Part shown: positions 1-64,000 of the stretch, in pieces
Layout: every line of letters begins with the position of its first letter
Numbering within the stretch: the stretch's first letter is position 1
NCBI GenBank assembly: GCA_964035545.1
Contig: OZ037772.1
Coordinates: forward strand, 3,625,538-3,689,537
Direction: 5' to 3'
DNA from: Bugula neritina
Lineage: Eukaryota; Animalia; Bryozoa
Length of the DNA stretch: 64,000 nt
Notes under the pieces: generated by a model
What the model was told of the DNA's origin: nothing
Seen by the model: only the letters and a program-made list of their open reading frames with translations
Database searches by the model: none
Translations under genes and position numbers: made by a program

Positions 1-1120
1 TAGGGGTGGTGTTGCATTTAGTAACACTTCTGTTGTGAGCAGTGATGGTCTGCTCTAAATTTGGGCAGCAACTGTAGCTGAGTTTGAGTGTGTTTTTATT
101 AAATATTTTGTGCAGTGGGTGTTTGGTGTTGAATATATCTTTTATCAGCTTGAGGTATATGGAGCCGATTTTCGTCTTTACATTGCGGCTATAAGGTGGA
201 TTGTACCAGATGACTTGTCTTTGTCTGATGGGTTTGATGCTTGTATTGGTGTTGTCGGTATAGTCTTTGTATTTGAGTTGGTAGTCATATCCGCTTTTAG
301 CCAAAGCATCTTGATATAGTGGGATGGCATTGTTGAAGATAGTTTCATTGGTAGATATGTCACAAAGTCTGCGGTTTATAGATTCTGGTATGTTATTCAG
401 TATGCTGGGAGGATGGTTAGAGTCTTTGTGTACATACAGAGGGATGTTGTTGGGCTTGGAGTACGGTGTATGATGTTTCTTGACCAGATCTAGGGTGACG
501 TCTAAATAGTCAGTTGTCTTGATATTAACATCTATGGTGATCTTTAGACCGTGTGACTGGAATAATATGCAAAGATCTTTTTTCAGTCTTTCAGCTAGTT
601 GTGGTTTAAGATCTGTTACACCTAGCCCATCGTCTCTATATAGTCCAATGTTAGCTTTGAACTTTTTTGAGATTTTACTTAACAAAAATAATCCTACTAA
701 TTCACATGTTTCAGCACCATCATGTGAGCCCATAGTGACGTCGAACAAATTATCTGATTGTCTTTTACCCCAAGATGAGTTGTCATGCACCAATATGGAT
801 TTTTTTGTGTGCAATATGATATTCCGTTCGTGGTTGCTGACTGTAGTATGCAAGTTGGCAAAGTCTAGAGAATCAGATAGTAGCTTTGGCGATATAGATG
901 GATAAAATTCTACAATATCGAACACGATAAAAGTGTGCCTGTTTGTGGTGGTCAAATTGTCAAACCAATGTAAAACTGCAGATGTGCTTTTCCACTGATT
1001 TAGGCCAAGTTTGCTGTTTATCGATGTATTAATTCTGTCAAGTAGTTGTTTACTCACCCTACCTATCTCTGGTTTGGTGGGGTTAATAAGGCGGCAGGTG
1101 GGGTTAGTTATGTAGTTAGC
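1..1120 (-). mobile_element. Penelope-like retroelement (Naiad-like clade) reverse transcriptase, 5'-truncated, runs off the window edge
   Basis: Uninterrupted minus-strand frame 1120->2 (373 codons; not in the ORF track because there is no stop inside the window): ANYITNPTCRLINPTKPEIG...FIVFDIVEFYPSIS...FDVTMGSHDGAETCELVG...IGLYRDDGLG...DYLDVTLDL...YVHKDSNHPP...IWYNPPYS...KLSYSCCPN. These are PLE RT core, thumb and linker motifs. A GIY-YIG domain would lie beyond position 1. Confidence 0.92.
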
Positions 1121-1560
1121 CTGGAAAATTCTCAGAAAAACTCAACCATACAACAACAACACTAAAATCTGTCAGCTATGCTCATGGGAAAAATTTTTCA
1201 TTCTTTATAAGCCACAGTTGTCTTCCCTCAATAAGCGCTATGACTTTTTATCCATATGCAGACATAGTAGTAAATTTCTACTCAAGAATGCTGTAACATA
1301 GCCAATTAATTACAATGCTACCTTTTTGTTATATTTTGATCTTCTAGCTTTAATCTGTGTATATTTACATATTACATTATTTATAGTTGTAAGCAATCAT
1401 AGTGGCTAATTTATCTGACGAGTGCACATCGTTCTTGTGTACGAAACTACTAGTAATAAATGCCATTATATTAATCAAATCTCATTTTACTTCTTCTAAT
1501 GTTTACGCTCTAGATTTATTTCTATAGAGCACTCTAGTAACGTTTTATAAACACTCATTT

Positions 1561-1563
<3 letters not shown>

Positions 1564-1642
<79 letters not shown>

Positions 1643-1661
1643 GCATATATATATATATATA
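1564..1661. repeat. (TA)n microsatellite
   Basis: Near-pure TA run immediately left of where block A/B homology begins. Confidence 0.95.
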
Positions 1662-2267
1662 TACATGCATATATCATCCTACTAGTAATGGATTACTAAG
1701 TACAACTCATCCTATGACTCACTCTTCTTATGCTAGCTGCACGAGATAGACAACTCACACGTGACACACACTCACAGTGCACTAGCTCTTGACACATTGC
1801 CAAGGATGATGAAATGACAGTTTCGCACCACTCCTAGCAGTTAGAGTGGCAGGGAATAGTTGTAGTATGTTGTAGTATTGGCTCCTCAGAATTCACCCCT
1901 CAGTAATTAGCTGCATTGCACAAACTTGCAACAATAGTGAATAATTATTGACAATATGGCCTCCACTCAGTAGTTAACTAGTAATTTATCTTGTCATTTT
2001 ACTCTACAAGTTACAGTTGAGTCTGTTTGTTGAGTAGCAGTTCTTTGTCATGAGTGACTATTTTCCAGCATATTAAGTACATAATATAGTCAAGTGTGTT
2101 TGTGTGATAGCCTGTGGTCTATATAATGAATGTGTGTTGATGAGTGATGAGTATTTATTTGAGTATTTGTCAAGGACATAGCTGTGTGTGTGGATGGAGT
2201 ATTTCATTACTTGAGATATACTAAACACAGCTAACACAGGTAACATACTGATTGCTATATATTGTAG

Positions 2268-5200
2268 GAAAGATCACTATGACATCACAGATCCCACAAC
2301 ACTACCAGTAGCTCAGCATGGAGACCCGTTAGAATACAAGTCTCCACCCAAACCTGCACCCATTCCTTGCGATGTGTGTAAAGGTGGAACACAAGCTGCT
2401 GTGTTTTGTCTTGAGAGTCAAAAGAAATTATGTCAGCAGCATCAAGAAGTGAGTCTTTCTTATATAATTTCTCAAGATTAGTTACTAAACCAGTTCTGGT
2501 TTGTGTGTAGAATATTGTTGAAAAGAAATGTTGAGTCTGTAGGACTTTTTATACTAAACACACAGTTTCACAGTGCAGTGAGTCAACTATGACAGACTTG
2601 TTGGTGAAAATACAACCAACTAAACTGTTGACCTTTATTATACAGAATCACAGAGAGCTGATGGGAGATAGACATCAGTTTATTGACATTGAGGTCTACA
2701 GAGCTTCTCCCCAAAGATATACTATAACTAAATGTGAACATCATAAACAGGAGCAGCTGACAGAAGTGTGTTCCAAGTGTCACCAGATATTCTGTATGAG
2801 ATGTGATATGAGGACTGGCTGTAAGGATAAGACAGGTATTTACTTGCTATTTCTATTTCTGTAGAAAGAAACTGAGAAATATTACAAGAACCTGTTATTT
2901 ATTATTTTATTATTAAAGTGAGTTATGTAACAGTAAAAGAGGAAGTAAGTTTGTCAGCATTAAGGTTTGTGAGACAGAAGTGGATAGTGCAGGAGTTTAT
3001 ATTCTCACTGTTATGTTGAATATTTAGTATATTTCATCCTTCAAGTGTCTGTTTCCTTGATAAGATGGTATAGGCATAGCTTTAACTCAGTGGTGTCCCA
3101 CCTTCTTCATACCATCCTCCTTTTTATGATTATTTTCTATTAAGTTTCCGCCTTTTTGATAAAATTGTAATTTCATTTATAAAGAAAATCTGGGACAGGT
3201 TGTTTTCCTAATAATTCATTGAGTGTAGAAAAAAGCACATTGTGTTTGACATGAATTAGTGTCTGCCACAGCTTCAGTTCAGCTTTGAAAGCATTGATGC
3301 TGCTATTAAAAGCAGTGAGTTGATGATTATAATCATTCATTTTAGGTTCAGAGTTTTTAGTACAGCAAATATATCTACTAGGTATGCAATAAGTAGTTTA
3401 TGGAGATCAGATTGACTCACTGCAAAAACTTGCTGTTGGTTTTTACTTTCAAGAAACTTTTTAACCTCCATTCATAGTAGGAGGTGTAGCAGCTAGGGTA
3501 GAAAAGGAAAAGGCACTTTGTGTTTGGCATGGACCAGTGTCTGCCACAACTTCAGTTTAGTTATAGTTATACATATACATGTAACCTGGAAAACAAGGCA
3601 AGAGCTCAAAGAGCTGGTAAACTGTGTGAATTTTTTAGAAATTAAACCCCTAAAAAGCCCGAATTCCTTGCAAGGGGAATCCCCCAAGGTTGGGAGCCAC
3701 TGCTCTAACTTTTTCAATTATATTATTCCAAGTGCAGTTATTAATGAGCTAACCTGTGAAATATTTCTAGTCCAACCAACTGTCTACTTATTACATAGTA
3801 TGTGTGTAGTGATACATCATCAACCTGTAGTTACAGGTAGTAGGTGTAGGATAAGTACAATGTCACATCTATAATAATGTTTTTATAAATAGTGTGATTT
3901 TATGTATACAGAGGAGACAGTAGCATTCCATGACTTGGCATCTTTGAGTGATTTGTCTTGTGAGTTACGAGAAAGTCTGACTAGTGGAATAGAGACTCTG
4001 TCTGAGAAAGTTGCAGAGTTGAATGACATCTCAAAGGATGCCTGGAAAGAACTGAGTAAAATAGAAGATGAAGTGAAGAAGATGGTTGCCAGAGTAAACG
4101 CTAAAGCTAATGCTCAGGTATGCTAACACGGTGATGTCCTCTAATGTATTTCTGGTTGGCTGAAATTAGGTTTTGCATTTGGTTTTTGAGTTGTAAATAG
4201 AAATAAATTTCATTTGTCACTAGAATTAACTGGCCATTAAAGCTTTATCATTCTGTGAACAAGTAGCAGTAGTCATTCATCACATGTTACTCAGTGCAGA
4301 GGAACCTGTCAATACAGATGACTCACTCATCCTTCTGCAACTGTCAATCACTCACACAGAGAGGTTGGCTGTGTGAGTGATTGACAGGTGTCAGGAGGAG
4401 GAGACTAGTCACGTGATGTACTAGCTCTCTGCTGTGTATAGAGTGTCACGTGACTGAGTCATTGTCCACTCAGTGGGCAATCTGTTATTTTCATTTCAAG
4501 TGCAGAGGTTGTGAGGTGCAGAGGTGGTTACACTGTGTTACTATTTATTAGATAGAAAAGATTAGAAAGAGAGCTACAAACCTGAGGCTAGAAATATATG
4601 GATATTTGAAGAGCTGCACACAGATAGTGGATAATTATAGAATAGAGCTGGCCTTGAGTAAGACAATGGGCAGACAGTCTCTGCTGGACACAGTACAACA
4701 TGCAGTTGATAAGTTCAATGATGCAGGGATTGTGAGAGACTACAAAGAGATGAGTGAGAAGATGGAAAAGGCTACAGATATTGGTGTAATAGAGAAGTGT
4801 GTACTTCCAGACAGCATCTTGGTACCAACATGTAGGTGGAGTCTATAAATATTAACACTAACTATAAATAACTTTCTGCTTGTAATCATGTGAGTTGCTT
4901 TTACTGAATATTTTAATAGTAGAATAAGTAGATAGAGTTTATTTATTAGAGAATTAAGTTTTTTTTCACTCTCACATTATGAGACATTTCTGCAGTGTTT
5001 CAGAGTTTATGATGTATAAGTGAGCTGCTAAACTGTGTTATGCTGACTACCTGCTGTCAGTATTAACAAGATATTCTCACTTAGACCTGTGCATCACGTA
5101 GCAACTTGTAGTAACTACAGACTGCTTGTATTTAAACATCTTTTACTTTTAAGTTTGAAAAGCTGTTCCCACCTCCTCAGGTGATGAGATTCTCAAGTTA

Positions 5201-7050
5201 TAGAATTGTTATTTTGTTGTTGCAGACAGTGAAGACAGTCTGGGACTGAAGCTGCTGCAGCCACCATCTTCTCTCCAGTCTGATGGACTTCCTGTACGTG
5301 ACTGGTGTTTCAGAGTAAACATCTCAGCTGATGGACATGTGATGTGTCGGACAATAAAAGGTGTAGAAGTAAGAAATAGAGACACTCTGGATACTATCAG
5401 CTCAGTGGAGGACACCAACACTACAGGGTGGTGGGAGAGAATCCAACCTGAAGGGGTGATGGTTGGCTGCTGGTATAACAAGAAGGAGAAAACAGCTGAA
5501 GTCTCACTTCTTGATCCGAACTCCTTTGAGAAGACTCGCTCTCTCTTCAAGCAGTCAGTAGATGGACCCTTCCTCACTTACTATAGTATAGCTCAACACG
5601 ACTCACTGCTCTATATTGTAGACACGAGTGAGAAACAGCTGGTAGTCTGTAACCTAGTTGACAATAAAATACAGAAGTTCTCACTTCCTGAGATGAAGTA
5701 CCCTCACTCTGTATGCATCCTCCCAGACTCAACTCTCCTCATAGGAGACTGGACTCCAGATGGTAAAGTGAGAAGATATAAAGTAGAGAACACAACTCTC
5801 TCTCTGATGTGGGAGTTTCCTCACATCTCATGGCCAACTGGTATTTCCTTTGATCCAACATCTGAACTGATTCACATCTGTACAGAGATAGGACCTCTCC
5901 TCATCATCTCACTGGAAGGTAAATACTCTGTTAATTATAGTAAGTCTAGTTATTTATATATAATTATGTTGCAGTAAATAATATATTTTAATAATTAACA
6001 GTAAACAACTTCCACTCATAAGATATATTATGATATTGTTAGTATTTATCAAGTCACTGATGTTATTTTTAGCTGAAAGTTATGTAATAAAGACTGTAAC
6101 ATGCTGATAGTAGATGTTATATTCTTCATCACATGACTTGTAGCTAATAATAATGTTAGTGAATAATACTGCCTCCCTACAATAAGTTTATTTCCAGCTG
6201 CAGTAACATGCAGGGTGTAAGCACAGGTAGAAGTGTATATTATACTGTATAGGTTTAAGGTGTACTCTGTGCAGTGTGCAGTGAGCTCTTAGTAAACTCT
6301 CTATTCAGTCTTCCTTTCCAAGGGTTCACCTGGTAGAGTAGAGGATAGGGACTCCACACTGCTAAGTGAGTTGGTGCTGCAAGGGGTTCAAACCCACCTA
6401 TCAGCATGTCTAGTTAGTATACTATGCAAGTGTTTTACAGTAATTTTAGAGGTGCTCAGTCTAACAACTGTGCAGACTGCCAGCTACACATGAGTTATGA
6501 GTTGTAGTTTGACTTCAGTCTAGTGCTGCTGTTGTTTTGGTCATCAGATAATTTAATTATGAATAATTTGATACTTTTTGACTGCCATTACGGAGACTAT
6601 TGTAATTTGATGGTAGCTGGTAGAGCAGTGTTTGCTGGTGGAACTCAGGTGGCTGTGGTTGGTTGTTGTCAAGTATTTAATATGTGATAATGATAGCTGC
6701 AGTGGTATTAGAAGTAGACATGTGGGTGTGTTCTTGCTCAGAGCCACAGGCTAAGTTTATGGGTCAAGGTCAATATTGTTGTATAACGAGACACTGTTTT
6801 CTATTTGAGTATTTACTTCATGCATGTAACCTGCTTAGTTGCATCTTTAAAGGCAGTCTGTCTGTTTCTCTCAATACACACCAACTGATACAATATGATG
6901 CTATTGTTTACAGGTCAACTGGTGCTTACAGTTCCCAGAGAAAGTCTTGGTGTGAGTAACTGGGTGTTGGACATTGCTGTGTATAACAGAGACACAGTGT
7001 TTCTAGCATGTAGAGATGGTGGTCTGAGGAGATACACAATAAAATACTAA
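2268..7050 (+). CDS. TRIM-family protein, paralogue A (B-box1, B-box2, coiled coil, NHL-like beta-propeller); RING exon not in window
   Basis: GT-AG exons with consistent phases: 2268-2448 (CDVCKGGTQAAVFCLESQKKLCQQH), 2646-2835 (CEHHKQEQLTEVCSKCHQIFCMRC), 3912-4117 and 4552-4831 (heptad coiled coil), 5226-5918 (propeller blades: YIVDTSEKQLVV, YPHSVCILPDSTLLIGD, WPTGISFDP), 6914-7050 (GQLVLTVP...LRRYTIKY*). About 562 codons with no internal stop. AATAAA near 7227. The first exon is phase 2, matching the RING exon at 62908-63089. Confidence 0.88.
3088..3702 (+). mobile_element. Non-autonomous hAT (Buster/Charlie-like) MITE in TRIM A intron
   Basis: Ends CAGTGGTGTCCCACCTT / AAGGTTGGGAGCCACTG; 8-bp TSD CTTTAACT / CTCTAACT with central TA. 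Related copies at 34102, 59195 and 63388. Confidence 0.8.
4272..4465. repeat. Palindromic/foldback intronic element (likely MITE remnant)
   Basis: Core stem GTCAATCACTCACACAG...CTGTGTGAGTGATTGAC with weaker outer symmetry; also present at ~35290-35480. Confidence 0.5.
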
Positions 7051-8612
7051 ACTTATCAGCTACAGTTTACTAATAATCAGCTCAGTGAGGTCCTGAGAGA
7101 TGAATTGGATAATATTTGTCATCAACATAATTATTTCATCACAATTCATCAATACACACACTCTGTAATTATAGTTAGATATGAGATGTTTTACTGTATC
7201 GAATATATGCTGCTATTTTACCATCTAATAAAGTTTATTTGTTAGTGAAAACATAGTCTGTTTTCATGCCTCTTTAGCTTTAGTTCAAGTTGAGTTCGGT
7301 TAGTAACAATAATCTATACTGGAGCAGTAACTGTAAATGACTTGTTTGTGAGAGAATTTATACACTGAATTGACATGCAGGTGCAAGTAACTCCAACATG
7401 ACTAAGTAAATTTATTACAACCATTCATAATAATATACATTCCACTGCTGTGTATACGACAGTATTAAGTAGCCAATCAAATTGTTTCTTGTCATGCAAT
7501 CAGGGATCTGATAAATAATACATAAGTCAATCAACTAAATATAAACACTGTTTTACTCTGCACATGAGCTGTCTGTGATGCAGCTGCTTTGTAAAATATG
7601 TGTAATTTGATGAGTTTAGTTCAATTGGTTAAAGTTTAATGATGACATGTTCCCCATTCACCTGGGAGAAATCCTATGAGGTATAATAGAAGACAACTCC
7701 TAAGCATGTCCAAAGGCATCCTTTTAGTAAACAATATATTGCAATGCTACCATCTGATTGGACAATTATGTCCTCATAAAATATAAGCTTAGAGCTCTTG
7801 AGTAAATTGAAACTAGTTGCCAAATGGTGATGGTAACATTTACATGTAAACTCAACTCTTTCAGGTATAGGTATTATAGTACTGATGGGTTTGTATTACT
7901 TTTACCTGCAGGGCTGACTACATTATAAATTGGTTAATTCAACTCATCTTGGATTCGACTACTACAACTTATATATATAGTATTCGGAATAACTCCAAAG
8001 TAGCATGTTTCTGTTAAAATAACATTTATAATAAACAGATAAATTATATATTTACTGATTCAATCACTATTTGAGTTTTCAAATTGAAATTCAATAAGAG
8101 AGATCAGCAAGTAATAATCATATGTTATGTAATAATATATGCAACAAAAAAGCATCATTATAAAATTTAACAAAATGTATTAGCAGTTATCTATACTGAG
8201 ATTATAATGTAATACTAATGTTGTAAAAGTATTGAACTATCAATTGATCAACCCCCTCTCTTATTATTTAACCTTTGACCTACAAACAATGCTTTCTTGT
8301 TGCTATTATACTGTCTTTTTTTAGTTGGCTCATAGAAACAGTTTCAATCTAACAAGGTAGTGTTGATACAAATCAGAGAATATGAGCTCAACAATAAAAC
8401 ATAAGAAATAAATATCCTCAATATCCTAACGAATATTCCAGAGAACACTGCAGGCTAAGCTAAGATATTTTACAACTACATGCAGTTGACATATCTTCAT
8501 GAATTGTGGACCATTTTGGTGCTTCTGTGTGCACAGACAAGTTGTAATGACTCCAACAGAAACTTTCTCAGTAGGTTTCAGTTCATCTTGAATATATTAC
8601 AGCTTGTTGTCA

Positions 8613-8762
8613 TTTGGCCTCAATATTATTGATGATACACTACCTTGTTTGGCCTCAATAGTGTTGATGGTACACTACCTAGTTTGGCCTCAATAGTATT
8701 GATGGTACACTACCTTGTTTGGCCTCAATAGTATTGATGGTACACCACCTTGTTTGGCCTCA
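8613..8762. repeat. 35-bp tandem repeat, ~4 copies
   Basis: Unit TTTGGCCTCAATAGTATTGATGGTACACTACCTTG; paralogue at 39643-39793. Confidence 0.85.
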
Positions 8763-9640
8763 TTAGTCTGGCTAATATAAAATTAACAGCACAGCTTGCA
8801 AGATTTAACTAATTTAACTTGGTTCATATTATGATGTTAATATGCTGACATTTATAACCTCTGATATATTTCTATGTTTATAACCTATCAATATGCTCTG
8901 ATCTACAGCCTTTATTGTCATTCAAGGTGTTGCTCACTGCTGGTCAACCCCATTAACCCCCAACTTACTGTCTACATAGAAAACTGTCTACTTCCCCTCC
9001 ATGGTACATAGCTCATACAATGTGTATAATTATTTGCTTTTGCACATTCATTACATAAAATACCAGCCATTGTGCTAAAAGTAGAGTTTTGTTGTAGTCT
9101 CACATATTGGAACATGGCCTTAAGATTTGTAGTTTCTGAAGCTTTTATTAAGCTAATGCAGGAGAAAATTGCTAAAAATTTACTGCAGTGAATCTTTGTA
9201 TAAACATTACTTATGAAATGCATATCTGTGGAATACTTGATCTACTCTGTATCATGTAAACTAACTTACACACAAGTTATATACAGCTACTACTAGATAA
9301 GGAAGTAATAGACTTACACTAACAGAGTTATTGACATGAAAAAGTAAATAATATTTAAATTGTGATGACTAAGTAAGTGGATGAGTCATAAACCAGTCAA
9401 AAAATAATTTCTACAAACAAACTTTATTGAGTGAATGTGACTACAGAGTCTTGACAACATAGCAGAGTAAATAATTATGTTACATAATCATTACTATCAA
9501 CATCAAATACTGCATATAAGCAGTGCAAGTTCTGTGGAATATATAATATTATACTGTGAGTAGAACACAATATATTATATTTGACATGTACTATTGATGA
9601 CCTCACTGAGCTGATTATTAGTAAACTGTAGCTGATAAGT

Positions 9641-9777
9641 TTAGTATTTTATTGTGTATCTCCTCAGTCCACCATCTTCACATGCTAGAAACACTGTGTC
9701 TCTGTTATACACAGCAATGTTCCACACCCAGCCACTAACACCAAGACTTTCTTTGGGAATTGTTACCATCAGTTCAC
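9641..9777 (-). pseudogene. Orphan inverted copy of the TRIM terminal exon (A-minus)
   Basis: After a TTTTTTAAAG acceptor it reads GELMVTIPKESLGVSGWVWNIAVYNRDTVFLACEDGGLRRYTIKY*. Frame, stop and a minus-strand AATAAA (~9423-9428) are intact. No upstream TRIM exons on this strand; homology stops at the minisatellite at ~10394. Confidence 0.85.
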
Positions 9778-10393
9778 CTTTAAAAAATATGTCAGATTGA
9801 ATCAGTTTGAGACAAACAGACAGACTACAGTGACATCACAACAGCTGACACCACTACAAGCAAGTTTCTACTTTCTAGTATATTATAGTAACTGAAATAT
9901 ATTCGATAATAATACAATAAATTTCAAATATATTTCTCACTCAGAAAGACTTCCTTTAAAGATGCAACTAAGCAGATTATGTTGAAGATAATAAAGTTCT
10001 ACCAGTCAGTATTGAATAATTCAATGAGCTGCTCTACTGTTTACTTCATAATAAATGACAACATGGAGAGACTCAACATAGAAATTTACCCCCTCAGCAA
10101 ATATGATTATACAGGAGAGAAGATATATAATATAAGTATTACATACATGAAGTAAATATTCTAACAGAAAATAGTGTCTCCTTATACGACTGTATTGACC
10201 TTGACCCACAAACTTAGCCTGTGGTTCTTATATAGAACACACCCACATGTCTACTTCTAATAATACTGCTACTGCAGCTACTCCAACATTATCACATATT
10301 AAATACTTGACAAGAACCAACCGCAGCAACCTCAGTCCCACCAGCAAACACTGCTCTACCAGCCACCATCAAATTACACTAGTCTCAGTAATA

Positions 10394-10650
10394 ATTACAT
10401 AATATAGGATATATTACATAATATAAGATATATTACATAATATAAGATATATTACATGATATAAGATATATTACATGATATAAGATATATTACATAATAT
10501 AAGATATATTACATAATATAAGATATATCACATGATATAAGATATATTACATAATATAAGATATATTACATAATATAATATATATTACATGATATAAGAT
10601 ATATTACATGAAATAAGATATATTACATAATATTAGATATATTACATAAT
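10394..10650. repeat. 19-bp minisatellite, ~13 copies
   Basis: Unit ATTACATRATATAAGATAT. Confidence 0.93.
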
Positions 10651-10873
10651 AATTATATACTCTTTCTATAATGTATAATCTTGCATACACATACAGCCAT
10701 TAAAACCTCTTGCCATTTAGTTTAAGTTTATCAATTTAGACACAAAATGCATTTGATCTTCAGTCCCATGACTGTCAAAACAACACATTTCACATTCATT
10801 GGTTATACAAGAGATTGTTTCTCCAATAATAGCAGCGTTACTCTAAATTAAAAAACCACTATAAAGTTATCAG

Positions 10874-11564
10874 TTAATTAAACAGAGTCATCTAAAGGGT
10901 ATACATGTAGATATAGAATAAGTTAATTGAATCGAGTCATCTAAAGGATATAGATATAGAATAAGTTAATTAAACAAAATCATCTAAAGGGTATAGATAT
11001 AGAATAAGTTAATTAAACAGAGTCATCTAAAGGATATAGATATAGAATAAATTAATTGAATAGAGTCATCTAAAGGGTATAGATATAGAATAAGTTAATT
11101 GAATAAAATCATCTAAAGGATATAGATATAGAATAAGTTAATTGAATAAAATCATCTAAAGGGTATAGATATAGAATAAGTTAATTGAATAAAATCATCT
11201 AAAGGGTATAGATATAGAATAAGTATATTGAATAGAGTCATCTAAAGGGTATAGATATAGAATAAGTATATTGAATAGAGTCATCTAAAGGGTATAGATA
11301 TAGAATAAGTATATTGAATAGAATCATCTAAAGGGTATAGATATAGAATAAGTTAATTGAATAGAGTCATCTAAAGGGTATAGATATAGAATAAGTATAT
11401 TGAATAGAGTCATCTAAAGGGTATAGATATAGAATAAGTATATTGAATAGAGTCATCTAAAGGGTATAGATATAGAATAAGTATATTGAATAGAATCATC
11501 TAAAGGGTATAGATATAGAATAAGTTAATTGAATAGAGTCATCTAAAGGGTATAGATATAGAAT
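10874..11564. repeat. ~43-bp minisatellite, ~16 copies
   Basis: Unit AGAGTCATCTAAAGGGTATAGATATAGAATAAGTATATTGAAT. Confidence 0.93.
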
Positions 11565-12008
11565 GGTAACCACAGACATCAGAAGAAGCAGAAGACACTT
11601 TCTACCACCAGACGTACCTCTTTGAAGGGAAGCTCCCCGAGTAGGAATTGTCCCATCATGACCATGCGGGCCACCCAGAAGAAGAGGATATCCAGTCCAG
11701 TCTCTAGCAGAGTACCCAGGTAGTAGGCTTGCAGGTCGGGGGTGTTATCTGGCCACCCCATAGTCTAGAAAGGAAATATTCCGGAACTAAACCATGTGTC
11801 CAGCACATCCTCATTTGTATAAAAGGCAGGAAATGGAACAATGTTCAGAGTTGTCTTCTCTGACAAACTGAAACTGGGGTTAATTTACTCAAAGGAAGTG
11901 TCTAGTCCGTGAACAAAAGAAAGTAAATTATCAATAAGTAGTTAGAGAAATGTAGCTCGCTGCTTTACTATAAAGGAGAAGAGAAAGTTGGAGATGTGTA
12001 CATAATGA

Positions 12009-12270
12009 ATATATACTCAATACATACTCAATACATACTCAATAAATATTCAATACATACTCAATACATACTCAATAAATATTCAATACATACTCAATAT
12101 ATACTCAATACATACTCAATATATACTCAATATATACTCAATACATACCCAATATATACTCAATACATACTCAATATATACTCAATACATACTCAATATA
12201 TACTCAATATATACTCAATACATACTCAATGCATACTCAATACATACTCAATACATACTCAACATATACT
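12009..12270. repeat. 11-bp minisatellite, ~23 copies
   Basis: Unit ATAYATACTCA; source of the spurious ORF 11996-12364. Confidence 0.93.
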
Positions 12271-15200
12271 TGAGCTCTCAGATGAAATAGACTTACCCTG
12301 GCTAAGATTGATGACATCTGGATGTACGTTAAACTTTATTGCTGCCTTTGACAGCGCTTCATGATAGGATCTGCCAGTCACCCAGTAGTTGTTGTCACTA
12401 GACTATGTAAAATATATAGAGGTTAAGAGGTCACTAGACTATGTAAAATATATAGAGGTCGAGAGGTTACTGAACTATGATGAATAGACTATCACCGGCT
12501 TTCCATGTACCGATCTGAGCATATCTCTCAGATGGATCGTTTTTCCACGAGAGTGTCAGATGGATCTCACGGAGTTGCCTCCTCTTAAGTGAAGAGTACT
12601 TTAATAGTATAATTTGTTCACAAATCTGGATGATTAAAGCTGCCGAGGTTAAAAAACAAGATTGTTGATGTCTAAAAAATAATGGTGCTTGTAAACAATA
12701 CACAACAAAGCTTTTAGTGTAAAGTAATATAGCCAATTTAAGATAATCACTTTTAATTTTTTAGCTCAACAGCTTAAATAAAATTAATAGCTATCTTGCA
12801 GATTATTCATAAACTTACAGGATTGTTAAGCTTGAAATTACGCAGCAAATAACTAATGAAAGTAAGTTTTACTAGTCATTTAAATTCAATTTAAATGCTC
12901 CAATTTTTTGTAATTTCTACTCTAATTTTATATAATTGAGTTTTTTTAATCATGGTACTGAAAGTCAAAGTTTTGGCATCTGAAAATGTGGCTATCGTAA
13001 TTATTAAGTAATTTGCTTAGCAATTATCAATAAGTTACTGAGTATTGATATACAATTATATATTTACCAAGTGTTTACCAGATCCAACTTCACAGTCACT
13101 ATACTCAGAGTACACAACTCCCAGTAAGTTAGTATCAAGCTAATTAACCACTAACCCCCTATTCACACTTACCGTATCGTACGCCGTAACAGCAAATATC
13201 AGCCATTTTTACAAATGTCTGAGCTTCCTGTACGGTGTTGCGGTACGGTAGGTTCAAGCACTGCTTGATTCAAATAAGTTGCGGCGGACTCCTATTGGAC
13301 AGAAAAACTTTTGCGTTAATTCATTGGATATAAATGTCCAATGTAGCGTCATAGATCGTACCTAATAGCGGACTTTGAAAACTTCAACCCGCACCTTAAA
13401 CCAAAATGGAATAATAAAATTAAAGAACTTAGGCTATCTCAAGTTCTCCACTACTGCTCCTAAGTGAGAAAGTAAGAATAGTTAGAGAGATCTACTGGAG
13501 TTACTTCAACTGGCAGCAAGAGTCAGCCATTATTACGTTGCTAAGCAACAAAGCTATTAGTGACATTGATGTCTACTAACCCAACATAGTTTCCAATCTA
13601 GTTGTGGCCACAATGATCTCTTCGTCAGAGTCTTCTACTTTATATGCAAAGGAAAGGAGAACTCCGAACTCCACCTTCTCCTTGTAGCCCGGCACAGAGA
13701 GCATAGCCCTTCCTGTCAACTCTACTTTGTCTACCTGCAATCAGTGATACAACTCTCTCAGACTATACAGGTCAAAGGTTAAACTGTAGTGTGTGCTTCT
13801 GAGTCACTGCGTTCGCATTCTTTTCTATTAGTTCACATTGTGTGAAAGAAATGAATATGTGGCTGTGGTCTCATTGATGTATTCATTCGAAGATAGTCAT
13901 AATGTAATATATCAGGTAGTGTCTGATAGAATATTACTGGATATTACTATTAGGTTAGTTACCACCAACACACAAGTCTCGCAGTGAATAACCAGTTGAC
14001 GTACACACAGCCGGAAGTTAGACTGATACTGTACGATATACCTCAATATCAGAGACGGCAGAGTTGAGAGTACAGGACCAGTTGACGAGTTGGTTAGCTC
14101 TGTAGATCACACCTTTCTCGTGCATTCTGATAAACGCTTCGTTCACCGCTTTTAAAGATTTCTAATAAACAAGTATATATGAGTCATGTGTCAAGTGTGA
14201 GCTGATTGGAGACCAGGCCTCATGATAAACCAATCATAGAGAGGATAACACACTGAGTCAGTAAACAGTCGACACGACATATAGACTCCACTACTCAAAC
14301 ATAATACATGTATAGAGAGGATAACTCCTCACCTCATCCATAGTGAACGTAGTTCTGTCCCAGTCATAAGACCCGCCCACTTTCCTCAACTGATGGTAGA
14401 TTCTGTCTCCTTTTCCATAGAAATTATATAATAACACTGACCAATCGTTGTGCTGCAAAACTTAGTTATATTAGCAACTTAAATAATGAGACCAATGATA
14501 GAGTGTGATGAAGTAAACCTATATTTAACTTTTTGTATATTCAATTATATATAAGAATTTTAACATATTAACGCTATTATATTATCTTATATCAAACTGT
14601 AGCAACTGCACACCAATAAGATAAAATAAAAACTCAAACCCGAATACTAAGTCGCTATGAAATGCATTTTCAAGATAAAATATTCCCTTACTGGTTTTTC
14701 CAGTCCCACACTCGTCTCACTAACTCATCTCGTCCCAAATCGTGTCGAGTTTTATTCTCTTCTCTAGCGAGTTTTTTCTCGACGACCACTTGTGTGGCTA
14801 TTCCTGCGTGGTCACATCCGGGTACAAACAGTGTCACCTTCCCATTCATCCGGTGCCTGACAATATAACAGAACTGACACCTGCAGACACCTGATAATGC
14901 AAGCATATCAGACACCTGCAGATATTCTGGAAAGGTGCTGAGAGAAATATCTGTGGTTGAAACAACATCAATATAATAAATGACTGACTTACGCCAACCG
15001 GTACTTAACACAAATTTTATAAGCATTCAAAAAAGAATCAACAGGGGGATGTTCATAGCCTGTCTGTGGAATATGTCAGAGTGAGTTGGCAAGATGCCAA
15101 AATGTCATGTAGTCACCACCAGAGGAATGGTGTCTACTGTTACATGCTATAAGCTACATACACCACCAGTTTAGTGACTAGGTAAGTACGGAGTTGTCTC

Positions 15201-15637
15201 ATCTATATGAATGAACATCTCACCACCAAACTATCGCATCCTCAACCGCCCCCGTGAGGGCCTGTCCTAGGTGAAGAGTCCCGGTCACGTTAGGGGGAGG
15301 GATCATGATGATAAACTTCTCTTCAGGTGTGAGTTTCAGTACATCTCTACCTGTTACAAAGCAACCAATCACATCTCTCTCGGTTACAAAGTAAAAAGCA
15401 ACTAATCACACTACCTGTTACAACAGAGTAACAAATCACACATCTACGTGTTAGAAGTAACCAATCACACGTTATAGACTTTACTATGATGAGAAGTGTA
15501 CCTTTGAGATTATACTCAGGTTTGAAGAATCCTTCCTTCTCCCACCAAGAGTACCAGGCAGCTTCCACATAGGACGGGGAGTAAGAATCAGGCATGGGAC
15601 ACGTCGTGTCTAGAATAACAGAAAACTATAAAGTATA

Positions 15638-15991
15638 GGGGAGCAGCTGTGGTCTAGGGGTTAGAGCGTTTGTCTAGTGAATATGAAGCCATTGTTTGAC
15701 AAAGGCCATTGGTGACGTTAAGAAGAGCATCCAGTCATAATTGCTCCTGTGCCTCATCTAAATAAGTCCTTAGCCTGTTTTAACAAAAATCCCTTTCCAC
15801 CAGGAGTCTCTCCCAAGGATGGTGACTATACACTGATATCTAGATATACTAAGTTGAGACTTGTCTTCTACTGGTCCATACAGTTCAAATATGATGAACA
15901 CATGTATAAATACAATAATCTATCCATAGCCCATAGTCTAACCACCAACAAGAACGAATAAATAAGACTGTGGCCTGACACTACTACTACA
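15638..15991 (+). mobile_element. Degenerate tRNA-derived SINE in VARS intron
   Basis: tRNA-like head GGGGAGCAGCTGTGGTCTAGGGGTTAGAGCG (A box), a central TGGTGACGTTAAGAAGAGCATCCAGTCATAA resembling the MetaSINE core, and a (CTA)n tail. Confidence 0.55.
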
Positions 15992-17182
15992 ACTTATATA
16001 ACTTATACACAGCAGACTGTTAGGAGTATTTGAATCTGAGGCTATCCAATGTATGAGTAGGGCAGCCCTAAATGTAGGATATTGGAATACCATGTCTTAT
16101 TACTTCAGTCTAAAGCAGTGTTTATACCTTCACGATGTTCAGTCAGAAATTCAATTTTGATGAGTTGCATTTCATTGTAAAAGCCAATCATCAAAATTTT
16201 TGCTTTGTACATGCCTAATCAAATAATTTTAGAGTAACAATCAAAGGGAATGATAACTCCTTTAGATATGGGGTATTCATGTTTATAATTACACCGGCTG
16301 TCTTTTTCAATTATCACTTTTATGCTGTCAACTTAATTTATTACGTTTTCAAAGGGCATCAAATAGTGATTAAGCGAGTTATATTTGAGTATTACAGAGT
16401 GAGCTTCCTTATTAATATGATTTCAACAACTTTAAGTAAGACTGCTTACACACATAACTGTGTGTTCACTAGCGAGCAGTGTACACTGATAAATCAGTGC
16501 TTCAACTGAAACTTGTAAGTAAAGGAATGAAGAGCTCAATTGAGTATAAAATGTAGAGAATAATTGAACTGAACCTTTCTTATGGCCAACTGGTGTGTCA
16601 TCGACATACGTTACTACAGCCTTCTCCTTTTTCTCTTTCACTTTTTTCTAGAAAAAAAAATAATCAAATTTGAAGAAAATAAAATGGAAATTGTTAGCTA
16701 CAGATACAGACAACTTCCAGGTAAAAGTACAGCCATACAGTCCCAATACGAATATGTAATTCAAGTAACACTTTCATGTAGAAGTACAACCATAAATATG
16801 AATAGAAAGTAACACAAATATATACATTTAGGAGCAGTAGTGTAGAAATCGAGATAGCCTAGGTTCTTTAATTTTATTATCAAATTTTGGTTTGGGGCTT
16901 GGGTTGAAATTCTTACAAAAACACAACTTCTTATGCTACATTTCTAATCTAGAACACAGGCTTTCTCAATTTCTCCATTACTGCACCTACCTTAGTATAT
17001 ATAGAACCTGTAACTAACTAAACAGACACCTCGGTAGTCGTGGCAGACTCTGCCTTCTGTTTAGCCTGCTTAGCTTGAAACTTGGCTAGTTTAGCAGCTT
17101 TAGCAGCTTCTTTCTATAACTCTTTCTCAGATTTCACCTTGACCTCGCCAGTTGGCGCATCACCAGGGTTCACTTCCGACAT

Positions 17183-17480
17183 GTTCGTTTATTGTGAGAC
17201 TTTCCTTAAAACACAATCAGCCGGCATGGAACTAATAGATATCTCAATACTAAACATACAAACTATTGACCCAGTATAGTTATAGACAGATATCTTAATA
17301 CTAATAATATAAACTAATAGCTCAGTATTGCGTTAGTTATGCGTGGGGGTTCAGTGATAACACGCCTATAAACCACACAGTTCAATAATGAAAGACTGTG
17401 ACTTTTCACGAACAGACATCTCATCTCTGATTCTAATGAAAAATCACGAAATTTTCAAACAAACGATACTGCATTTCAAC
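17183..17480 (-). promoter_or_regulatory. Probable retained VARS promoter/5' UTR region
   Basis: CpG-containing patch directly upstream of the VARS ATG (17182) in an otherwise CpG-poor background; deleted in block B. Confidence 0.4.
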
Positions 17481-18166
17481 TTTGTGACTATCACATGATA
17501 ATAATCATTGTCATTTGAAAGATTCTGCTAAAATCGAAATGCCAATGTTAATCACAAGGTCAACCATAAATGACTCAGTCTGATGACTGACGGTTATGCT
17601 TAATGATTAATTAGTAATATGAATAGATTGCAAGTCATCAGCATGATGATGGTGATTATTGCTTTTCACCATCAAAGGTCAAACTTTGTAATTGCAGCTT
17701 GAAATGTAAAATTAAATAATATTACTTTTATTTAATTATACAAGTATAACTTACCATCATAACAACATTCAACTTTATGTAGTCATTATAAACATGATAA
17801 TGGTTTACCTTTTACTTTAGGTGATCATTATACTATTCACGATTATCATTATGTCTACCATTATGATTATCTCAACTTTAACCTATCAATTACGATAATT
17901 AACCATTTATTTTTTAATGATAAAAACTTAAATCATTGAATGAACACTAAAAGTAATTTAAATTCACACTTTTATTATCATAACTATCAAATTAATATTA
18001 TAAGGCATATTTGATTTTTAGATTACAATAATAATTATCAAATCATGGTATAGAATTAAATATTATAGTTAATATTATTATAAATATAATTAATATAATT
18101 GTATTTATTGAAACTAAAATAGTAAGGTAAACTAAATGAATTATCGACATGAGTATGAGTATGAGT

Positions 18167-18680
18167 AGGCCACAACTAGAAGGTGCAGCAGCAATTTGAG
18201 ATCCCCGTTTGCAATACCTCATCAAAGATATAGAACAGGTGCAAAATAATGCAATCAGATTCATTGCTAAATTGAAAGGCAGAGACAGTATCACTGTGGC
18301 ACGTGACAAACTAAACCTAGAAACTCTCCCCGACAGACGCTTCAAGCTGAGGCACAAGTTACTGTTGCGACTTCTATCTAATGAGGGAAATCAGGCATCT
18401 CTAACCAACTCCTATGAACTGATGAACAGTAAAACCTAAAATACTAGGTTTACTAAGGCATCAAGCAGGGACGATCCCCCAACCATTTTTGCAAAATCAG
18501 CAGCCTACTACAGCAGCTTCTTTCCAAAAACAGCCCGAGAGCTTAAGTCTATGCTAAATAATTAGTCAATACACCAGAGTTGTATATGTGCAACATACTG
18601 AAAATACTTGCTAGCCTGTAATCGGCAACTGTAGAGGCGTGCCTCTTGCTACATGCTCTAATGCGTGTAAGAGGTAAGAG
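18167..18680 (+). mobile_element. 3' fragment of a CR1/L2-group LINE
   Basis: RPQLEGAAAI*DPRLQYLIKDIEQVQNNAIRFI...LETLPDRR...SSFFPKTAREL matches the post-RT C-terminus (RPxLEY..VWDP...IExVQ...FFPRT). It has in-frame stops and a (GTAAGAG)n tail. Confidence 0.8.
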
Positions 18681-19892
18681 GACTATCAATATGACTATCA
18701 ATATTAGTAGGAGTACCCAAGTACCAGTAGACATAGTAGCTGTAGAAAGTCTATCTCAATCAGTAACTGTAAGCCGTGAGGGCTGAGACTATAACTAGGA
18801 ATATAAAAAACTATAACTTGAGTATAACTAATTGAAGGTGAGTTAACATAAATTAAAAAATAATAAATATAATTACTACAAAATCAAAATGAAATATGCA
18901 TTATAAATATTTATATTTTTATTTTATAATAATCTTTTAATTTATTTATATCATTTTATTTAGGTTCATCACCTTTCATTATGATTAATGAAATTGATAA
19001 ATCATATTCATAACGATAATGATGATCACTTAAAAAAAATTGATAAACCCATAATCATAACCATAATGATTATATTTATTATTATCATTTATCGCTTATC
19101 AGTTATCAGTGATAATCATAATCATAATGATAATGATAATCTTGATCATAATCAATATGAATATCAATATCATGTTATACTTATTCAATAATTATAATTG
19201 ATTGATTCTTATTCATATTAATAATGAATAAAAAATTATATTAACACTACAACTTACTTAATTAGAGTATTACATTTAGTGATTTACTATTACTATTACT
19301 ATCGGTATTATCACTATTACTATTACTATTAGTATTACTTACAACTTGCTTATGCAAGGGAATTAAATCTTTAAAGCGTAGCATCCTTTTCAAGCAAAAT
19401 AAGGATAATAAGTTTCGTCAAATTGAGTTAAAAACTACAACTTATAAGTCACAAGTATAAAGCAACTTATGCTCAGTCATCACTAATCCTAGTGGGTACG
19501 GCAAGTATATAGCATAATTTATTTCACAATGCGACAAGATTATCTAGACGGTGCGCTTACGCCTCTCATTGTACTTAAGCAATATCCAATTGTACGGTTT
19601 TTATGACTTTAAAACCCGTTTTTGAGAAGCAAGGCTCAGTGTGGTATATTTAAGAGTGTTGCCATTAGCAAATCTTACGGAATCATATGGGCGCCATTAT
19701 GCCGAGATTGGTACCGCGAGTTTATATAAGTTAAAAAAGGAAAAATTTTGCCACTTTTGTTATTTTATTTTTTTTTATTTTATGTGTACATTTTTTTTTA
19801 ATTTTTTTTATTGGTAAAGTTTTTAAACACATTTTTAATGCACATAAAATTAAAAGAAAAATTAAAACTCAATCATGCACATAAATACAAAG

Positions 19893-21457
<1,565 letters not shown>

Positions 21458-21459
<2 letters not shown>

Positions 21460-24400
21460 GCGGTAAGCTTCCAGGTTATTTATTACATTTGAGCAAAGGT
21501 TTGCATGCTTTTCAACTGTTTTATCAGCATTTTATCCAATTTCTTATACGAAAACACTACAAAAATGTAAGTAAAAGTGGTCATATTAGGTGTCTTGGAC
21601 TTGCCCAGACTTGCCCGCGAGCGTGCCCTCCGTGTCCTATTCTGACGTGGGGATGGCAAAATAGCCCTATTGTAGCGTGAGTTTATATCGCGTAAAGTTA
21701 TTAAGAAGCGGGTTTGTCACAGATTCTCGTTATTCGTAGTTCAAATCACATGAATGTTACTCTTCGGGCGGCTACTAATAACTAACGTTAGCTACGCAAC
21801 ATCAAGAAAGGTAACTAATTTGACTGTTTTCAAATGGACTATTCCATTTCGCTAGTTTGTAACTTGCTGTAAATCACAAAATAATTATTTTCCCTATTTT
21901 AATTTCAATTATCATGTCGACCACACTACCAGAAAATTACTCTTAAATATGCAGTAAATGATGATTTTCAACCGTTTTGTGATGAATTATAGGTTAGTAG
22001 TTGTCTACGTAAAACCAAGTTTTAAAATTTGTAACTGAATCAGTGAAACTGAATCACAGTATCAGTATGACTATGAGTATCACTAGTCTATCACTATGTC
22101 TATGACTCTCACTCTAACTCTAAGTCTATGACTGTCGCCTATTGGTGAACTATTATTAATAATATTTAATGGTTATATTTATTAATACTATTATCAGTCA
22201 TAATGATAATCATATGACAGTATCAGTATGTTAATGTTACGGAGCAGAATCAGTTTCGAAACTAATACTTATAATATTAGTTATAACTATAAGTATAAGT
22301 TATACCAATAGCTATATTTATATTAATATAAATATTTATATTCATAGTAATACTAATAACAAATGTAAAATTATTATGGTAATAGTTATACTTGTAAGTT
22401 ATAATATAAAACAAACGACACAAGTATTAATTTGAACTGCTGGTCTTAAAATAAAAAGTAAAATAAATAATAATATAAATAATAAAATATAAATTATAAT
22501 AATTTAATTATACTAATACTAATAGCAATACTTATACAGCAATATAATTATAATAAATTTATAAAACTTAAACAACTTTAAATTTAAGGAACAACTTTAA
22601 ATACAAACAAAGATAATATTAAATAGTTATAATCATAATGATCATAACAATAAATATAATTATGATTCCAATAATTATCAATATATTATATAATATTTAA
22701 ATTATTTTAATTTATAATTATAATCATAAATTTTATAGTTATAGTGAATAAATTCAATTTGACATAACTATAATATTATAAAGCAGTCAGCCTATCTCTA
22801 ATGCTGATTGAAATTCAGATTGTTATAAAATAATCACAATCATAATGCTCAAGTTAATAGATTGGAAATTATTGAAAATTATGTTGATGCCAATATAAAT
22901 ATGACATTGTATGCATCCAAGTAGTGATGTTGTAATATATCTTGGAAGATAATTACATTATAATAAGAGTTAAATTCCTCTAAGTAACTTTTTTGCAATT
23001 ATTCCTTAGAATAACTATAACTTATACTCCTAACATTTAATAGCGCATTAGTTTTAGATTGAGCTACTAATTGTATTTATTGCATGTGAAAGTTAGTTAT
23101 TCTCCGCCAGCTGCATGAATGTGACTGGTAAATTTTGTAACCTTTGGCAGTAATAACTTTGTAGCATAAATTAGACACATTTTTATGAAAATACATAATT
23201 TTAATGCTATAGCTGCTAGTAATTCTAATGGGTGTAATAATATTACTTTCACTAGCATTAATTTTTACTTTGTTCATGCTTCATAAAGCATTTTCTAAAT
23301 TCTTTTTTGAATAAATATACATATAATGTGCTGAATAAATTACATATGTTGGGGTTCTTCCTATACTGCAGCTCAGCCTACACTCCCCGCCACAAATGTT
23401 CCTAAACTACTAGCTTCACCAGGATACAGATTGATGGAGCTGTATTGATAAAAACTTCTCTTTTTAGCAGTAGAGGCATCATGAAAAAAAGGCAAGTATT
23501 TTACTCAATAAGAATTCGGTTTTTTACTTCTACAAATTTGATAGCCTACACGATTCTATTTAAATGGAAACTGGTCTGACATAATGTGTCTACAATTTAT
23601 TAGTTATAATATAGTAAATACTATGCAGGCCTATAGATCAAATGGCTCAAAAAAAATTAAATAAAACATTACACAATGCTGTATTTATTAGCAATGTAAT
23701 ACTTAGCAACTAATTTCACATTATTATTGTTTGCAAAGTTTCATACATCTACATATGTTTGTTCAATTCAGTGTTCTGAAGTAGAAGGTTCCAACAGCAG
23801 GGAAAAGCCTTGAACAAGATATTATGTTCTACATCTCCAACTCATTTTAACTTTGCTGGTCAGTTCATTGTGTATCTGGAGCATAGTTTTGTATTTTCAA
23901 GTAGTCCATCAGATACCTTTGTAGATAGTAAAGATTAAAATGCTTGTGCAATGATGTCCATAATGTTGAACCGATTTATTGAAACTAAAACTGTTCTTAA
24001 TTATAACAAAACTTGACAATCTTTACATAAAGAATAATGTCCTATAATCTATCTTCATTGTAAACAAAATTAGAACGTTCCACACCAGCAAATTGTTTAT
24101 AATCATCTGTAGGTGGAAGACGCGTGCACTCAGTTATAAAGGCAAGCTGACAGTGGTTTTCTTTGCCTTCTATGAAGATTTGGAAAGAGCCAGAAAATTA
24201 ATACTCTATAACTGCAAAACCATGTTGTAGTGTCTTGTGTTATTGATTGAATCATCTAAAAGAAAAATTGTTGTATCATTATAATTTTACTGTTAATGAA
24301 TTAGCAAATCTACTTATCTTGGTAAATATATTCAAGAACAAATACTATAGTGTAACTCAGTTTTGGTTATGTGTATGCTCCTTAAGCGAATTTACAGCAG

Positions 24401-26541
24401 ATATCAAACTATATATTAGAGACTGATATAGGAATTAAATTTAAGCTAACCATGATGATGTAAATAGCTGTTGTATGTGACTTCGAGAACTCTGCTGGCC
24501 ATGTCAGTTCAAATACACCAGGGTGATCTGTTACGAATTTCATGTCATTATTGAAATTCAGCTTTTTCAAGTGCCTCTTCACAACTCTGGCAGCATTCTG
24601 ACTGCTCCTTAGCTTTCTGCGCCTGAAATTTCTTCTACTTGCACCATTCTTCTATTGGTGGAATGTTAGCCTATAACAAACAGGTGTACCAAAGCTAAAA
24701 AAATATCTAATTCACTGCACTAGGATATTATTCAACTCATTTAAATTTAATATATAGCAGTAAAACAATCACATAATTGTTTTTATTTTATCAGCTTTAC
24801 TTTACAAAGCTGAACCATATAATTTAGTAACTTGTCACCATAATAAACTTTGTACAACATACAAATTGAAAACCTGATGTGATTGCTTTTTTAATAGAAT
24901 ATACATCAAAAACATGTTACTTTGATAAGCGTGTTTATAATAAAAGTATTAAACCAGTTTGAAAAAATTATTTTGTTATATAAGGGATCACAAAACTACA
25001 TCATTTTAGACCTGTAGCTCAATGTTCCTCAAGCAACGGGCTGCTATGACTAATTAATTTTCTATCATTGCATTTGATTGTTCTACTCATAGTGTATTGG
25101 CAAATTAAAATTATTGGTAATTTAATGTATATTTTAGCTACCTCTGTACAATCAATGTCATAGTAATATCAATTAGGTTTTAAATTTCACTGAGTTTATA
25201 GTAAATTACTGCAACCGTTACATAACATTTGGCTAGTTCTCTAGTTCATTAAATAACCATACGAACTTAAATTTACAACATGACAAAACACACAAAGCAA
25301 AATTAAAATAAGCATATTATGAACCAATGTAAATGATAAGCGATAATGCTGTTATAAAACATAAATTATCAAATTGAAATAGTTATTATTACTATTAGTA
25401 TTACTATCATTATAACAACTATAACTATTATTAGTATTACTATTAGTATTAGCAAATTAGTAGTAAAAAATGAGTAGAGCTCAACATATACAATCTAGCT
25501 TACTATAAAAGTAGAAGTAGAACTTTTAAAACTATCATCTGCATCATTATCAGAACTATGAGTAATACTAGTAGTTGTACTAATAGTAATACTAATTATT
25601 AATACTAATACTAGTAATAGTATCACTATGAGTATGAGACTTGGGCTGGCAGTGATTATCACTATCAGTATCACTTATCAGCATCGTCATAGTCAAAAGT
25701 TACAAGAATTAGAAGCCATATTCATAGTAATAGTCAATCATTGATTGAGTAAATGTCATAGTGATACTCATACTCATAATTAATTTATACGATACTCATA
25801 CTCATAGTGATAGTGATACTTCACCGTGAATTTAATAATAATTTTAATTTAATATAAATATCATTATAATTTATTATCATTGTTGCTAATATTATGTCTT
25901 ACTCTTAGTCTAACAGCAGCTCTATGAAGAAGTTAAACATAACTGATAACAAAACAAATTTAAAAAATAATACTGCAACAATCAATATAATGTATATCAA
26001 TATGCTAGCAACCTAATTTTCAGCTCACTTCATTAACTTTCCGTGCAGTATTGTGAATTGTGATGAAATAAATTTATTAATGGTGACCTTGACATCTTCG
26101 TCCAAATGCCTTTCACGTCAAGCCCCGAACCAATTTGTAAAAATTTTGGATTTTTTACTTTTGATTATTTTTTACGAAAAGAGCTTCAAAATAAATTTAA
26201 AAAAAAGTGAGCTGTTGTCCACATGAAAAGAAATATATGAGCTAATTTTCTAAATTCAGGAAGTTACCAGAGGGTCACAATATTTTTTTAAAAAAAATCT
26301 TTATTTTCACGACAAGCTCTATATATTAATATAGAAAAAAAGAAGACAACTCTTTTTTCAGATTTTTCATGTGCCACGGTCACGTCAATATCAGTGCTAT
26401 TAACATATATATTTTAATTCATTTTTTCTAGTATATTGAGTTGAGATTTTTTGTATATATTTTGTGAATGCTATTAAAAAAGTATGATCTTTTAATTAAC
26501 AGTAATTGATTTTATCAAAATAACCTGGATGCTTACGATGT
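21458..26541. mobile_element. ~5.1-kb TIR DNA element, unit 1 of a head-to-tail dimer (possibly Kolobok-like; unclassified)
   Basis: Starts TTAT|AGGCGGTAAGCTTCCAGGTTATTT and ends AAATAACCTGGATGCTTACGATGT|TTAT. Decayed exon-like pieces on the minus strand (~24452-24670, ~23780-24255); no recognisable intact transposase. Confidence 0.72.
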
Positions 26542-26545
26542 TTAT

Positions 26546-29500
26546 AGGCCGTAAGCATCCAGGTTATTTATTACATTTGAGCAAAAGTTTGCATGCTTTT
26601 CAACTGTTTTATCAGCATTTTATCCAATTTCTTATACGAAAACACTACAAAAATGCAAGTAAAAGTGGTCATATTAGGTGTCTTAGACTTGCCCAGACTT
26701 GCCCGCGAGCTTGCCCTCCGTGTCCTATTCTGACGTGGGGATGGCAAAATAGCCCTATTGTAGCGTGAGTTTATATCGCGTAAAGTTATTAAGAAGCGGG
26801 TTTGTCACAGATTCTCGTTATTCGTAGCTCAAATCACATGAATGTTACTCTTCGGGCGGCTACTAATAACTAACGTTAGCTACGCAACATCAAGAAAGGT
26901 AACTAATTTGACTGTTTTCAAATGGACTATTCCATTTCGCTAGTTTGTAACTTGCTGTAAATCACAAAATAATTATTTTTCCTATTTTAATTTCAATTAT
27001 TATGTCGACCACACTACCAGAAAATTACTCTTAAATATGCAGTAAATGATGATTTTCAACCGTTTTGTGATGAACTATAGGTTAGTAGTTGTCTACGTAA
27101 AACCAAGTTTTAAAATTTGTAATTGAATCAGTGAATCACAGTATCACTATGACTATCAGTATGAGTATCACTAGTCTATGTCTATGACTCTCACTCTAAG
27201 TCTATGACTATCGCCTATTAGTATTGGTGAACTATTATTAATAATATTCAATGATTATATTTATTAATACCATTATTAGTCATAATGATAATCATATGAC
27301 AGTATCAGTATGTTAATGTTACGGAGCAGGATCAGTTTCGAAACTAATACAGTAATAGTAATACTTGTAATATTAGTTATAACTATAAGTATAAGTTATA
27401 CCGATAGCTATATTAACATAAATATTTATATTCATAGTAATACTAATAGCAAATCTAATATTATTATGTTAATAGTTATACTTGTAAGTTATAATATAAA
27501 GCAAACGACACAAGTATTAATTTGAACTGTTGGTCTTAAAATAAAAAGTAAAATAAATATAAATAATAAAATATAAATTATAATAATTTAATTATACTAA
27601 TACTAATAGTAATAGCAATACTTATACAGTAATATAATTATAATAAATTTATAAAACTTAAACAACTTTAGATTTAAGGAACAACTTTAAATACAAACAT
27701 AAAGATAATATTAAATAATTATAATCATAATGATCATAACAATAAATATAATTATGATTCCAATAATTATCAATATATTATATAATATTTAAATTATTTT
27801 AATTTATAATTATAATCATAATTTTTTTAGTTATAGTGAATAAATTCAATTTGACATAAAAACTATAATATTATAAAGCAGTCAGTCTATCTCTAATGCT
27901 GATTGATATTCAAATTGTTATGACTGTATCATCATTCACTAACTCTAAGAGTAAGTGACTACAATTATTAGTATCAATGTTGTGTTAGAGTACTATACCC
28001 ATTGGAATTTTGATATATCCATTATATTTACAACTCTGCCTGTTACAGCTATAAATAAATTGAACCAAAATACCAACAGTGCCTAATCATCGCCTTATTT
28101 ATAAAATAATCACAATCATAATGCTCAAGTTAATAGATTGGAAATTATTGAAAATTATGTTGATGCCAATATAAATATGACATTGTATGCATCCAAGTAG
28201 TGATGTTGTAATATATCTTGGAAGATAATTACATTATAATAAGAGTTAAATTCCTCTAAGTAACTTTTTTTGCAATTATTCCTTAGAATAACTATAACTT
28301 ATACTCCTAACATTAGTTTTAGATTGAGCTACTAATTGTATTTATTGCATGTGAAGGTTAGTTATTCTCCATCAGCTGCATGAATGCGACTGGTAAATTT
28401 TGTAACCTTTGGCAGTAATAACTTTGTAGCATAAATTAGACACATTTTATAAAAATACATAATTTTAATGCTATAGCTGCTAGTAACTCTAATGGGTGTA
28501 ATAATATTACTTTCACCAGCATTAATTTTTACTTTGTTCATACTTCATAAAGCATTTTCTAAATTCTTTTTTGAATAAATTTCTACAATACATATAATGT
28601 GCTGAATAAATTACATATGTTGGGGTTCTTCCTATACTGCAGCTCAGCCTACACTCCCCGCCACAAATGTTCCTAAACTACTAGCTTCATCAGGATGCAG
28701 ATTGATGGAGCTGTATTGATAAAAACTTCTCTTTTTAGCAGTAGAGGCATCATGAAAAAAAAGGTAAGTATTTTACTCGATAAGAATGCGGGTTTTTTAC
28801 TTCTACAAATTTGATAGCCTACACTATTCTATTTAAATGGAGACTGGTCTGACATAATGTGTCTGCAATTTATTAGTTATAATATAGTAAATACTATGCT
28901 GGCCTATAGATCAAATGGCTCAAAAAAAATTAAATAAAACATTACACAACACTGTATTTATTAGCAATGTGATACTTAGCAACTAATTTCACATTATTAT
29001 TGTTTGCAAAGTTTTATATATCTACATATGTTTGTTCAATTCAGTGTTCTGAAGTAGAAGGTTCCAACAGCAGGGAAAAGCCTTGAACAAGATATTATGT
29101 TCTACATCTCCAACTCATTTTAACTTTGCTGGTCAGTTCATTGTGTATCTGGAGCATAGTTTTGTATTTTCAAGTAGTCCATCAGATACCTTTGTAGGTA
29201 GTAAAGATTAAAATGTTTGTGCAATGATGTCCATAATGTTGAACTGATTTATTGAAACTAAAACTGTTCTTAATTATAACAAAACTTGACAATCTTTACA
29301 TAAAGAATAATGTCCTATAATCTATCTTCATTGTAAACAAAATTAGAAAGTTCCACATCAGCAAATTGTTTATCATCATCTGTAGGTGGAAGAAGCTTGC
29401 ACTCAGTTATAAAGGCAAGCTGACGGTGGTTTTCTTTGCCTTCTATGAAGATTTGGAAAGAGCCAGAAAATTAATACTCTAGAACTGCAAAATCATGTTG

Positions 29501-31838
29501 TAGTGTCTTGTGTTATTGATTGAATCATCTAAAAGAAAAATTGTTGTATCATTATAATTTTACTGTTAATGAATTAGCAAATCTACTTATCTTGGTAAAT
29601 ATATTCAAGAACAAATACTATAGTGTAACTCAGTTTTGGTTATGTGTATGCTCCTTAAGCGAATTTACAGCAGATATCAAACTATATATTAGAGACTGAT
29701 ATAGGAATTAAATTTAAGCTAACCATGATGATGTAAATAGCTGCTGAATGTGACTTCGAGAACTCTGCTGGCCATGTCAGTTCAAATACACCAGGGTGAT
29801 ATGTTACGAATGTCATGTCATTATTGAAATTCAGCTTTTTTAAGTGCCTCTTCACAACTCTGGCAGCATTCTGACTGCTCCTTAGCTTTCTGCGTCTGAA
29901 ATTTCTTCTACTTGCACCATTCTTCTATTGGTGGAATGTTAGCCTATAACAAACAGGTGTACCAAAGCTAAAAAATATCTAATTCACTGCACTAGGATAT
30001 TATTCAACTCATTTAAATTTAATATATAGCAGTAAAACAATCACATACTTGTATTTATTTTATCAGCTTTACTTTACAAAGCTGAACCATATGATTTAGT
30101 AACTTGTCACCATAATAAACATTGTACAACATACAAATTGAAAACCTGATGTGATTGCTTTTTTAATAGAATATACATTACAAACATGTTACTTTGATAA
30201 GCGTGTTCATAATAAAAGTATTAAACCAGTTTGAAAAAAATTATTTTGTTATGTAAGGGATCACAAAACTACATCATTTTAGACCTGTAGCTCGATGTTC
30301 TTCAAGCAATGGGCTGCTATGACTAATTAATTTTCTATCATTGCATTTGATTGTTCTACTCATAGTGTATTGGCGAGTTAAAATTATTGGTAATTTAATG
30401 TATATTTTAGCTACCTCTGTACAATCAATGTCATAGTAATATCAATTAGGTTTTAAATTTCACTGAGTTTATAGTAAATTATTGCAACTGTTACATAACA
30501 TTTGGCTAGTTCTCTAGTTCATTAAATAACCATACGAACTTAATTTTATAACATGACAAAACACACAAAGCAAAATTAAAATGAGCATATTATGAACCAA
30601 TGTAATTGATAAGTGATAATGCTGTTGTAAAACATAAATTATCAAATTTAAATAGTTATTATTACTATTAGTATTACTATCATTATAACAACTATAATCA
30701 TTATTACTATTAGTATTAGCATTAGTAGTAAAATATTAATATGAGTAGAGTTCAACATATACAATCTAGCGTACTATAAAAGTAGAAGTAGAACTTCTAA
30801 AACTATCATCTGCATCATTAACAGAACTATGAGTAATACTAGTAGTTGTACTAATAGTAATACTAATTATTAATACTAATAGACAATAGTAATAGTATCA
30901 CTATGAGTATGAGACTTGGGCTGGCAGTGATTATCACTATGATAGTGACTATCAGCATCGTCATAGTCAAAAGTTACAAGAATTAGAAGCCATATTCATA
31001 TTGATATTCTCATTGAGTTATGCATAGTCATATTCATAGTATTAGTCAATCACTGATTGAGTTAATGTCATAGTGATACTCATACTCATAATTAATTTAT
31101 ACGATTACGACACTCATAGTGATAGTCATAGTCATAGTGATACTTCTTCGTGAATTTAATAATAATTTAATATTATTAATATTATCATTGTTGCTAATAT
31201 TATGTCTTACTCTTAGTCTAACAGCAGCTCTATGAAGAAGTTAAACATAACTGATAAAACAAATTTAAAAAATAATACTGCAACAATCAATATAATGTAT
31301 ATCAATATGCTAGCAACCTAATTTTCAGCTCACTTCATTAACTTTCCGTGCAGTATTGTGATAAAATAAATTTATTAATGGTGACCTTGACATCTTCGTC
31401 TAAATGCCTTTCACATCAAGCCCCGAACCAATTTGTAAAAATTTTGGATTTTTTACTTTTAAATATTTTTTACGAAAAGAGCTTCAAAATAAATTTAAAA
31501 AAAAGTGAGCTGTTGTCCACATGAAAGGAAATATATGAGCCAATTTTCTAAATTCTGCAAGTTACCAGAGGGTCACAATATTTTTTTTTAAAAATCTTTA
31601 TTTTCACGACAAGCTCTATATATTAATATAGAAAAAAAGAAGACAACTCTTCTTTCAGATTTTTCATGCGCCACGGTCACGTCAATATCAGTGCTATTAA
31701 CACATATATTTTAATTCATTTTTTCTGGTATATTGAGTTGAGATTTTTTTTATATATTTTGTAAATGTAACTAAAAAAGTATGATCTTTCAATTAACAGT
31801 AATTGATTTTATCAAAATAACCTGGATGCCTACGATGT
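26546..31838. mobile_element. ~5.3-kb TIR DNA element, unit 2 of the dimer
   Basis: Direct repeat of 21458-26541 with an extra ~180 bp at ~27922-28100. Starts AGGCCGTAAGCATCCAGGTTATTT and ends AAATAACCTGGATGCCTACGATGT|TTAA. Confidence 0.72.
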
Positions 31839-31840
31839 TT

Positions 31841-32043
31841 AACAAACTGCTTGAAATTTTCAAAATCGAAATCCAGGCTCCCCCTACGAAGCCCAAAATT
31901 CCCTCTTATAGGGGGATTCTCCCAAGTTGGGAACCACTGTGTTGAATTGACTTGTGTTTACTATCTTCTTTCCTGTGATTAGAAATATGTATGATGTTGT
32001 CATGACAACAGAGTTGCTGTAGCACAAAGTACAGTTTACTAGT
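31841..32043 (+). repeat. Homologue of the post-RING intron of TRIM C (63799-64000)
   Basis: AACAAACTGCTTGAAATTTT...GTTGGGAACCACTGTGTTGAATTGACTTGTG...CACAAAGTACAGTTTACTAGT matches 63799-64000, including ~100 bp of flank beyond the MITE end. Confidence 0.88.
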
Positions 32044-33280
32044 ATGTAGTGATTGTGTAGTGAGAGTGGAGTGTCTGGTTATTGTCCATGGTTATGTGTA
32101 ATCTGTAAGGAGTAGAATTATATTATTTTAATATAATGTTGAGAGAGGTACTTTTATAATGGCAGTTTGCTCAATAGCTTTAGTTCTAATGCGATAGACT
32201 CATAGCTCTGGAGTCTAGCAGCTGCTACTATTACCAGTAGCTGTTCAACATCCGGGCTGCCAAAGTGTACTAGCCATTGACAAGGCCAAGCAGTCACTGG
32301 GAAATTATTTGACTAAAGAGCAGGTCTTATGACAATTAGTAGTCAGTCCCTTAGACAGGAATCAGTAATTCTGTGACCTATTTAGTTAAATCCAATGCTG
32401 ACCTTTTGATTGATTATTAGATAGCCATCACAATTTTATTTGGTACAATATAATATTATGGGGTGTCAATCAGTGTCTAATATAGTCTGTGAATTGAGTG
32501 TCTACTTTAGTTGGTTACTTCTTCTACCATCAGTCAGTTGTATTAAGTGTTACTCTGTATTGAGTCATGAATAGTTTGAGGATTTGGGCCTATATTATGC
32601 CACCCCCCTCTCTGACTTAGACTGAGACCCAACCTGCTGCACATACATAGCAGTACTACACTGAAGATAGTTAACATGTGTATGTGTCATCCTACTAGTA
32701 ATGAATTACTAAGTACAGCTTATCCTACGACTCCCTCTTTTTACGCTAGCTGCACGAGATAGGCAACTCACACGTGACACGCACTCACAGTGCACTAGCT
32801 CTTGACACATTGCCAAGGATGATGAAATGACAGTTTCGCGCCACTCCTAGCAGTTAGAGTGGCAGGGAATAGTTGTAGTATGTTGTAGTATTGGCTCCTC
32901 AGAATTCACCCCTCAGTAATTAGTTGCATTGCACAAATTTGCAACAGTAGTGAATAATTATTGACAATGTGGCCTCCACTCAGTAGTTAACTAGTAATTT
33001 GTCTTGTCATTTTACAATACAAGTTACAGTTGAGTCTATTTGTTGAGTAGCAGTTCTTTGTCATGAGTGACTATTTTCCAGCATATTAAGTACATAATAT
33101 AGTCAAGTGTGTTTGTGTGATAGCCTGTGGTCTATATAATGAATGTGTGTTGATGGGTGGTGAGTATTTATTTGAGTATTTGTCAAAGACATAGCCATGT
33201 GTGTGGATGGAGTATTTCATTACTTGAGATATACTAAACACAGCTAACACATGTAACATATTGATTGCTATATGTTGTAG

Positions 33281-36200
33281 GAAAGATCACTATGACATCA
33301 CAGATCCCACAACACTACCAGTAGCTCAGCATGGAGACCCCTTAGAATACAAGTCTCCACCCAAACCTGCACCCATTCCCTGCGATGTGTGTAAAGGTGG
33401 AGCAGAAGCTGCTGTGTTCTGTCTTGACAGTCAAAAAAAGTTGTGTCAGCAGCATCAAGAAGTGAGTCTTTCTTATGTCATTTCTCAAGATTAGTTACTA
33501 AACCAATTCTGGTTTGTATGTAGAATATCATTGAAAAGAAATGTTGAGTCTGTGTGACTTTTTATACTAAACACACAGTTTCACAGTGCAGTGAGTCAAC
33601 TATGACAGACTTGTTGGTGAAAATACAACCAACTAAACTGTTGACCTTTATTATACAGACTCACAGAGAGCTGATGGGAGATAGACATCAGTTTATTGAC
33701 ATTGAGGTCTACAGAGCTTCTCCCCAAAGATATACTATAGCTGAATGTGAACATCATAAACAGGAACAGCTGACAGAAGTGTGTTCCAAGTGTCACCAGA
33801 TATTCTGTATGAGATGTGATATGAGGACTGGCTGTAAGGATAAGACAGGTATTTACTTGCTGTTTCTATTTCTGTAGAGAGAAACTGAGAAATGTTACAA
33901 GAACCTGTTATTTATTATTTACTATTAAAGTGAGTTATGTAACAGTATCAGAGGAAGTAAGTTTGTCAGCATTAAGGTTTGTGTGAGACAGAAGTGGATA
34001 GTGCAGGAGTTTATATTCTCACTGTTATGTTGAATATTTAGTATATTTCATCCTTCAAGTGTCTGTTTCCTTGATAAGATGGTATAGGCATAGCTTTAAC
34101 TCAGTGGTGTCCCACCTTCTTCATACCATCCCCCTTTTTATAAATGTTTTCTCTTAAGTTGCCCCCCTTTTGAGAAACACTGTAACTATTCATAAAGAAA
34201 ATCAGGGTACAGATTTTTTTCAGAAAAGGCCAGTGTGTTTGACATGGACCAGTGTCTGCCACAACTTCAGTTTAGCTTTGAAAGCATTGATGCTGGTATT
34301 AAAAGCAGTGAGTTGATAATTATACTCATTCATTTTAGCTTCAGGTGTTTTAGTACAGCAAATATATCTACTAGATATGCAGTAAATAGTTTATGGAGAT
34401 CAGTTTGACTGACTGCAAAAACTTGCTGTTGGTTTTCACTTTCAATAAACCTTTCAGCCTCCATTCGTAGTAGGAGGGGTAGCAGCTAGAGTAGAGTGAA
34501 TATTAGACACATGGATGTAGAAGTAAACTTAGATTGTAGAGTGTAATGTGGATAAATAAATGAACTACATAAACTGAAGGAGTTATAATTATACATATTC
34601 ATGTAACCTGGAACACAAGGCAAGAGCTCAAAAAGCTGGTAACAAACTCTGTGAAATTTTAGAAATGAAAACCCCTAAAAAACTCAAATTTCCTGTGAAG
34701 GGGAAATTCCCCAAGGTTGAGAGCAACTGCTTTAATTTTTTCAACTATTTCATTCCAAGTGCAGTGAATATAAATGACATCTTTCTAGTCCAAGTCCAAC
34801 TGTCTAGTTATTACATAGTATGTGTGTAGTGATACATCACCAACCTGTAGGTACAGGTAGTAGGTGTAAAAGTACAATATCATATCTAAAAATGCTTTTA
34901 TGAATAGTGTGATTTTATGTATACAGAGGAGACAGTAGCATCCCATGACTTGGCATCTTTGAGTGATTTGTCTTGTGAGTTACGAGAAAGTCTGACTGGT
35001 GGAATAGAGACTCTGTCTGAGAAAGTTGCAAAGTTGAATGACATCTCAAAGGATGCCTGGAAAGAACTGAGTAAAATAGAAGATGAAGTGAAGAAGATGG
35101 TTGCCAGAGTAAACGCTGTAGCTGACGCTCAGGTATGCTGACATGGTGATGCCATGTAGTATTATTTCTGTTTGTCTGAAATTGGAATTTGCATTTGGTC
35201 TTTGAGTTGTAATCAGAAATGAATTTCATTTGCCACTAGAATTAACTGGCCATTAAAGTATTATCATTCTGTGTACAAGTAGCAGTAGTCATTCATCACA
35301 TGTTACTCAGTGCAGAGGAACCTGTCAATACAGATGACTCACTCATCCTTCTGCAACTGTCAATCACTCACACAGAGAGAGGTTGGCTGAGTGAGTGATT
35401 GACAGGTGTCAGGAGGAGGAGACTAGTCACGTGATGTACTAGCTCTCTGCTGTGTATAGAGTGTCACGTGACTGAGTCATTGTCCACTCAGTGGGTGATC
35501 TGTCACTTTCATTTCCAGTGCAGAGGTTGTGAGGTGCAGATGTGGTTACACTGTGTTACTATTTATTAGATAGAAAAGATTAGAAAGAGAGCTACAAACC
35601 TGAGGCTAGAAATATATGGATATTTGAAGAGCTGCACACAGATAGTGGATAATTATAGAATAGAGCTGGCCTTGAGTAAGACAATGGGCAGACAGTCTCT
35701 GCTGGACACAGTACAACATGCAGTTGATAAGTTCAATGATGCAGGGATTGTGAGAGACTACAAAGAGATGAGTGAGAAGGTGGAAAAGGCTACAGATATT
35801 GGTGTAATAGAGAAGTGTGTACTTCCAGACAGCATCTTGGTACCAACATGTAGGTGGAGTCTATAAATAGTAACACTAACTATAAATAACTTTCTGCTTG
35901 TAATCAGTTGAGTTGTTTTCACTGAATATTTAAATAGTAGAGTAAGTAGATAGAGTTTATTTATTAGAGAATTGAGTTTTGTTCTACTCTCACATTATGA
36001 GACATTTCTGCAGTGTTTCAGAGTTTATGATGTGTAAGTGAGCTGCTAAACTGTGTTATGCTGACTACCTGCTGTCAGTATTAACAAGATATTCTCACTT
36101 AGACCTGTGCATCACGTAGCAACTTGTAGTAACTACAGACTGCTTGTATTTAAAACATCTTTTCATTTTAAGTTTGAAAAGCTGTCCCACCTCCTCAGGT

Positions 36201-38077
36201 CATGAGATTCTCAAGTTATAGAATTGTTATTTTGTTGTTGCAGACAGTGAAAACAGTCTGGGACTGAAGCTGCTGCAGCCACCATCTTCTCTACAGTCTG
36301 ATGGACTTCCTGTACGTGACTCGTGTTACACAGTAAACATCTCAGCTGATGGACATGTGATGTGTGGGACACGACGAGGTGTAGAAGTAATAAATAGAGA
36401 CACTCTGGATACTATCAGCTCAGTGAAACACACCAACACTACAGGGTGGGGGGGGATAATCCAACCTGAAGGGGTGATGGTTGGCAGCTCGTATAACAGA
36501 GAGGAGAAAACAGTTGAATTCTCACTTCTTGATCCGAACTCCTTTGAGAAGACTCGCTCCCTCTACAAGCAGTTAGTAGATGTACCCTACACTTACTATA
36601 GAATAGCTCAGCACGACTCACTGCTCTGTATTGTAGACAGGAGAGAGAAACAGCTGGTAGTCTGTAACCTAGTTGACAATAAAATACAGAAGTTCCCTCT
36701 TCCTGAGATGAAGATCCCTCGACCTGTATGCATCCTCCCAGACTCAACTCTCCTCATAGGAGACTCTACTGCAGATGGTAAAGTGAGAAGATATAAAGTG
36801 GAGAACACAACTCTCTCTCTAATGTGGGAGTTTCCTCACATCTCATATCCATCTGGTATTTCCTTTGATCCAACATCTGAACTGATTCACATCTGTACAG
36901 AGAGAGGACCTCTCCTCATCCTCTCACTTGAAGGTAAATACTCTGTCTATTATAGTAAGTTTAGTTACTTTATATATAATTATGTTGCAGTAAATAATAT
37001 ATTTTAATAATTAACAGTAAGCAACTTCCACTCATAAGATATATTATGATATTGTTAGTATTTATCAAGTCACTGATGTTATTTTTAGCTAAAAGTTATG
37101 CAATAAAGACTGTAACATGCTGATAGTAGATGTTATATTCTTCATCACATGACTTGTAGCTAATAATAATATTAGTGAATAATACTGCCTCCCTGCAATA
37201 ATTTTTTTTCCAGCTGCAGTAACATGCAGGATGTAAGCACAGGTAAAAGTGTATATTATATTGTATAGGTTTAAGGTGTACTCTGTGTAGTGTGCAGTGA
37301 GCTCTTAGTAAACTCTCTATTCAGTCCTCCTTTCCAAGGGTTCACCTGGTAGTGTAGAGGATAGGGACTCCACACTGCTGAGTGAGTTGGTGCTGCAAGG
37401 GGTTCAAACCCACCTATCAGCATGTCTAGTTAGTATACTATGCAAGTGTTTTACACTAATTTTAGAGGTGCTCAGTCTAACAACTGTACAGACTGCCAGC
37501 TACACATGAGTTATGAGTTGTAGTTTGACTTCAGTCTAGTGCTGCTATTGTTTTGGTCATCAGATAATTTAAATATAAATAATTTGATACTTTTTGAGTG
37601 CCATTACTGAGACTATTGTAATTTGATGATGGCTGGTAGACAGTGTTTGTTGGTGGGACTCAGGTGGCTGTGCTTGGTTCTTGTCGAGTATTTAATATGT
37701 GATAATGTTGGAGTAGCTGCAGTAGTATAGTATTAGAAGTAGACATGTGGGTGTGTCCTTGCTCAGAGCCACAGGCTAAGTTTGTGGGTCAAGGTCAATA
37801 TTGTTGTATAAGGAGGCACTATTTTCTGCTCTATTTGAGTATTTACTTAATGCATATAACCTGCTTAGTTCCATCTTTGAAGGCAGTCTGTCTGTTTCTC
37901 TCAATACACACCAACTGATACAATATGATGCTATTATTTACAGGTCAACTGGTGCTTACTGTTCCCAGAGAAAGTCTTGGTGTGAGTGCCGAGGTGTGGG
38001 ACATCGCTGTGTATAACAGAGACACAGTGTTTCTAGCAGGTAGAGATGGACTGAGAAGATACACAATAAAATACTAA
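33281..38077 (+). CDS. TRIM-family paralogue B (B-box1, B-box2, coiled coil, NHL-like propeller); frame intact but RING exon/ATG missing, so possibly a 5'-truncated pseudogene
   Basis: Exons 33281-33461, 33659-33848, 34927-35132, 35570-35849, 36244-36933, 37944-38077. All are GT-AG with consistent phases and no stops. No RING exon is visible between 7050 and 33281. Confidence 0.85.
34102..34729 (+). mobile_element. hAT MITE, same insertion as 3088-3702
   Basis: CAGTGGTGTCCCACCTT...AAGGTTGAGAGCAACTG; flanks CTTTAACT / CTTTAATT. Confidence 0.78.
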
Positions 38078-41000
38078 ACTTATCAGCTACAGTTAACTAA
38101 TAATCAGCTCAGTGAGGTCCTGAGAGATAAACTAGATAATATTTGTCATCAACATAGTTGGATTCATTACAATTCATCATTACACACACTCTGTATTTAT
38201 AGTTAGATATGAGATGTTTTACTGTATCAAATATATGTTGCCATTTTACTATCTAATAAAGTTTATTTGCTAGCGAAAATATAGTCTGTTTTCATGCCTC
38301 TTTAGCTTTAGTTCAATTTGAGTTCGGTTACTAAAAATAATCTTTACTGGAGCAGTAACTGTAAATGACTTGTCTGCAGGAGAATTTATTCACTGAATTG
38401 ACATGCAGGTGCAAGTAACTCCAACATGCCTAAGCAAATTTATTCCAACCATTCATAATAATATACATTCTACTGCTCTGTATACAACAGCATTGAGTAG
38501 CCAATCAAATTGTTTCTTGTCATGCAATCAGGAATCTGATAAATAATATATAAGGCAATCAACTAGATATAAACACTGTATTACTCTACACATGAGCTGT
38601 CTGTGATGCAGCTGCTTTGTGAAATGTGTGTAATTTGATGAGTTTAGTTCAATTGGTTTCAGTTTAATTATGACATGTTCACCATCATGTAATATTAGAG
38701 GACAACTCCTCTCCAGTGTGCAGTGGTAGTAAGTATACTATTAGTTAAAGGGAGTGCTCAGTATAATATAAATAGCTGACCTCTCCTACACCAACACTCC
38801 TGAACACCAGCTAGACGACAAGAACTCTTGAACACCACTCAGGTTAAGGGACTCCACCCACCCAGGCACCCCTGAACACCATCCAAGGCAGACGTGTTCT
38901 GGATCACAGTCTTAACTCCTCACAGACTAAGACAGGAGCTGGAGTCATCCTCACAGCCAAGCAACCCATGCCAATATACCAACCCTAGCTGACCTGAATA
39001 CTACAACTTATATATAGTATTCGGAATAACTCCAAAGTAGCATATTTCTGTTAAAATAACATTTATAATAAACAGATAAATTATATATTTACTGATTCAA
39101 TCACTATTTGAGTTTTCAAATTAAACTTCAATAAGAGACATCAGCAAGTAATAATCATATGTTATGTAATAATACATGCAACAAAAAGGCATCACTCTAA
39201 AATTTAACAAAATGTATTAGCAGTTATCTATACTGAGATTATAATGTAATACTAATGTTGTAAAAAGTATTAAACTATCAACCCCTCTCTCATATTATTT
39301 AACCTTTGACCTACAAACAATAATTTCTTGTTGCTATACTGTCTGTTGTCTAGTTGGCTCATAGAAACAGTTCCAATCTAACAATGTAGTGTTGATACAA
39401 ATCAGAGAATATAAGCTCAACAATAAAACAGAAAGAAATAATTATCCTCAATATCCTAAGGAATATTCCAGAGTACACTGCAGGCTGAGCTAAGATATTT
39501 TACAACTACATGCAGTTGACATATCTACATGAATTGTGGACCATTTTGGTGTTTCTGTGTGCACAGACAAGTTGCAATGACTCCAACAGAATTTTTTTTA
39601 GTAGGTTTCAGTTCATCTTGAATATATTACAGCTTGTTGTCTTTTGGCCTCAATATTATTGATGATACATTACCTTGTTTGGCCTCAATAGTATTGATGG
39701 TAGACTACCTTGTTTGGCCTCAATAGTATTGATGATACACTACCTTGTTTGGCCTCAACAGTATTAATGGTACACTACCTTGTTTGGCCTCATTAGCCTT
39801 GCTAATATAAAATTAAGAGCACAACTTGCAAGATTTAACTAATTTAACTTGGTTCATATTATGATGTTAATATGTTGACATTTATAACCTCTGATATATT
39901 TCTATGTTTATAACCTATCAATATGCTCTGATCTACAGTCTTGATTGCCATTCAAGGTGTTGCTCACTGCTGGTCAACCCCATTAACCCCCAACTTACTG
40001 TCTACATAGAAAACTGTCTGCTCTCCCTCCATGGTACATAGCTCATACAATGTGTATAATTATTTGCTTTTGCACATTCATTACATAAAATACCAGCCAT
40101 TGTGCTAAAGGTAGAGTTTTGTTGTAGTCTCACATATTGGAACATGGCCTTAAGATTTGTAGTTTCTGAGGCTTTTATTAAGCTAATGCAGGAGAAAATT
40201 GCTAAGAATTTACTGCAGTGAATCTTTTTATACACATTACTTATGAAATGCATATCTGTGGAATACTTGATCTACTCTGTATCATGTAAACTAACTTACA
40301 CACAAGTTACATACAGCTACTACTTGATAAGGAAGTAATAGACTTACACTAACAGAGTTATTGACATGAAAAAGCAAATAATATTTAATTTGTGATGACT
40401 AAGTAAGTGGATGAGTCATAAACCAGTCAAAAATTAATTTCTACAAACAAACTTTATTGAGTGAATGTGACTACAGAGTCTTGACAACATAGCAGAGTAA
40501 ATATGTTACATAATCATTACTATCAACATCAAATACTGCATATAAACAGTGCAAGTTCTGTGGAATATATAATATTATACTGTGAGTAGAATACAATATA
40601 TTATATTTGACATGTACTATGGGTGTGCATTGATGACTTCACTGAGCTAATTATTAGTAGACTGTAGCTGATAAGTTTAGTATTTTATTGTGTATCTCCT
40701 CAGTCCATCTCCACATGCTAGAAACACTGTGTCTCTGTTATACACAGCAATGTCCCCCACCAAGTCACTAACACCAAGACTTTCTCTGGGAATTGTTACT
40801 ATCAGTTCACCTTTAAAAAATATAATGTCAGATTGAATCAGTTTGAGACAAACAGACAGACTACAGTGACATCACAACAGCTGACACCACTACAAGCAGG
40901 TTTATACTTTCTAGTATAATATAGTAACTGAAATATGTTCGATAATAATACAATAAATTTCAAATATATTTCTCACTCAGAAAGACTTCCTTTAAAGATG

Positions 41001-41428
41001 CAACTAAGCAGATTATGTTGAAGATAATAAAGTTCTACCAGTCAGTATTGAATAATTCACTGAGCTGCTCTACTGTTTACTTCATAGTAAATGACAACAT
41101 GGAGAGACTCAACATAGAAATTTACCCCCTCAGCAAATATGATTATACAGGAGAGAAGATATATAATATAAGTATTACATACATGAATTAAATATTCCAA
41201 CATAAAATAGTGTCTCATTATACAACTGTATTGACCTTGACCCACAAACTTAGCCTGTGGCTCTTATATAGAACACACCCACATGTCTACTTCTAATAAT
41301 ACTGCTACTGCAGCTACTCCAACATCATCACATATTAAATACTTAACAAGAACCAACCACGGCCACCTGAGTTCAACCAGCAAACACTGCTCTACCAGCC
41401 ATCATCAAATTACAATAGCCTCAGCAAT
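37603..41428. repeat. Large inverted repeat: TRIM B last intron/exon (37603-38119) versus inverted copy (40635-41428)
   Basis: Same architecture as 6587-10392. Confidence 0.92.
40677..40810 (-). pseudogene. Orphan inverted copy of the TRIM terminal exon (B-minus)
   Basis: GELIVTIPRESLGVSDLVGDIAVYNRDTVFLACGDGLRRYTIKY*; acceptor, frame, stop and minus-strand AATAAA (~40453-40458) are intact. Confidence 0.85.
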
Positions 41429-41429
41429 A

Positions 41430-43377
41430 ATTACATAACATAAGTTATATTACATGATATAAGATACATTACATAATATAAAATATATTACATAATATAA
41501 GATACATTACATAATATAAGATATATTACATGATATAAGATATATTACATAATATAAGATATATTACATAATATAAGATATATTACATAATATAAGATAT
41601 ATTACATAATATAAGATATATTACATGATATAAGATATATTATATAATATAAGATATATTACAAAATATAAGATATATTACATGATATAAGATACATTAC
41701 ATAATATAAAATATATTACATAATATAAGATATATTACACAATATAAGATATATTACATGGTATAAGATATATTACATAATATAAGATATATTACAAAAT
41801 ATAAGATATATTACATGATATAAGATACATTACATGATATAAGATATATTACATAATATAAGATATATTACATGATATAAGATATATTACATGATATAAG
41901 ATATATTGCATAATATAAGATATATTACATAATATAAGATATATTACATGATATAAGATATATTACATGATATAAGATATATTACATGATATAAGATATA
42001 TTACATGATATAATATATATTACATGATATAAGATATATTACATAATATAAGATATATTACATGATATAAGATATATTACAAGATATAAGATATATTACA
42101 TGATATAAGATATATTACATAATATAAGATATATTACATGATATAAGATATATTACACGATATAAGATATATTACATAATATAAGATATATTACATGATA
42201 TAAGATATATTACATAACATAAGATATATCACATAATATAAGATATATTACATTATATAAGATATATTACATGATATAAGATATATTACATAATATAAGA
42301 TATATTACATAATATAAGATATATTACATAATATAAGATATATTACATAATATAAGATATATTATATAATATAAGATATATTACAAAATATAAGATATAT
42401 TACATGATATAAGATACATTACATAATATAAAATATATTACATAATATAAGATATATTACACAATATAAGATATATTACATGATATAAGATATATTACAT
42501 AATATAAGATATATTACAAAATATAAGATATATTACATGATATAAGATACATTACATGATATAAGATATATTACATAATATAAGATATATTACATGATAT
42601 AAGATATATTACATGATATAAGATATATTACATGATATAAGATTTATTACATGATATAAGATATATTACATAATATAAGATATATTACATGATATAAGAT
42701 ATATTACAAGATATAAGATATATTACATGATATAAGATATATTACATAATATAAGATATATTACATAATATAAGATATATTACATGATATAAGATATATT
42801 ACATGATATAAGATATATTACATAATATAAGATATATTACATGATATAAGATATATTACATAACATAAGATATATCACATAATATAAGATATATTACATT
42901 ATATAAGATATATTACATGATATAAGATATATTACATAATATAAGATATATTACATAATATAAGATATATTACATAATATAAGATATATTACATGATATA
43001 AGATATATCACATAATATAAGATGTATCACATAATATAAGATGTATTACATAATATAAGATATATTACATAATATAAGATATATTACATGATATAAGATA
43101 TATTACATGATATAAGATATATTACATGATATAAGATATATTACATGATATAAGATATATTACATGATATAAGATATATTACATGATATAAGATATATTA
43201 CATAATATAAGATATATTACATAATATAAGATATATTACATAATATAAGATATATTACATAATATAAGATATATTACATAATATAAGATATATTACATAA
43301 TATAAGATATATTACATAATATAATATATATTACATAGTATAAGATATATTACATAATATAAGATGTATTACATAAT
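41430..43377. repeat. 19-bp minisatellite, ~100 copies
   Basis: Same unit as 10394-10650, greatly expanded. Confidence 0.95.
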
Positions 43378-43598
43378 AATTATATACTCTTTCTATAATG
43401 TATAATCTTGCATACACATACAGCCATTAAAACCTCTTGCCATTTAGTTTAAGTTTATCAATTTAGACACAGAATGCATTTGATCTTCAGTCCCATGACC
43501 GTCAAAACAGCACATTTCACATTCATTGGTTATACAAGAGATTGTTTCCCCAATAATAGCAGCGTTACTCTAAATTGAAAAAAAACTATAAAGTTAGA

Positions 43599-43715
43599 CA
43601 GAGTCATCTAAAGGGTATAGATATAGAATAAGTTGATAGAATAGAATCATCTAAAGGGTATAGATATAGAATAAGTATATTGAATAGAGTCATCTAAAGG
43701 GTATAGATATAGAAT
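43599..43715. repeat. ~43-bp minisatellite, ~3 copies
   Basis: Same unit as 10874-11564. Confidence 0.85.
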
Positions 43716-44150
43716 GGTAACCACAGACATCAGAAGAAGCAGAAGACACTTTCTACCACCAGACGTACCTCTTTGAAGGGAAGCTCCCTGAGTAGGAATT
43801 GTCCCATCATGACCATGCGGGCCACCCAGAAGAAGAGGATATCCAGTCCAGTCTCTAGCAGAGTACCCGGGTAGTAGGCTTGCAGGTCGGGGGTGTTATA
43901 TGGCCACCCCATAGTCTAGAAAGGAAATACTCCGGAACTAAACCAAGTGTCCAGCACATTTTCATCTGTATAAAAGGCAGGAAATGGAACAATGTTCAGA
44001 GTTGTCTTCTCTGACAAACTGAAACTGGGGTTAATTTACTCAAAGGAAATGTCTAGTCCGTGAACAAAAGAAAGTAAATTATCAATAAGCAGTTAAAGAA
44101 ATGTAGCTCGCTGCTTTACTATAAAGGAGAAGAGAAAGTTGGAGGTGTGT

Positions 44151-44598
44151 ACATACTCAATACATACTCAATATATACTCAATACATACTCAATATATAC
44201 TCAATACATACTCAATATATACTCAATACATACTCAATATATACTCAATACATACTCAATACATACTCAATACATACTCAATATATACTCAATACATACT
44301 CAATATATACTCAATACATACTCAATACATACTCAATACATACTCAATACATACTCAATACATACCCAATATATACTCAATATATACTCAATATCTACTT
44401 AATATATACTCAATACATACTCAATATATACTCAATATATACTCAATACATACTCAATACATACTTAATACATACTCAATATATACTCAATATATACCCA
44501 ATACATACTCAATACATACTCAATACATACTCAATATATACTCAATACATACTCAATACATACTCAATACATACTCAATACATACTCAACATATACTT
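44151..44598. repeat. 11-bp minisatellite, ~40 copies
   Basis: Unit ATAYATACTCA. Confidence 0.93.
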
Positions 44599-44805
44599 GA
44601 GCTGTCAGATGAAAGAGAATTACCCTGGCTAAGACTGATGACATCTGGATGTACGTTAAACTTCATTGCTGCCTTTGACAGCGCTTCATGATAGGATCTG
44701 CCAGTCACCCAGTAGTTGTTGTCACTAGACTATGTAAAATATATAGAGGTTAAAAGGTCACTAGACTATGTAAAATATATAGAGGTCAAGAGGTCACTGG
44801 ACTAT

Positions 44806-45226
44806 CACGGGCTTTCCATGTATCGATCTGACTGAGATCGATCTAAGAAATCTGCTCAGAGTGTCATATTGATCTCACGGAGTTACCTCCTCTCAAGTGA
44901 AAGATGCTTTAATAGTATAATTTGCTCACCAATCTGACTGATTAAAGCTACTGCTGTTAAAAACAAGATTGTTGCAGTCTAAATTTAACGCCAACTATAA
45001 ACTATACTATAATTTTATATAATCCAGTTTTCTTAATCATCGTACTGAAAGTCAAAGTTTGGCATCTGAAAATATGACTATCATAATTAATAAGTGATTT
45101 GCTGAGTAATTGTCAATAACTTATCATTTTTATTAGCAGACAGAATTTTAGCGAAAATTTATTTTTCTACTTCTCAGATCTTTCCATGGTCTTATTGCCT
45201 TGAGATCGATCCATGGAAAGCCGGTG
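44806..45226. mobile_element. MITE with CAC-starting TIRs
   Basis: CACGGGCTTTCCATGTATCGATCT...GAGATCGATCCATGGAAAGCCGGTG. A short sister copy lies at 45352-45449, and the left end is also seen at 12493. Confidence 0.65.
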
Positions 45227-45852
45227 TATGTACAAGATGTAGAGGTAAAGAGGTCACCAGACTATGTACAAAATATAAAGGTCAAGAGACTATGTAAAAT
45301 ATACAGATGTCAAGAGGTCACTGAGCTATGATGAACAATGTACAATATAATCACAGGCTTTCCATGGACGACTGAGATCGATCTTTGATGTCTTTTCATG
45401 GAGCGATCTCACCAATATAGATCTGAGATCGATCCATGGAAAGCCAGTGAAAGGGTCACACTCACTCCAGAAATGGCCACACCCACTCCGGAAAAAGCCA
45501 CACCCACTCTAGAAAGGCCACACCCACTCCAGAAAGGGCCACACCTACTCCAGAAAAGGCCACATTAAAGGGAATTCATAGTTTATCAACATAAACAGAG
45601 TCTGTGGTGAATATTAGGTCTGTGCTATACCCACTTGCTTTCTGTGAATAACACAAGACAAGATGAAGAATGAGTCATACCTCAGCCTTAGGTTGCCCCT
45701 GGATCTGCACAAAGTAGGCTGGTATTCTGTGCCCCCACCATAGCTGTCTGGAGATACACCAGTCCCTGGAGTTCCTCAGCCATTTGTACCAAGTGACTGT
45801 GCGATAGTCTGGTATGATCTTTAGCTTGCCTGATTCTACTACCTGCAGTATA

Positions 45853-46290
45853 CATACTATGCTATAGATATACTATGCTATAGATATACTATACTATAGA
45901 TATACTATGCTATAGATATACTATGCTATAGATATACTATACTATAGATATACTATGCTATAGATATACTATGCTATAGATATACTATGCTATAGATATA
46001 CTATGCTATAGATATACTATGCTATAGATATACTATGCTATAGATATACTATGCTATAGATATACTATGCTATAGATATACTATGCTATAGATATACTAT
46101 ACTATAGATATACTATGCTATAGATATACTATGCTATAGATATACTATACTATAGATATACTATGCTATAGATATACTATGCTATAGATATACTATGCTA
46201 TAGATATACTATGCTATAGATATACTATGCTATAGATATACTATGCTATAGATATACTATGCTATAGATATACTATACTATATACATACT
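45853..46290. repeat. 16-bp minisatellite, ~27 copies
   Basis: Unit TATACTATGCTATAGA. Confidence 0.93.
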
Positions 46291-46884
46291 ATACAGTACT
46301 AATATATATACTATACAGTACTAATAATATATTATATACCATATACAGTACTAATATATATATTATACAGTACTAATATATTATATACTATACAGTACTA
46401 ATATATTATATACTATACATAATATATAATACAAGTACCTCTACAGCCTTGGTTGCCATATCGTCACACGCCACATACCACTGTGGTTTGGGTATCGGCT
46501 CAATGATATCTTTAGATCGACTATAACACAAGAGACCACGGTGTGGAGGTCATTGGTAACAGACAGACACACATAGTAACAGTTCAACTCAACAGCATTG
46601 TAAAAGATAATGGATATTTTAATGGAGCTATTCTTTAGGAGAACAAGAGAGGGCAACTTCTATTACATTGAGATCTGTAACTATGAGTCATTTTACTTGA
46701 TTTAGCACACAGAGCCATATACCTCTAGCTTTTAGCTATTGTTCACAGTTGAGCTGCTAATTCCGTATCTCAGTAAGCTGAGGGACCTGACACCTCAATT
46801 CATGACACAGTAGAATTCTTACCATAGCAGAATACCATATTTAACACACGGATCTGTTAAATTATTTTGTTCCTACACACAAAA

Positions 46885-47108
46885 GGCTATGAATATACAG
46901 GATAACAGGCTATGAATATACAGGACAACAGGCTATGAATATACAGGACAACAGGCTATGAATATACAGGACAACAGGCTACGAATATACAGGACAACAG
47001 GCTATGAATATACAGGACAACAGGCTATGAATACACAGGACAACAGGCTATGAATACACAGGACAACAGGCTATGAATATACAGGACAACAGGCTATGAA
47101 TATACAGG
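46885..47108. repeat. 23-bp minisatellite, ~10 copies
   Basis: Unit GGCTATGAATATACAGGACAACA. Confidence 0.92.
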
Positions 47109-48993
47109 AAACAGAGCACCTGTCCCAAACTCCATCTCCACAAAGTCGTCAGCTACAATAGGTATTCTCCTGTCAGCAAAAAGATGTCTCACAAATTTCC
47201 CGTGTAAGTGTTTGTATCGGCCGTCTTCAGGGTGGACAGCCACGGCAGTGTCACCTACAATAGTTACCAGACTTTATAGTCTCTCATAGTATTGAGTATT
47301 GATATACAATTATATATTTACTGAGTGTTTACCAGATCCAACTTCACAGTCACTATACTCAGAGCACACAACTCCCAGTAAGTTAGTATCAAGCTAATTA
47401 ACCACTAACCTCCCTATTCACGCTTACCGTATCGTATCGTAACAGCAAATATCAGCCATTTTTACAAATGTCTGAGCTTCCTGTACGGTGTTGCGGTACG
47501 GTAGGATCAAGCACTGCTTGATTCAAATAAGTTGCGGCGGACTCCTATTGGACAGAAAAACTTTTGCGTTAATTCATTGGATATAAATGTCCAATGTAGC
47601 GTCATAGATCGTACCTAATAGCGGACTTTGAAAACTTCAACCGGCACCTTAAACCAAAATGGAATAATAAAATTAAAGAACTTAGGCTATCTCAAGTTCT
47701 CCACTACTGCTCCTAAGTGAGAAAGTAAGAATAGTTAGAGAGATCTACTGGAGTTACTTCAACTGGCAGCAAGAGTCAGCTATTATTACGTTGCTAAGCA
47801 ACAAAGCTATTAGTGACATTGATGTCTACTAACCCAACATAGTTTCTAATCTAGTTGTGGCCACAATGATCTCTTCGTCAGAGTCTTCTACTTTATATGC
47901 AAAGGAAAGGAGAACTCCGAACTCCACCTTCTCCTTGTAGCCCGGCACAGAGAGCATAGTCCTTCCTGTCAGCTCTACTTTGTCTACCTGCAATCAGTGA
48001 TACAACTCTCTCAGACTATACAGGTCAAAGGTTAAACTGTAGTGTGTGCTTGTGAGTCACTGCGTTCTCATTCTTTTCTATTAGTTCATATAATGTATAT
48101 GAATGCTCGTACGAATGAATATGTGGCTGTGGTCTCATTGATGTATTCATTCGAAGATAGTCATAATGTAATATATCAGGCTGTGTCTGAATACTACTAT
48201 TAGGTTAGTTACCACCAACACACAAGTCTCGCAGTGAATAACCAGTTGACGTACACACAGCCGGGAGTCAGACTTATACTGTACGATATACCTCAATATC
48301 AGAGATGGCAGAGTTGAGAGTACAGGACCAGTTGACCAGTCGGTTAGCTCTGTAGATCACACCTTTCTCGTGCATTCTGATTACAAGGTCAACCATAAAC
48401 GACTCAGTCTGATGACTGACGGTTATGCTTAATGATTAATTAGTAATATGAATAGATTGCAAGTGATCAGCATGATGATGGTGATTATTGCTTTTCACCA
48501 TCAAAGGTCAAACTTTGTAATTGCAGCTTGAAATGTAAAATTAAAAATATTACTTTTATTTAATTATACGAGTATAACTTACTATCATAACAACATTCAA
48601 CTTTATGTAGTCATTATGAACATGATAATGGTTTACCTTTTACTTTAGATGATAATTATACTATTCACGATTATCATTATGTCTACCATTATGATTATCT
48701 CAACTTTAACTTATCAATTACGATAATTAACCATTTGTTTTCAATGATAAAAACTTAAATCATTGAATGAACACTAAAAGTAATTTAAATTCACACTTTT
48801 ATTATCATAACTATCAAATTAATATTAATAGGCATATTTGATTTTTAGATTACAATAATAATTATCAAATCATGGTATAGAATTAAATATTATAGTTAAT
48901 ATTATTATAAATATAATTAATATAATTGTATTTATTGAAACTAAAATAGTAAGGTAAACTAAATGAATTATCGACATGAGTGTGAGTATGAGT

Positions 48994-49508
48994 AGGCCAC
49001 AACTAGAAGGTGCAGCAGCAATTTGAGATCCCCGTTTGCAATACCTCATCAAAGATATAGAACAGGTGCAAAATAATGCAATCAGATTCATTGCTAAATT
49101 GAAAGGCAGAGACAGTATCACTGTGGCACGTGACAAACTAAACCTAGAATCTCTCCCCGACAGACGCTTCAAGCTGAGGCACAAGTTACTGTTGCGACTT
49201 CTATCTAATGAGGGAAATCAGGCATCTCTAACCAACTCCTATGAACTGATGAACAGTAAAACCTAAAATACTAGGTTTACTAAGGCATCAAGCAGGGACG
49301 ATCCTCCAACCATTTTTGCAAAATCAGCAGCCTACTACAGCAGCTTCTTTCCAAAAACAGCCCGAGAGCTTAAGTCTATGCTAAATAATTAGTCAATGCA
49401 CCAGAGTTGTATATGTGCAACATACTGAAAATACTTGCTAGCCTGTAATCGGCAACTGTAGAGGTGTGCCTCTTGCTACATGCTCTAATGCGTGTAAGAG
49501 GTAAGAGG
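48994..49508 (+). mobile_element. 3' fragment of a CR1/L2-group LINE (duplicate of 18167-18680)
   Basis: Near-identical to the block A copy. Confidence 0.8.
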
Positions 49509-51547
49509 ACTATCAATATGACTATCAATATTAGTAGGAGTACCCAAGTACCAGTAGACATAGTAGCTGTAGAAAGTCTATCCCAATCAGTAACTGTAAG
49601 CCGTGAGGGCTGAGAGTATAACTAGGAATATAAAAAACTATAACTTGAGTATAACTAATTGAAGGTGAGTTAACATAAATTAAAAAATAATAAATATAAT
49701 TACTACAAAATCAAAATGAAATATGCATTATGATTATAAATATTTATATTTTTATTTTATAATAATTTTTTAATTTATTTATATCATTTTATTTAGGTTC
49801 ATTACCTTTCATTATGATTATTGAAATTCATAAATCATATTCATAATGATAACGATAATGATAATCACTTAAAAAAATTGATAAACCCATAATCATAATG
49901 ATTATTATTATCATTTATCGCTTATCAGTGATAATCATAATCATAACGATGATCTTGATCATAATCAATATGAATATCAATATCATGTTATACTTATTCA
50001 ATAATTATAATTGATTGATTCTTATTCATATTAATAATGAATAAAAAATTATAGCATATAGCATATAATTTATTTCACAGTGCGACAAGATTATCTAGAC
50101 GGTGCGCTTACGCCTCTCATTCTACTTAAGCAATATCCAATTGTACGGTTTTTATGACTTTAAAATCCGTTTTTGAGAAGCAAGGCTAGATAGAAGTTAA
50201 TGATCGATATTGACTCGCTAAGAGTTTTCATGTAAACCCGCAAACTACAACTTTTAACTTGACCGCAAAGCTGGAAGTACGATAAGCGTCGCCGTATTGA
50301 TTTCAGGCGAATTTTAGTTGATTTCTTTCAAACTGTTGAGAAGTAATATTTGCTTCCATTTTATGTCTGTATCAGCCATCAGGGCTATCGCGATACAATT
50401 ATAAATGTTCTTAATTCAATCAATATTATGAAATAATTAATGTAAGAAATTCAATTTTGACTATATAGAATAATCTCAATCTGAATAAGTATTATTTATT
50501 TATTGTAACACTTGCACATCGTCTTACTCTTACTCTTACTCTTACTCAGATAACATAGTACATACTGATACTCATACTGATACTCAATCCCATACTCAAT
50601 CTCATACTGAGTCTGATACTCATAGTCATAGTGATAGTCTTTGCCAGATTATTGCTAGATAATTTAAGCTAGTACTAGTACTACTACTAGTAGTACTAGT
50701 ACTAGTAGTACTAATACTAGTAGTAGTACTAATAATCACAGTACTAAAGTAAATTAGTAGTACTAATAGTAATAGTATTAGAGTAATACTAATACTAATA
50801 GTAATACTACCACTAGTAGTAGCAGTAGTGCTAGTAGTAGTAGGCTACATGATGATGATCATTATGATTATGATTATGAAGATGGTTATTACTATAACTA
50901 TTACGGTATGAGTATAACTATAACTGTATTAGTATTTGGTTTTATTTTGCATTGCTAATTGAAGACCATGCGTTAAAATTAACTGTTTCTCTCTTTTCTA
51001 AATTACATTTCAAGTTGCACACTACTAGACATATATGCTTTCAATTTTTTGGTCTATCTTCAAGTTGTGAAACTTGACCAGTATGACTACGACTAACTGT
51101 AACTAGAATAAAATATTGAATAATAGAGAAGTTCCATACTGTTACACCTCCTTTGACTTGTGCTACCGTCGGTAGTGCTAAAAGAGTGGAGCCAAAGAAA
51201 AGCATAATCACAGAATTCACAGCCTGCTGGTTTGAGATTTTTGTGGTCTAGAGATTGTACTGGGTTACAGAGATCTTTTTCTGTCTGTGAATTTTTGATC
51301 CCTGCGGTTGTTTCTGGCTGTGGGTAGTTGGAGGTGTTGAGGGAGTGGGCTCACTGGGTAGGCTATATTATTGTAATCATATTAACCAACTTGACAGTTT
51401 ACTAATTCATTGTCTAACTCTGTCTGTCTTAGTCTAGTAACACTATTTATTTATTTATTTACTTATTAATTTATTTATTCGACTAAATCTTGTCTGTCTT
51501 TGTCTAGTAACACTATTTATTTATTTATTTACTTATTAATTTAATTA

Positions 51548-51665
51548 AATTACTAGTTTATATTACCAAGTTATATTACTAGTTTATATCACCAAGTTAT
51601 ATTACTAGTTTATATTACCAAGTTAAATTACTAGTTTATATTACCAAGTTATATTACTAGTTTAT
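51548..51665. repeat. ~26-bp tandem repeat, ~4 copies
   Basis: Unit TTATATTACTAGTTTATATTACCAAG. Confidence 0.8.
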
Positions 51666-52705
51666 ACTGCTAGTATTCAACAACTATTCTCCATCACATC
51701 TCAACTCTGACGGAACTACACTGACTAAACATCGGTATAGTTTATAGTTTATGTTGAACTCTTCAGACCCTGAGATGTGTGCGTGTGGCTTCACCTGCGA
51801 GTGTGGTGCCTGTGTTGGGGTATGTGACCTTGACAGAGACTGTGGGAAGCTGCAGATCTGTTTGGAGAAAAGATGTTATCAGCAGGCCTCACCAGATGAC
51901 AGAACAGTTGTCTGGGATCTTTATCACTCAGAACTAGTAGAATGTTCTTCAGGTTTGAATGCGAAATCTTTGTTTTAAACTCTATTAGAGTTTAAAAGTG
52001 TTGCTTTTTGTTGTATTTATATCTGTGCTGGCCAGGATTTTTGAATGATTTTTGTAATGTATTTACATAACAGAGTGTAACCTTAAAGCTGAATTTGCTT
52101 TATTTTCTACATATTTTGGTTTGTGATTTTTCAGTAGAAACGAGGCATCACACTTGGTGTGATTATCAGCATTTTTTGCAGGTGCTTCTATCCGTGTACT
52201 GACAACACAGCCTGTCCTAGTGATGGACAAATCTGTCACCATGGTGTCTGTAAAGAGGGCTGTCAGGTGAGTAGTCGCTATGACCTACACTGCGAGTTAT
52301 TGATGACTTTCATACTATGAGTTGTGACTGCCTATTATAATTTATACTGCGAGTCCAAGTAGCTGCTGTAACTTATGCTGTGAGTCATGACTAACTGAAA
52401 TCACTTATACTGTGAGTCATGACTAACTGATATCACTTATACTGTGAGTCAATTATCAAAAATAGCAAAGAAGTAGAGACATGTTGTGTATGTGAGATAT
52501 GTGAGGTTATTTAGTGACTAGTTCGCTATTTATAGAGTTTTGTTTCTATTAATAGACTGTACTGAAAATGAACAATGTGGATCTGAGTTTACTGAATGCA
52601 TATCCAACATATGCTATCAGCTTTATCCTCTCAACAATCCAGATCTTTCTGATGCTGAGCAGGACAGACTCTTTGATGATCGGCTGGATCTACAGAATGA
52701 TGGTA

Positions 52706-52845
52706 AGTTACTCTGTTAGTACAGTTACTCTGTTAGTACAGTTACTCTGTTAGTACAGTTACTCTGTTAGTATAGTTACTCTGTTAATATAGTTACTGTG
52801 TTAGTACAGTTACTCTGTTAGTATAGTTACTGTTAGTATAGTTAC
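52706..52845. repeat. 17-bp minisatellite, ~8 copies
   Basis: Unit GTTACTCTGTTAGTAYA. Confidence 0.88.
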
Positions 52846-53404
52846 AGTAACAGTTTGCTAGTCATAATAAACTGTTGTTTCGCATTGTACAGTTTACTAT
52901 TGCCTGAATATTGTATTGAGAATATTAGCTTAACAATTCCAGTGCAGCGATGTGATTGGCCTGACAATATCAAAGTAGTGATGTGATTGGCTTGACAGTA
53001 TCAGAGTAGTGATGTGATTGGCTACTCTGTTCTGTTTTGCAGGGCCATGCCTACTTGTATTATGTGTTAATCTTGTTTTGCAGTGAACAGAAAGGGATAA
53101 TGGGTCCCAAAAGACACCCGGGATCTTACCATGGAGAGGAAGGGTTCACCTGATGTTGATGGCCTGCCTGGTATATCCGGCAATCCTGGAGATGCAGGAG
53201 AAAGGAGACTACCTTGTTTGTCAGGAGATACCGGACTTTTTGGAGAACCAGGTGATGTTTATGCTCAATTGAGTTTAATCTGTCAAGTTATGTTGGGATC
53301 TTTTCCGTTGTCGTTATTTTATGTTTGTTACGTGGAAAAAGGAACAAACTCTGTCTTGGAGCATTTTGGTTTTTTCAGAGAGCTTTGGATTATTTTATTA
53401 TGGT

Positions 53405-53615
53405 CTACACAGGGGTGTAGACAAACTAAACTACACTGGGGTGTAGACAGACTAAACTACACAGGGGTGTAGACAGACTACACTAGACAGGGGTGTAGAC
53501 AAACTAAACTAGACAGGGGTGTAGACAGACTAAACAACACAGGGGTGTAGACAGACTAAACTACACAGGGGTGTAGACAGACGAAACTACACAGGGCTGT
53601 AGACAGACTAGACTA
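53405..53615. repeat. 26-bp minisatellite, ~8 copies
   Basis: Unit CTACACAGGGGTGTAGACAGACTAAA (small internal hairpin). Confidence 0.88.
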
Positions 53616-53954
53616 ACCAGTGGTCTAGATGGACTAAACCTACTACGAACTTACAATTACCTTGCGTCATGACATCTCTATTCTCTCCTATAATTTGACC
53701 TTTATTTAGGGAGCAGATTTCTAGTGGGCTATTCTATAGTGACCAGTCACACTGTTTATTATAGCAACATAGAAATCAAGTTGAAAACTAGTTGCACCTG
53801 TTGTGATGCTATCAATGGGTGCTTACAGGTAGAGACGGAGTACCTGGACCTGTTCAGATCGGTTATCAGGGTAAACAAGGAGATCAAGGTCCTGCAGGTA
53901 AAAATGAGGAGTTACTCACCCTTGCTTGTGTATTTCTGTTCTTTTTAGGTATTC

Positions 53955-54192
53955 TATAATATGCTGGGGTTTCCCTCACAGCTATTATATATGCTGGAAT
54001 TCCCCTCACACCTATGATATATGCCGGGGTTTCCCTCACAGCTATGCTATATGCTGGGGTTTCCCTCACAGCTATTATATATGCTGGAATTCCCCTCACA
54101 CCTATGCTATATGCTGGGGTTTCCCTCACAGATATTCTATATGCTGGGGTTTCCCTCACAGATATGCTATATGCTGGGGTTCTCCTCACAGC
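53955..54192. repeat. 30-bp minisatellite, ~8 copies
   Basis: Unit TATATGCTGGGGTTTCCCTCACAGCTATGC; explains four spurious ORFs. Confidence 0.92.
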
Positions 54193-57029
54193 TAGTCTGC
54201 ACTAAGGCAGGGAGTAGGCTAAGTAATCATATTGAATCCCAGCAGTGCTTGTTACTTCAACTGGCAGGATTACTGTGTATAATAGTTACTCTGACTGGTT
54301 TTCATGGATCATTTTTACCATATTGTTTGCCACATGATGCATTGTCTTAGTAAAAACAAGAAAACAAAGAAATATACCAGAAATGTTGAGAAATGTGGTG
54401 TTCCAGAATTAATAAATGACCACTTGTAATGCATACTGGTGTTGCTTGGTTCATAGGACCTGTCGGACAAGCTGGAGAACCTGGTCTGGATGGCAGAAAT
54501 GGAAAGACAGGAGAAACTGCACGAACTGGTATGCCTGGTCCAACCGGCTCAAGGGGGGTCACTGGAGAACCCGGATCTGATGGAAGGTATTTTTTGTGCT
54601 TTACTCTACCCTATTCAGCTTCTTGGAACTTTTTATTTAATTTAGTTTTTATAATTTGTTGTCAATTTTTTCAGAGACGGTTTACCTGGAGTACTGGGTG
54701 CTGATGGTAGACCTGGGGAGCAGGGTGATCAAGGACCTCCTGGCTCCATGGGTCCAGTGGGAATCCCCGGTAACCAGGGACCTGAAGGTGCTCAAGGAGA
54801 CAAGGGTGATAAGGCAGGAACATTCTTTATTCAGTTTTCTATTTATTTCGGTTCTCTGGTTTTCCACTAGTCAATCTTTTAGTTGTTTATTTGTTTTAGT
54901 TTATTTATGTTAATACTAGAGTTGCTTCAGTGACACCACATTATGTAATATATTACACAACAATGCAGTATAATACACCATAATATAATATGTTATACAA
55001 TACAATATTGTTTTAGAAATATAGTTCACTAATATCTCACAGCTAAGTTGTGTCTCCTAAATATATTCATTACTATAGGGGCCAGCTGGGCCACAGGGTG
55101 CTTCTGGACCAACTGGATTGTCTGGGCCAACTAGTCCTTGTGGACCCCACGGAGCTTCCGGGAATTCCTGGCGAACAAGGACCTAAAGGTATGAATTAAG
55201 TTGAACCAATCGTTGTCCTTAGTTATTGGCCATCAACAGAATCATGGCTCTAAGAGTTTTCCTACCTGGTAAGGAGATAAGGCAACTCCTAACTCATGAT
55301 AATATGAATGGTGCTGCTGTTGTAGGACCCACTGGTTTCCAGGGACCTCAGGGATTTCCCAGATCTCCCGGTATTTATGATGCAAGGGGAGATGTCGGAT
55401 CACTTGGTATTGCTGAACCACCCGGGCTACTGGGTGCTGACGGCAAACAAGGGATAACTGGTTCTCCTGGTGCTATGGGTCCACCTGGACCTTATGGTGC
55501 TAAGGTAAACACTTAAACTCACACTCACACACGCATGCACTTACACTGTTAGCAGGTATTGTTATTCATCTTGTTAGTTTAGTTGTAATAAACCAATAGT
55601 CTGTATTTCTAGGGTGAACAAGGGAGAGATGGGGAAATGGGTAGTCCTGGCAGTCCTGGACCTCCTGGTAAAGCCCAGTATTTGGTTAGTTATTAGTAAA
55701 ACTGAATCATTGTTCATTACTTGTATCTTTTTTATTTCCTTTCAACTGTGTATTGATGATCTTTTGGGAATTTCATTCATAGCATGTGATTGAAGCTTTT
55801 ATTTTATTCTACCATGGGTTATGTTAGGTGCTCCCCCTATGATGATGAGTGCAATGATGTCCAACAGTAAAGGTGTACAAGCAGATGATGCAGGCGCCAA
55901 CAATGAGCTCTCTAATATGTACCTCAGTGAGTAATGGCCATGATGTGCTTTGATGTTGCCCGCTTTTTATAATTAACTGTTAGAAACTATTGTAATAAAA
56001 ATATAGACAGCTGTTGTAATGTATTTCTCCTCCTAGCATTGATGATTGACATTCTTGTTTGATGAGTCACCTATTTAGTTCATTTCTTCAGTTAAATGTT
56101 TCTACATTCTGACATATTATATAATGTTGGTTTCGTTGCTGATAGCTTACATCTCTACTTCCACCTTATTTCTCTAGAAACAGGTAAGGGATGGTACAAT
56201 TTATACTGTGTATTATATACTGTTTGTTATATTGTGAAATAGAGAAGTTGTATTCTCTATCGTTTGTTGTCAGGTGGATCCAGGTGGTGGCTCCATAGCT
56301 AATGCTATCCAGGCTTACTGTCGCAAGGAAATGAAGAGCACTTGCATCAATGTCAAGACCTCTGAGTTTGCCACCAAATCGTACGTCACCCAGCAGCTAG
56401 ATAATCAGCCATTCGTTGCTAAACACATGGGAACAGCACTCGTAAGTGTTTATCTTGTATCAACTATGACTGTCTTAGTAACAGTCAAGAATATTCAAAA
56501 GTTTTATGTTGAGAATTGTCGCTATAGTAACATATTTGTTTACTGTATGGATGTTGATAAGTATTGCTATAGTAACGTGTTGGTTTCCTGTATGGATGTT
56601 GATAGGTGTTGCTATAGTAACGTGTTGGTTTCCTGTATGGATTGTAGTTTGAGTATCAGGCAGAGTTTTCCCAACTCAACTTCCTTCAAATTCACTCTGA
56701 GAGAGCAAAGCAAACCCTGACTTACAGGTAATAGTCACTGCTAGCAGCTTATCAAATATTCACTAGTTGCTAGTCACCAGATACTAGTCATCTACTATGT
56801 TGCTAGTCACTTGATACTCTGAACAATCTCTGGCTTCTTCTTAAGCTGAGCGAGTTGTTGGTATGACTATTCCTTTTGCTGATTGTAGATGTATAAACTC
56901 AGTGGCAGTAGAAGATACATGCGGTAGGAAGAATAAGTCAGTCATTTTATATACAGCTGGTGAAAAAGAATACACAGCAACAGATAGCAGGTCCCAATAT
57001 TCCGTGCTGCAGGATGATTGCAAGGTATG

Positions 57030-57240
57030 TAAATCTAACCTGTATAGTGTAAATAAGACTTATATACTGTAAATCTGACCTATATACTGTAAATCTGACC
57101 TATATGGTGTAAATCTGACCTATATAGTGTAAATCTGACCTATATAGTGTAAATCTGACCTATATAGTGTAAACCTGACCTATATAGTGTAAATCTGACC
57201 TATAAAGTGTAAATCTAACCTATATAGCATAAATTCGACC
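57030..57240. repeat. 20-bp minisatellite, ~10 copies
   Basis: Unit AAATCTGACCTATATAGTGT. Confidence 0.9.
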
Positions 57241-58704
57241 TGCACTTGAACATGATTGCATCTTTTTTTGTATTGATATACAATATAGCTTGCCTTTGAG
57301 GCTTTTTGACAACTACTTATGAGTTCAACCCAAAAGCACTTTGATTTCTGTGCAAGTTTAGAGTTTTGAGTTTGCCCTCTGCCATTTTGTAGAATTCCAA
57401 ATACTATCAGAAGCTCTGACAGTGATTGAGATTTACACCAAGACCCCCACCCACTTGCCTATTATTGACATTGCTCCTGGTGACATCAGGACCACCCACA
57501 AAGAGCTTCGGGTTCAGCTTGGAGAAGTCTGCTTTTCATAGACTCATATCTAACAACAGTTTCATTTGGCTGATTTGTAAGACTGTCCCTGATTAGATAA
57601 TTAGTGGCCAATCAGAGAATGCAATCAATGTTAGTTGGCTGAGACCAGCAGTCTGATTTTTATATAACCTAATTGTAAATGAAAGATTTGATTACTCTCA
57701 ATAAATTTATCCGAGACTTCCAAGGCAGTGATGGTGATTTTTGTACATATAAATTTGAAGAAGTTTAGCTATAGGGTTTATGCTGTTTTTTAATTATTCC
57801 ACCTTAACCTGAGAATGTGAGTAGTGATTCTAGAATGAGATAGGGAGGGTGTTATGCCCCTCCCTATGATTTTATATATTTAGAAACTGTTGTTAATTTA
57901 GTAATTCTGTTGGTGCTACATTTTTGAATCTATTTAATCCAATCATTTCTCTAATATTGCAAAATACATTTTACCATACAGCACTACACAACTTATTTCT
58001 CAGCTTGTAAATTTCATCATCAAAATTATTATAGTACTAAAGTTGGTCACAGATTTCTGATAAGCTGCAGTTTTCAGATCTGATTATTTAACCTATTCAT
58101 CCTGAAATTAGACATTGTTAGTTTAAAATGGAATTTAACATATATTTTAGTTACTTAGTTCCAACTGTGTTGACCATATCAACATTTTAAATTTTACTTT
58201 GGCTGCTATGAAGTATATAAGCAAATGGCATTAAGTTATTAATATATAATAAGGTTTGCAAAGACTTAACATACCAAGCAACTGTGACAAGACATGACAA
58301 TAACTCCAGCCAATCATACATAGAATACAGCCAATCATAGATATCATACATACACCATACATAGCCTAAAATGGATCAATTTAAAAACTTGTAAATCATA
58401 CTCAAACCTAATCAACAGATGTAGCTTATGAAGCTATGAGAAATATGTAATTTTGAAACAACCGGAGTTATCCACTCTCAACAAACGCAAAGAGTTAAGT
58501 GTGAGAATTCCATGCTAGTGACCTGCCACACACAGTGCATGTGTTGCGAGTGCAAAATATTATTAGCAAATGATGTTAGCGTTAAATTTTACTGCTCGCC
58601 TACAGACGTTTGTTTTTAAACAGCGTCACCGGGCAAAGTAATTTGGATATTCTAAAAGCGGAAATGTAAAATATATAAAACTGTTTTAATTCAGCTCAGT
58701 ATTT

Positions 58705-59088
58705 TATGTCATACAGTATATTATGTTATACAGTATACTATGTTATACAGTATACTATGTTATACAGTATACTATGTTATACAGTATACTATGTTATACA
58801 GTATACTATGTTATACAGTATACTATGTTATACAGTATACTATGTTATACAGTATATTATGTTATACAGTATATTATGTTATACAGTATACTATGGTATA
58901 CAGTATACTATGTTATACAGTATATTATGTTATACAGTATACTATGTTGTACAGTATACTATGTTATACAGTATACCATGTTATACAGTATATTATGTTA
59001 TACAGTATATTATGTTATACAGTATATTATGTTATACAGTATATACTATGTTATACAGTATACTATGTTATACAGTATATTATGTTAT
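58705..59088. repeat. 17-bp minisatellite, ~22 copies
   Basis: Unit TATGTTATACAGTATAY. Confidence 0.93.
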
Positions 59089-59194
59089 ATTAACCAACAT
59101 ACAAATGAGATGCTCTTGTCAGTCTATAATGATGAATATTATACACTGGAACTGGGTTACTCTCTCACCTCTCCTCACTGCAGCTCAGCTGGAC

Positions 59195-60272
59195 CAGGTC
59201 TTCCCAAGTGATGAAGATTTTTTTCTAAAAATTTCACAGTTTGTTACCAGCTGTTTGAGCTCTTGCCTTGTTTTCAAGATTACATGTACTGTATATGTAT
59301 AACTATAACTCCTTCATTTTATGTAGTTCATATATTTATCCACACTACACTCTACAATCTAAGTTTACTTGTACATCTATGTGTCTATTATTCACTCTAC
59401 TTTAGCTGCTACCCCTCCTACTACGAATGAAGGTTCGGAAGTTTGAATTGGAAGCAAAACCAACAGGAAGTTTAAGCAGCAATGCAAGCTCATTTCTATA
59501 AACTATACACACTGCATACATATAGTGGATATATTTCCTGTGTTCCAGTGCAATCATCACATCATCGCTCTTCATTATAGCTGCATCAATCCTTTCAAAG
59601 CTGAACTCAAGTTGTGACCTTGACATAATTCTATGATACAACTATCCTCACACTCAACAAATTATTAGAAAAAGAACCTGTTCCAGAGATATCTTTCAAA
59701 AAGCATTTCTGCAAATGTATTTGAACTTTTACCATTATTTAACAGTATTCTCCTGAGCTACCTTCATAAGAGAGTTACACGAGATTGTCATTGAGCTGGT
59801 TTACAGTGAAGGATGATTTGATGAGTTCTGTGTTTCCACAAGCAAACTCGACCCACACATTGCTGATAATACTTTAACAGTTTTAGTGCCATTCAGCACC
59901 ACCTTTTTATATAAGATAGGATTCCTTCAATTAATATATGCTAATGGTTAGGAATCAGCAAATAAACTGCCTTGACCTGCAAAGTGACCTACAATGTACA
60001 GCTTGTCAAAACCCAAGTCAAACTTAAGCAAGCTGCAGCACAAATTCACCAGCTGCAGCCATAGTATTAATAATTGAACTGCTCTGTGCTTTTTACATGC
60101 ATAATATAATAATCATAATCTTATATTATAATCAAATATACTAGAACAAATATAGACTTCTATTGTATATTATGCCTATCATTCATAAATTGCACTTTTA
60201 GAAAGAGGGGAACTTAATAGTAAACAGTTATGGAAGGGGAGATGGTGGTATGAAAAAGGTTTGGAACCACTG
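59195..60272 (-). mobile_element. Longer copy of the same hAT non-autonomous family
   Basis: Ends GGTATGAAAAAGGTTTGGAACCACTG (reverse complement of the family's left end). The interior 59220-59620 is the reverse complement of 34270-34665. Flanks AGCTGGAC / AGCTAGAG resemble an 8-bp TSD. Confidence 0.7.
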
Positions 60273-60669
60273 AGCTAGAGGAACCACCATACCTCTACCA
60301 TAGCATCACATCCCTCTGCCATCTTGATTGCAGCCTGCCAGTTAAGAAAATTCAGGATTAATCAGATGTTCAGTGATGTCGCTGAATATGATAGTACTAA
60401 ACAGCTCAACTTAAACATAATAAAAATATTTTACATAATGAAAGTACAAACAAAAAGATGCAAGTGCTAGCTGACACTGAAGACTACTAATAAGAGACAA
60501 AGTCCTTGTAAAGATTTTGCTACTAAAAACTACATAGATGTTATCGGTATTTTTGTAATTTGAAAATATACAGGACCGGAATTGGATATTCTAAAATAGC
60601 TCAATTGAAAAACATGCACACCTGATGCCCTGGATAGTTTTTCAGATTTCAACCTAAGAGTTGTCTCTC

Positions 60670-60867
60670 TTCGACGCTAAAATATAGCGCTCCGCTCAAT
60701 GAATGCAACATTTCTTTCACGTGATTATTATAGAGTGACGTGTAATAATCCTTCTGCGCGCAGAACTTCCTCGTTATTTTGGTTTTATTGTGCCTTTTCT
60801 CAGTTACTACTTACTAGTTACCAAGTTTCTGACCAGTTTACAGACTGACACTACTGACTCTCGTGAG
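60670..60867 (+). promoter_or_regulatory. Probable promoter and non-coding first exon of TRIM C
   Basis: CpG-rich patch, Inr-like TCAGTT near 60800, and donor GAG|GTGAGA at 60867. The next good acceptor is at 62884, just before the RING ATG. Confidence 0.5.
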
Positions 60868-62907
60868 GTGAGAACAGTTTGAGTCATCTCATCATTTCTC
60901 AAATTAATCAGGTACCCGTATTTTAATACTTGCGGTTAGATTTACTATTTTAGTATTTACTATTTAGTATTTTACTATTTTAATTCTAGATTTACTTTTA
61001 GTTTTAGTTCTACTTTTAGCCTTTAGGCTTTAGGTTTAAGTCTAGGCTTATAACTTATATAATATCAATATAAGATTAAGCTTAAGACTAAGTTATATTT
61101 AAATTATAAGTTATATAAATTAAAACTCTTACAGTTAATGTTATAATATTAATTAAATATAATTGTTTCTCTTTGAGTCTTTGATTTGAAATTTACAATA
61201 GACATAGTAATACCATAGCCCATAGGCATATGATCAATAATTAATTAATTATAATGATTTATCGAGTAATATAAATATGAATATCGTATTAATGATATTA
61301 AATTTATTATTATTATAAAAAATTAATCGACTTCAAGTTTAGGTTCAAGTTTTAATACTGAAAAATTGATCTACTAGTACTACTACTAGTACTACTACTA
61401 GTACTACTACTAGTACTACTACGTCTACAGTAGTAGTAGTGGTAGTAGCCTACGATTACAGATTACTATTACGTACTATAAGTATTAGTCTATTAGTATT
61501 AGTAATACATGTACTATTAGATTACTCTTAGTATTGCTATTCGATTTACTGTTAGTGTTGGTATAACTATATAAGAATTGAGACTAAGTATTTCAGTTTC
61601 GAACTATTTTATTTATATAAATATTTGTATTAACTTTAAGTATTACTATTAGTAATCACAATTAGTATTGATATTGCATCTCCTATTAGGATTACTGCTA
61701 TTACTATTAGTATTGTTGTATGAGTAATTACTAATTAGTATTAGTAATTTTTACTCATTGCATTACATTTACTATAAGTATAACTATAAAGTGTAAGTTA
61801 CTATTATTGCTCTACTATAACTATCAGTATTAGATTTAGTGTTGCAGTTGGTTTTACTGCCAGGTCCCCTACCATCATTAAATTTGTTTATAATGATAAT
61901 CTTAGTGATTATCACCCAATATTGACTCATATGACTAGGTTAGCCACATTTATATGATCTACTATTGTTGTAAACATAAAAATATGAGGTTAGTGTTAAT
62001 ATAAATCATTTGCTAGGTAAGAGTGTAGAATAAATAATTTGCTAGAGATGAGTGTAGAAGCTGCCAACCCATGAAACAACTACACCTGACCTAACAGAAG
62101 TACAAACATGTTAAATTAGTGTGTTTCACACCACCATAGTTTCTATTAGATGATTTAATAGCAAACTAGCAGTTGATGGCTTTTTCCCTGGCTGGTGGAA
62201 GGGTGAATCTAAGTAACATATTAAATCATGCATCACCAACACTGCAGAAATGTTAAAATGAATTTTGTCATTTAGATTATGGAAAAAACAAAGTATTTTC
62301 AACACCCAGCACAAAATATTTCATGAAACTATGTTTTCTCCCACTGCTATGTTTCCCCCTATTTTGTGTCTTAGCGTGAGCCCACGCAATGTATCTATCC
62401 CAACAATGGGCAGGTAACATTGTAAAAATGGCTGATATTTCTGAATGAGGGGATAAGCAGCTGAGCCCAATTGTGCTGTTTGTTCATAAAAGTAATACAT
62501 AACTCACTGGTATTCGTGTTTCACTTCTCCTCTATATATTGGAAACACTTGATTAGTGATGTTCAATAGAAGTAGAATAAATGTGTTCACTGAAGCACAC
62601 AGCATTGCTTCATATTTATTGTATATGGAGTTTGAGTCACCAGCAAAAACCTATTCAGTGATTACAATGGAAACAATACAGCCTTTGTTAGACAGTTAAA
62701 GCTGTGAGCTCAGCATGTTGTAGCTGACTATCATGTATACCAGTGTTATTAACTGCATTTGTGTAACATTATTTTTCATGTCTTTATTTTGTATGGTTTA
62801 TTGTTAATGGTTAAGTCTTTGATTTGGAAACCTTCACAGATGTAGTGTGAAATATTATGCTAAGAGTATGTGTATCTTTTACAGGATTTCCTTATCATAT
62901 AACCAAG

Positions 62908-63089
62908 ATGGCAGAATCCAGAGTTGTGAAAAAGAGACTAAACAATTCGTATCGCTGTGGGTACTGCTCGCAGTACTTCAATAAACTTGAAGATCCCAGA
63001 ACTCTGCCCTGTCTGCATGTGTACTGCATGAGATGTTTGAAGACTGACATCGGTGGTAGGAAGGATCATATCAGATGTGCTTATTGTAG
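62908..63089 (+). CDS. TRIM-family paralogue C, RING-finger first coding exon (gene continues beyond the window)
   Basis: Acceptor TTTTACAG at 62884; AAGATGG start. Reads MAESRVVKKRLNNSYRCGYCSQYFNKLEDPRTLPCLHVYCMRCLKTDIGGRKDHIRCAYCR, a C3HC4 RING. Phase-2 donor AG|GTGAGT fits the phase-2 B-box exon of A and B. Confidence 0.9.
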
Positions 63090-63387
63090 GTGAGTTATAG
63101 TACATAACACAATATATCATGTCATAGGCTTGCATATGATTTTCTCACTATCATCTAGGAGTTGTCTGATCTGTGTCTATGAAAAGCAAACAATACTGTA
63201 TATTCTATGTGAACTCTGGTTACTAACTTGTGGAGTGTGTGGATATCTTTTCATTAGGTAGAGAAAGTAACTGTTATGTAGATTACACCATCAGCTGTCC
63301 TCTCTTGTTGATTTGTGGTGCTGTTGGATGTCATGGGATTGGGGTTGTCTCCTCATTATATTATTTTGTTCTCATACAGTACAAGAC

Positions 63388-63896
63388 TTGTTAGACCAAC
63401 CTTTTTCATATCATCCCCACTTTCATAAATGTTTACTATTAATTATCCCCCCTTTAAACAACGAAAAAATCTATGACTGACATAATGATAATATAGATTA
63501 TTATGCAATATTTTTTCTATTACATTTGAATATAATATAATTATTTCTGATAATTCTATTATGCATGTATAAAACACAGAGCAGTTCAATTATTAATATT
63601 ATGGCTGCAGCTGATGACATTGTGTCAGCTTGCTTTCAAACCTCCCACCCCAACCCTTAAACCCCAACCCCAATATTGTAATTAAAACACATTCATGTAG
63701 AAGTAGACTGAGATGGCAGAATTGGTTAAATAGATAAGCTAAGATAAATGCTTATAGGTATACATGTACATGTAACTTGCAAGAGCTCAAAAGTCTTCAA
63801 CAAACTGCTTGAAATTTTTAAAATCGAAATCCAGGCTCTCCCTAAAAAGCCCAAATTCCCTCCTATAGGGGGATTCTCTCAGGTTGGGAACCACTG
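63388..63896 (+). mobile_element. Degenerate hAT MITE in TRIM C intron
   Basis: Left-end remnant CCAACCTTTTTCATATCATCCCC; right end AGGTTGGGAACCACTG. Confidence 0.62.
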
Positions 63897-64000
63897 TGTT
63901 GAATTGACTTGTGTTTACTATCTTCTTTCCTGTGGGTATAAACATGTATGATGTTGTCATAACAACAGAGTTGCTGTGGCACAAAGTACAGTTTACTAGT

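Follow-up and report, generated by a model that had tools for sequence, protein, structure and literature searches.

The bryozoan Bugula neritina carries a large family of TRIM genes in which a conserved N-terminal half is joined to a beta-propeller with a hypervariable face. This family is young and transcribed, and its best explanation is that it probably forms a germline repertoire of cytosolic recognition receptors. Judged by codon substitution, purifying selection acts on the N-terminal half, the predicted ligase and assembly module, and strong diversifying selection on about 29 propeller codons. Each paralogue would display a different Trp/Arg-rich surface through its ~29 varied codons, gene conversion would shuffle loop variants among copies, and the variable face would bind a fast-evolving target, such as a protein or RNA of viruses, parasites, symbionts or mobile elements. 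Dimerisation and ubiquitination would then fall to the invariant RING/B-box/coiled-coil module. We infer this E3 activity, as well as the nature of the ligand, an immune role and a link to pathogens or to self/non-self distinction.

We analysed a stretch of 64,000 nucleotides (the window; contig OZ037772.1 of assembly GCA_964035545.1, positions 3,625,538 to 3,689,537 of the forward strand). It holds two family members, termed here genes A and B, as well as the RING exon of a further one. The features are listed with positions in the window.

1560..1674, no strand assigned: end of gene A homology to canonical intron 1, at a (TA)n tract (blastn against full-length paralogues)
2268..2448, + strand: gene A exon 2, linker and B-box1-like Cys/His motif (AG/GT borders, reading frame)
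2646..2835, + strand: gene A exon 3, B-box2 (Pfam zf-B_box; joints 2448>2646 and 2835>3912)
3912..4117, + strand: gene A exon 4, first putative coiled-coil exon (ORF, splice sites; family dN/dS 0.45)
4552..4831, + strand: gene A exon 5, second putative coiled-coil exon (family dN/dS 0.45, dS 0.031)
5226..5918, + strand: gene A exon 6, linker and blades 1-5 of the NHL-like propeller (25 positively selected codons)
6914..7050, + strand: gene A exon 7, last blade and stop codon (4 selected codons)
9599..9807, - strand: inverted orphan exon 7 with the end of intron 6, ~2.5 kb past gene A (frame open, preceded by AG)
31838..31841, no strand assigned: end of gene B intron-1 homology, abutting the end of a tandem element (5.1 kb x2)
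33281..33461, + strand: gene B exon 2 (aligned from gene A; AG/GT borders kept)
33659..33848, + strand: gene B exon 3, B-box2 (aligned from gene A)
34927..35132, + strand: gene B exon 4, putative coiled coil (aligned from gene A)
35570..35849, + strand: gene B exon 5, putative coiled coil (aligned from gene A)
36244..36933, + strand: gene B exon 6, propeller blades 1-5 (identical to family locus L029)
37944..38077, + strand: gene B exon 7, last blade and stop codon
40635..40843, - strand: inverted orphan exon 7 behind gene B (self-blast, tblastn, translation)
62908..63089, + strand: RING exon of the next family member, with start codon and C3HC4 (its other exons lie beyond the window end)

The joints between exons 2/3, 3/4 and 5/6 of gene A (2448>2646, 2835>3912 and 4831>5226) are each present in four sequencing runs, and that between exons 6/7 (5918>6914) in two. 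The array is rich in transposon insertions. In the whole genome, exon 6 has 125 matches, 75 of them at an identity of at least 78%, and 72 of these 75 are free of stop codons. By this count the family, A and B included, comprises at least 75 close paralogues and about 100 in all; 57 close copies lie over the first 4.4 Mb of the contig. All 20 full-length genes analysed are intact, with seven exons, ORFs of 617-622 aa and conserved AG/GT sites, and length differences between family members are always in frame. The RING exon is present in all 20, and 53 genome copies of it encode the same protein sequence (100% identity). Transcription and splicing of the family are evident from RNA-like data: the runs have an exon depth 50-100 times the intron depth and GT..AG joints at the predicted borders, and RNA-like contigs join the tail of the RING exon to exon 2. 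This evidence is family-level and not specific to A or B, with at most 40% of the gene A exon-6 words in any run. Only 49 of 1.84 billion representative proteins match the propeller profile, and nearly all matches from homologous-protein and profile searches are exon-sized ORFs from metagenomes. A distant 'TRIM25-like' protein of the bryozoan Watersipora subatra (E 5.9e-4) is the sole relative annotated at full length.

The predicted domain architecture points to a true RING/B-box/coiled-coil TRIM family. The RING exon at 62908-63089, whose phase-2 donor is compatible with exon 2, passes the Pfam cut-offs for zf-RING_UBOX (31.5 bits, cut-off 25.2) and zf-C3HC4 (23.1, cut-off 21). Exon 3 lies just below that for zf-B_box (23.8 bits, cut-off 24.1; E 4.9e-5). 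Exon 2 has only a weak ANCHR-like B-box match (E 0.066), with the Cys/His spacing visible, and exons 4 and 5 together (~160 residues) are a putative coiled coil, abundant in charged and heptad-like residues and with no Pfam domain. An earlier sequence-only reading had taken A and B for TRIM paralogues, which holds for the family but not for a RING exon of A and B themselves. Gene A lacks the RING exon together with the initial ~1.7 kb of intron 1, its homology ending at 1560-1674, and a motif search within the window found no RING exon upstream of gene A or between A and B. The nearest RING exon to gene A is 34 kb upstream. RING-less copies are rare in the family; 48 of the 57 propeller exons on the contig have a RING exon at most 9 kb upstream. 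A 14-nt first exon of A at 1956-1969 (ATG in A, GTG in B) was considered and dropped, since it had no depth in two of three transcriptome-like runs and only ~6-14 in the third, and since the RING-exon tail is joined to exon 2 instead and canonical genes start in the RING exon. In RNA-like contigs, a loose contig end at 2260, before exon 2 of gene A, carries the RING-exon tail; in canonical paralogues the first base of exon 2 is the acceptor for the RING exon. Genes A and B may be decapitated or RING-less variants. They have three and one private changes at conserved sites, respectively, within the family range of 0-5.

The C-terminal propeller is predicted to be six-bladed and appears NHL-like by model and profile. 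The AF2 model covers exon 6 only, hence blades 1-5 (pLDDT 83, pTM 0.81). In VIA-align the NHL domains of TRIM2, Thin, TRIM3, Lin41, TRIM71 and Brat reach Z 16.2-17.3, with rmsd 2.8-3.5 A over about 200 residues and a sequence identity of 7-13%; these TRIM-NHL domains tie for the top, and glutaminyl cyclase and YWTD propellers score about equal. NHL could not be told from WD40 or YVTN propellers by Foldseek alone, whereas VIA-align distinguished them. The propeller profile matches Pizza propellers (E 5.6e-8) and the PknD propeller (E 1.3e-3), the former being designed propellers that we take to be derived from the NHL propeller of PknD. The nearest Atlas clusters carry PF01436, and the Pfam NHL score of 12.8 bits is below the cut-off of 20. 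Between coiled coil and propeller, a filamin/ABP280 domain gave no Pfam match; about 25 low-confidence linker residues are found instead.

The variability that drew attention to A and B is a property of the whole family. The sequence-only reading had counted one difference in 280 nt between the coiled-coil exons (4552-4831 and 35570-35849), a few percent between the adjoining introns, and about 38 amino-acid against about six synonymous changes in the propeller exon (5226-5918 and 36244-36933). The first count was exact, intron 5 differs by ~3.8% and the flanking introns by about 4%, and for the propeller we count 37 amino-acid differences and six purely synonymous codons (NG86: dN 0.082, dS 0.072, ratio 1.14). 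All listed pairs of loop motifs, such as DWCFRV/DSCYTV, are present, and A is indeed Trp-rich and B Arg-rich (five Trp and three Arg at the 29 selected sites in A, one and seven in B). Among 30 paralogues the median divergence is 7.1% and 8.2% for the two propeller exons, 3.1% and 3.9% for the flanking introns and 1.8% for the coiled-coil exon. Thus, the A/B pattern is not due to chance, because propeller exons diverge about twice as much as introns and the coiled-coil exon about half as much. The dN/dS values of exons 1-7 are 0.06, 0.09, 0.28, 0.45, 0.45, 1.28 and 0.89, and dN in the propeller (0.079) is roughly double the distance between introns (0.034-0.040). The near-identity of the A and B coiled coils is real, but the coiled coil is not frozen in the way that had been proposed: its family dN/dS is 0.45 and its dS lies at the local intron level. 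Judged by these values it is only moderately constrained and the RING is the frozen part.

Codon models, fitted with branch lengths fixed from the M0 fit and one free scale factor, strongly favour a positively selected site class. The comparison of M1a with M2a gives 2 delta lnL = 800, with omega2 = 10.6 for 9.1% of codons in M2a, and that of M7 with M8 gives 839. At P > 0.95, 29 sites are selected, 25 in exon 6 and four in exon 7 (alignment columns 247, 249, 253 and 268). The same method applied to the half from RING to coiled coil as a control yields no signal (LRT 3.9, p = 0.14). Positive selection in the propeller had been predicted from A and B, and the family agrees, with dN/dS averages of 1.07-1.28 and a site class at omega about 10.6. 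Because conversion is frequent, tree-based statistics are approximate here, the single-tree likelihood ratio is inflated to an uncertain degree, and the omega of 10.6 is likewise approximate. At the selected codons, diversity at positions 1, 2 and 3 is 0.44, 0.46 and 0.19, compared to 0.043, 0.028 and 0.051 elsewhere. Positions 1 and 2 near saturation with position 3 largely kept argue for selection rather than a mutational hotspot. Trp is enriched 8-fold and Arg 3.6-fold at these sites, and the median number of these sites that differ between two paralogues is 21 of 29. A hotspot had also been considered because dS is 0.06-0.07 in the propeller but 0.03 in the coiled coil; it was rejected, as dS forms a mosaic of 0.03-0.19 among exons, and we attribute the raised propeller dS to conversion history for the same reason.

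The sequence-only reading had further placed the variable residues on one face of the propeller and not scattered over it. When faces are assigned by strand order in the five-blade model, 23 of the 25 modelled selected sites fall in alternate loops or adjoining strand ends on one face and one on the other face (Fisher p = 9e-8). A tree-free measure agrees, with piN/piS at 2.51 for the loops of face 1 and 0.82 for those of face 2. The variable positions make up 12 short patches, two per blade, over the circular face. In the model the variable loops are the D-A and B-C loops of standard blade numbering, hence the 'top' face, which is the ligand-binding face in solved TRIM-NHL domains. The claim that strand cores are unchanged did not hold, since 19 of the 37 differences between A and B in exon 6 lie inside DSSP strands, several of them mid-strand. 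Both observations named beforehand as potentially refuting, the dN/dS and the placement, were run and neither refuted the proposal. On the model, the sites with dN/dS above 1 are confined to the predicted recognition domain and clustered on one surface.

Could the pattern arise without selection for diversity? Relaxed constraint or decay of duplicates, with introns and coiled coil homogenised by recent gene conversion, would account for the absence of RING exons in A and B, for the several-fold variation of dS along the gene (0.03 to 0.19) and for a pairwise A/B dN/dS of 1.14 that alone is not different from 1. However, this reading is already contradicted and can hardly be true: the exon-6 copies and full genes described above are almost all open, with every indel in frame, piN/piS of the propeller is 0.44 outside the 29 sites, the variable positions are discrete and confined to one face, the family yields spliced transcripts, and A and B have accumulated no more private changes than other members. 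Gene conversion itself is abundant. In the four-gamete test 38% of informative site pairs fail, as do 29% of those at most 30 nt apart, p is 0.007 in a PHI-like test, and loop motifs such as SCYT recur in paralogues that are otherwise different. In addition, intact inverted orphan exons 7 lie behind both A and B and differ from them at variable positions; that at 9599-9807 differs from gene A exon 7 mainly at hypervariable positions. One could therefore propose that variability stems mainly from directed mutation or from conversion with cassettes, such as the orphan exons or other paralogues, and not from selection on point mutations. We consider this quite improbable, because conversion only reshuffles and cannot create up to 12 residues per site, because the third codon position is largely kept (NNC and NNG series), pointing to selection on the amino acid, because neighbouring codons, only a few bases off, do not vary, and because the N-terminal half, with the same exposure to conversion, is without signal.

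A different question is what the selected face binds. Selection may be real with a target other than a pathogen: the face could follow fast-evolving endogenous partners such as the RNA or protein of mobile elements, symbionts living in the host, or counterparts in reproductive conflict or allorecognition. Brat and LIN-41 bind RNA through their NHL domains, and the nearest solved structures are TRIM-NHL domains that bind RNA, some of them determined as RNA complexes. The enrichment of Trp, Arg and His at variable sites would suit nucleic-acid binding. The transposon insertions that fill the array and a 'symbiont metagenome' study among the runs holding the sequence also fit such targets. None of the evidence tells the target classes apart, and we rate this reading as unlikely. 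Allorecognition at the cell surface appears unlikely in particular, as the predicted proteins start with the RING at the N-terminus and no N-terminal leader is seen on inspection. The preferred reading, a repertoire of cytosolic receptors, has a bolder and doubtful extension: the ~100 conversion-shuffled receptors on the NHL-like propeller might heterodimerise via the near-invariant coiled coil, with the RING-less A and B as modulators or decoys and orphan exons 7 as conversion donors for the last blade. If true, heterodimerisation would multiply specificities combinatorially.

The best structural matches to the Bugula propeller are the class VII TRIM-NHL proteins (TRIM2, TRIM3, TRIM32/Thin, TRIM71/LIN-41, Brat and Mei-P26), which have the order predicted for the Bugula proteins, with a six-bladed NHL-type propeller after RING, B-box and coiled coil, and which hold their ligand on the top face in RNA complexes. 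The class VII proteins regulate development, evolve slowly and are encoded by single-copy genes, and in them a filamin domain precedes the NHL domain, whereas the Bugula family has ~100 copies, a hypervariable predicted ligand face and no filamin domain. Primate TRIM5alpha and TRIM22 and the teleost finTRIM, btr and TRIM35-like genes form diversified TRIM-B30.2 families (PMC3137616, PMC3845644). As in Bugula, their RBCC part is conserved and positive selection acts on loops of the C-terminal recognition domain, and finTRIM genes are likewise clustered. These families are vertebrate and use B30.2/PRY-SPRY as recognition domain, in contrast to a beta-propeller with 12 patches on a circular face. 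In nematodes, as Thomas is said to have described in 2006, F-box and MATH-BTB genes form large clustered families of ubiquitin-ligase specificity factors with positive selection confined to the substrate-binding domain, and they have reportedly been proposed as intracellular immune receptors. Compared by description, they differ in fold and act as cullin-RING adaptors, while the Bugula proteins are predicted to be self-contained RING E3 ligases. To our knowledge, diversified TRIM receptors have so far been known only with B30.2/SPRY domains and in vertebrates, and TRIM-NHL proteins are viewed as conserved single-copy RNA regulators. We found no prior description of such a TRIM-propeller family in the literature searched, an absence that is not proof. 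The 29 candidate specificity positions defined on a conserved scaffold could serve as reagents for studying intracellular recognition in invertebrates. In fungal HNWD/NWD genes, the propeller repeats each have a small number of hypervariable positions on their interaction face, where positive selection is combined with concerted evolution or repeat shuffling. These NLR-like genes with hypervariable WD40 propellers include HET-E, HET-D and HET-R (reviewed in PMC4986451). Like the Bugula family they combine a hypervariable propeller face with a conserved effector or oligomerisation module; unlike it they are fungal, with a WD40 fold, NACHT/HET architecture and repeat shuffling within the gene. 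If our reading is true, the Bugula family would be a second, independent intracellular recognition repertoire on a TRIM chassis, parallel to these fungal WD40 propellers.

The window has a GC content of 32.7% and carries spliced genes, indicating eukaryotic DNA. Self-comparison reveals a segmental repeat in two copies (1674-19240 and 32687-50053, identity 93-96%), each with one gene on the + strand, A and B, whose exons have AG/GT borders and an open frame:

Gene A, + strand, exons 2268-2448, 2646-2835, 3912-4117, 4552-4831, 5226-5918 and 6914-7050
Gene B, + strand, exons 33281-33461, 33659-33848, 34927-35132, 35570-35849, 36244-36933 and 37944-38077

Between A and B a coiled-coil exon differs at 1 of 280 nt, the following intron by about 3.8%, and the propeller exon by 37 amino acids with 6 purely silent codons (dN 0.082, dS 0.072, ratio 1.14; NG86), reproducing the hand counts of the sequence-only reading (1 of 280, a few percent, about 38 and about 6). 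Much of the intergenic space is occupied by long satellite-like tandem arrays of short period (self-match steps of roughly 11-19 nt), found by self-matches at:

10390-10680, 20067-21280, 41426-43390, 44150-44600, 45850-46430 and 58697-59090

A short ORF inside the repeat unit (11579-11761, - strand) has a class-I aminoacyl-tRNA-synthetase-like motif, presumably of the valyl/isoleucyl type, and probably represents a single exon of a gene or a fragment of one.

The exon-6 protein has 125 matching places in the genome, 75 of which align over the full length with 78% identity or more; 72 of the 75 are stop-free. Of the close copies, 57 are within the first 4.4 Mb of contig OZ037772.1, and two other contigs, C3 and C2, carry 10 and 8; more distant copies (53-77%) are located elsewhere. 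B ranks only 29th among the relatives of A (84%), the closest reaching 87%. All 20 full genes retrieved (L031-L050) have an intact seven-exon ORF encoding 617-622 aa, and their splice sites are conserved; exon length differences among paralogues are multiples of three in every case. The first-exon RING finger scores above the Pfam cut-offs and its protein is 100% identical in 53 copies, exon 3 is a B-box match just under the Pfam cut-off (E 4.9e-5), and exon 2 contains a weaker B-box-like motif. With the downstream exons this gives a RING/B-box/putative coiled coil/propeller architecture, which supports the proposed TRIM identity at family level. No filamin domain was found in the family. Contigs of four public runs were aligned to 1900-7100. 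The identity threshold for reads was 92%, and the expression demonstrated is that of the family, not that of gene A or gene B individually. Exon depth was 50-100 times intron depth in three small runs. All four runs show GT..AG joints exactly at 2448>2646, 2835>3912 and 4831>5226, and two of them show 5918>6914 as well. Sequence from the 3' end of the RING exon is present in loose ends at 2260, indicating that RING is spliced to exon 2. Sampled words of A's exon 6 (5226-5918) did not exceed 40% in any public run, including DNA runs labelled with the same organism, which hints that individuals differ strongly here, either in sequence or in copy content.

Selection differs along these genes. The coiled coil had been described as frozen; it is instead moderately constrained, and the frozen part is the RING.

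dN/dS by exon over 190 gene pairs
Exon 1, RING: 0.06
Exon 2, linker and B-box1-like: 0.09
Exon 3, B-box2: 0.28
Exon 4, coiled coil: 0.45
Exon 5, coiled coil: 0.45
Exon 6, propeller blades 1-5: 1.28 (dN 0.079, dS 0.062)
Exon 7, last propeller blade: 0.89

Median distances are 0.034 for intron 5 and 0.040 for intron 6, so that amino-acid-changing divergence of the propeller is about twice that of adjacent non-coding DNA. Over 30 loci the median nucleotide distance is 1.8% in exon 5, 3.1% in intron 5, 7.1% in exon 6, 3.9% in intron 6 and 8.2% in exon 7. Site models were fitted with a purpose-written GY94/F3x4 likelihood, in which branch lengths were taken from an M0 fit in IQ-TREE and a single scale factor was left free. 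For the propeller (30 sequences, 280 codons) lnL was -6362.6 under M0 (omega 1.44), -6004.6 under M1a and -5604.8 under M2a, the latter with omega 10.6 for 9.1% of codons (2 delta lnL = 800; M7 vs M8, 839), and 29 sites with 2-12 different residues each had a posterior above 0.95. The same procedure gave no signal in the N-terminal half (346 codons, 19 genes; omega 0.215, LRT 3.9, p = 0.14). The positive selection suspected from A and B therefore extends across the paralogues in the propeller.

Single-tree likelihoods have to be read with care here. The four-gamete test fails for 38% of biallelic informative site pairs, and for 29% of those within 30 nt of each other; p is 0.007 in a PHI-like permutation, and the same loop motifs reappear in otherwise different genes, indicating frequent gene conversion or shuffling. 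As conversion inflates likelihood ratios, our conclusion is based on three tree-independent lines, namely the N-terminal control, the intron comparison and the codon-position pattern. Estimates made without a tree agree: piN is 0.42 and piS 0.16 in the 29 selected codons, compared with piN/piS = 0.44 in the 181 other codons that have no selected site next to them. Selected codons have nucleotide diversities of 0.44/0.46/0.19 at positions 1/2/3, compared with 0.043/0.028/0.051 elsewhere, and both NNC- and NNG-type codon series occur at selected codons; this pattern points to selection on the amino acid and not to a local mutational hotspot. The selected sites are enriched in Trp (8-fold), Arg (3.6-fold) and His (2.5-fold), and the median difference between paralogues is 21 of the 29 positions.

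Exon 2 has a synonymous divergence of dS 0.19, compared with 0.03 in neighbouring exons, at dN/dS 0.09, and one copy has a 12-nt in-frame deletion (compared e.g. at L047 918-1098 and L044 2513-2681), which suggests two or more old exon-2 types maintained as a mosaic by conversion. About 2.5 kb behind each gene, the end of intron 6 and exon 7 recur as an inverted orphan copy:

9599-9807, - strand, orphan exon 7, with intron-6-like sequence at 10139-10392
40635-40843, - strand, orphan exon 7, with intron-6-like sequence at 41175-41422

These copies have AG in front, an open frame and the same YTIKY stop ending, differ from exon 7 of the respective gene mainly at hypervariable positions, and could be gene-conversion donors.

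Nearly all selected sites fall on one side of the predicted fold. An AlphaFold2 model of exon 6, covering five blades only and built with 47 aligned sequences, has 19 strands in four-strand blades (pLDDT 83, pTM 0.81). Successive loops of an up-and-down propeller alternate between faces; with faces assigned by strand order on this basis, 23 of the 25 selected sites of exon 6 lie in loops and adjoining strand ends on face 1, one on the face-2 side and one mid-strand (face 1 vs everything else, Fisher p = 9e-8), in agreement with the expected clustering. The face-1 loops have a piN/piS of 2.51 and the face-2 loops one of 0.82. The four selected sites of exon 7 occupy equivalent positions of the sixth blade, outside the model. 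A Pfam NHL alignment at residues 158-181, sub-threshold at 12.8 bits vs a cut-off of 20, sets the repeat register in which face 1 comprises the D-A and B-C loops, the side known as the top face of propellers. Foldseek returned generic propeller matches, among them the NHL domains of Lin41, TRIM2, Brat, Thin and Mei-P26, and in VIA-align TRIM2 NHL (Z 17.3, 2.8 A over 199 residues) and Thin, TRIM3, Lin41, TRIM71 and Brat (Z 16.2-17.3) all tied with glutaminyl cyclase (17.5). The family sequence profile matched the designed 'Pizza' propellers (E 5.6e-8), which we take to be derived from the PknD NHL propeller, and the PknD propeller (E 1.3e-3). The domain is lineage-restricted: a search of 1.84 billion representatives gave 49 matches at E <= 1e-3, and nearly all are metagenomic ORFs the size of an exon. 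More distant relatives of exon 6 among metagenome proteins (P0033, P0009, P0029, P0034) have long insertions in the blade 2-3 loop, including about 40 Asp/Asn/His-rich residues, indicating that this loop tolerates large length variation.

A and B themselves are atypical copies without a nearby RING exon. Motif search across the window found none for either gene, the single RING motif (62908-63089) being part of the next gene. Homology of gene A to the canonical intron 1 ends at a (TA)n tract near 1560-1674, with unrelated DNA upstream (1-1674), and that of gene B ends at 31838, abutting a 5.1 kb element in two tandem copies (21453-26544 and 26541-31841, 93-94% identical). Both genes are separated from their RING exon by foreign sequence (1-1674; 21453-31841). 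Among the 57 propeller exons of contig OZ037772.1, 48 have a RING exon within 9 kb upstream and 5 at 9-30 kb; it is absent nearby in 4, namely A, B, one at the contig start and one with a stop codon. For gene A, a RING exon with no other partner is located 34 kb upstream; for B there is none. The RING exon at 3596435-3596614 of this contig (C8), about 29 kb before the window start, encodes a 100% identical protein, is not paired with a propeller exon ahead of gene A, and may be the displaced first exon of A across an intron of about 31 kb, or an orphan. Private changes at conserved propeller sites (3 in A, 1 in B, family range 0-5) are not in excess.

We show here a large expressed TRIM family in which the ligase and assembly module is conserved and one face of an NHL-like propeller is under strong diversifying selection. 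Relaxed constraint was rejected. We infer that the proteins are putative E3 ligases of the cytosol and that their variable face recognises targets that change rapidly. Recognition of pathogens is the leading guess; RNA or mobile elements would be a serious alternative, given that TRIM-NHL domains of solved structure bind RNA. TRIM proteins with a diversified recognition domain are already known, whereas we found no description, in the literature searched, of about 100 copies with a hypervariable propeller of NHL-like type. For pathogen recognition, TRIM5 and finTRIM are the analogues invoked (PMC3137616, PMC3845644), and fungal NLR-like genes with hypervariable propellers provide a second analogue (PMC4986451).

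Follow-up and report, generated by a model that had tools for sequence, protein, structure and literature searches.

Several described systems bear some resemblance to the locus examined here. Shufflons are site-specific DNA inversion switches found in bacteria and plasmids, the pseudo-V segments of chicken immunoglobulin genes and the cassettes of lamprey VLR genes serve as silent donors for diversification, and the palindromes of the human Y chromosome provide an example of arm-to-arm gene conversion in inverted repeats. With regard to protein architecture, the TRIM-NHL proteins constitute class VII, within subfamily C (PMC3503706). The window, meaning the whole stretch of 64,000 nucleotides of Bugula neritina DNA that was analysed, is part of a giant tandem TRIM array on contig C8, and literature searches retrieved no description of this array. 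A first look across the genome yielded 136 candidate tails of the gene type, and all 40 of those that were scored lie on C8. The host genes resemble class VII in having a RING, a candidate B-box, a putative coiled-coil and a C-terminal candidate NHL-like beta-propeller, but differ from it in that the propeller is lineage-specific, its loop codons are hypervariable and the genes occur in more than 100 tandem copies. The RING passes the Pfam threshold (31.6 bits, cut-off 25.2), while the B-box (22.2 bits, cut-off 24.1) and the NHL repeat (14.2 bits, cut-off 20) fall under theirs; distant relatives of the propeller bear NHL repeats. Searches with this propeller gave 31 hits among 1.84 billion representatives, which indicates an extremely lineage-specific domain.

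As had been proposed in a first-pass annotation of this DNA, an inverted copy of part of the last intron, together with a complete terminal exon, is found behind each of the two TRIM genes A and B of the window, and the coordinates of both the arms and the exons have been confirmed (Table 1). These inverted tails are referred to below as orphans, A- and B-. The arms of the A unit pair as 6587-6692 with 10287-10392 (92% identity), 6699-6829 with 10139-10269 (87%) and 6902-7092 with 9599-9789 (92%), those of the B unit are arranged likewise (37603-38119 with 40635-41428), and perfect tracts reach at most 69 nt in the A unit and 37 nt in the B unit. Each of the two orphans retains a phase-1 AG acceptor, 44-45 codons and a TAA stop, with an AATAAA that overlaps the final codons, and A- has a second AATAAA at 9423-9428. 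Upstream exons are absent, and a tblastn search of the window with every exon of gene A detected no other minus-strand TRIM exon. The claim that both orphans are cut at the same minisatellite also held, with A- and B- abutting the 19-nt repeat at the identical base. The duplicated block flanking A and B has diverged by 5.6%, equal to the 5.2% separating A- from B-. In gene A, codons 14-20 and 34-37 of the last exon are hypervariable, and the splice joint from about 5918 to 6914 is present in the RNA-like run X7. Rfam searches and folding of the conserved intron block 6587-6692 yielded nothing.

Table 1. Positions of the gene tails, orphans and neighbouring elements within the window.
Feature	Position	Strand	Remarks
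Gene A (P-type), distal part of last intron (left inverted arm)	6587..6913	+	acceptor AG at 6912-6913
Gene A, expressed last exon	6914..7050	+	45 codons and TAA, about one propeller blade
Gene A, 3'UTR stretch homologous to the orphan	7051..7092	+	arm homology stops at 7092
Spacer between the arms of the A unit	7093..9598	.	RNA-like coverage absent between 7114 and about 9180
Orphan A-, 3'UTR and flank	9183..9640	-	shares homology with the 3' flank of complete C2 paralogues; covered by RNA-like contigs
Orphan A-, last exon (M-type)	9641..9777	-	45 codons and TAA; acceptor AG at 9778-9779
Orphan A-, last-intron remnant	9778..10392	-	about 9790-10138 missing from the neighbour's intron, kept in other paralogues
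19-nt minisatellite at the truncation point of A-	10393..10664	.	same junction in 22/25 orphans
Valyl-tRNA synthetase N-terminal fragment, amplified	13579..16647	-	upstream of the orphan, same strand
Gene B, intron tail, last exon and 3'UTR arm	37603..38119	+	exon B+ at 37944-38077
Orphan B-	40635..41428	-	exon 40677-40810 and intron remnant, up to the minisatellite at 41429-43390

Other members of the cluster carry the same inverted tail. An inverted orphan is present in 25 units of the C8 array, in each case near a tail of the gene type, and most units lack one. Taking into account that 22 of the 25 copies share one and the same minisatellite junction, the orphan arose once; in L044, L045 and L052 the outer junction, on the minisatellite side, has been rearranged. 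The intron insert and a 399-nt stretch of 3' flank match the tails of paralogues on contig C2, colinearly over at least 300 nt of flank, and the orphan tail is colinear with that of a complete RING/B-box/coiled-coil/propeller gene at one locus (L055). The tail of the neighbouring gene matches this L055 gene only as far as the end of the arm. On these comparisons, the orphan was not copied from the tail of its neighbour, and it is very likely the 3' relic of an older TRIM paralogue.

The expressed last exon is subject to purifying selection which is absent from the orphans, and these evolve neutrally. At framework codons, pN/pS amounts to 1.01 in the orphans and 0.16 in the expressed genes, with a value of 0.88 over the whole orphan exon, and private framework variants are divided into 15 nonsynonymous and 2 synonymous in orphans against 5 and 11 in genes (Fisher p=0.0013). 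Framework diversity in the orphans (0.031) equals that of their own intron (0.034) and flank (0.026). Three orphans bear lesions, namely an acceptor changed from AG to AA (L045), a stop changed from TAA to TAT (L042) and a duplication of about 35 nt (L050). The acceptor, frame and stop are intact in 22 of the 25 copies and the acceptor alone in 24, a degree of intactness which is not significant, considering that 1.3 premature stops were expected and none was seen. Among the signs which had been named beforehand as speaking against a cassette, a neutral substitution pattern is observed, while premature stops are not. In these respects the orphans are similar to truncated unprocessed pseudogene fragments, being 3' pieces of a paralogue that lack upstream exons and evolve neutrally, and they also resemble such fragments in tandem arrays with interlocus gene conversion, where scattered copies bear lesions and polymorphisms and mosaic tracts are shared with functional neighbours. 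They differ in being splice-ready, with an acceptor, a single exon and poly(A) signals, in being apparently transcribed, and in lying inverted about 2.5 kb behind a gene and having been amplified 25-fold with the unit.

The differences seen between A- and B- had been described as a pattern not expected from neutral decay. The 7 substitutions are indeed all non-synonymous (Nei-Gojobori sd=0, nd=7) and are accompanied by an indel of one GGT codon, but this count is not unusual in itself, since 101 of the 132 sites are non-synonymous (P about 0.16). The clustering of differences at the variable loop codons is statistically real (p=1e-4), and the clustered alleles are those shared with expressed genes. 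Eight of 14 common arm polymorphisms of the orphans have the same alleles in genes (OR 19, p=1.7e-6). This sharing extends to the non-coding sites of the arms (3/7, p=0.006), which identifies the clustering as gene conversion; judging from these sequence comparisons, it results from exchange with the genes and not from selection on the orphans. Only 2-4 alleles occur per hypervariable codon in the orphans, with 8 of the 12 variant states shared and 4 private, and private changes accumulate at the loop codons no faster than elsewhere. Genes, on the other hand, have 33 private non-synonymous loop states against 1 synonymous, none of the 33 being present in any orphan. This indicates that the hypervariability of the propeller loops results from selection and not from a mutational hot spot. 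Gene-type tracts are present in the orphans L048 and L050, and the L040 orphan arose by a crossover that joined a gene arm to an orphan arm, in a unit without a gene body. All multi-site tracts whose direction could be established, in these three loci, run from gene to orphan, and most conversion events would have the same direction; conversion in the opposite direction may also occur. Across the array, conversion tracts range from a few tens of nucleotides up to about 150. Partners in cis resemble each other no more closely than random pairs do (permutation P=0.7), which argues for an exchange that is weak and not restricted to the pair; their concordance in indels (9/11, 0.61 expected) is not significant. 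Like the arms of palindromes, these nearby inverted arms exchange sequence, and a crossover between them can invert the spacer, but they are short (about 0.5 kb), only 87-92% identical and, as noted, weak and unselective in their exchange.

Two functional readings had been attached to this arrangement, and both have to be considered against the above data. In the first, the orphans would act as donors for conversion in the germline and provide a store of loop variants from which the expressed last exon is supplied. The statistically supported exchange between gene and orphan arms is consistent with such a role, as are the orphan loop alleles that also occur in genes (the codon pairs GAC-TTG and GGC-TGG) and the few orphan-partnered genes that have single orphan-type bases in the intron arm. 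Pseudo-V segments and VLR cassettes resemble the orphans in being promoterless partial copies, in part inverted, beside a receptor-like gene that is expressed and diversifying. Nonetheless, the orphans show less diversity than the genes, their loop alleles are mostly shared, the oriented tracts enter them and do not leave them, codons 2-7 of the orphan type are found in none of 31 genes, and partners in cis share no extra similarity. Furthermore, there is at most one orphan per unit and none in most units, with no sign of a somatic process, and it is therefore very improbable that the orphans act as donors. Less probable still, to the point of being barely credible, is a shufflon-like C-terminal switch in which recombination within the intron arms, in the germline or somatically, flips about 3 kb. 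As in shufflons, inverted repeats surround a segment whose flip would swap the C-terminal coding end, and the geometry that had been described is correct, with inverted arms and matching acceptor phase. L040 demonstrates a crossover between the two kinds of arm, and run X1 contains two opposite-strand joints, one of them at the homologous positions 6800|10165. However, the L040 unit has lost its gene body and another route to this copy is equally possible, and the shorter side of the X1 joints measures just 34-40 nt, in short contigs derived from a multi-copy family. Instead of short specific sites, the arms are long and divergent, with limited perfect tracts, and one orientation is fixed in the assembly. 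An orphan-type tail was found on none of 30 sampled TRIM genes, all of which keep the gene-type flank, and every close genome match to the orphan flank lies at an orphan; these orientation data consist of assembled paralogues and short Logan contigs. The flank-based BLAST was used in place of an exact pattern search for hybrid exons (gene 5' with orphan 3' and the reverse), which found none but was too insensitive to count, recovering 11 of more than 100 genes as a positive control. The window has no long ORF of recombinase size: its 13 ORFs of at least 110 aa are mostly propeller exons or repeat-encoded, and Pfam scans of 3 of these and of 7 other segments matched no recombinase. Considering also that the orphan end is not under selection, the proposal of a ready-to-use invertible cassette does not hold. 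There is no evidence for a working switch or donor cassette, and the locus should not be put forward as a new mechanism of diversification.

Transcription of the orphan is a separate matter. The RNA-like runs X7 and X15 cover the orphan-specific 3' flank and intron, with near-zero coverage of the spacer; in X7, depth reaches 426 over 9408-9621 and about 0-12 in the spacer. Coverage so far above the spacer background indicates that the relic is not silent, and the orphan is probably transcribed. Given that it still has an acceptor and poly(A) signals, it probably functions as a terminal exon in transcripts of the minus strand, of which we infer the strand and the 3' end. It could be suggested that the orphan serves as the terminal exon of a chimeric transcript starting in the valyl-tRNA synthetase fragment, so that only its acceptor and poly(A) signals would matter. 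The fragment, of which there are at least 35 copies, belongs to the repeat unit and is located upstream of the orphan on the minus strand, and its last exon ends at 13581 in a phase-1 donor that fits the phase-1 acceptor of the orphan. In X7 the orphan exon and 3'UTR are covered about 8-fold over the orphan intron, and one RNA-like contig stops at 9408, 15 nt beyond the minus-strand AATAAA. Neutrality of the coding sequence alongside the near-universal conservation of the acceptor would also be in agreement with this reading. On the other hand, a phase match arises by chance in one case out of three, unit B has lost most of the synthetase fragment, one contig runs across the acceptor unspliced, and no splice junction of the orphan was seen in the RNA-like contigs, which are unstranded. 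In a protein database search with the orphan peptide, all matches were unspliced genomic ORFs of the gene type, and a spliced junction was again not seen. Such a chimera is thus rather unlikely, and its combination with a role in feeding or buffering the loop variants of a diversifying receptor-like family through conversion and crossover is more doubtful again.

The evidence best supports the mundane alternative that had been mentioned alongside the cassette, in which a tail-to-tail paralogue has left a remnant that takes up conversion tracts passively. An older TRIM paralogue, which would once have stood tail-to-tail with the present gene, probably lost everything upstream in a single event, at a point now occupied by the 19-nt minisatellite. 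The remaining relic, comprising the distal last intron, the last exon, the 3'UTR and flank, was then copied along with the unit, and 25 of more than 100 units on C8 now have it. Encoding nothing under selection, it drifts neutrally, with some copies already damaged. It exchanges short tracts with neighbouring gene tails, by gene conversion and rarely by crossover, because about 500 nt of the relic are still 87-92% identical to these tails in inverted orientation. This exchange brings the loop variants of the genes into the relic and hence gives rise to the apparent non-neutral pattern. The orphans consequently offer a built-in control for this family, with the sequence of the expressed last exon placed in the same array in the absence of selection, and they reveal gene conversion operating across the array.

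The window, which is AT-rich and eukaryotic, contains two tandem units. Each unit carries one TRIM gene with B-box, coiled-coil and NHL-like propeller exons (genes A and B), and the RING exon of the next gene in the window passes Pfam. The last intron of gene A is a phase 1 intron, with its donor after 5918 and its acceptor at 6912-6913. The window (C8:3625538-3689537, C8 being contig OZ037772.1) lies in an array of such genes: from 136 first-look candidates for gene-type (P-type) tails, all 40 that were scored are on C8, at 0.12-4.25 Mb and with 91-100% identity. Between TRIM units lies a collagen-like gene (52000-56720, plus strand) that has Gly-X-Y exons and a weak match to the C-terminal domain of fibrillar collagens.

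Features of the two tandem units (window coordinates)
Feature	Position	Strand	Remarks
Tandem unit 1	about 1674-19240		93-96% identity to unit 2
Tandem unit 2	about 32687-50053		93-96% identity to unit 1
Gene A last exon, A+	6914-7050	+	137 nt
Gene B last exon, B+	37944-38077	+	
Orphan tail A-	9599-10392 (exon 9641-9777)	-	ends at 19-nt minisatellite
Orphan tail B-	40635-41428 (exon 40677-40810)	-	ends at 19-nt minisatellite
Valyl-tRNA synthetase fragment	13579-16647	-	Pfam tRNA-synt_1

About 2.5 kb downstream of each gene lies an inverted partial copy, the orphan (M-type) tail, comprising the distal intron, an intact acceptor, 44-45 codons, TAA and AATAAA; on the minus strand of the window this last exon stands alone, with no further TRIM exon found. 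Recounting A- against B- gave the same 7 substitutions as before, all 7 non-synonymous, plus a GGT indel. All 25 M-type copies on C8 were compared; every one runs opposite to the local array, usually 2-4 kb behind a P-type tail. The minisatellite junction is identical in 22 of them and secondarily rearranged in the other three (L044, L045, L052), which indicates that the truncation was a single event earlier than the amplification, as the first-pass annotation had held for the block duplication. The minisatellite measures about 270 nt in unit A (10393-10664) and about 1960 nt in unit B (41429-43390), followed by 43-nt and other repeats to about 12400 and 44980, respectively. Two orphans, L032 (C8:3699222-3700222) and L033 (C8:2401457-2402486), do not differ in their exons and share an insertion of 1.3-1.4 kb that starts 47 nt into the 3′ flank. 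They are 1.3 Mb apart and in opposite orientation, suggesting that a large segment of the array was duplicated in inverted form. In the spacer, a tandem repeat of about 45 nt (8590-8760) has very high depth in the DNA-like run X1, suggesting that it is dispersed or expanded.

A copy of the neighbouring gene's tail has been ruled out as the origin of the orphan by intron sequence and a 3′ flank that are absent from P-type tails. Some 290 nt of orphan intron, in two blocks within 9790-10138, are missing from the P-type intron and have homologues in TRIM introns on contigs C1, C2, C4, C5 and C6, and the flank (9200-9598) past the arm, the inverted segment common to both tails, shows full-length homology to the 3′ flank of C2 genes. 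The C2 locus L055 is a complete RING/B-box/coiled-coil/propeller/last-exon gene with a tail colinear with that of the orphan; the match of the P-type tail to it stops at the arm end. Judged from these alignments, the extra intron blocks, the C2-type flank and the colinearity, the orphan is what remains of the 3′ end of a paralogue whose tail had the ancestral structure and which probably stood tail-to-tail with the P gene. At their outer ends the arms have a block of 106 nt (6587-6692 / 10287-10392) with about 95% identity to the C2 paralogue intron, above the rest of the intron; it matched nothing in Rfam and gave no significant fold. At the array edge, in L056 (C8:4338000-4345200), a RING exon is followed after about 0.7 kb by an intron remnant, last exon and flank of the orphan kind; here too a TRIM gene has been deleted internally.

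The orphan had been proposed to be a ready-to-use alternative last exon, in an invertible or donor cassette. The flank is P-type in 30 of 30 sampled P genes, and the close matches to the M-type flank are all at orphans, the weaker ones being C2-type genes. In the orphan L040, the intron and the start of the exon are M-type, the 3′UTR and the flank as far as 7515 are P-type, and the 5′ part of a P gene is then joined on at 3796. L040 is a P/M crossover product, which could have arisen by arm-mediated inversion followed by deletion, or by an unrelated inversion followed by arm-to-arm deletion; under either route no gene body is left. Partner arms match perfectly over at most 69 nt in A and 37 nt in B. 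Opposite-strand joints in X1 (6800|10165 and 6962|9592) have 34-40 nt on the shorter side in a multi-copy family and are uninterpretable.

Expression was assessed from Logan contigs. Runs X7 and X15 are RNA-like, with high exons, a low P intron, a spacer near zero from 7114 to about 9180, and the regular joint between propeller exon (donor after 5918) and last exon (6914). Orphan-specific depth reaches 426 in X7 (9408-9621) and 77 in X15 (9183-9629), with 9-57 in the M-specific intron. One contig crosses the orphan acceptor unspliced, no splice junction into it being displayed in the Logan contigs, and an X7 contig ends 15 nt beyond the minus-strand AATAAA (9423-9428), which is conserved in B-. 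The strand of the orphan also carries, upstream of it, an amplified N-terminal fragment of a valyl-tRNA synthetase gene with several exons. The last of these stops at 13581 in phase 1, matching the phase of the orphan acceptor, so that a putative chimeric transcript of this fragment and the orphan exon is possible. The fragment belongs to the unit that is repeated along the array: C8 has at least 35 copies of it, whether or not the unit carries an orphan, and most of it has been lost from unit B.

The differences between orphans had been said to fall at sites variable between the genes, a pattern not expected of neutral decay. The clustering is genuine, common polymorphisms (minor allele 0.2 or more) occupying 6/30 hypervariable positions vs 21/934 non-coding positions (OR 10.9, p=1e-4), but its cause is most likely exchange with the genes, since the alleles are common to both. 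Three observations point to such exchange: 8 of 12 orphan variant states at hypervariable codons are also present in P genes, only 4 being private; of 14 common orphan polymorphisms in the arm as a whole, 8 segregate for the same alleles in genes (OR 19, p=1.7e-6), with synonymous sites included and 3 of 7 in the non-coding arm alone (p=0.006); and protein selection cannot account for polymorphism that orphans and genes share at non-coding and synonymous sites, while sequence exchange can. The mosaics that could be oriented run from gene to orphan: codons 4-7 are P-type in the orphans L048 and L050, and M-type codons 2-7 were found in no P gene. Cis partners are no more alike than random pairs, indicating that exchange is array-wide and weak. 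The shared polymorphism and the colinearity with the C2 gene thus support the mundane alternative of the first-pass annotation, a tail-to-tail paralogue remnant undergoing passive conversion.

Whole-exon pN/pS is 0.88 across the 25 orphans. When the exon is divided into hypervariable (14-20, 34-37) and framework codons, framework pN/pS is 1.01 in orphans vs 0.16 in P-type genes, which, together with the uniform P-type flank, leaves the cassette unsupported. Private framework variants (non-synonymous : synonymous) number 15 : 2 in orphans vs 5 : 11 in genes (Fisher p=0.0013), and hypervariable ones 4 : 0 vs 33 : 1. Framework diversity is 0.031 in orphans, equal to that of their intron (0.034) and flank (0.026), and 0.026 in genes; hypervariable diversity is 0.117 and 0.232, respectively. 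Three copies have lesions: a lost acceptor (L045), a lost stop (L042) and a duplication of about 35 nt spanning the acceptor and exon start (L050). No premature stops were seen in orphans vs 1.3 expected (37 minimal substitution events, P(stop)=0.035), so that open frames are no evidence of constraint. In L030 (C8:2483523-2487035), an expressed-type P-type last exon, the variable loop is interrupted by a premature TGA (…CKED*), which shows that decay also affects some of the array's gene copies. The orphans constitute a natural neutral control, and comparison with them shows that selection underlies the hypervariable loops of this TRIM family.
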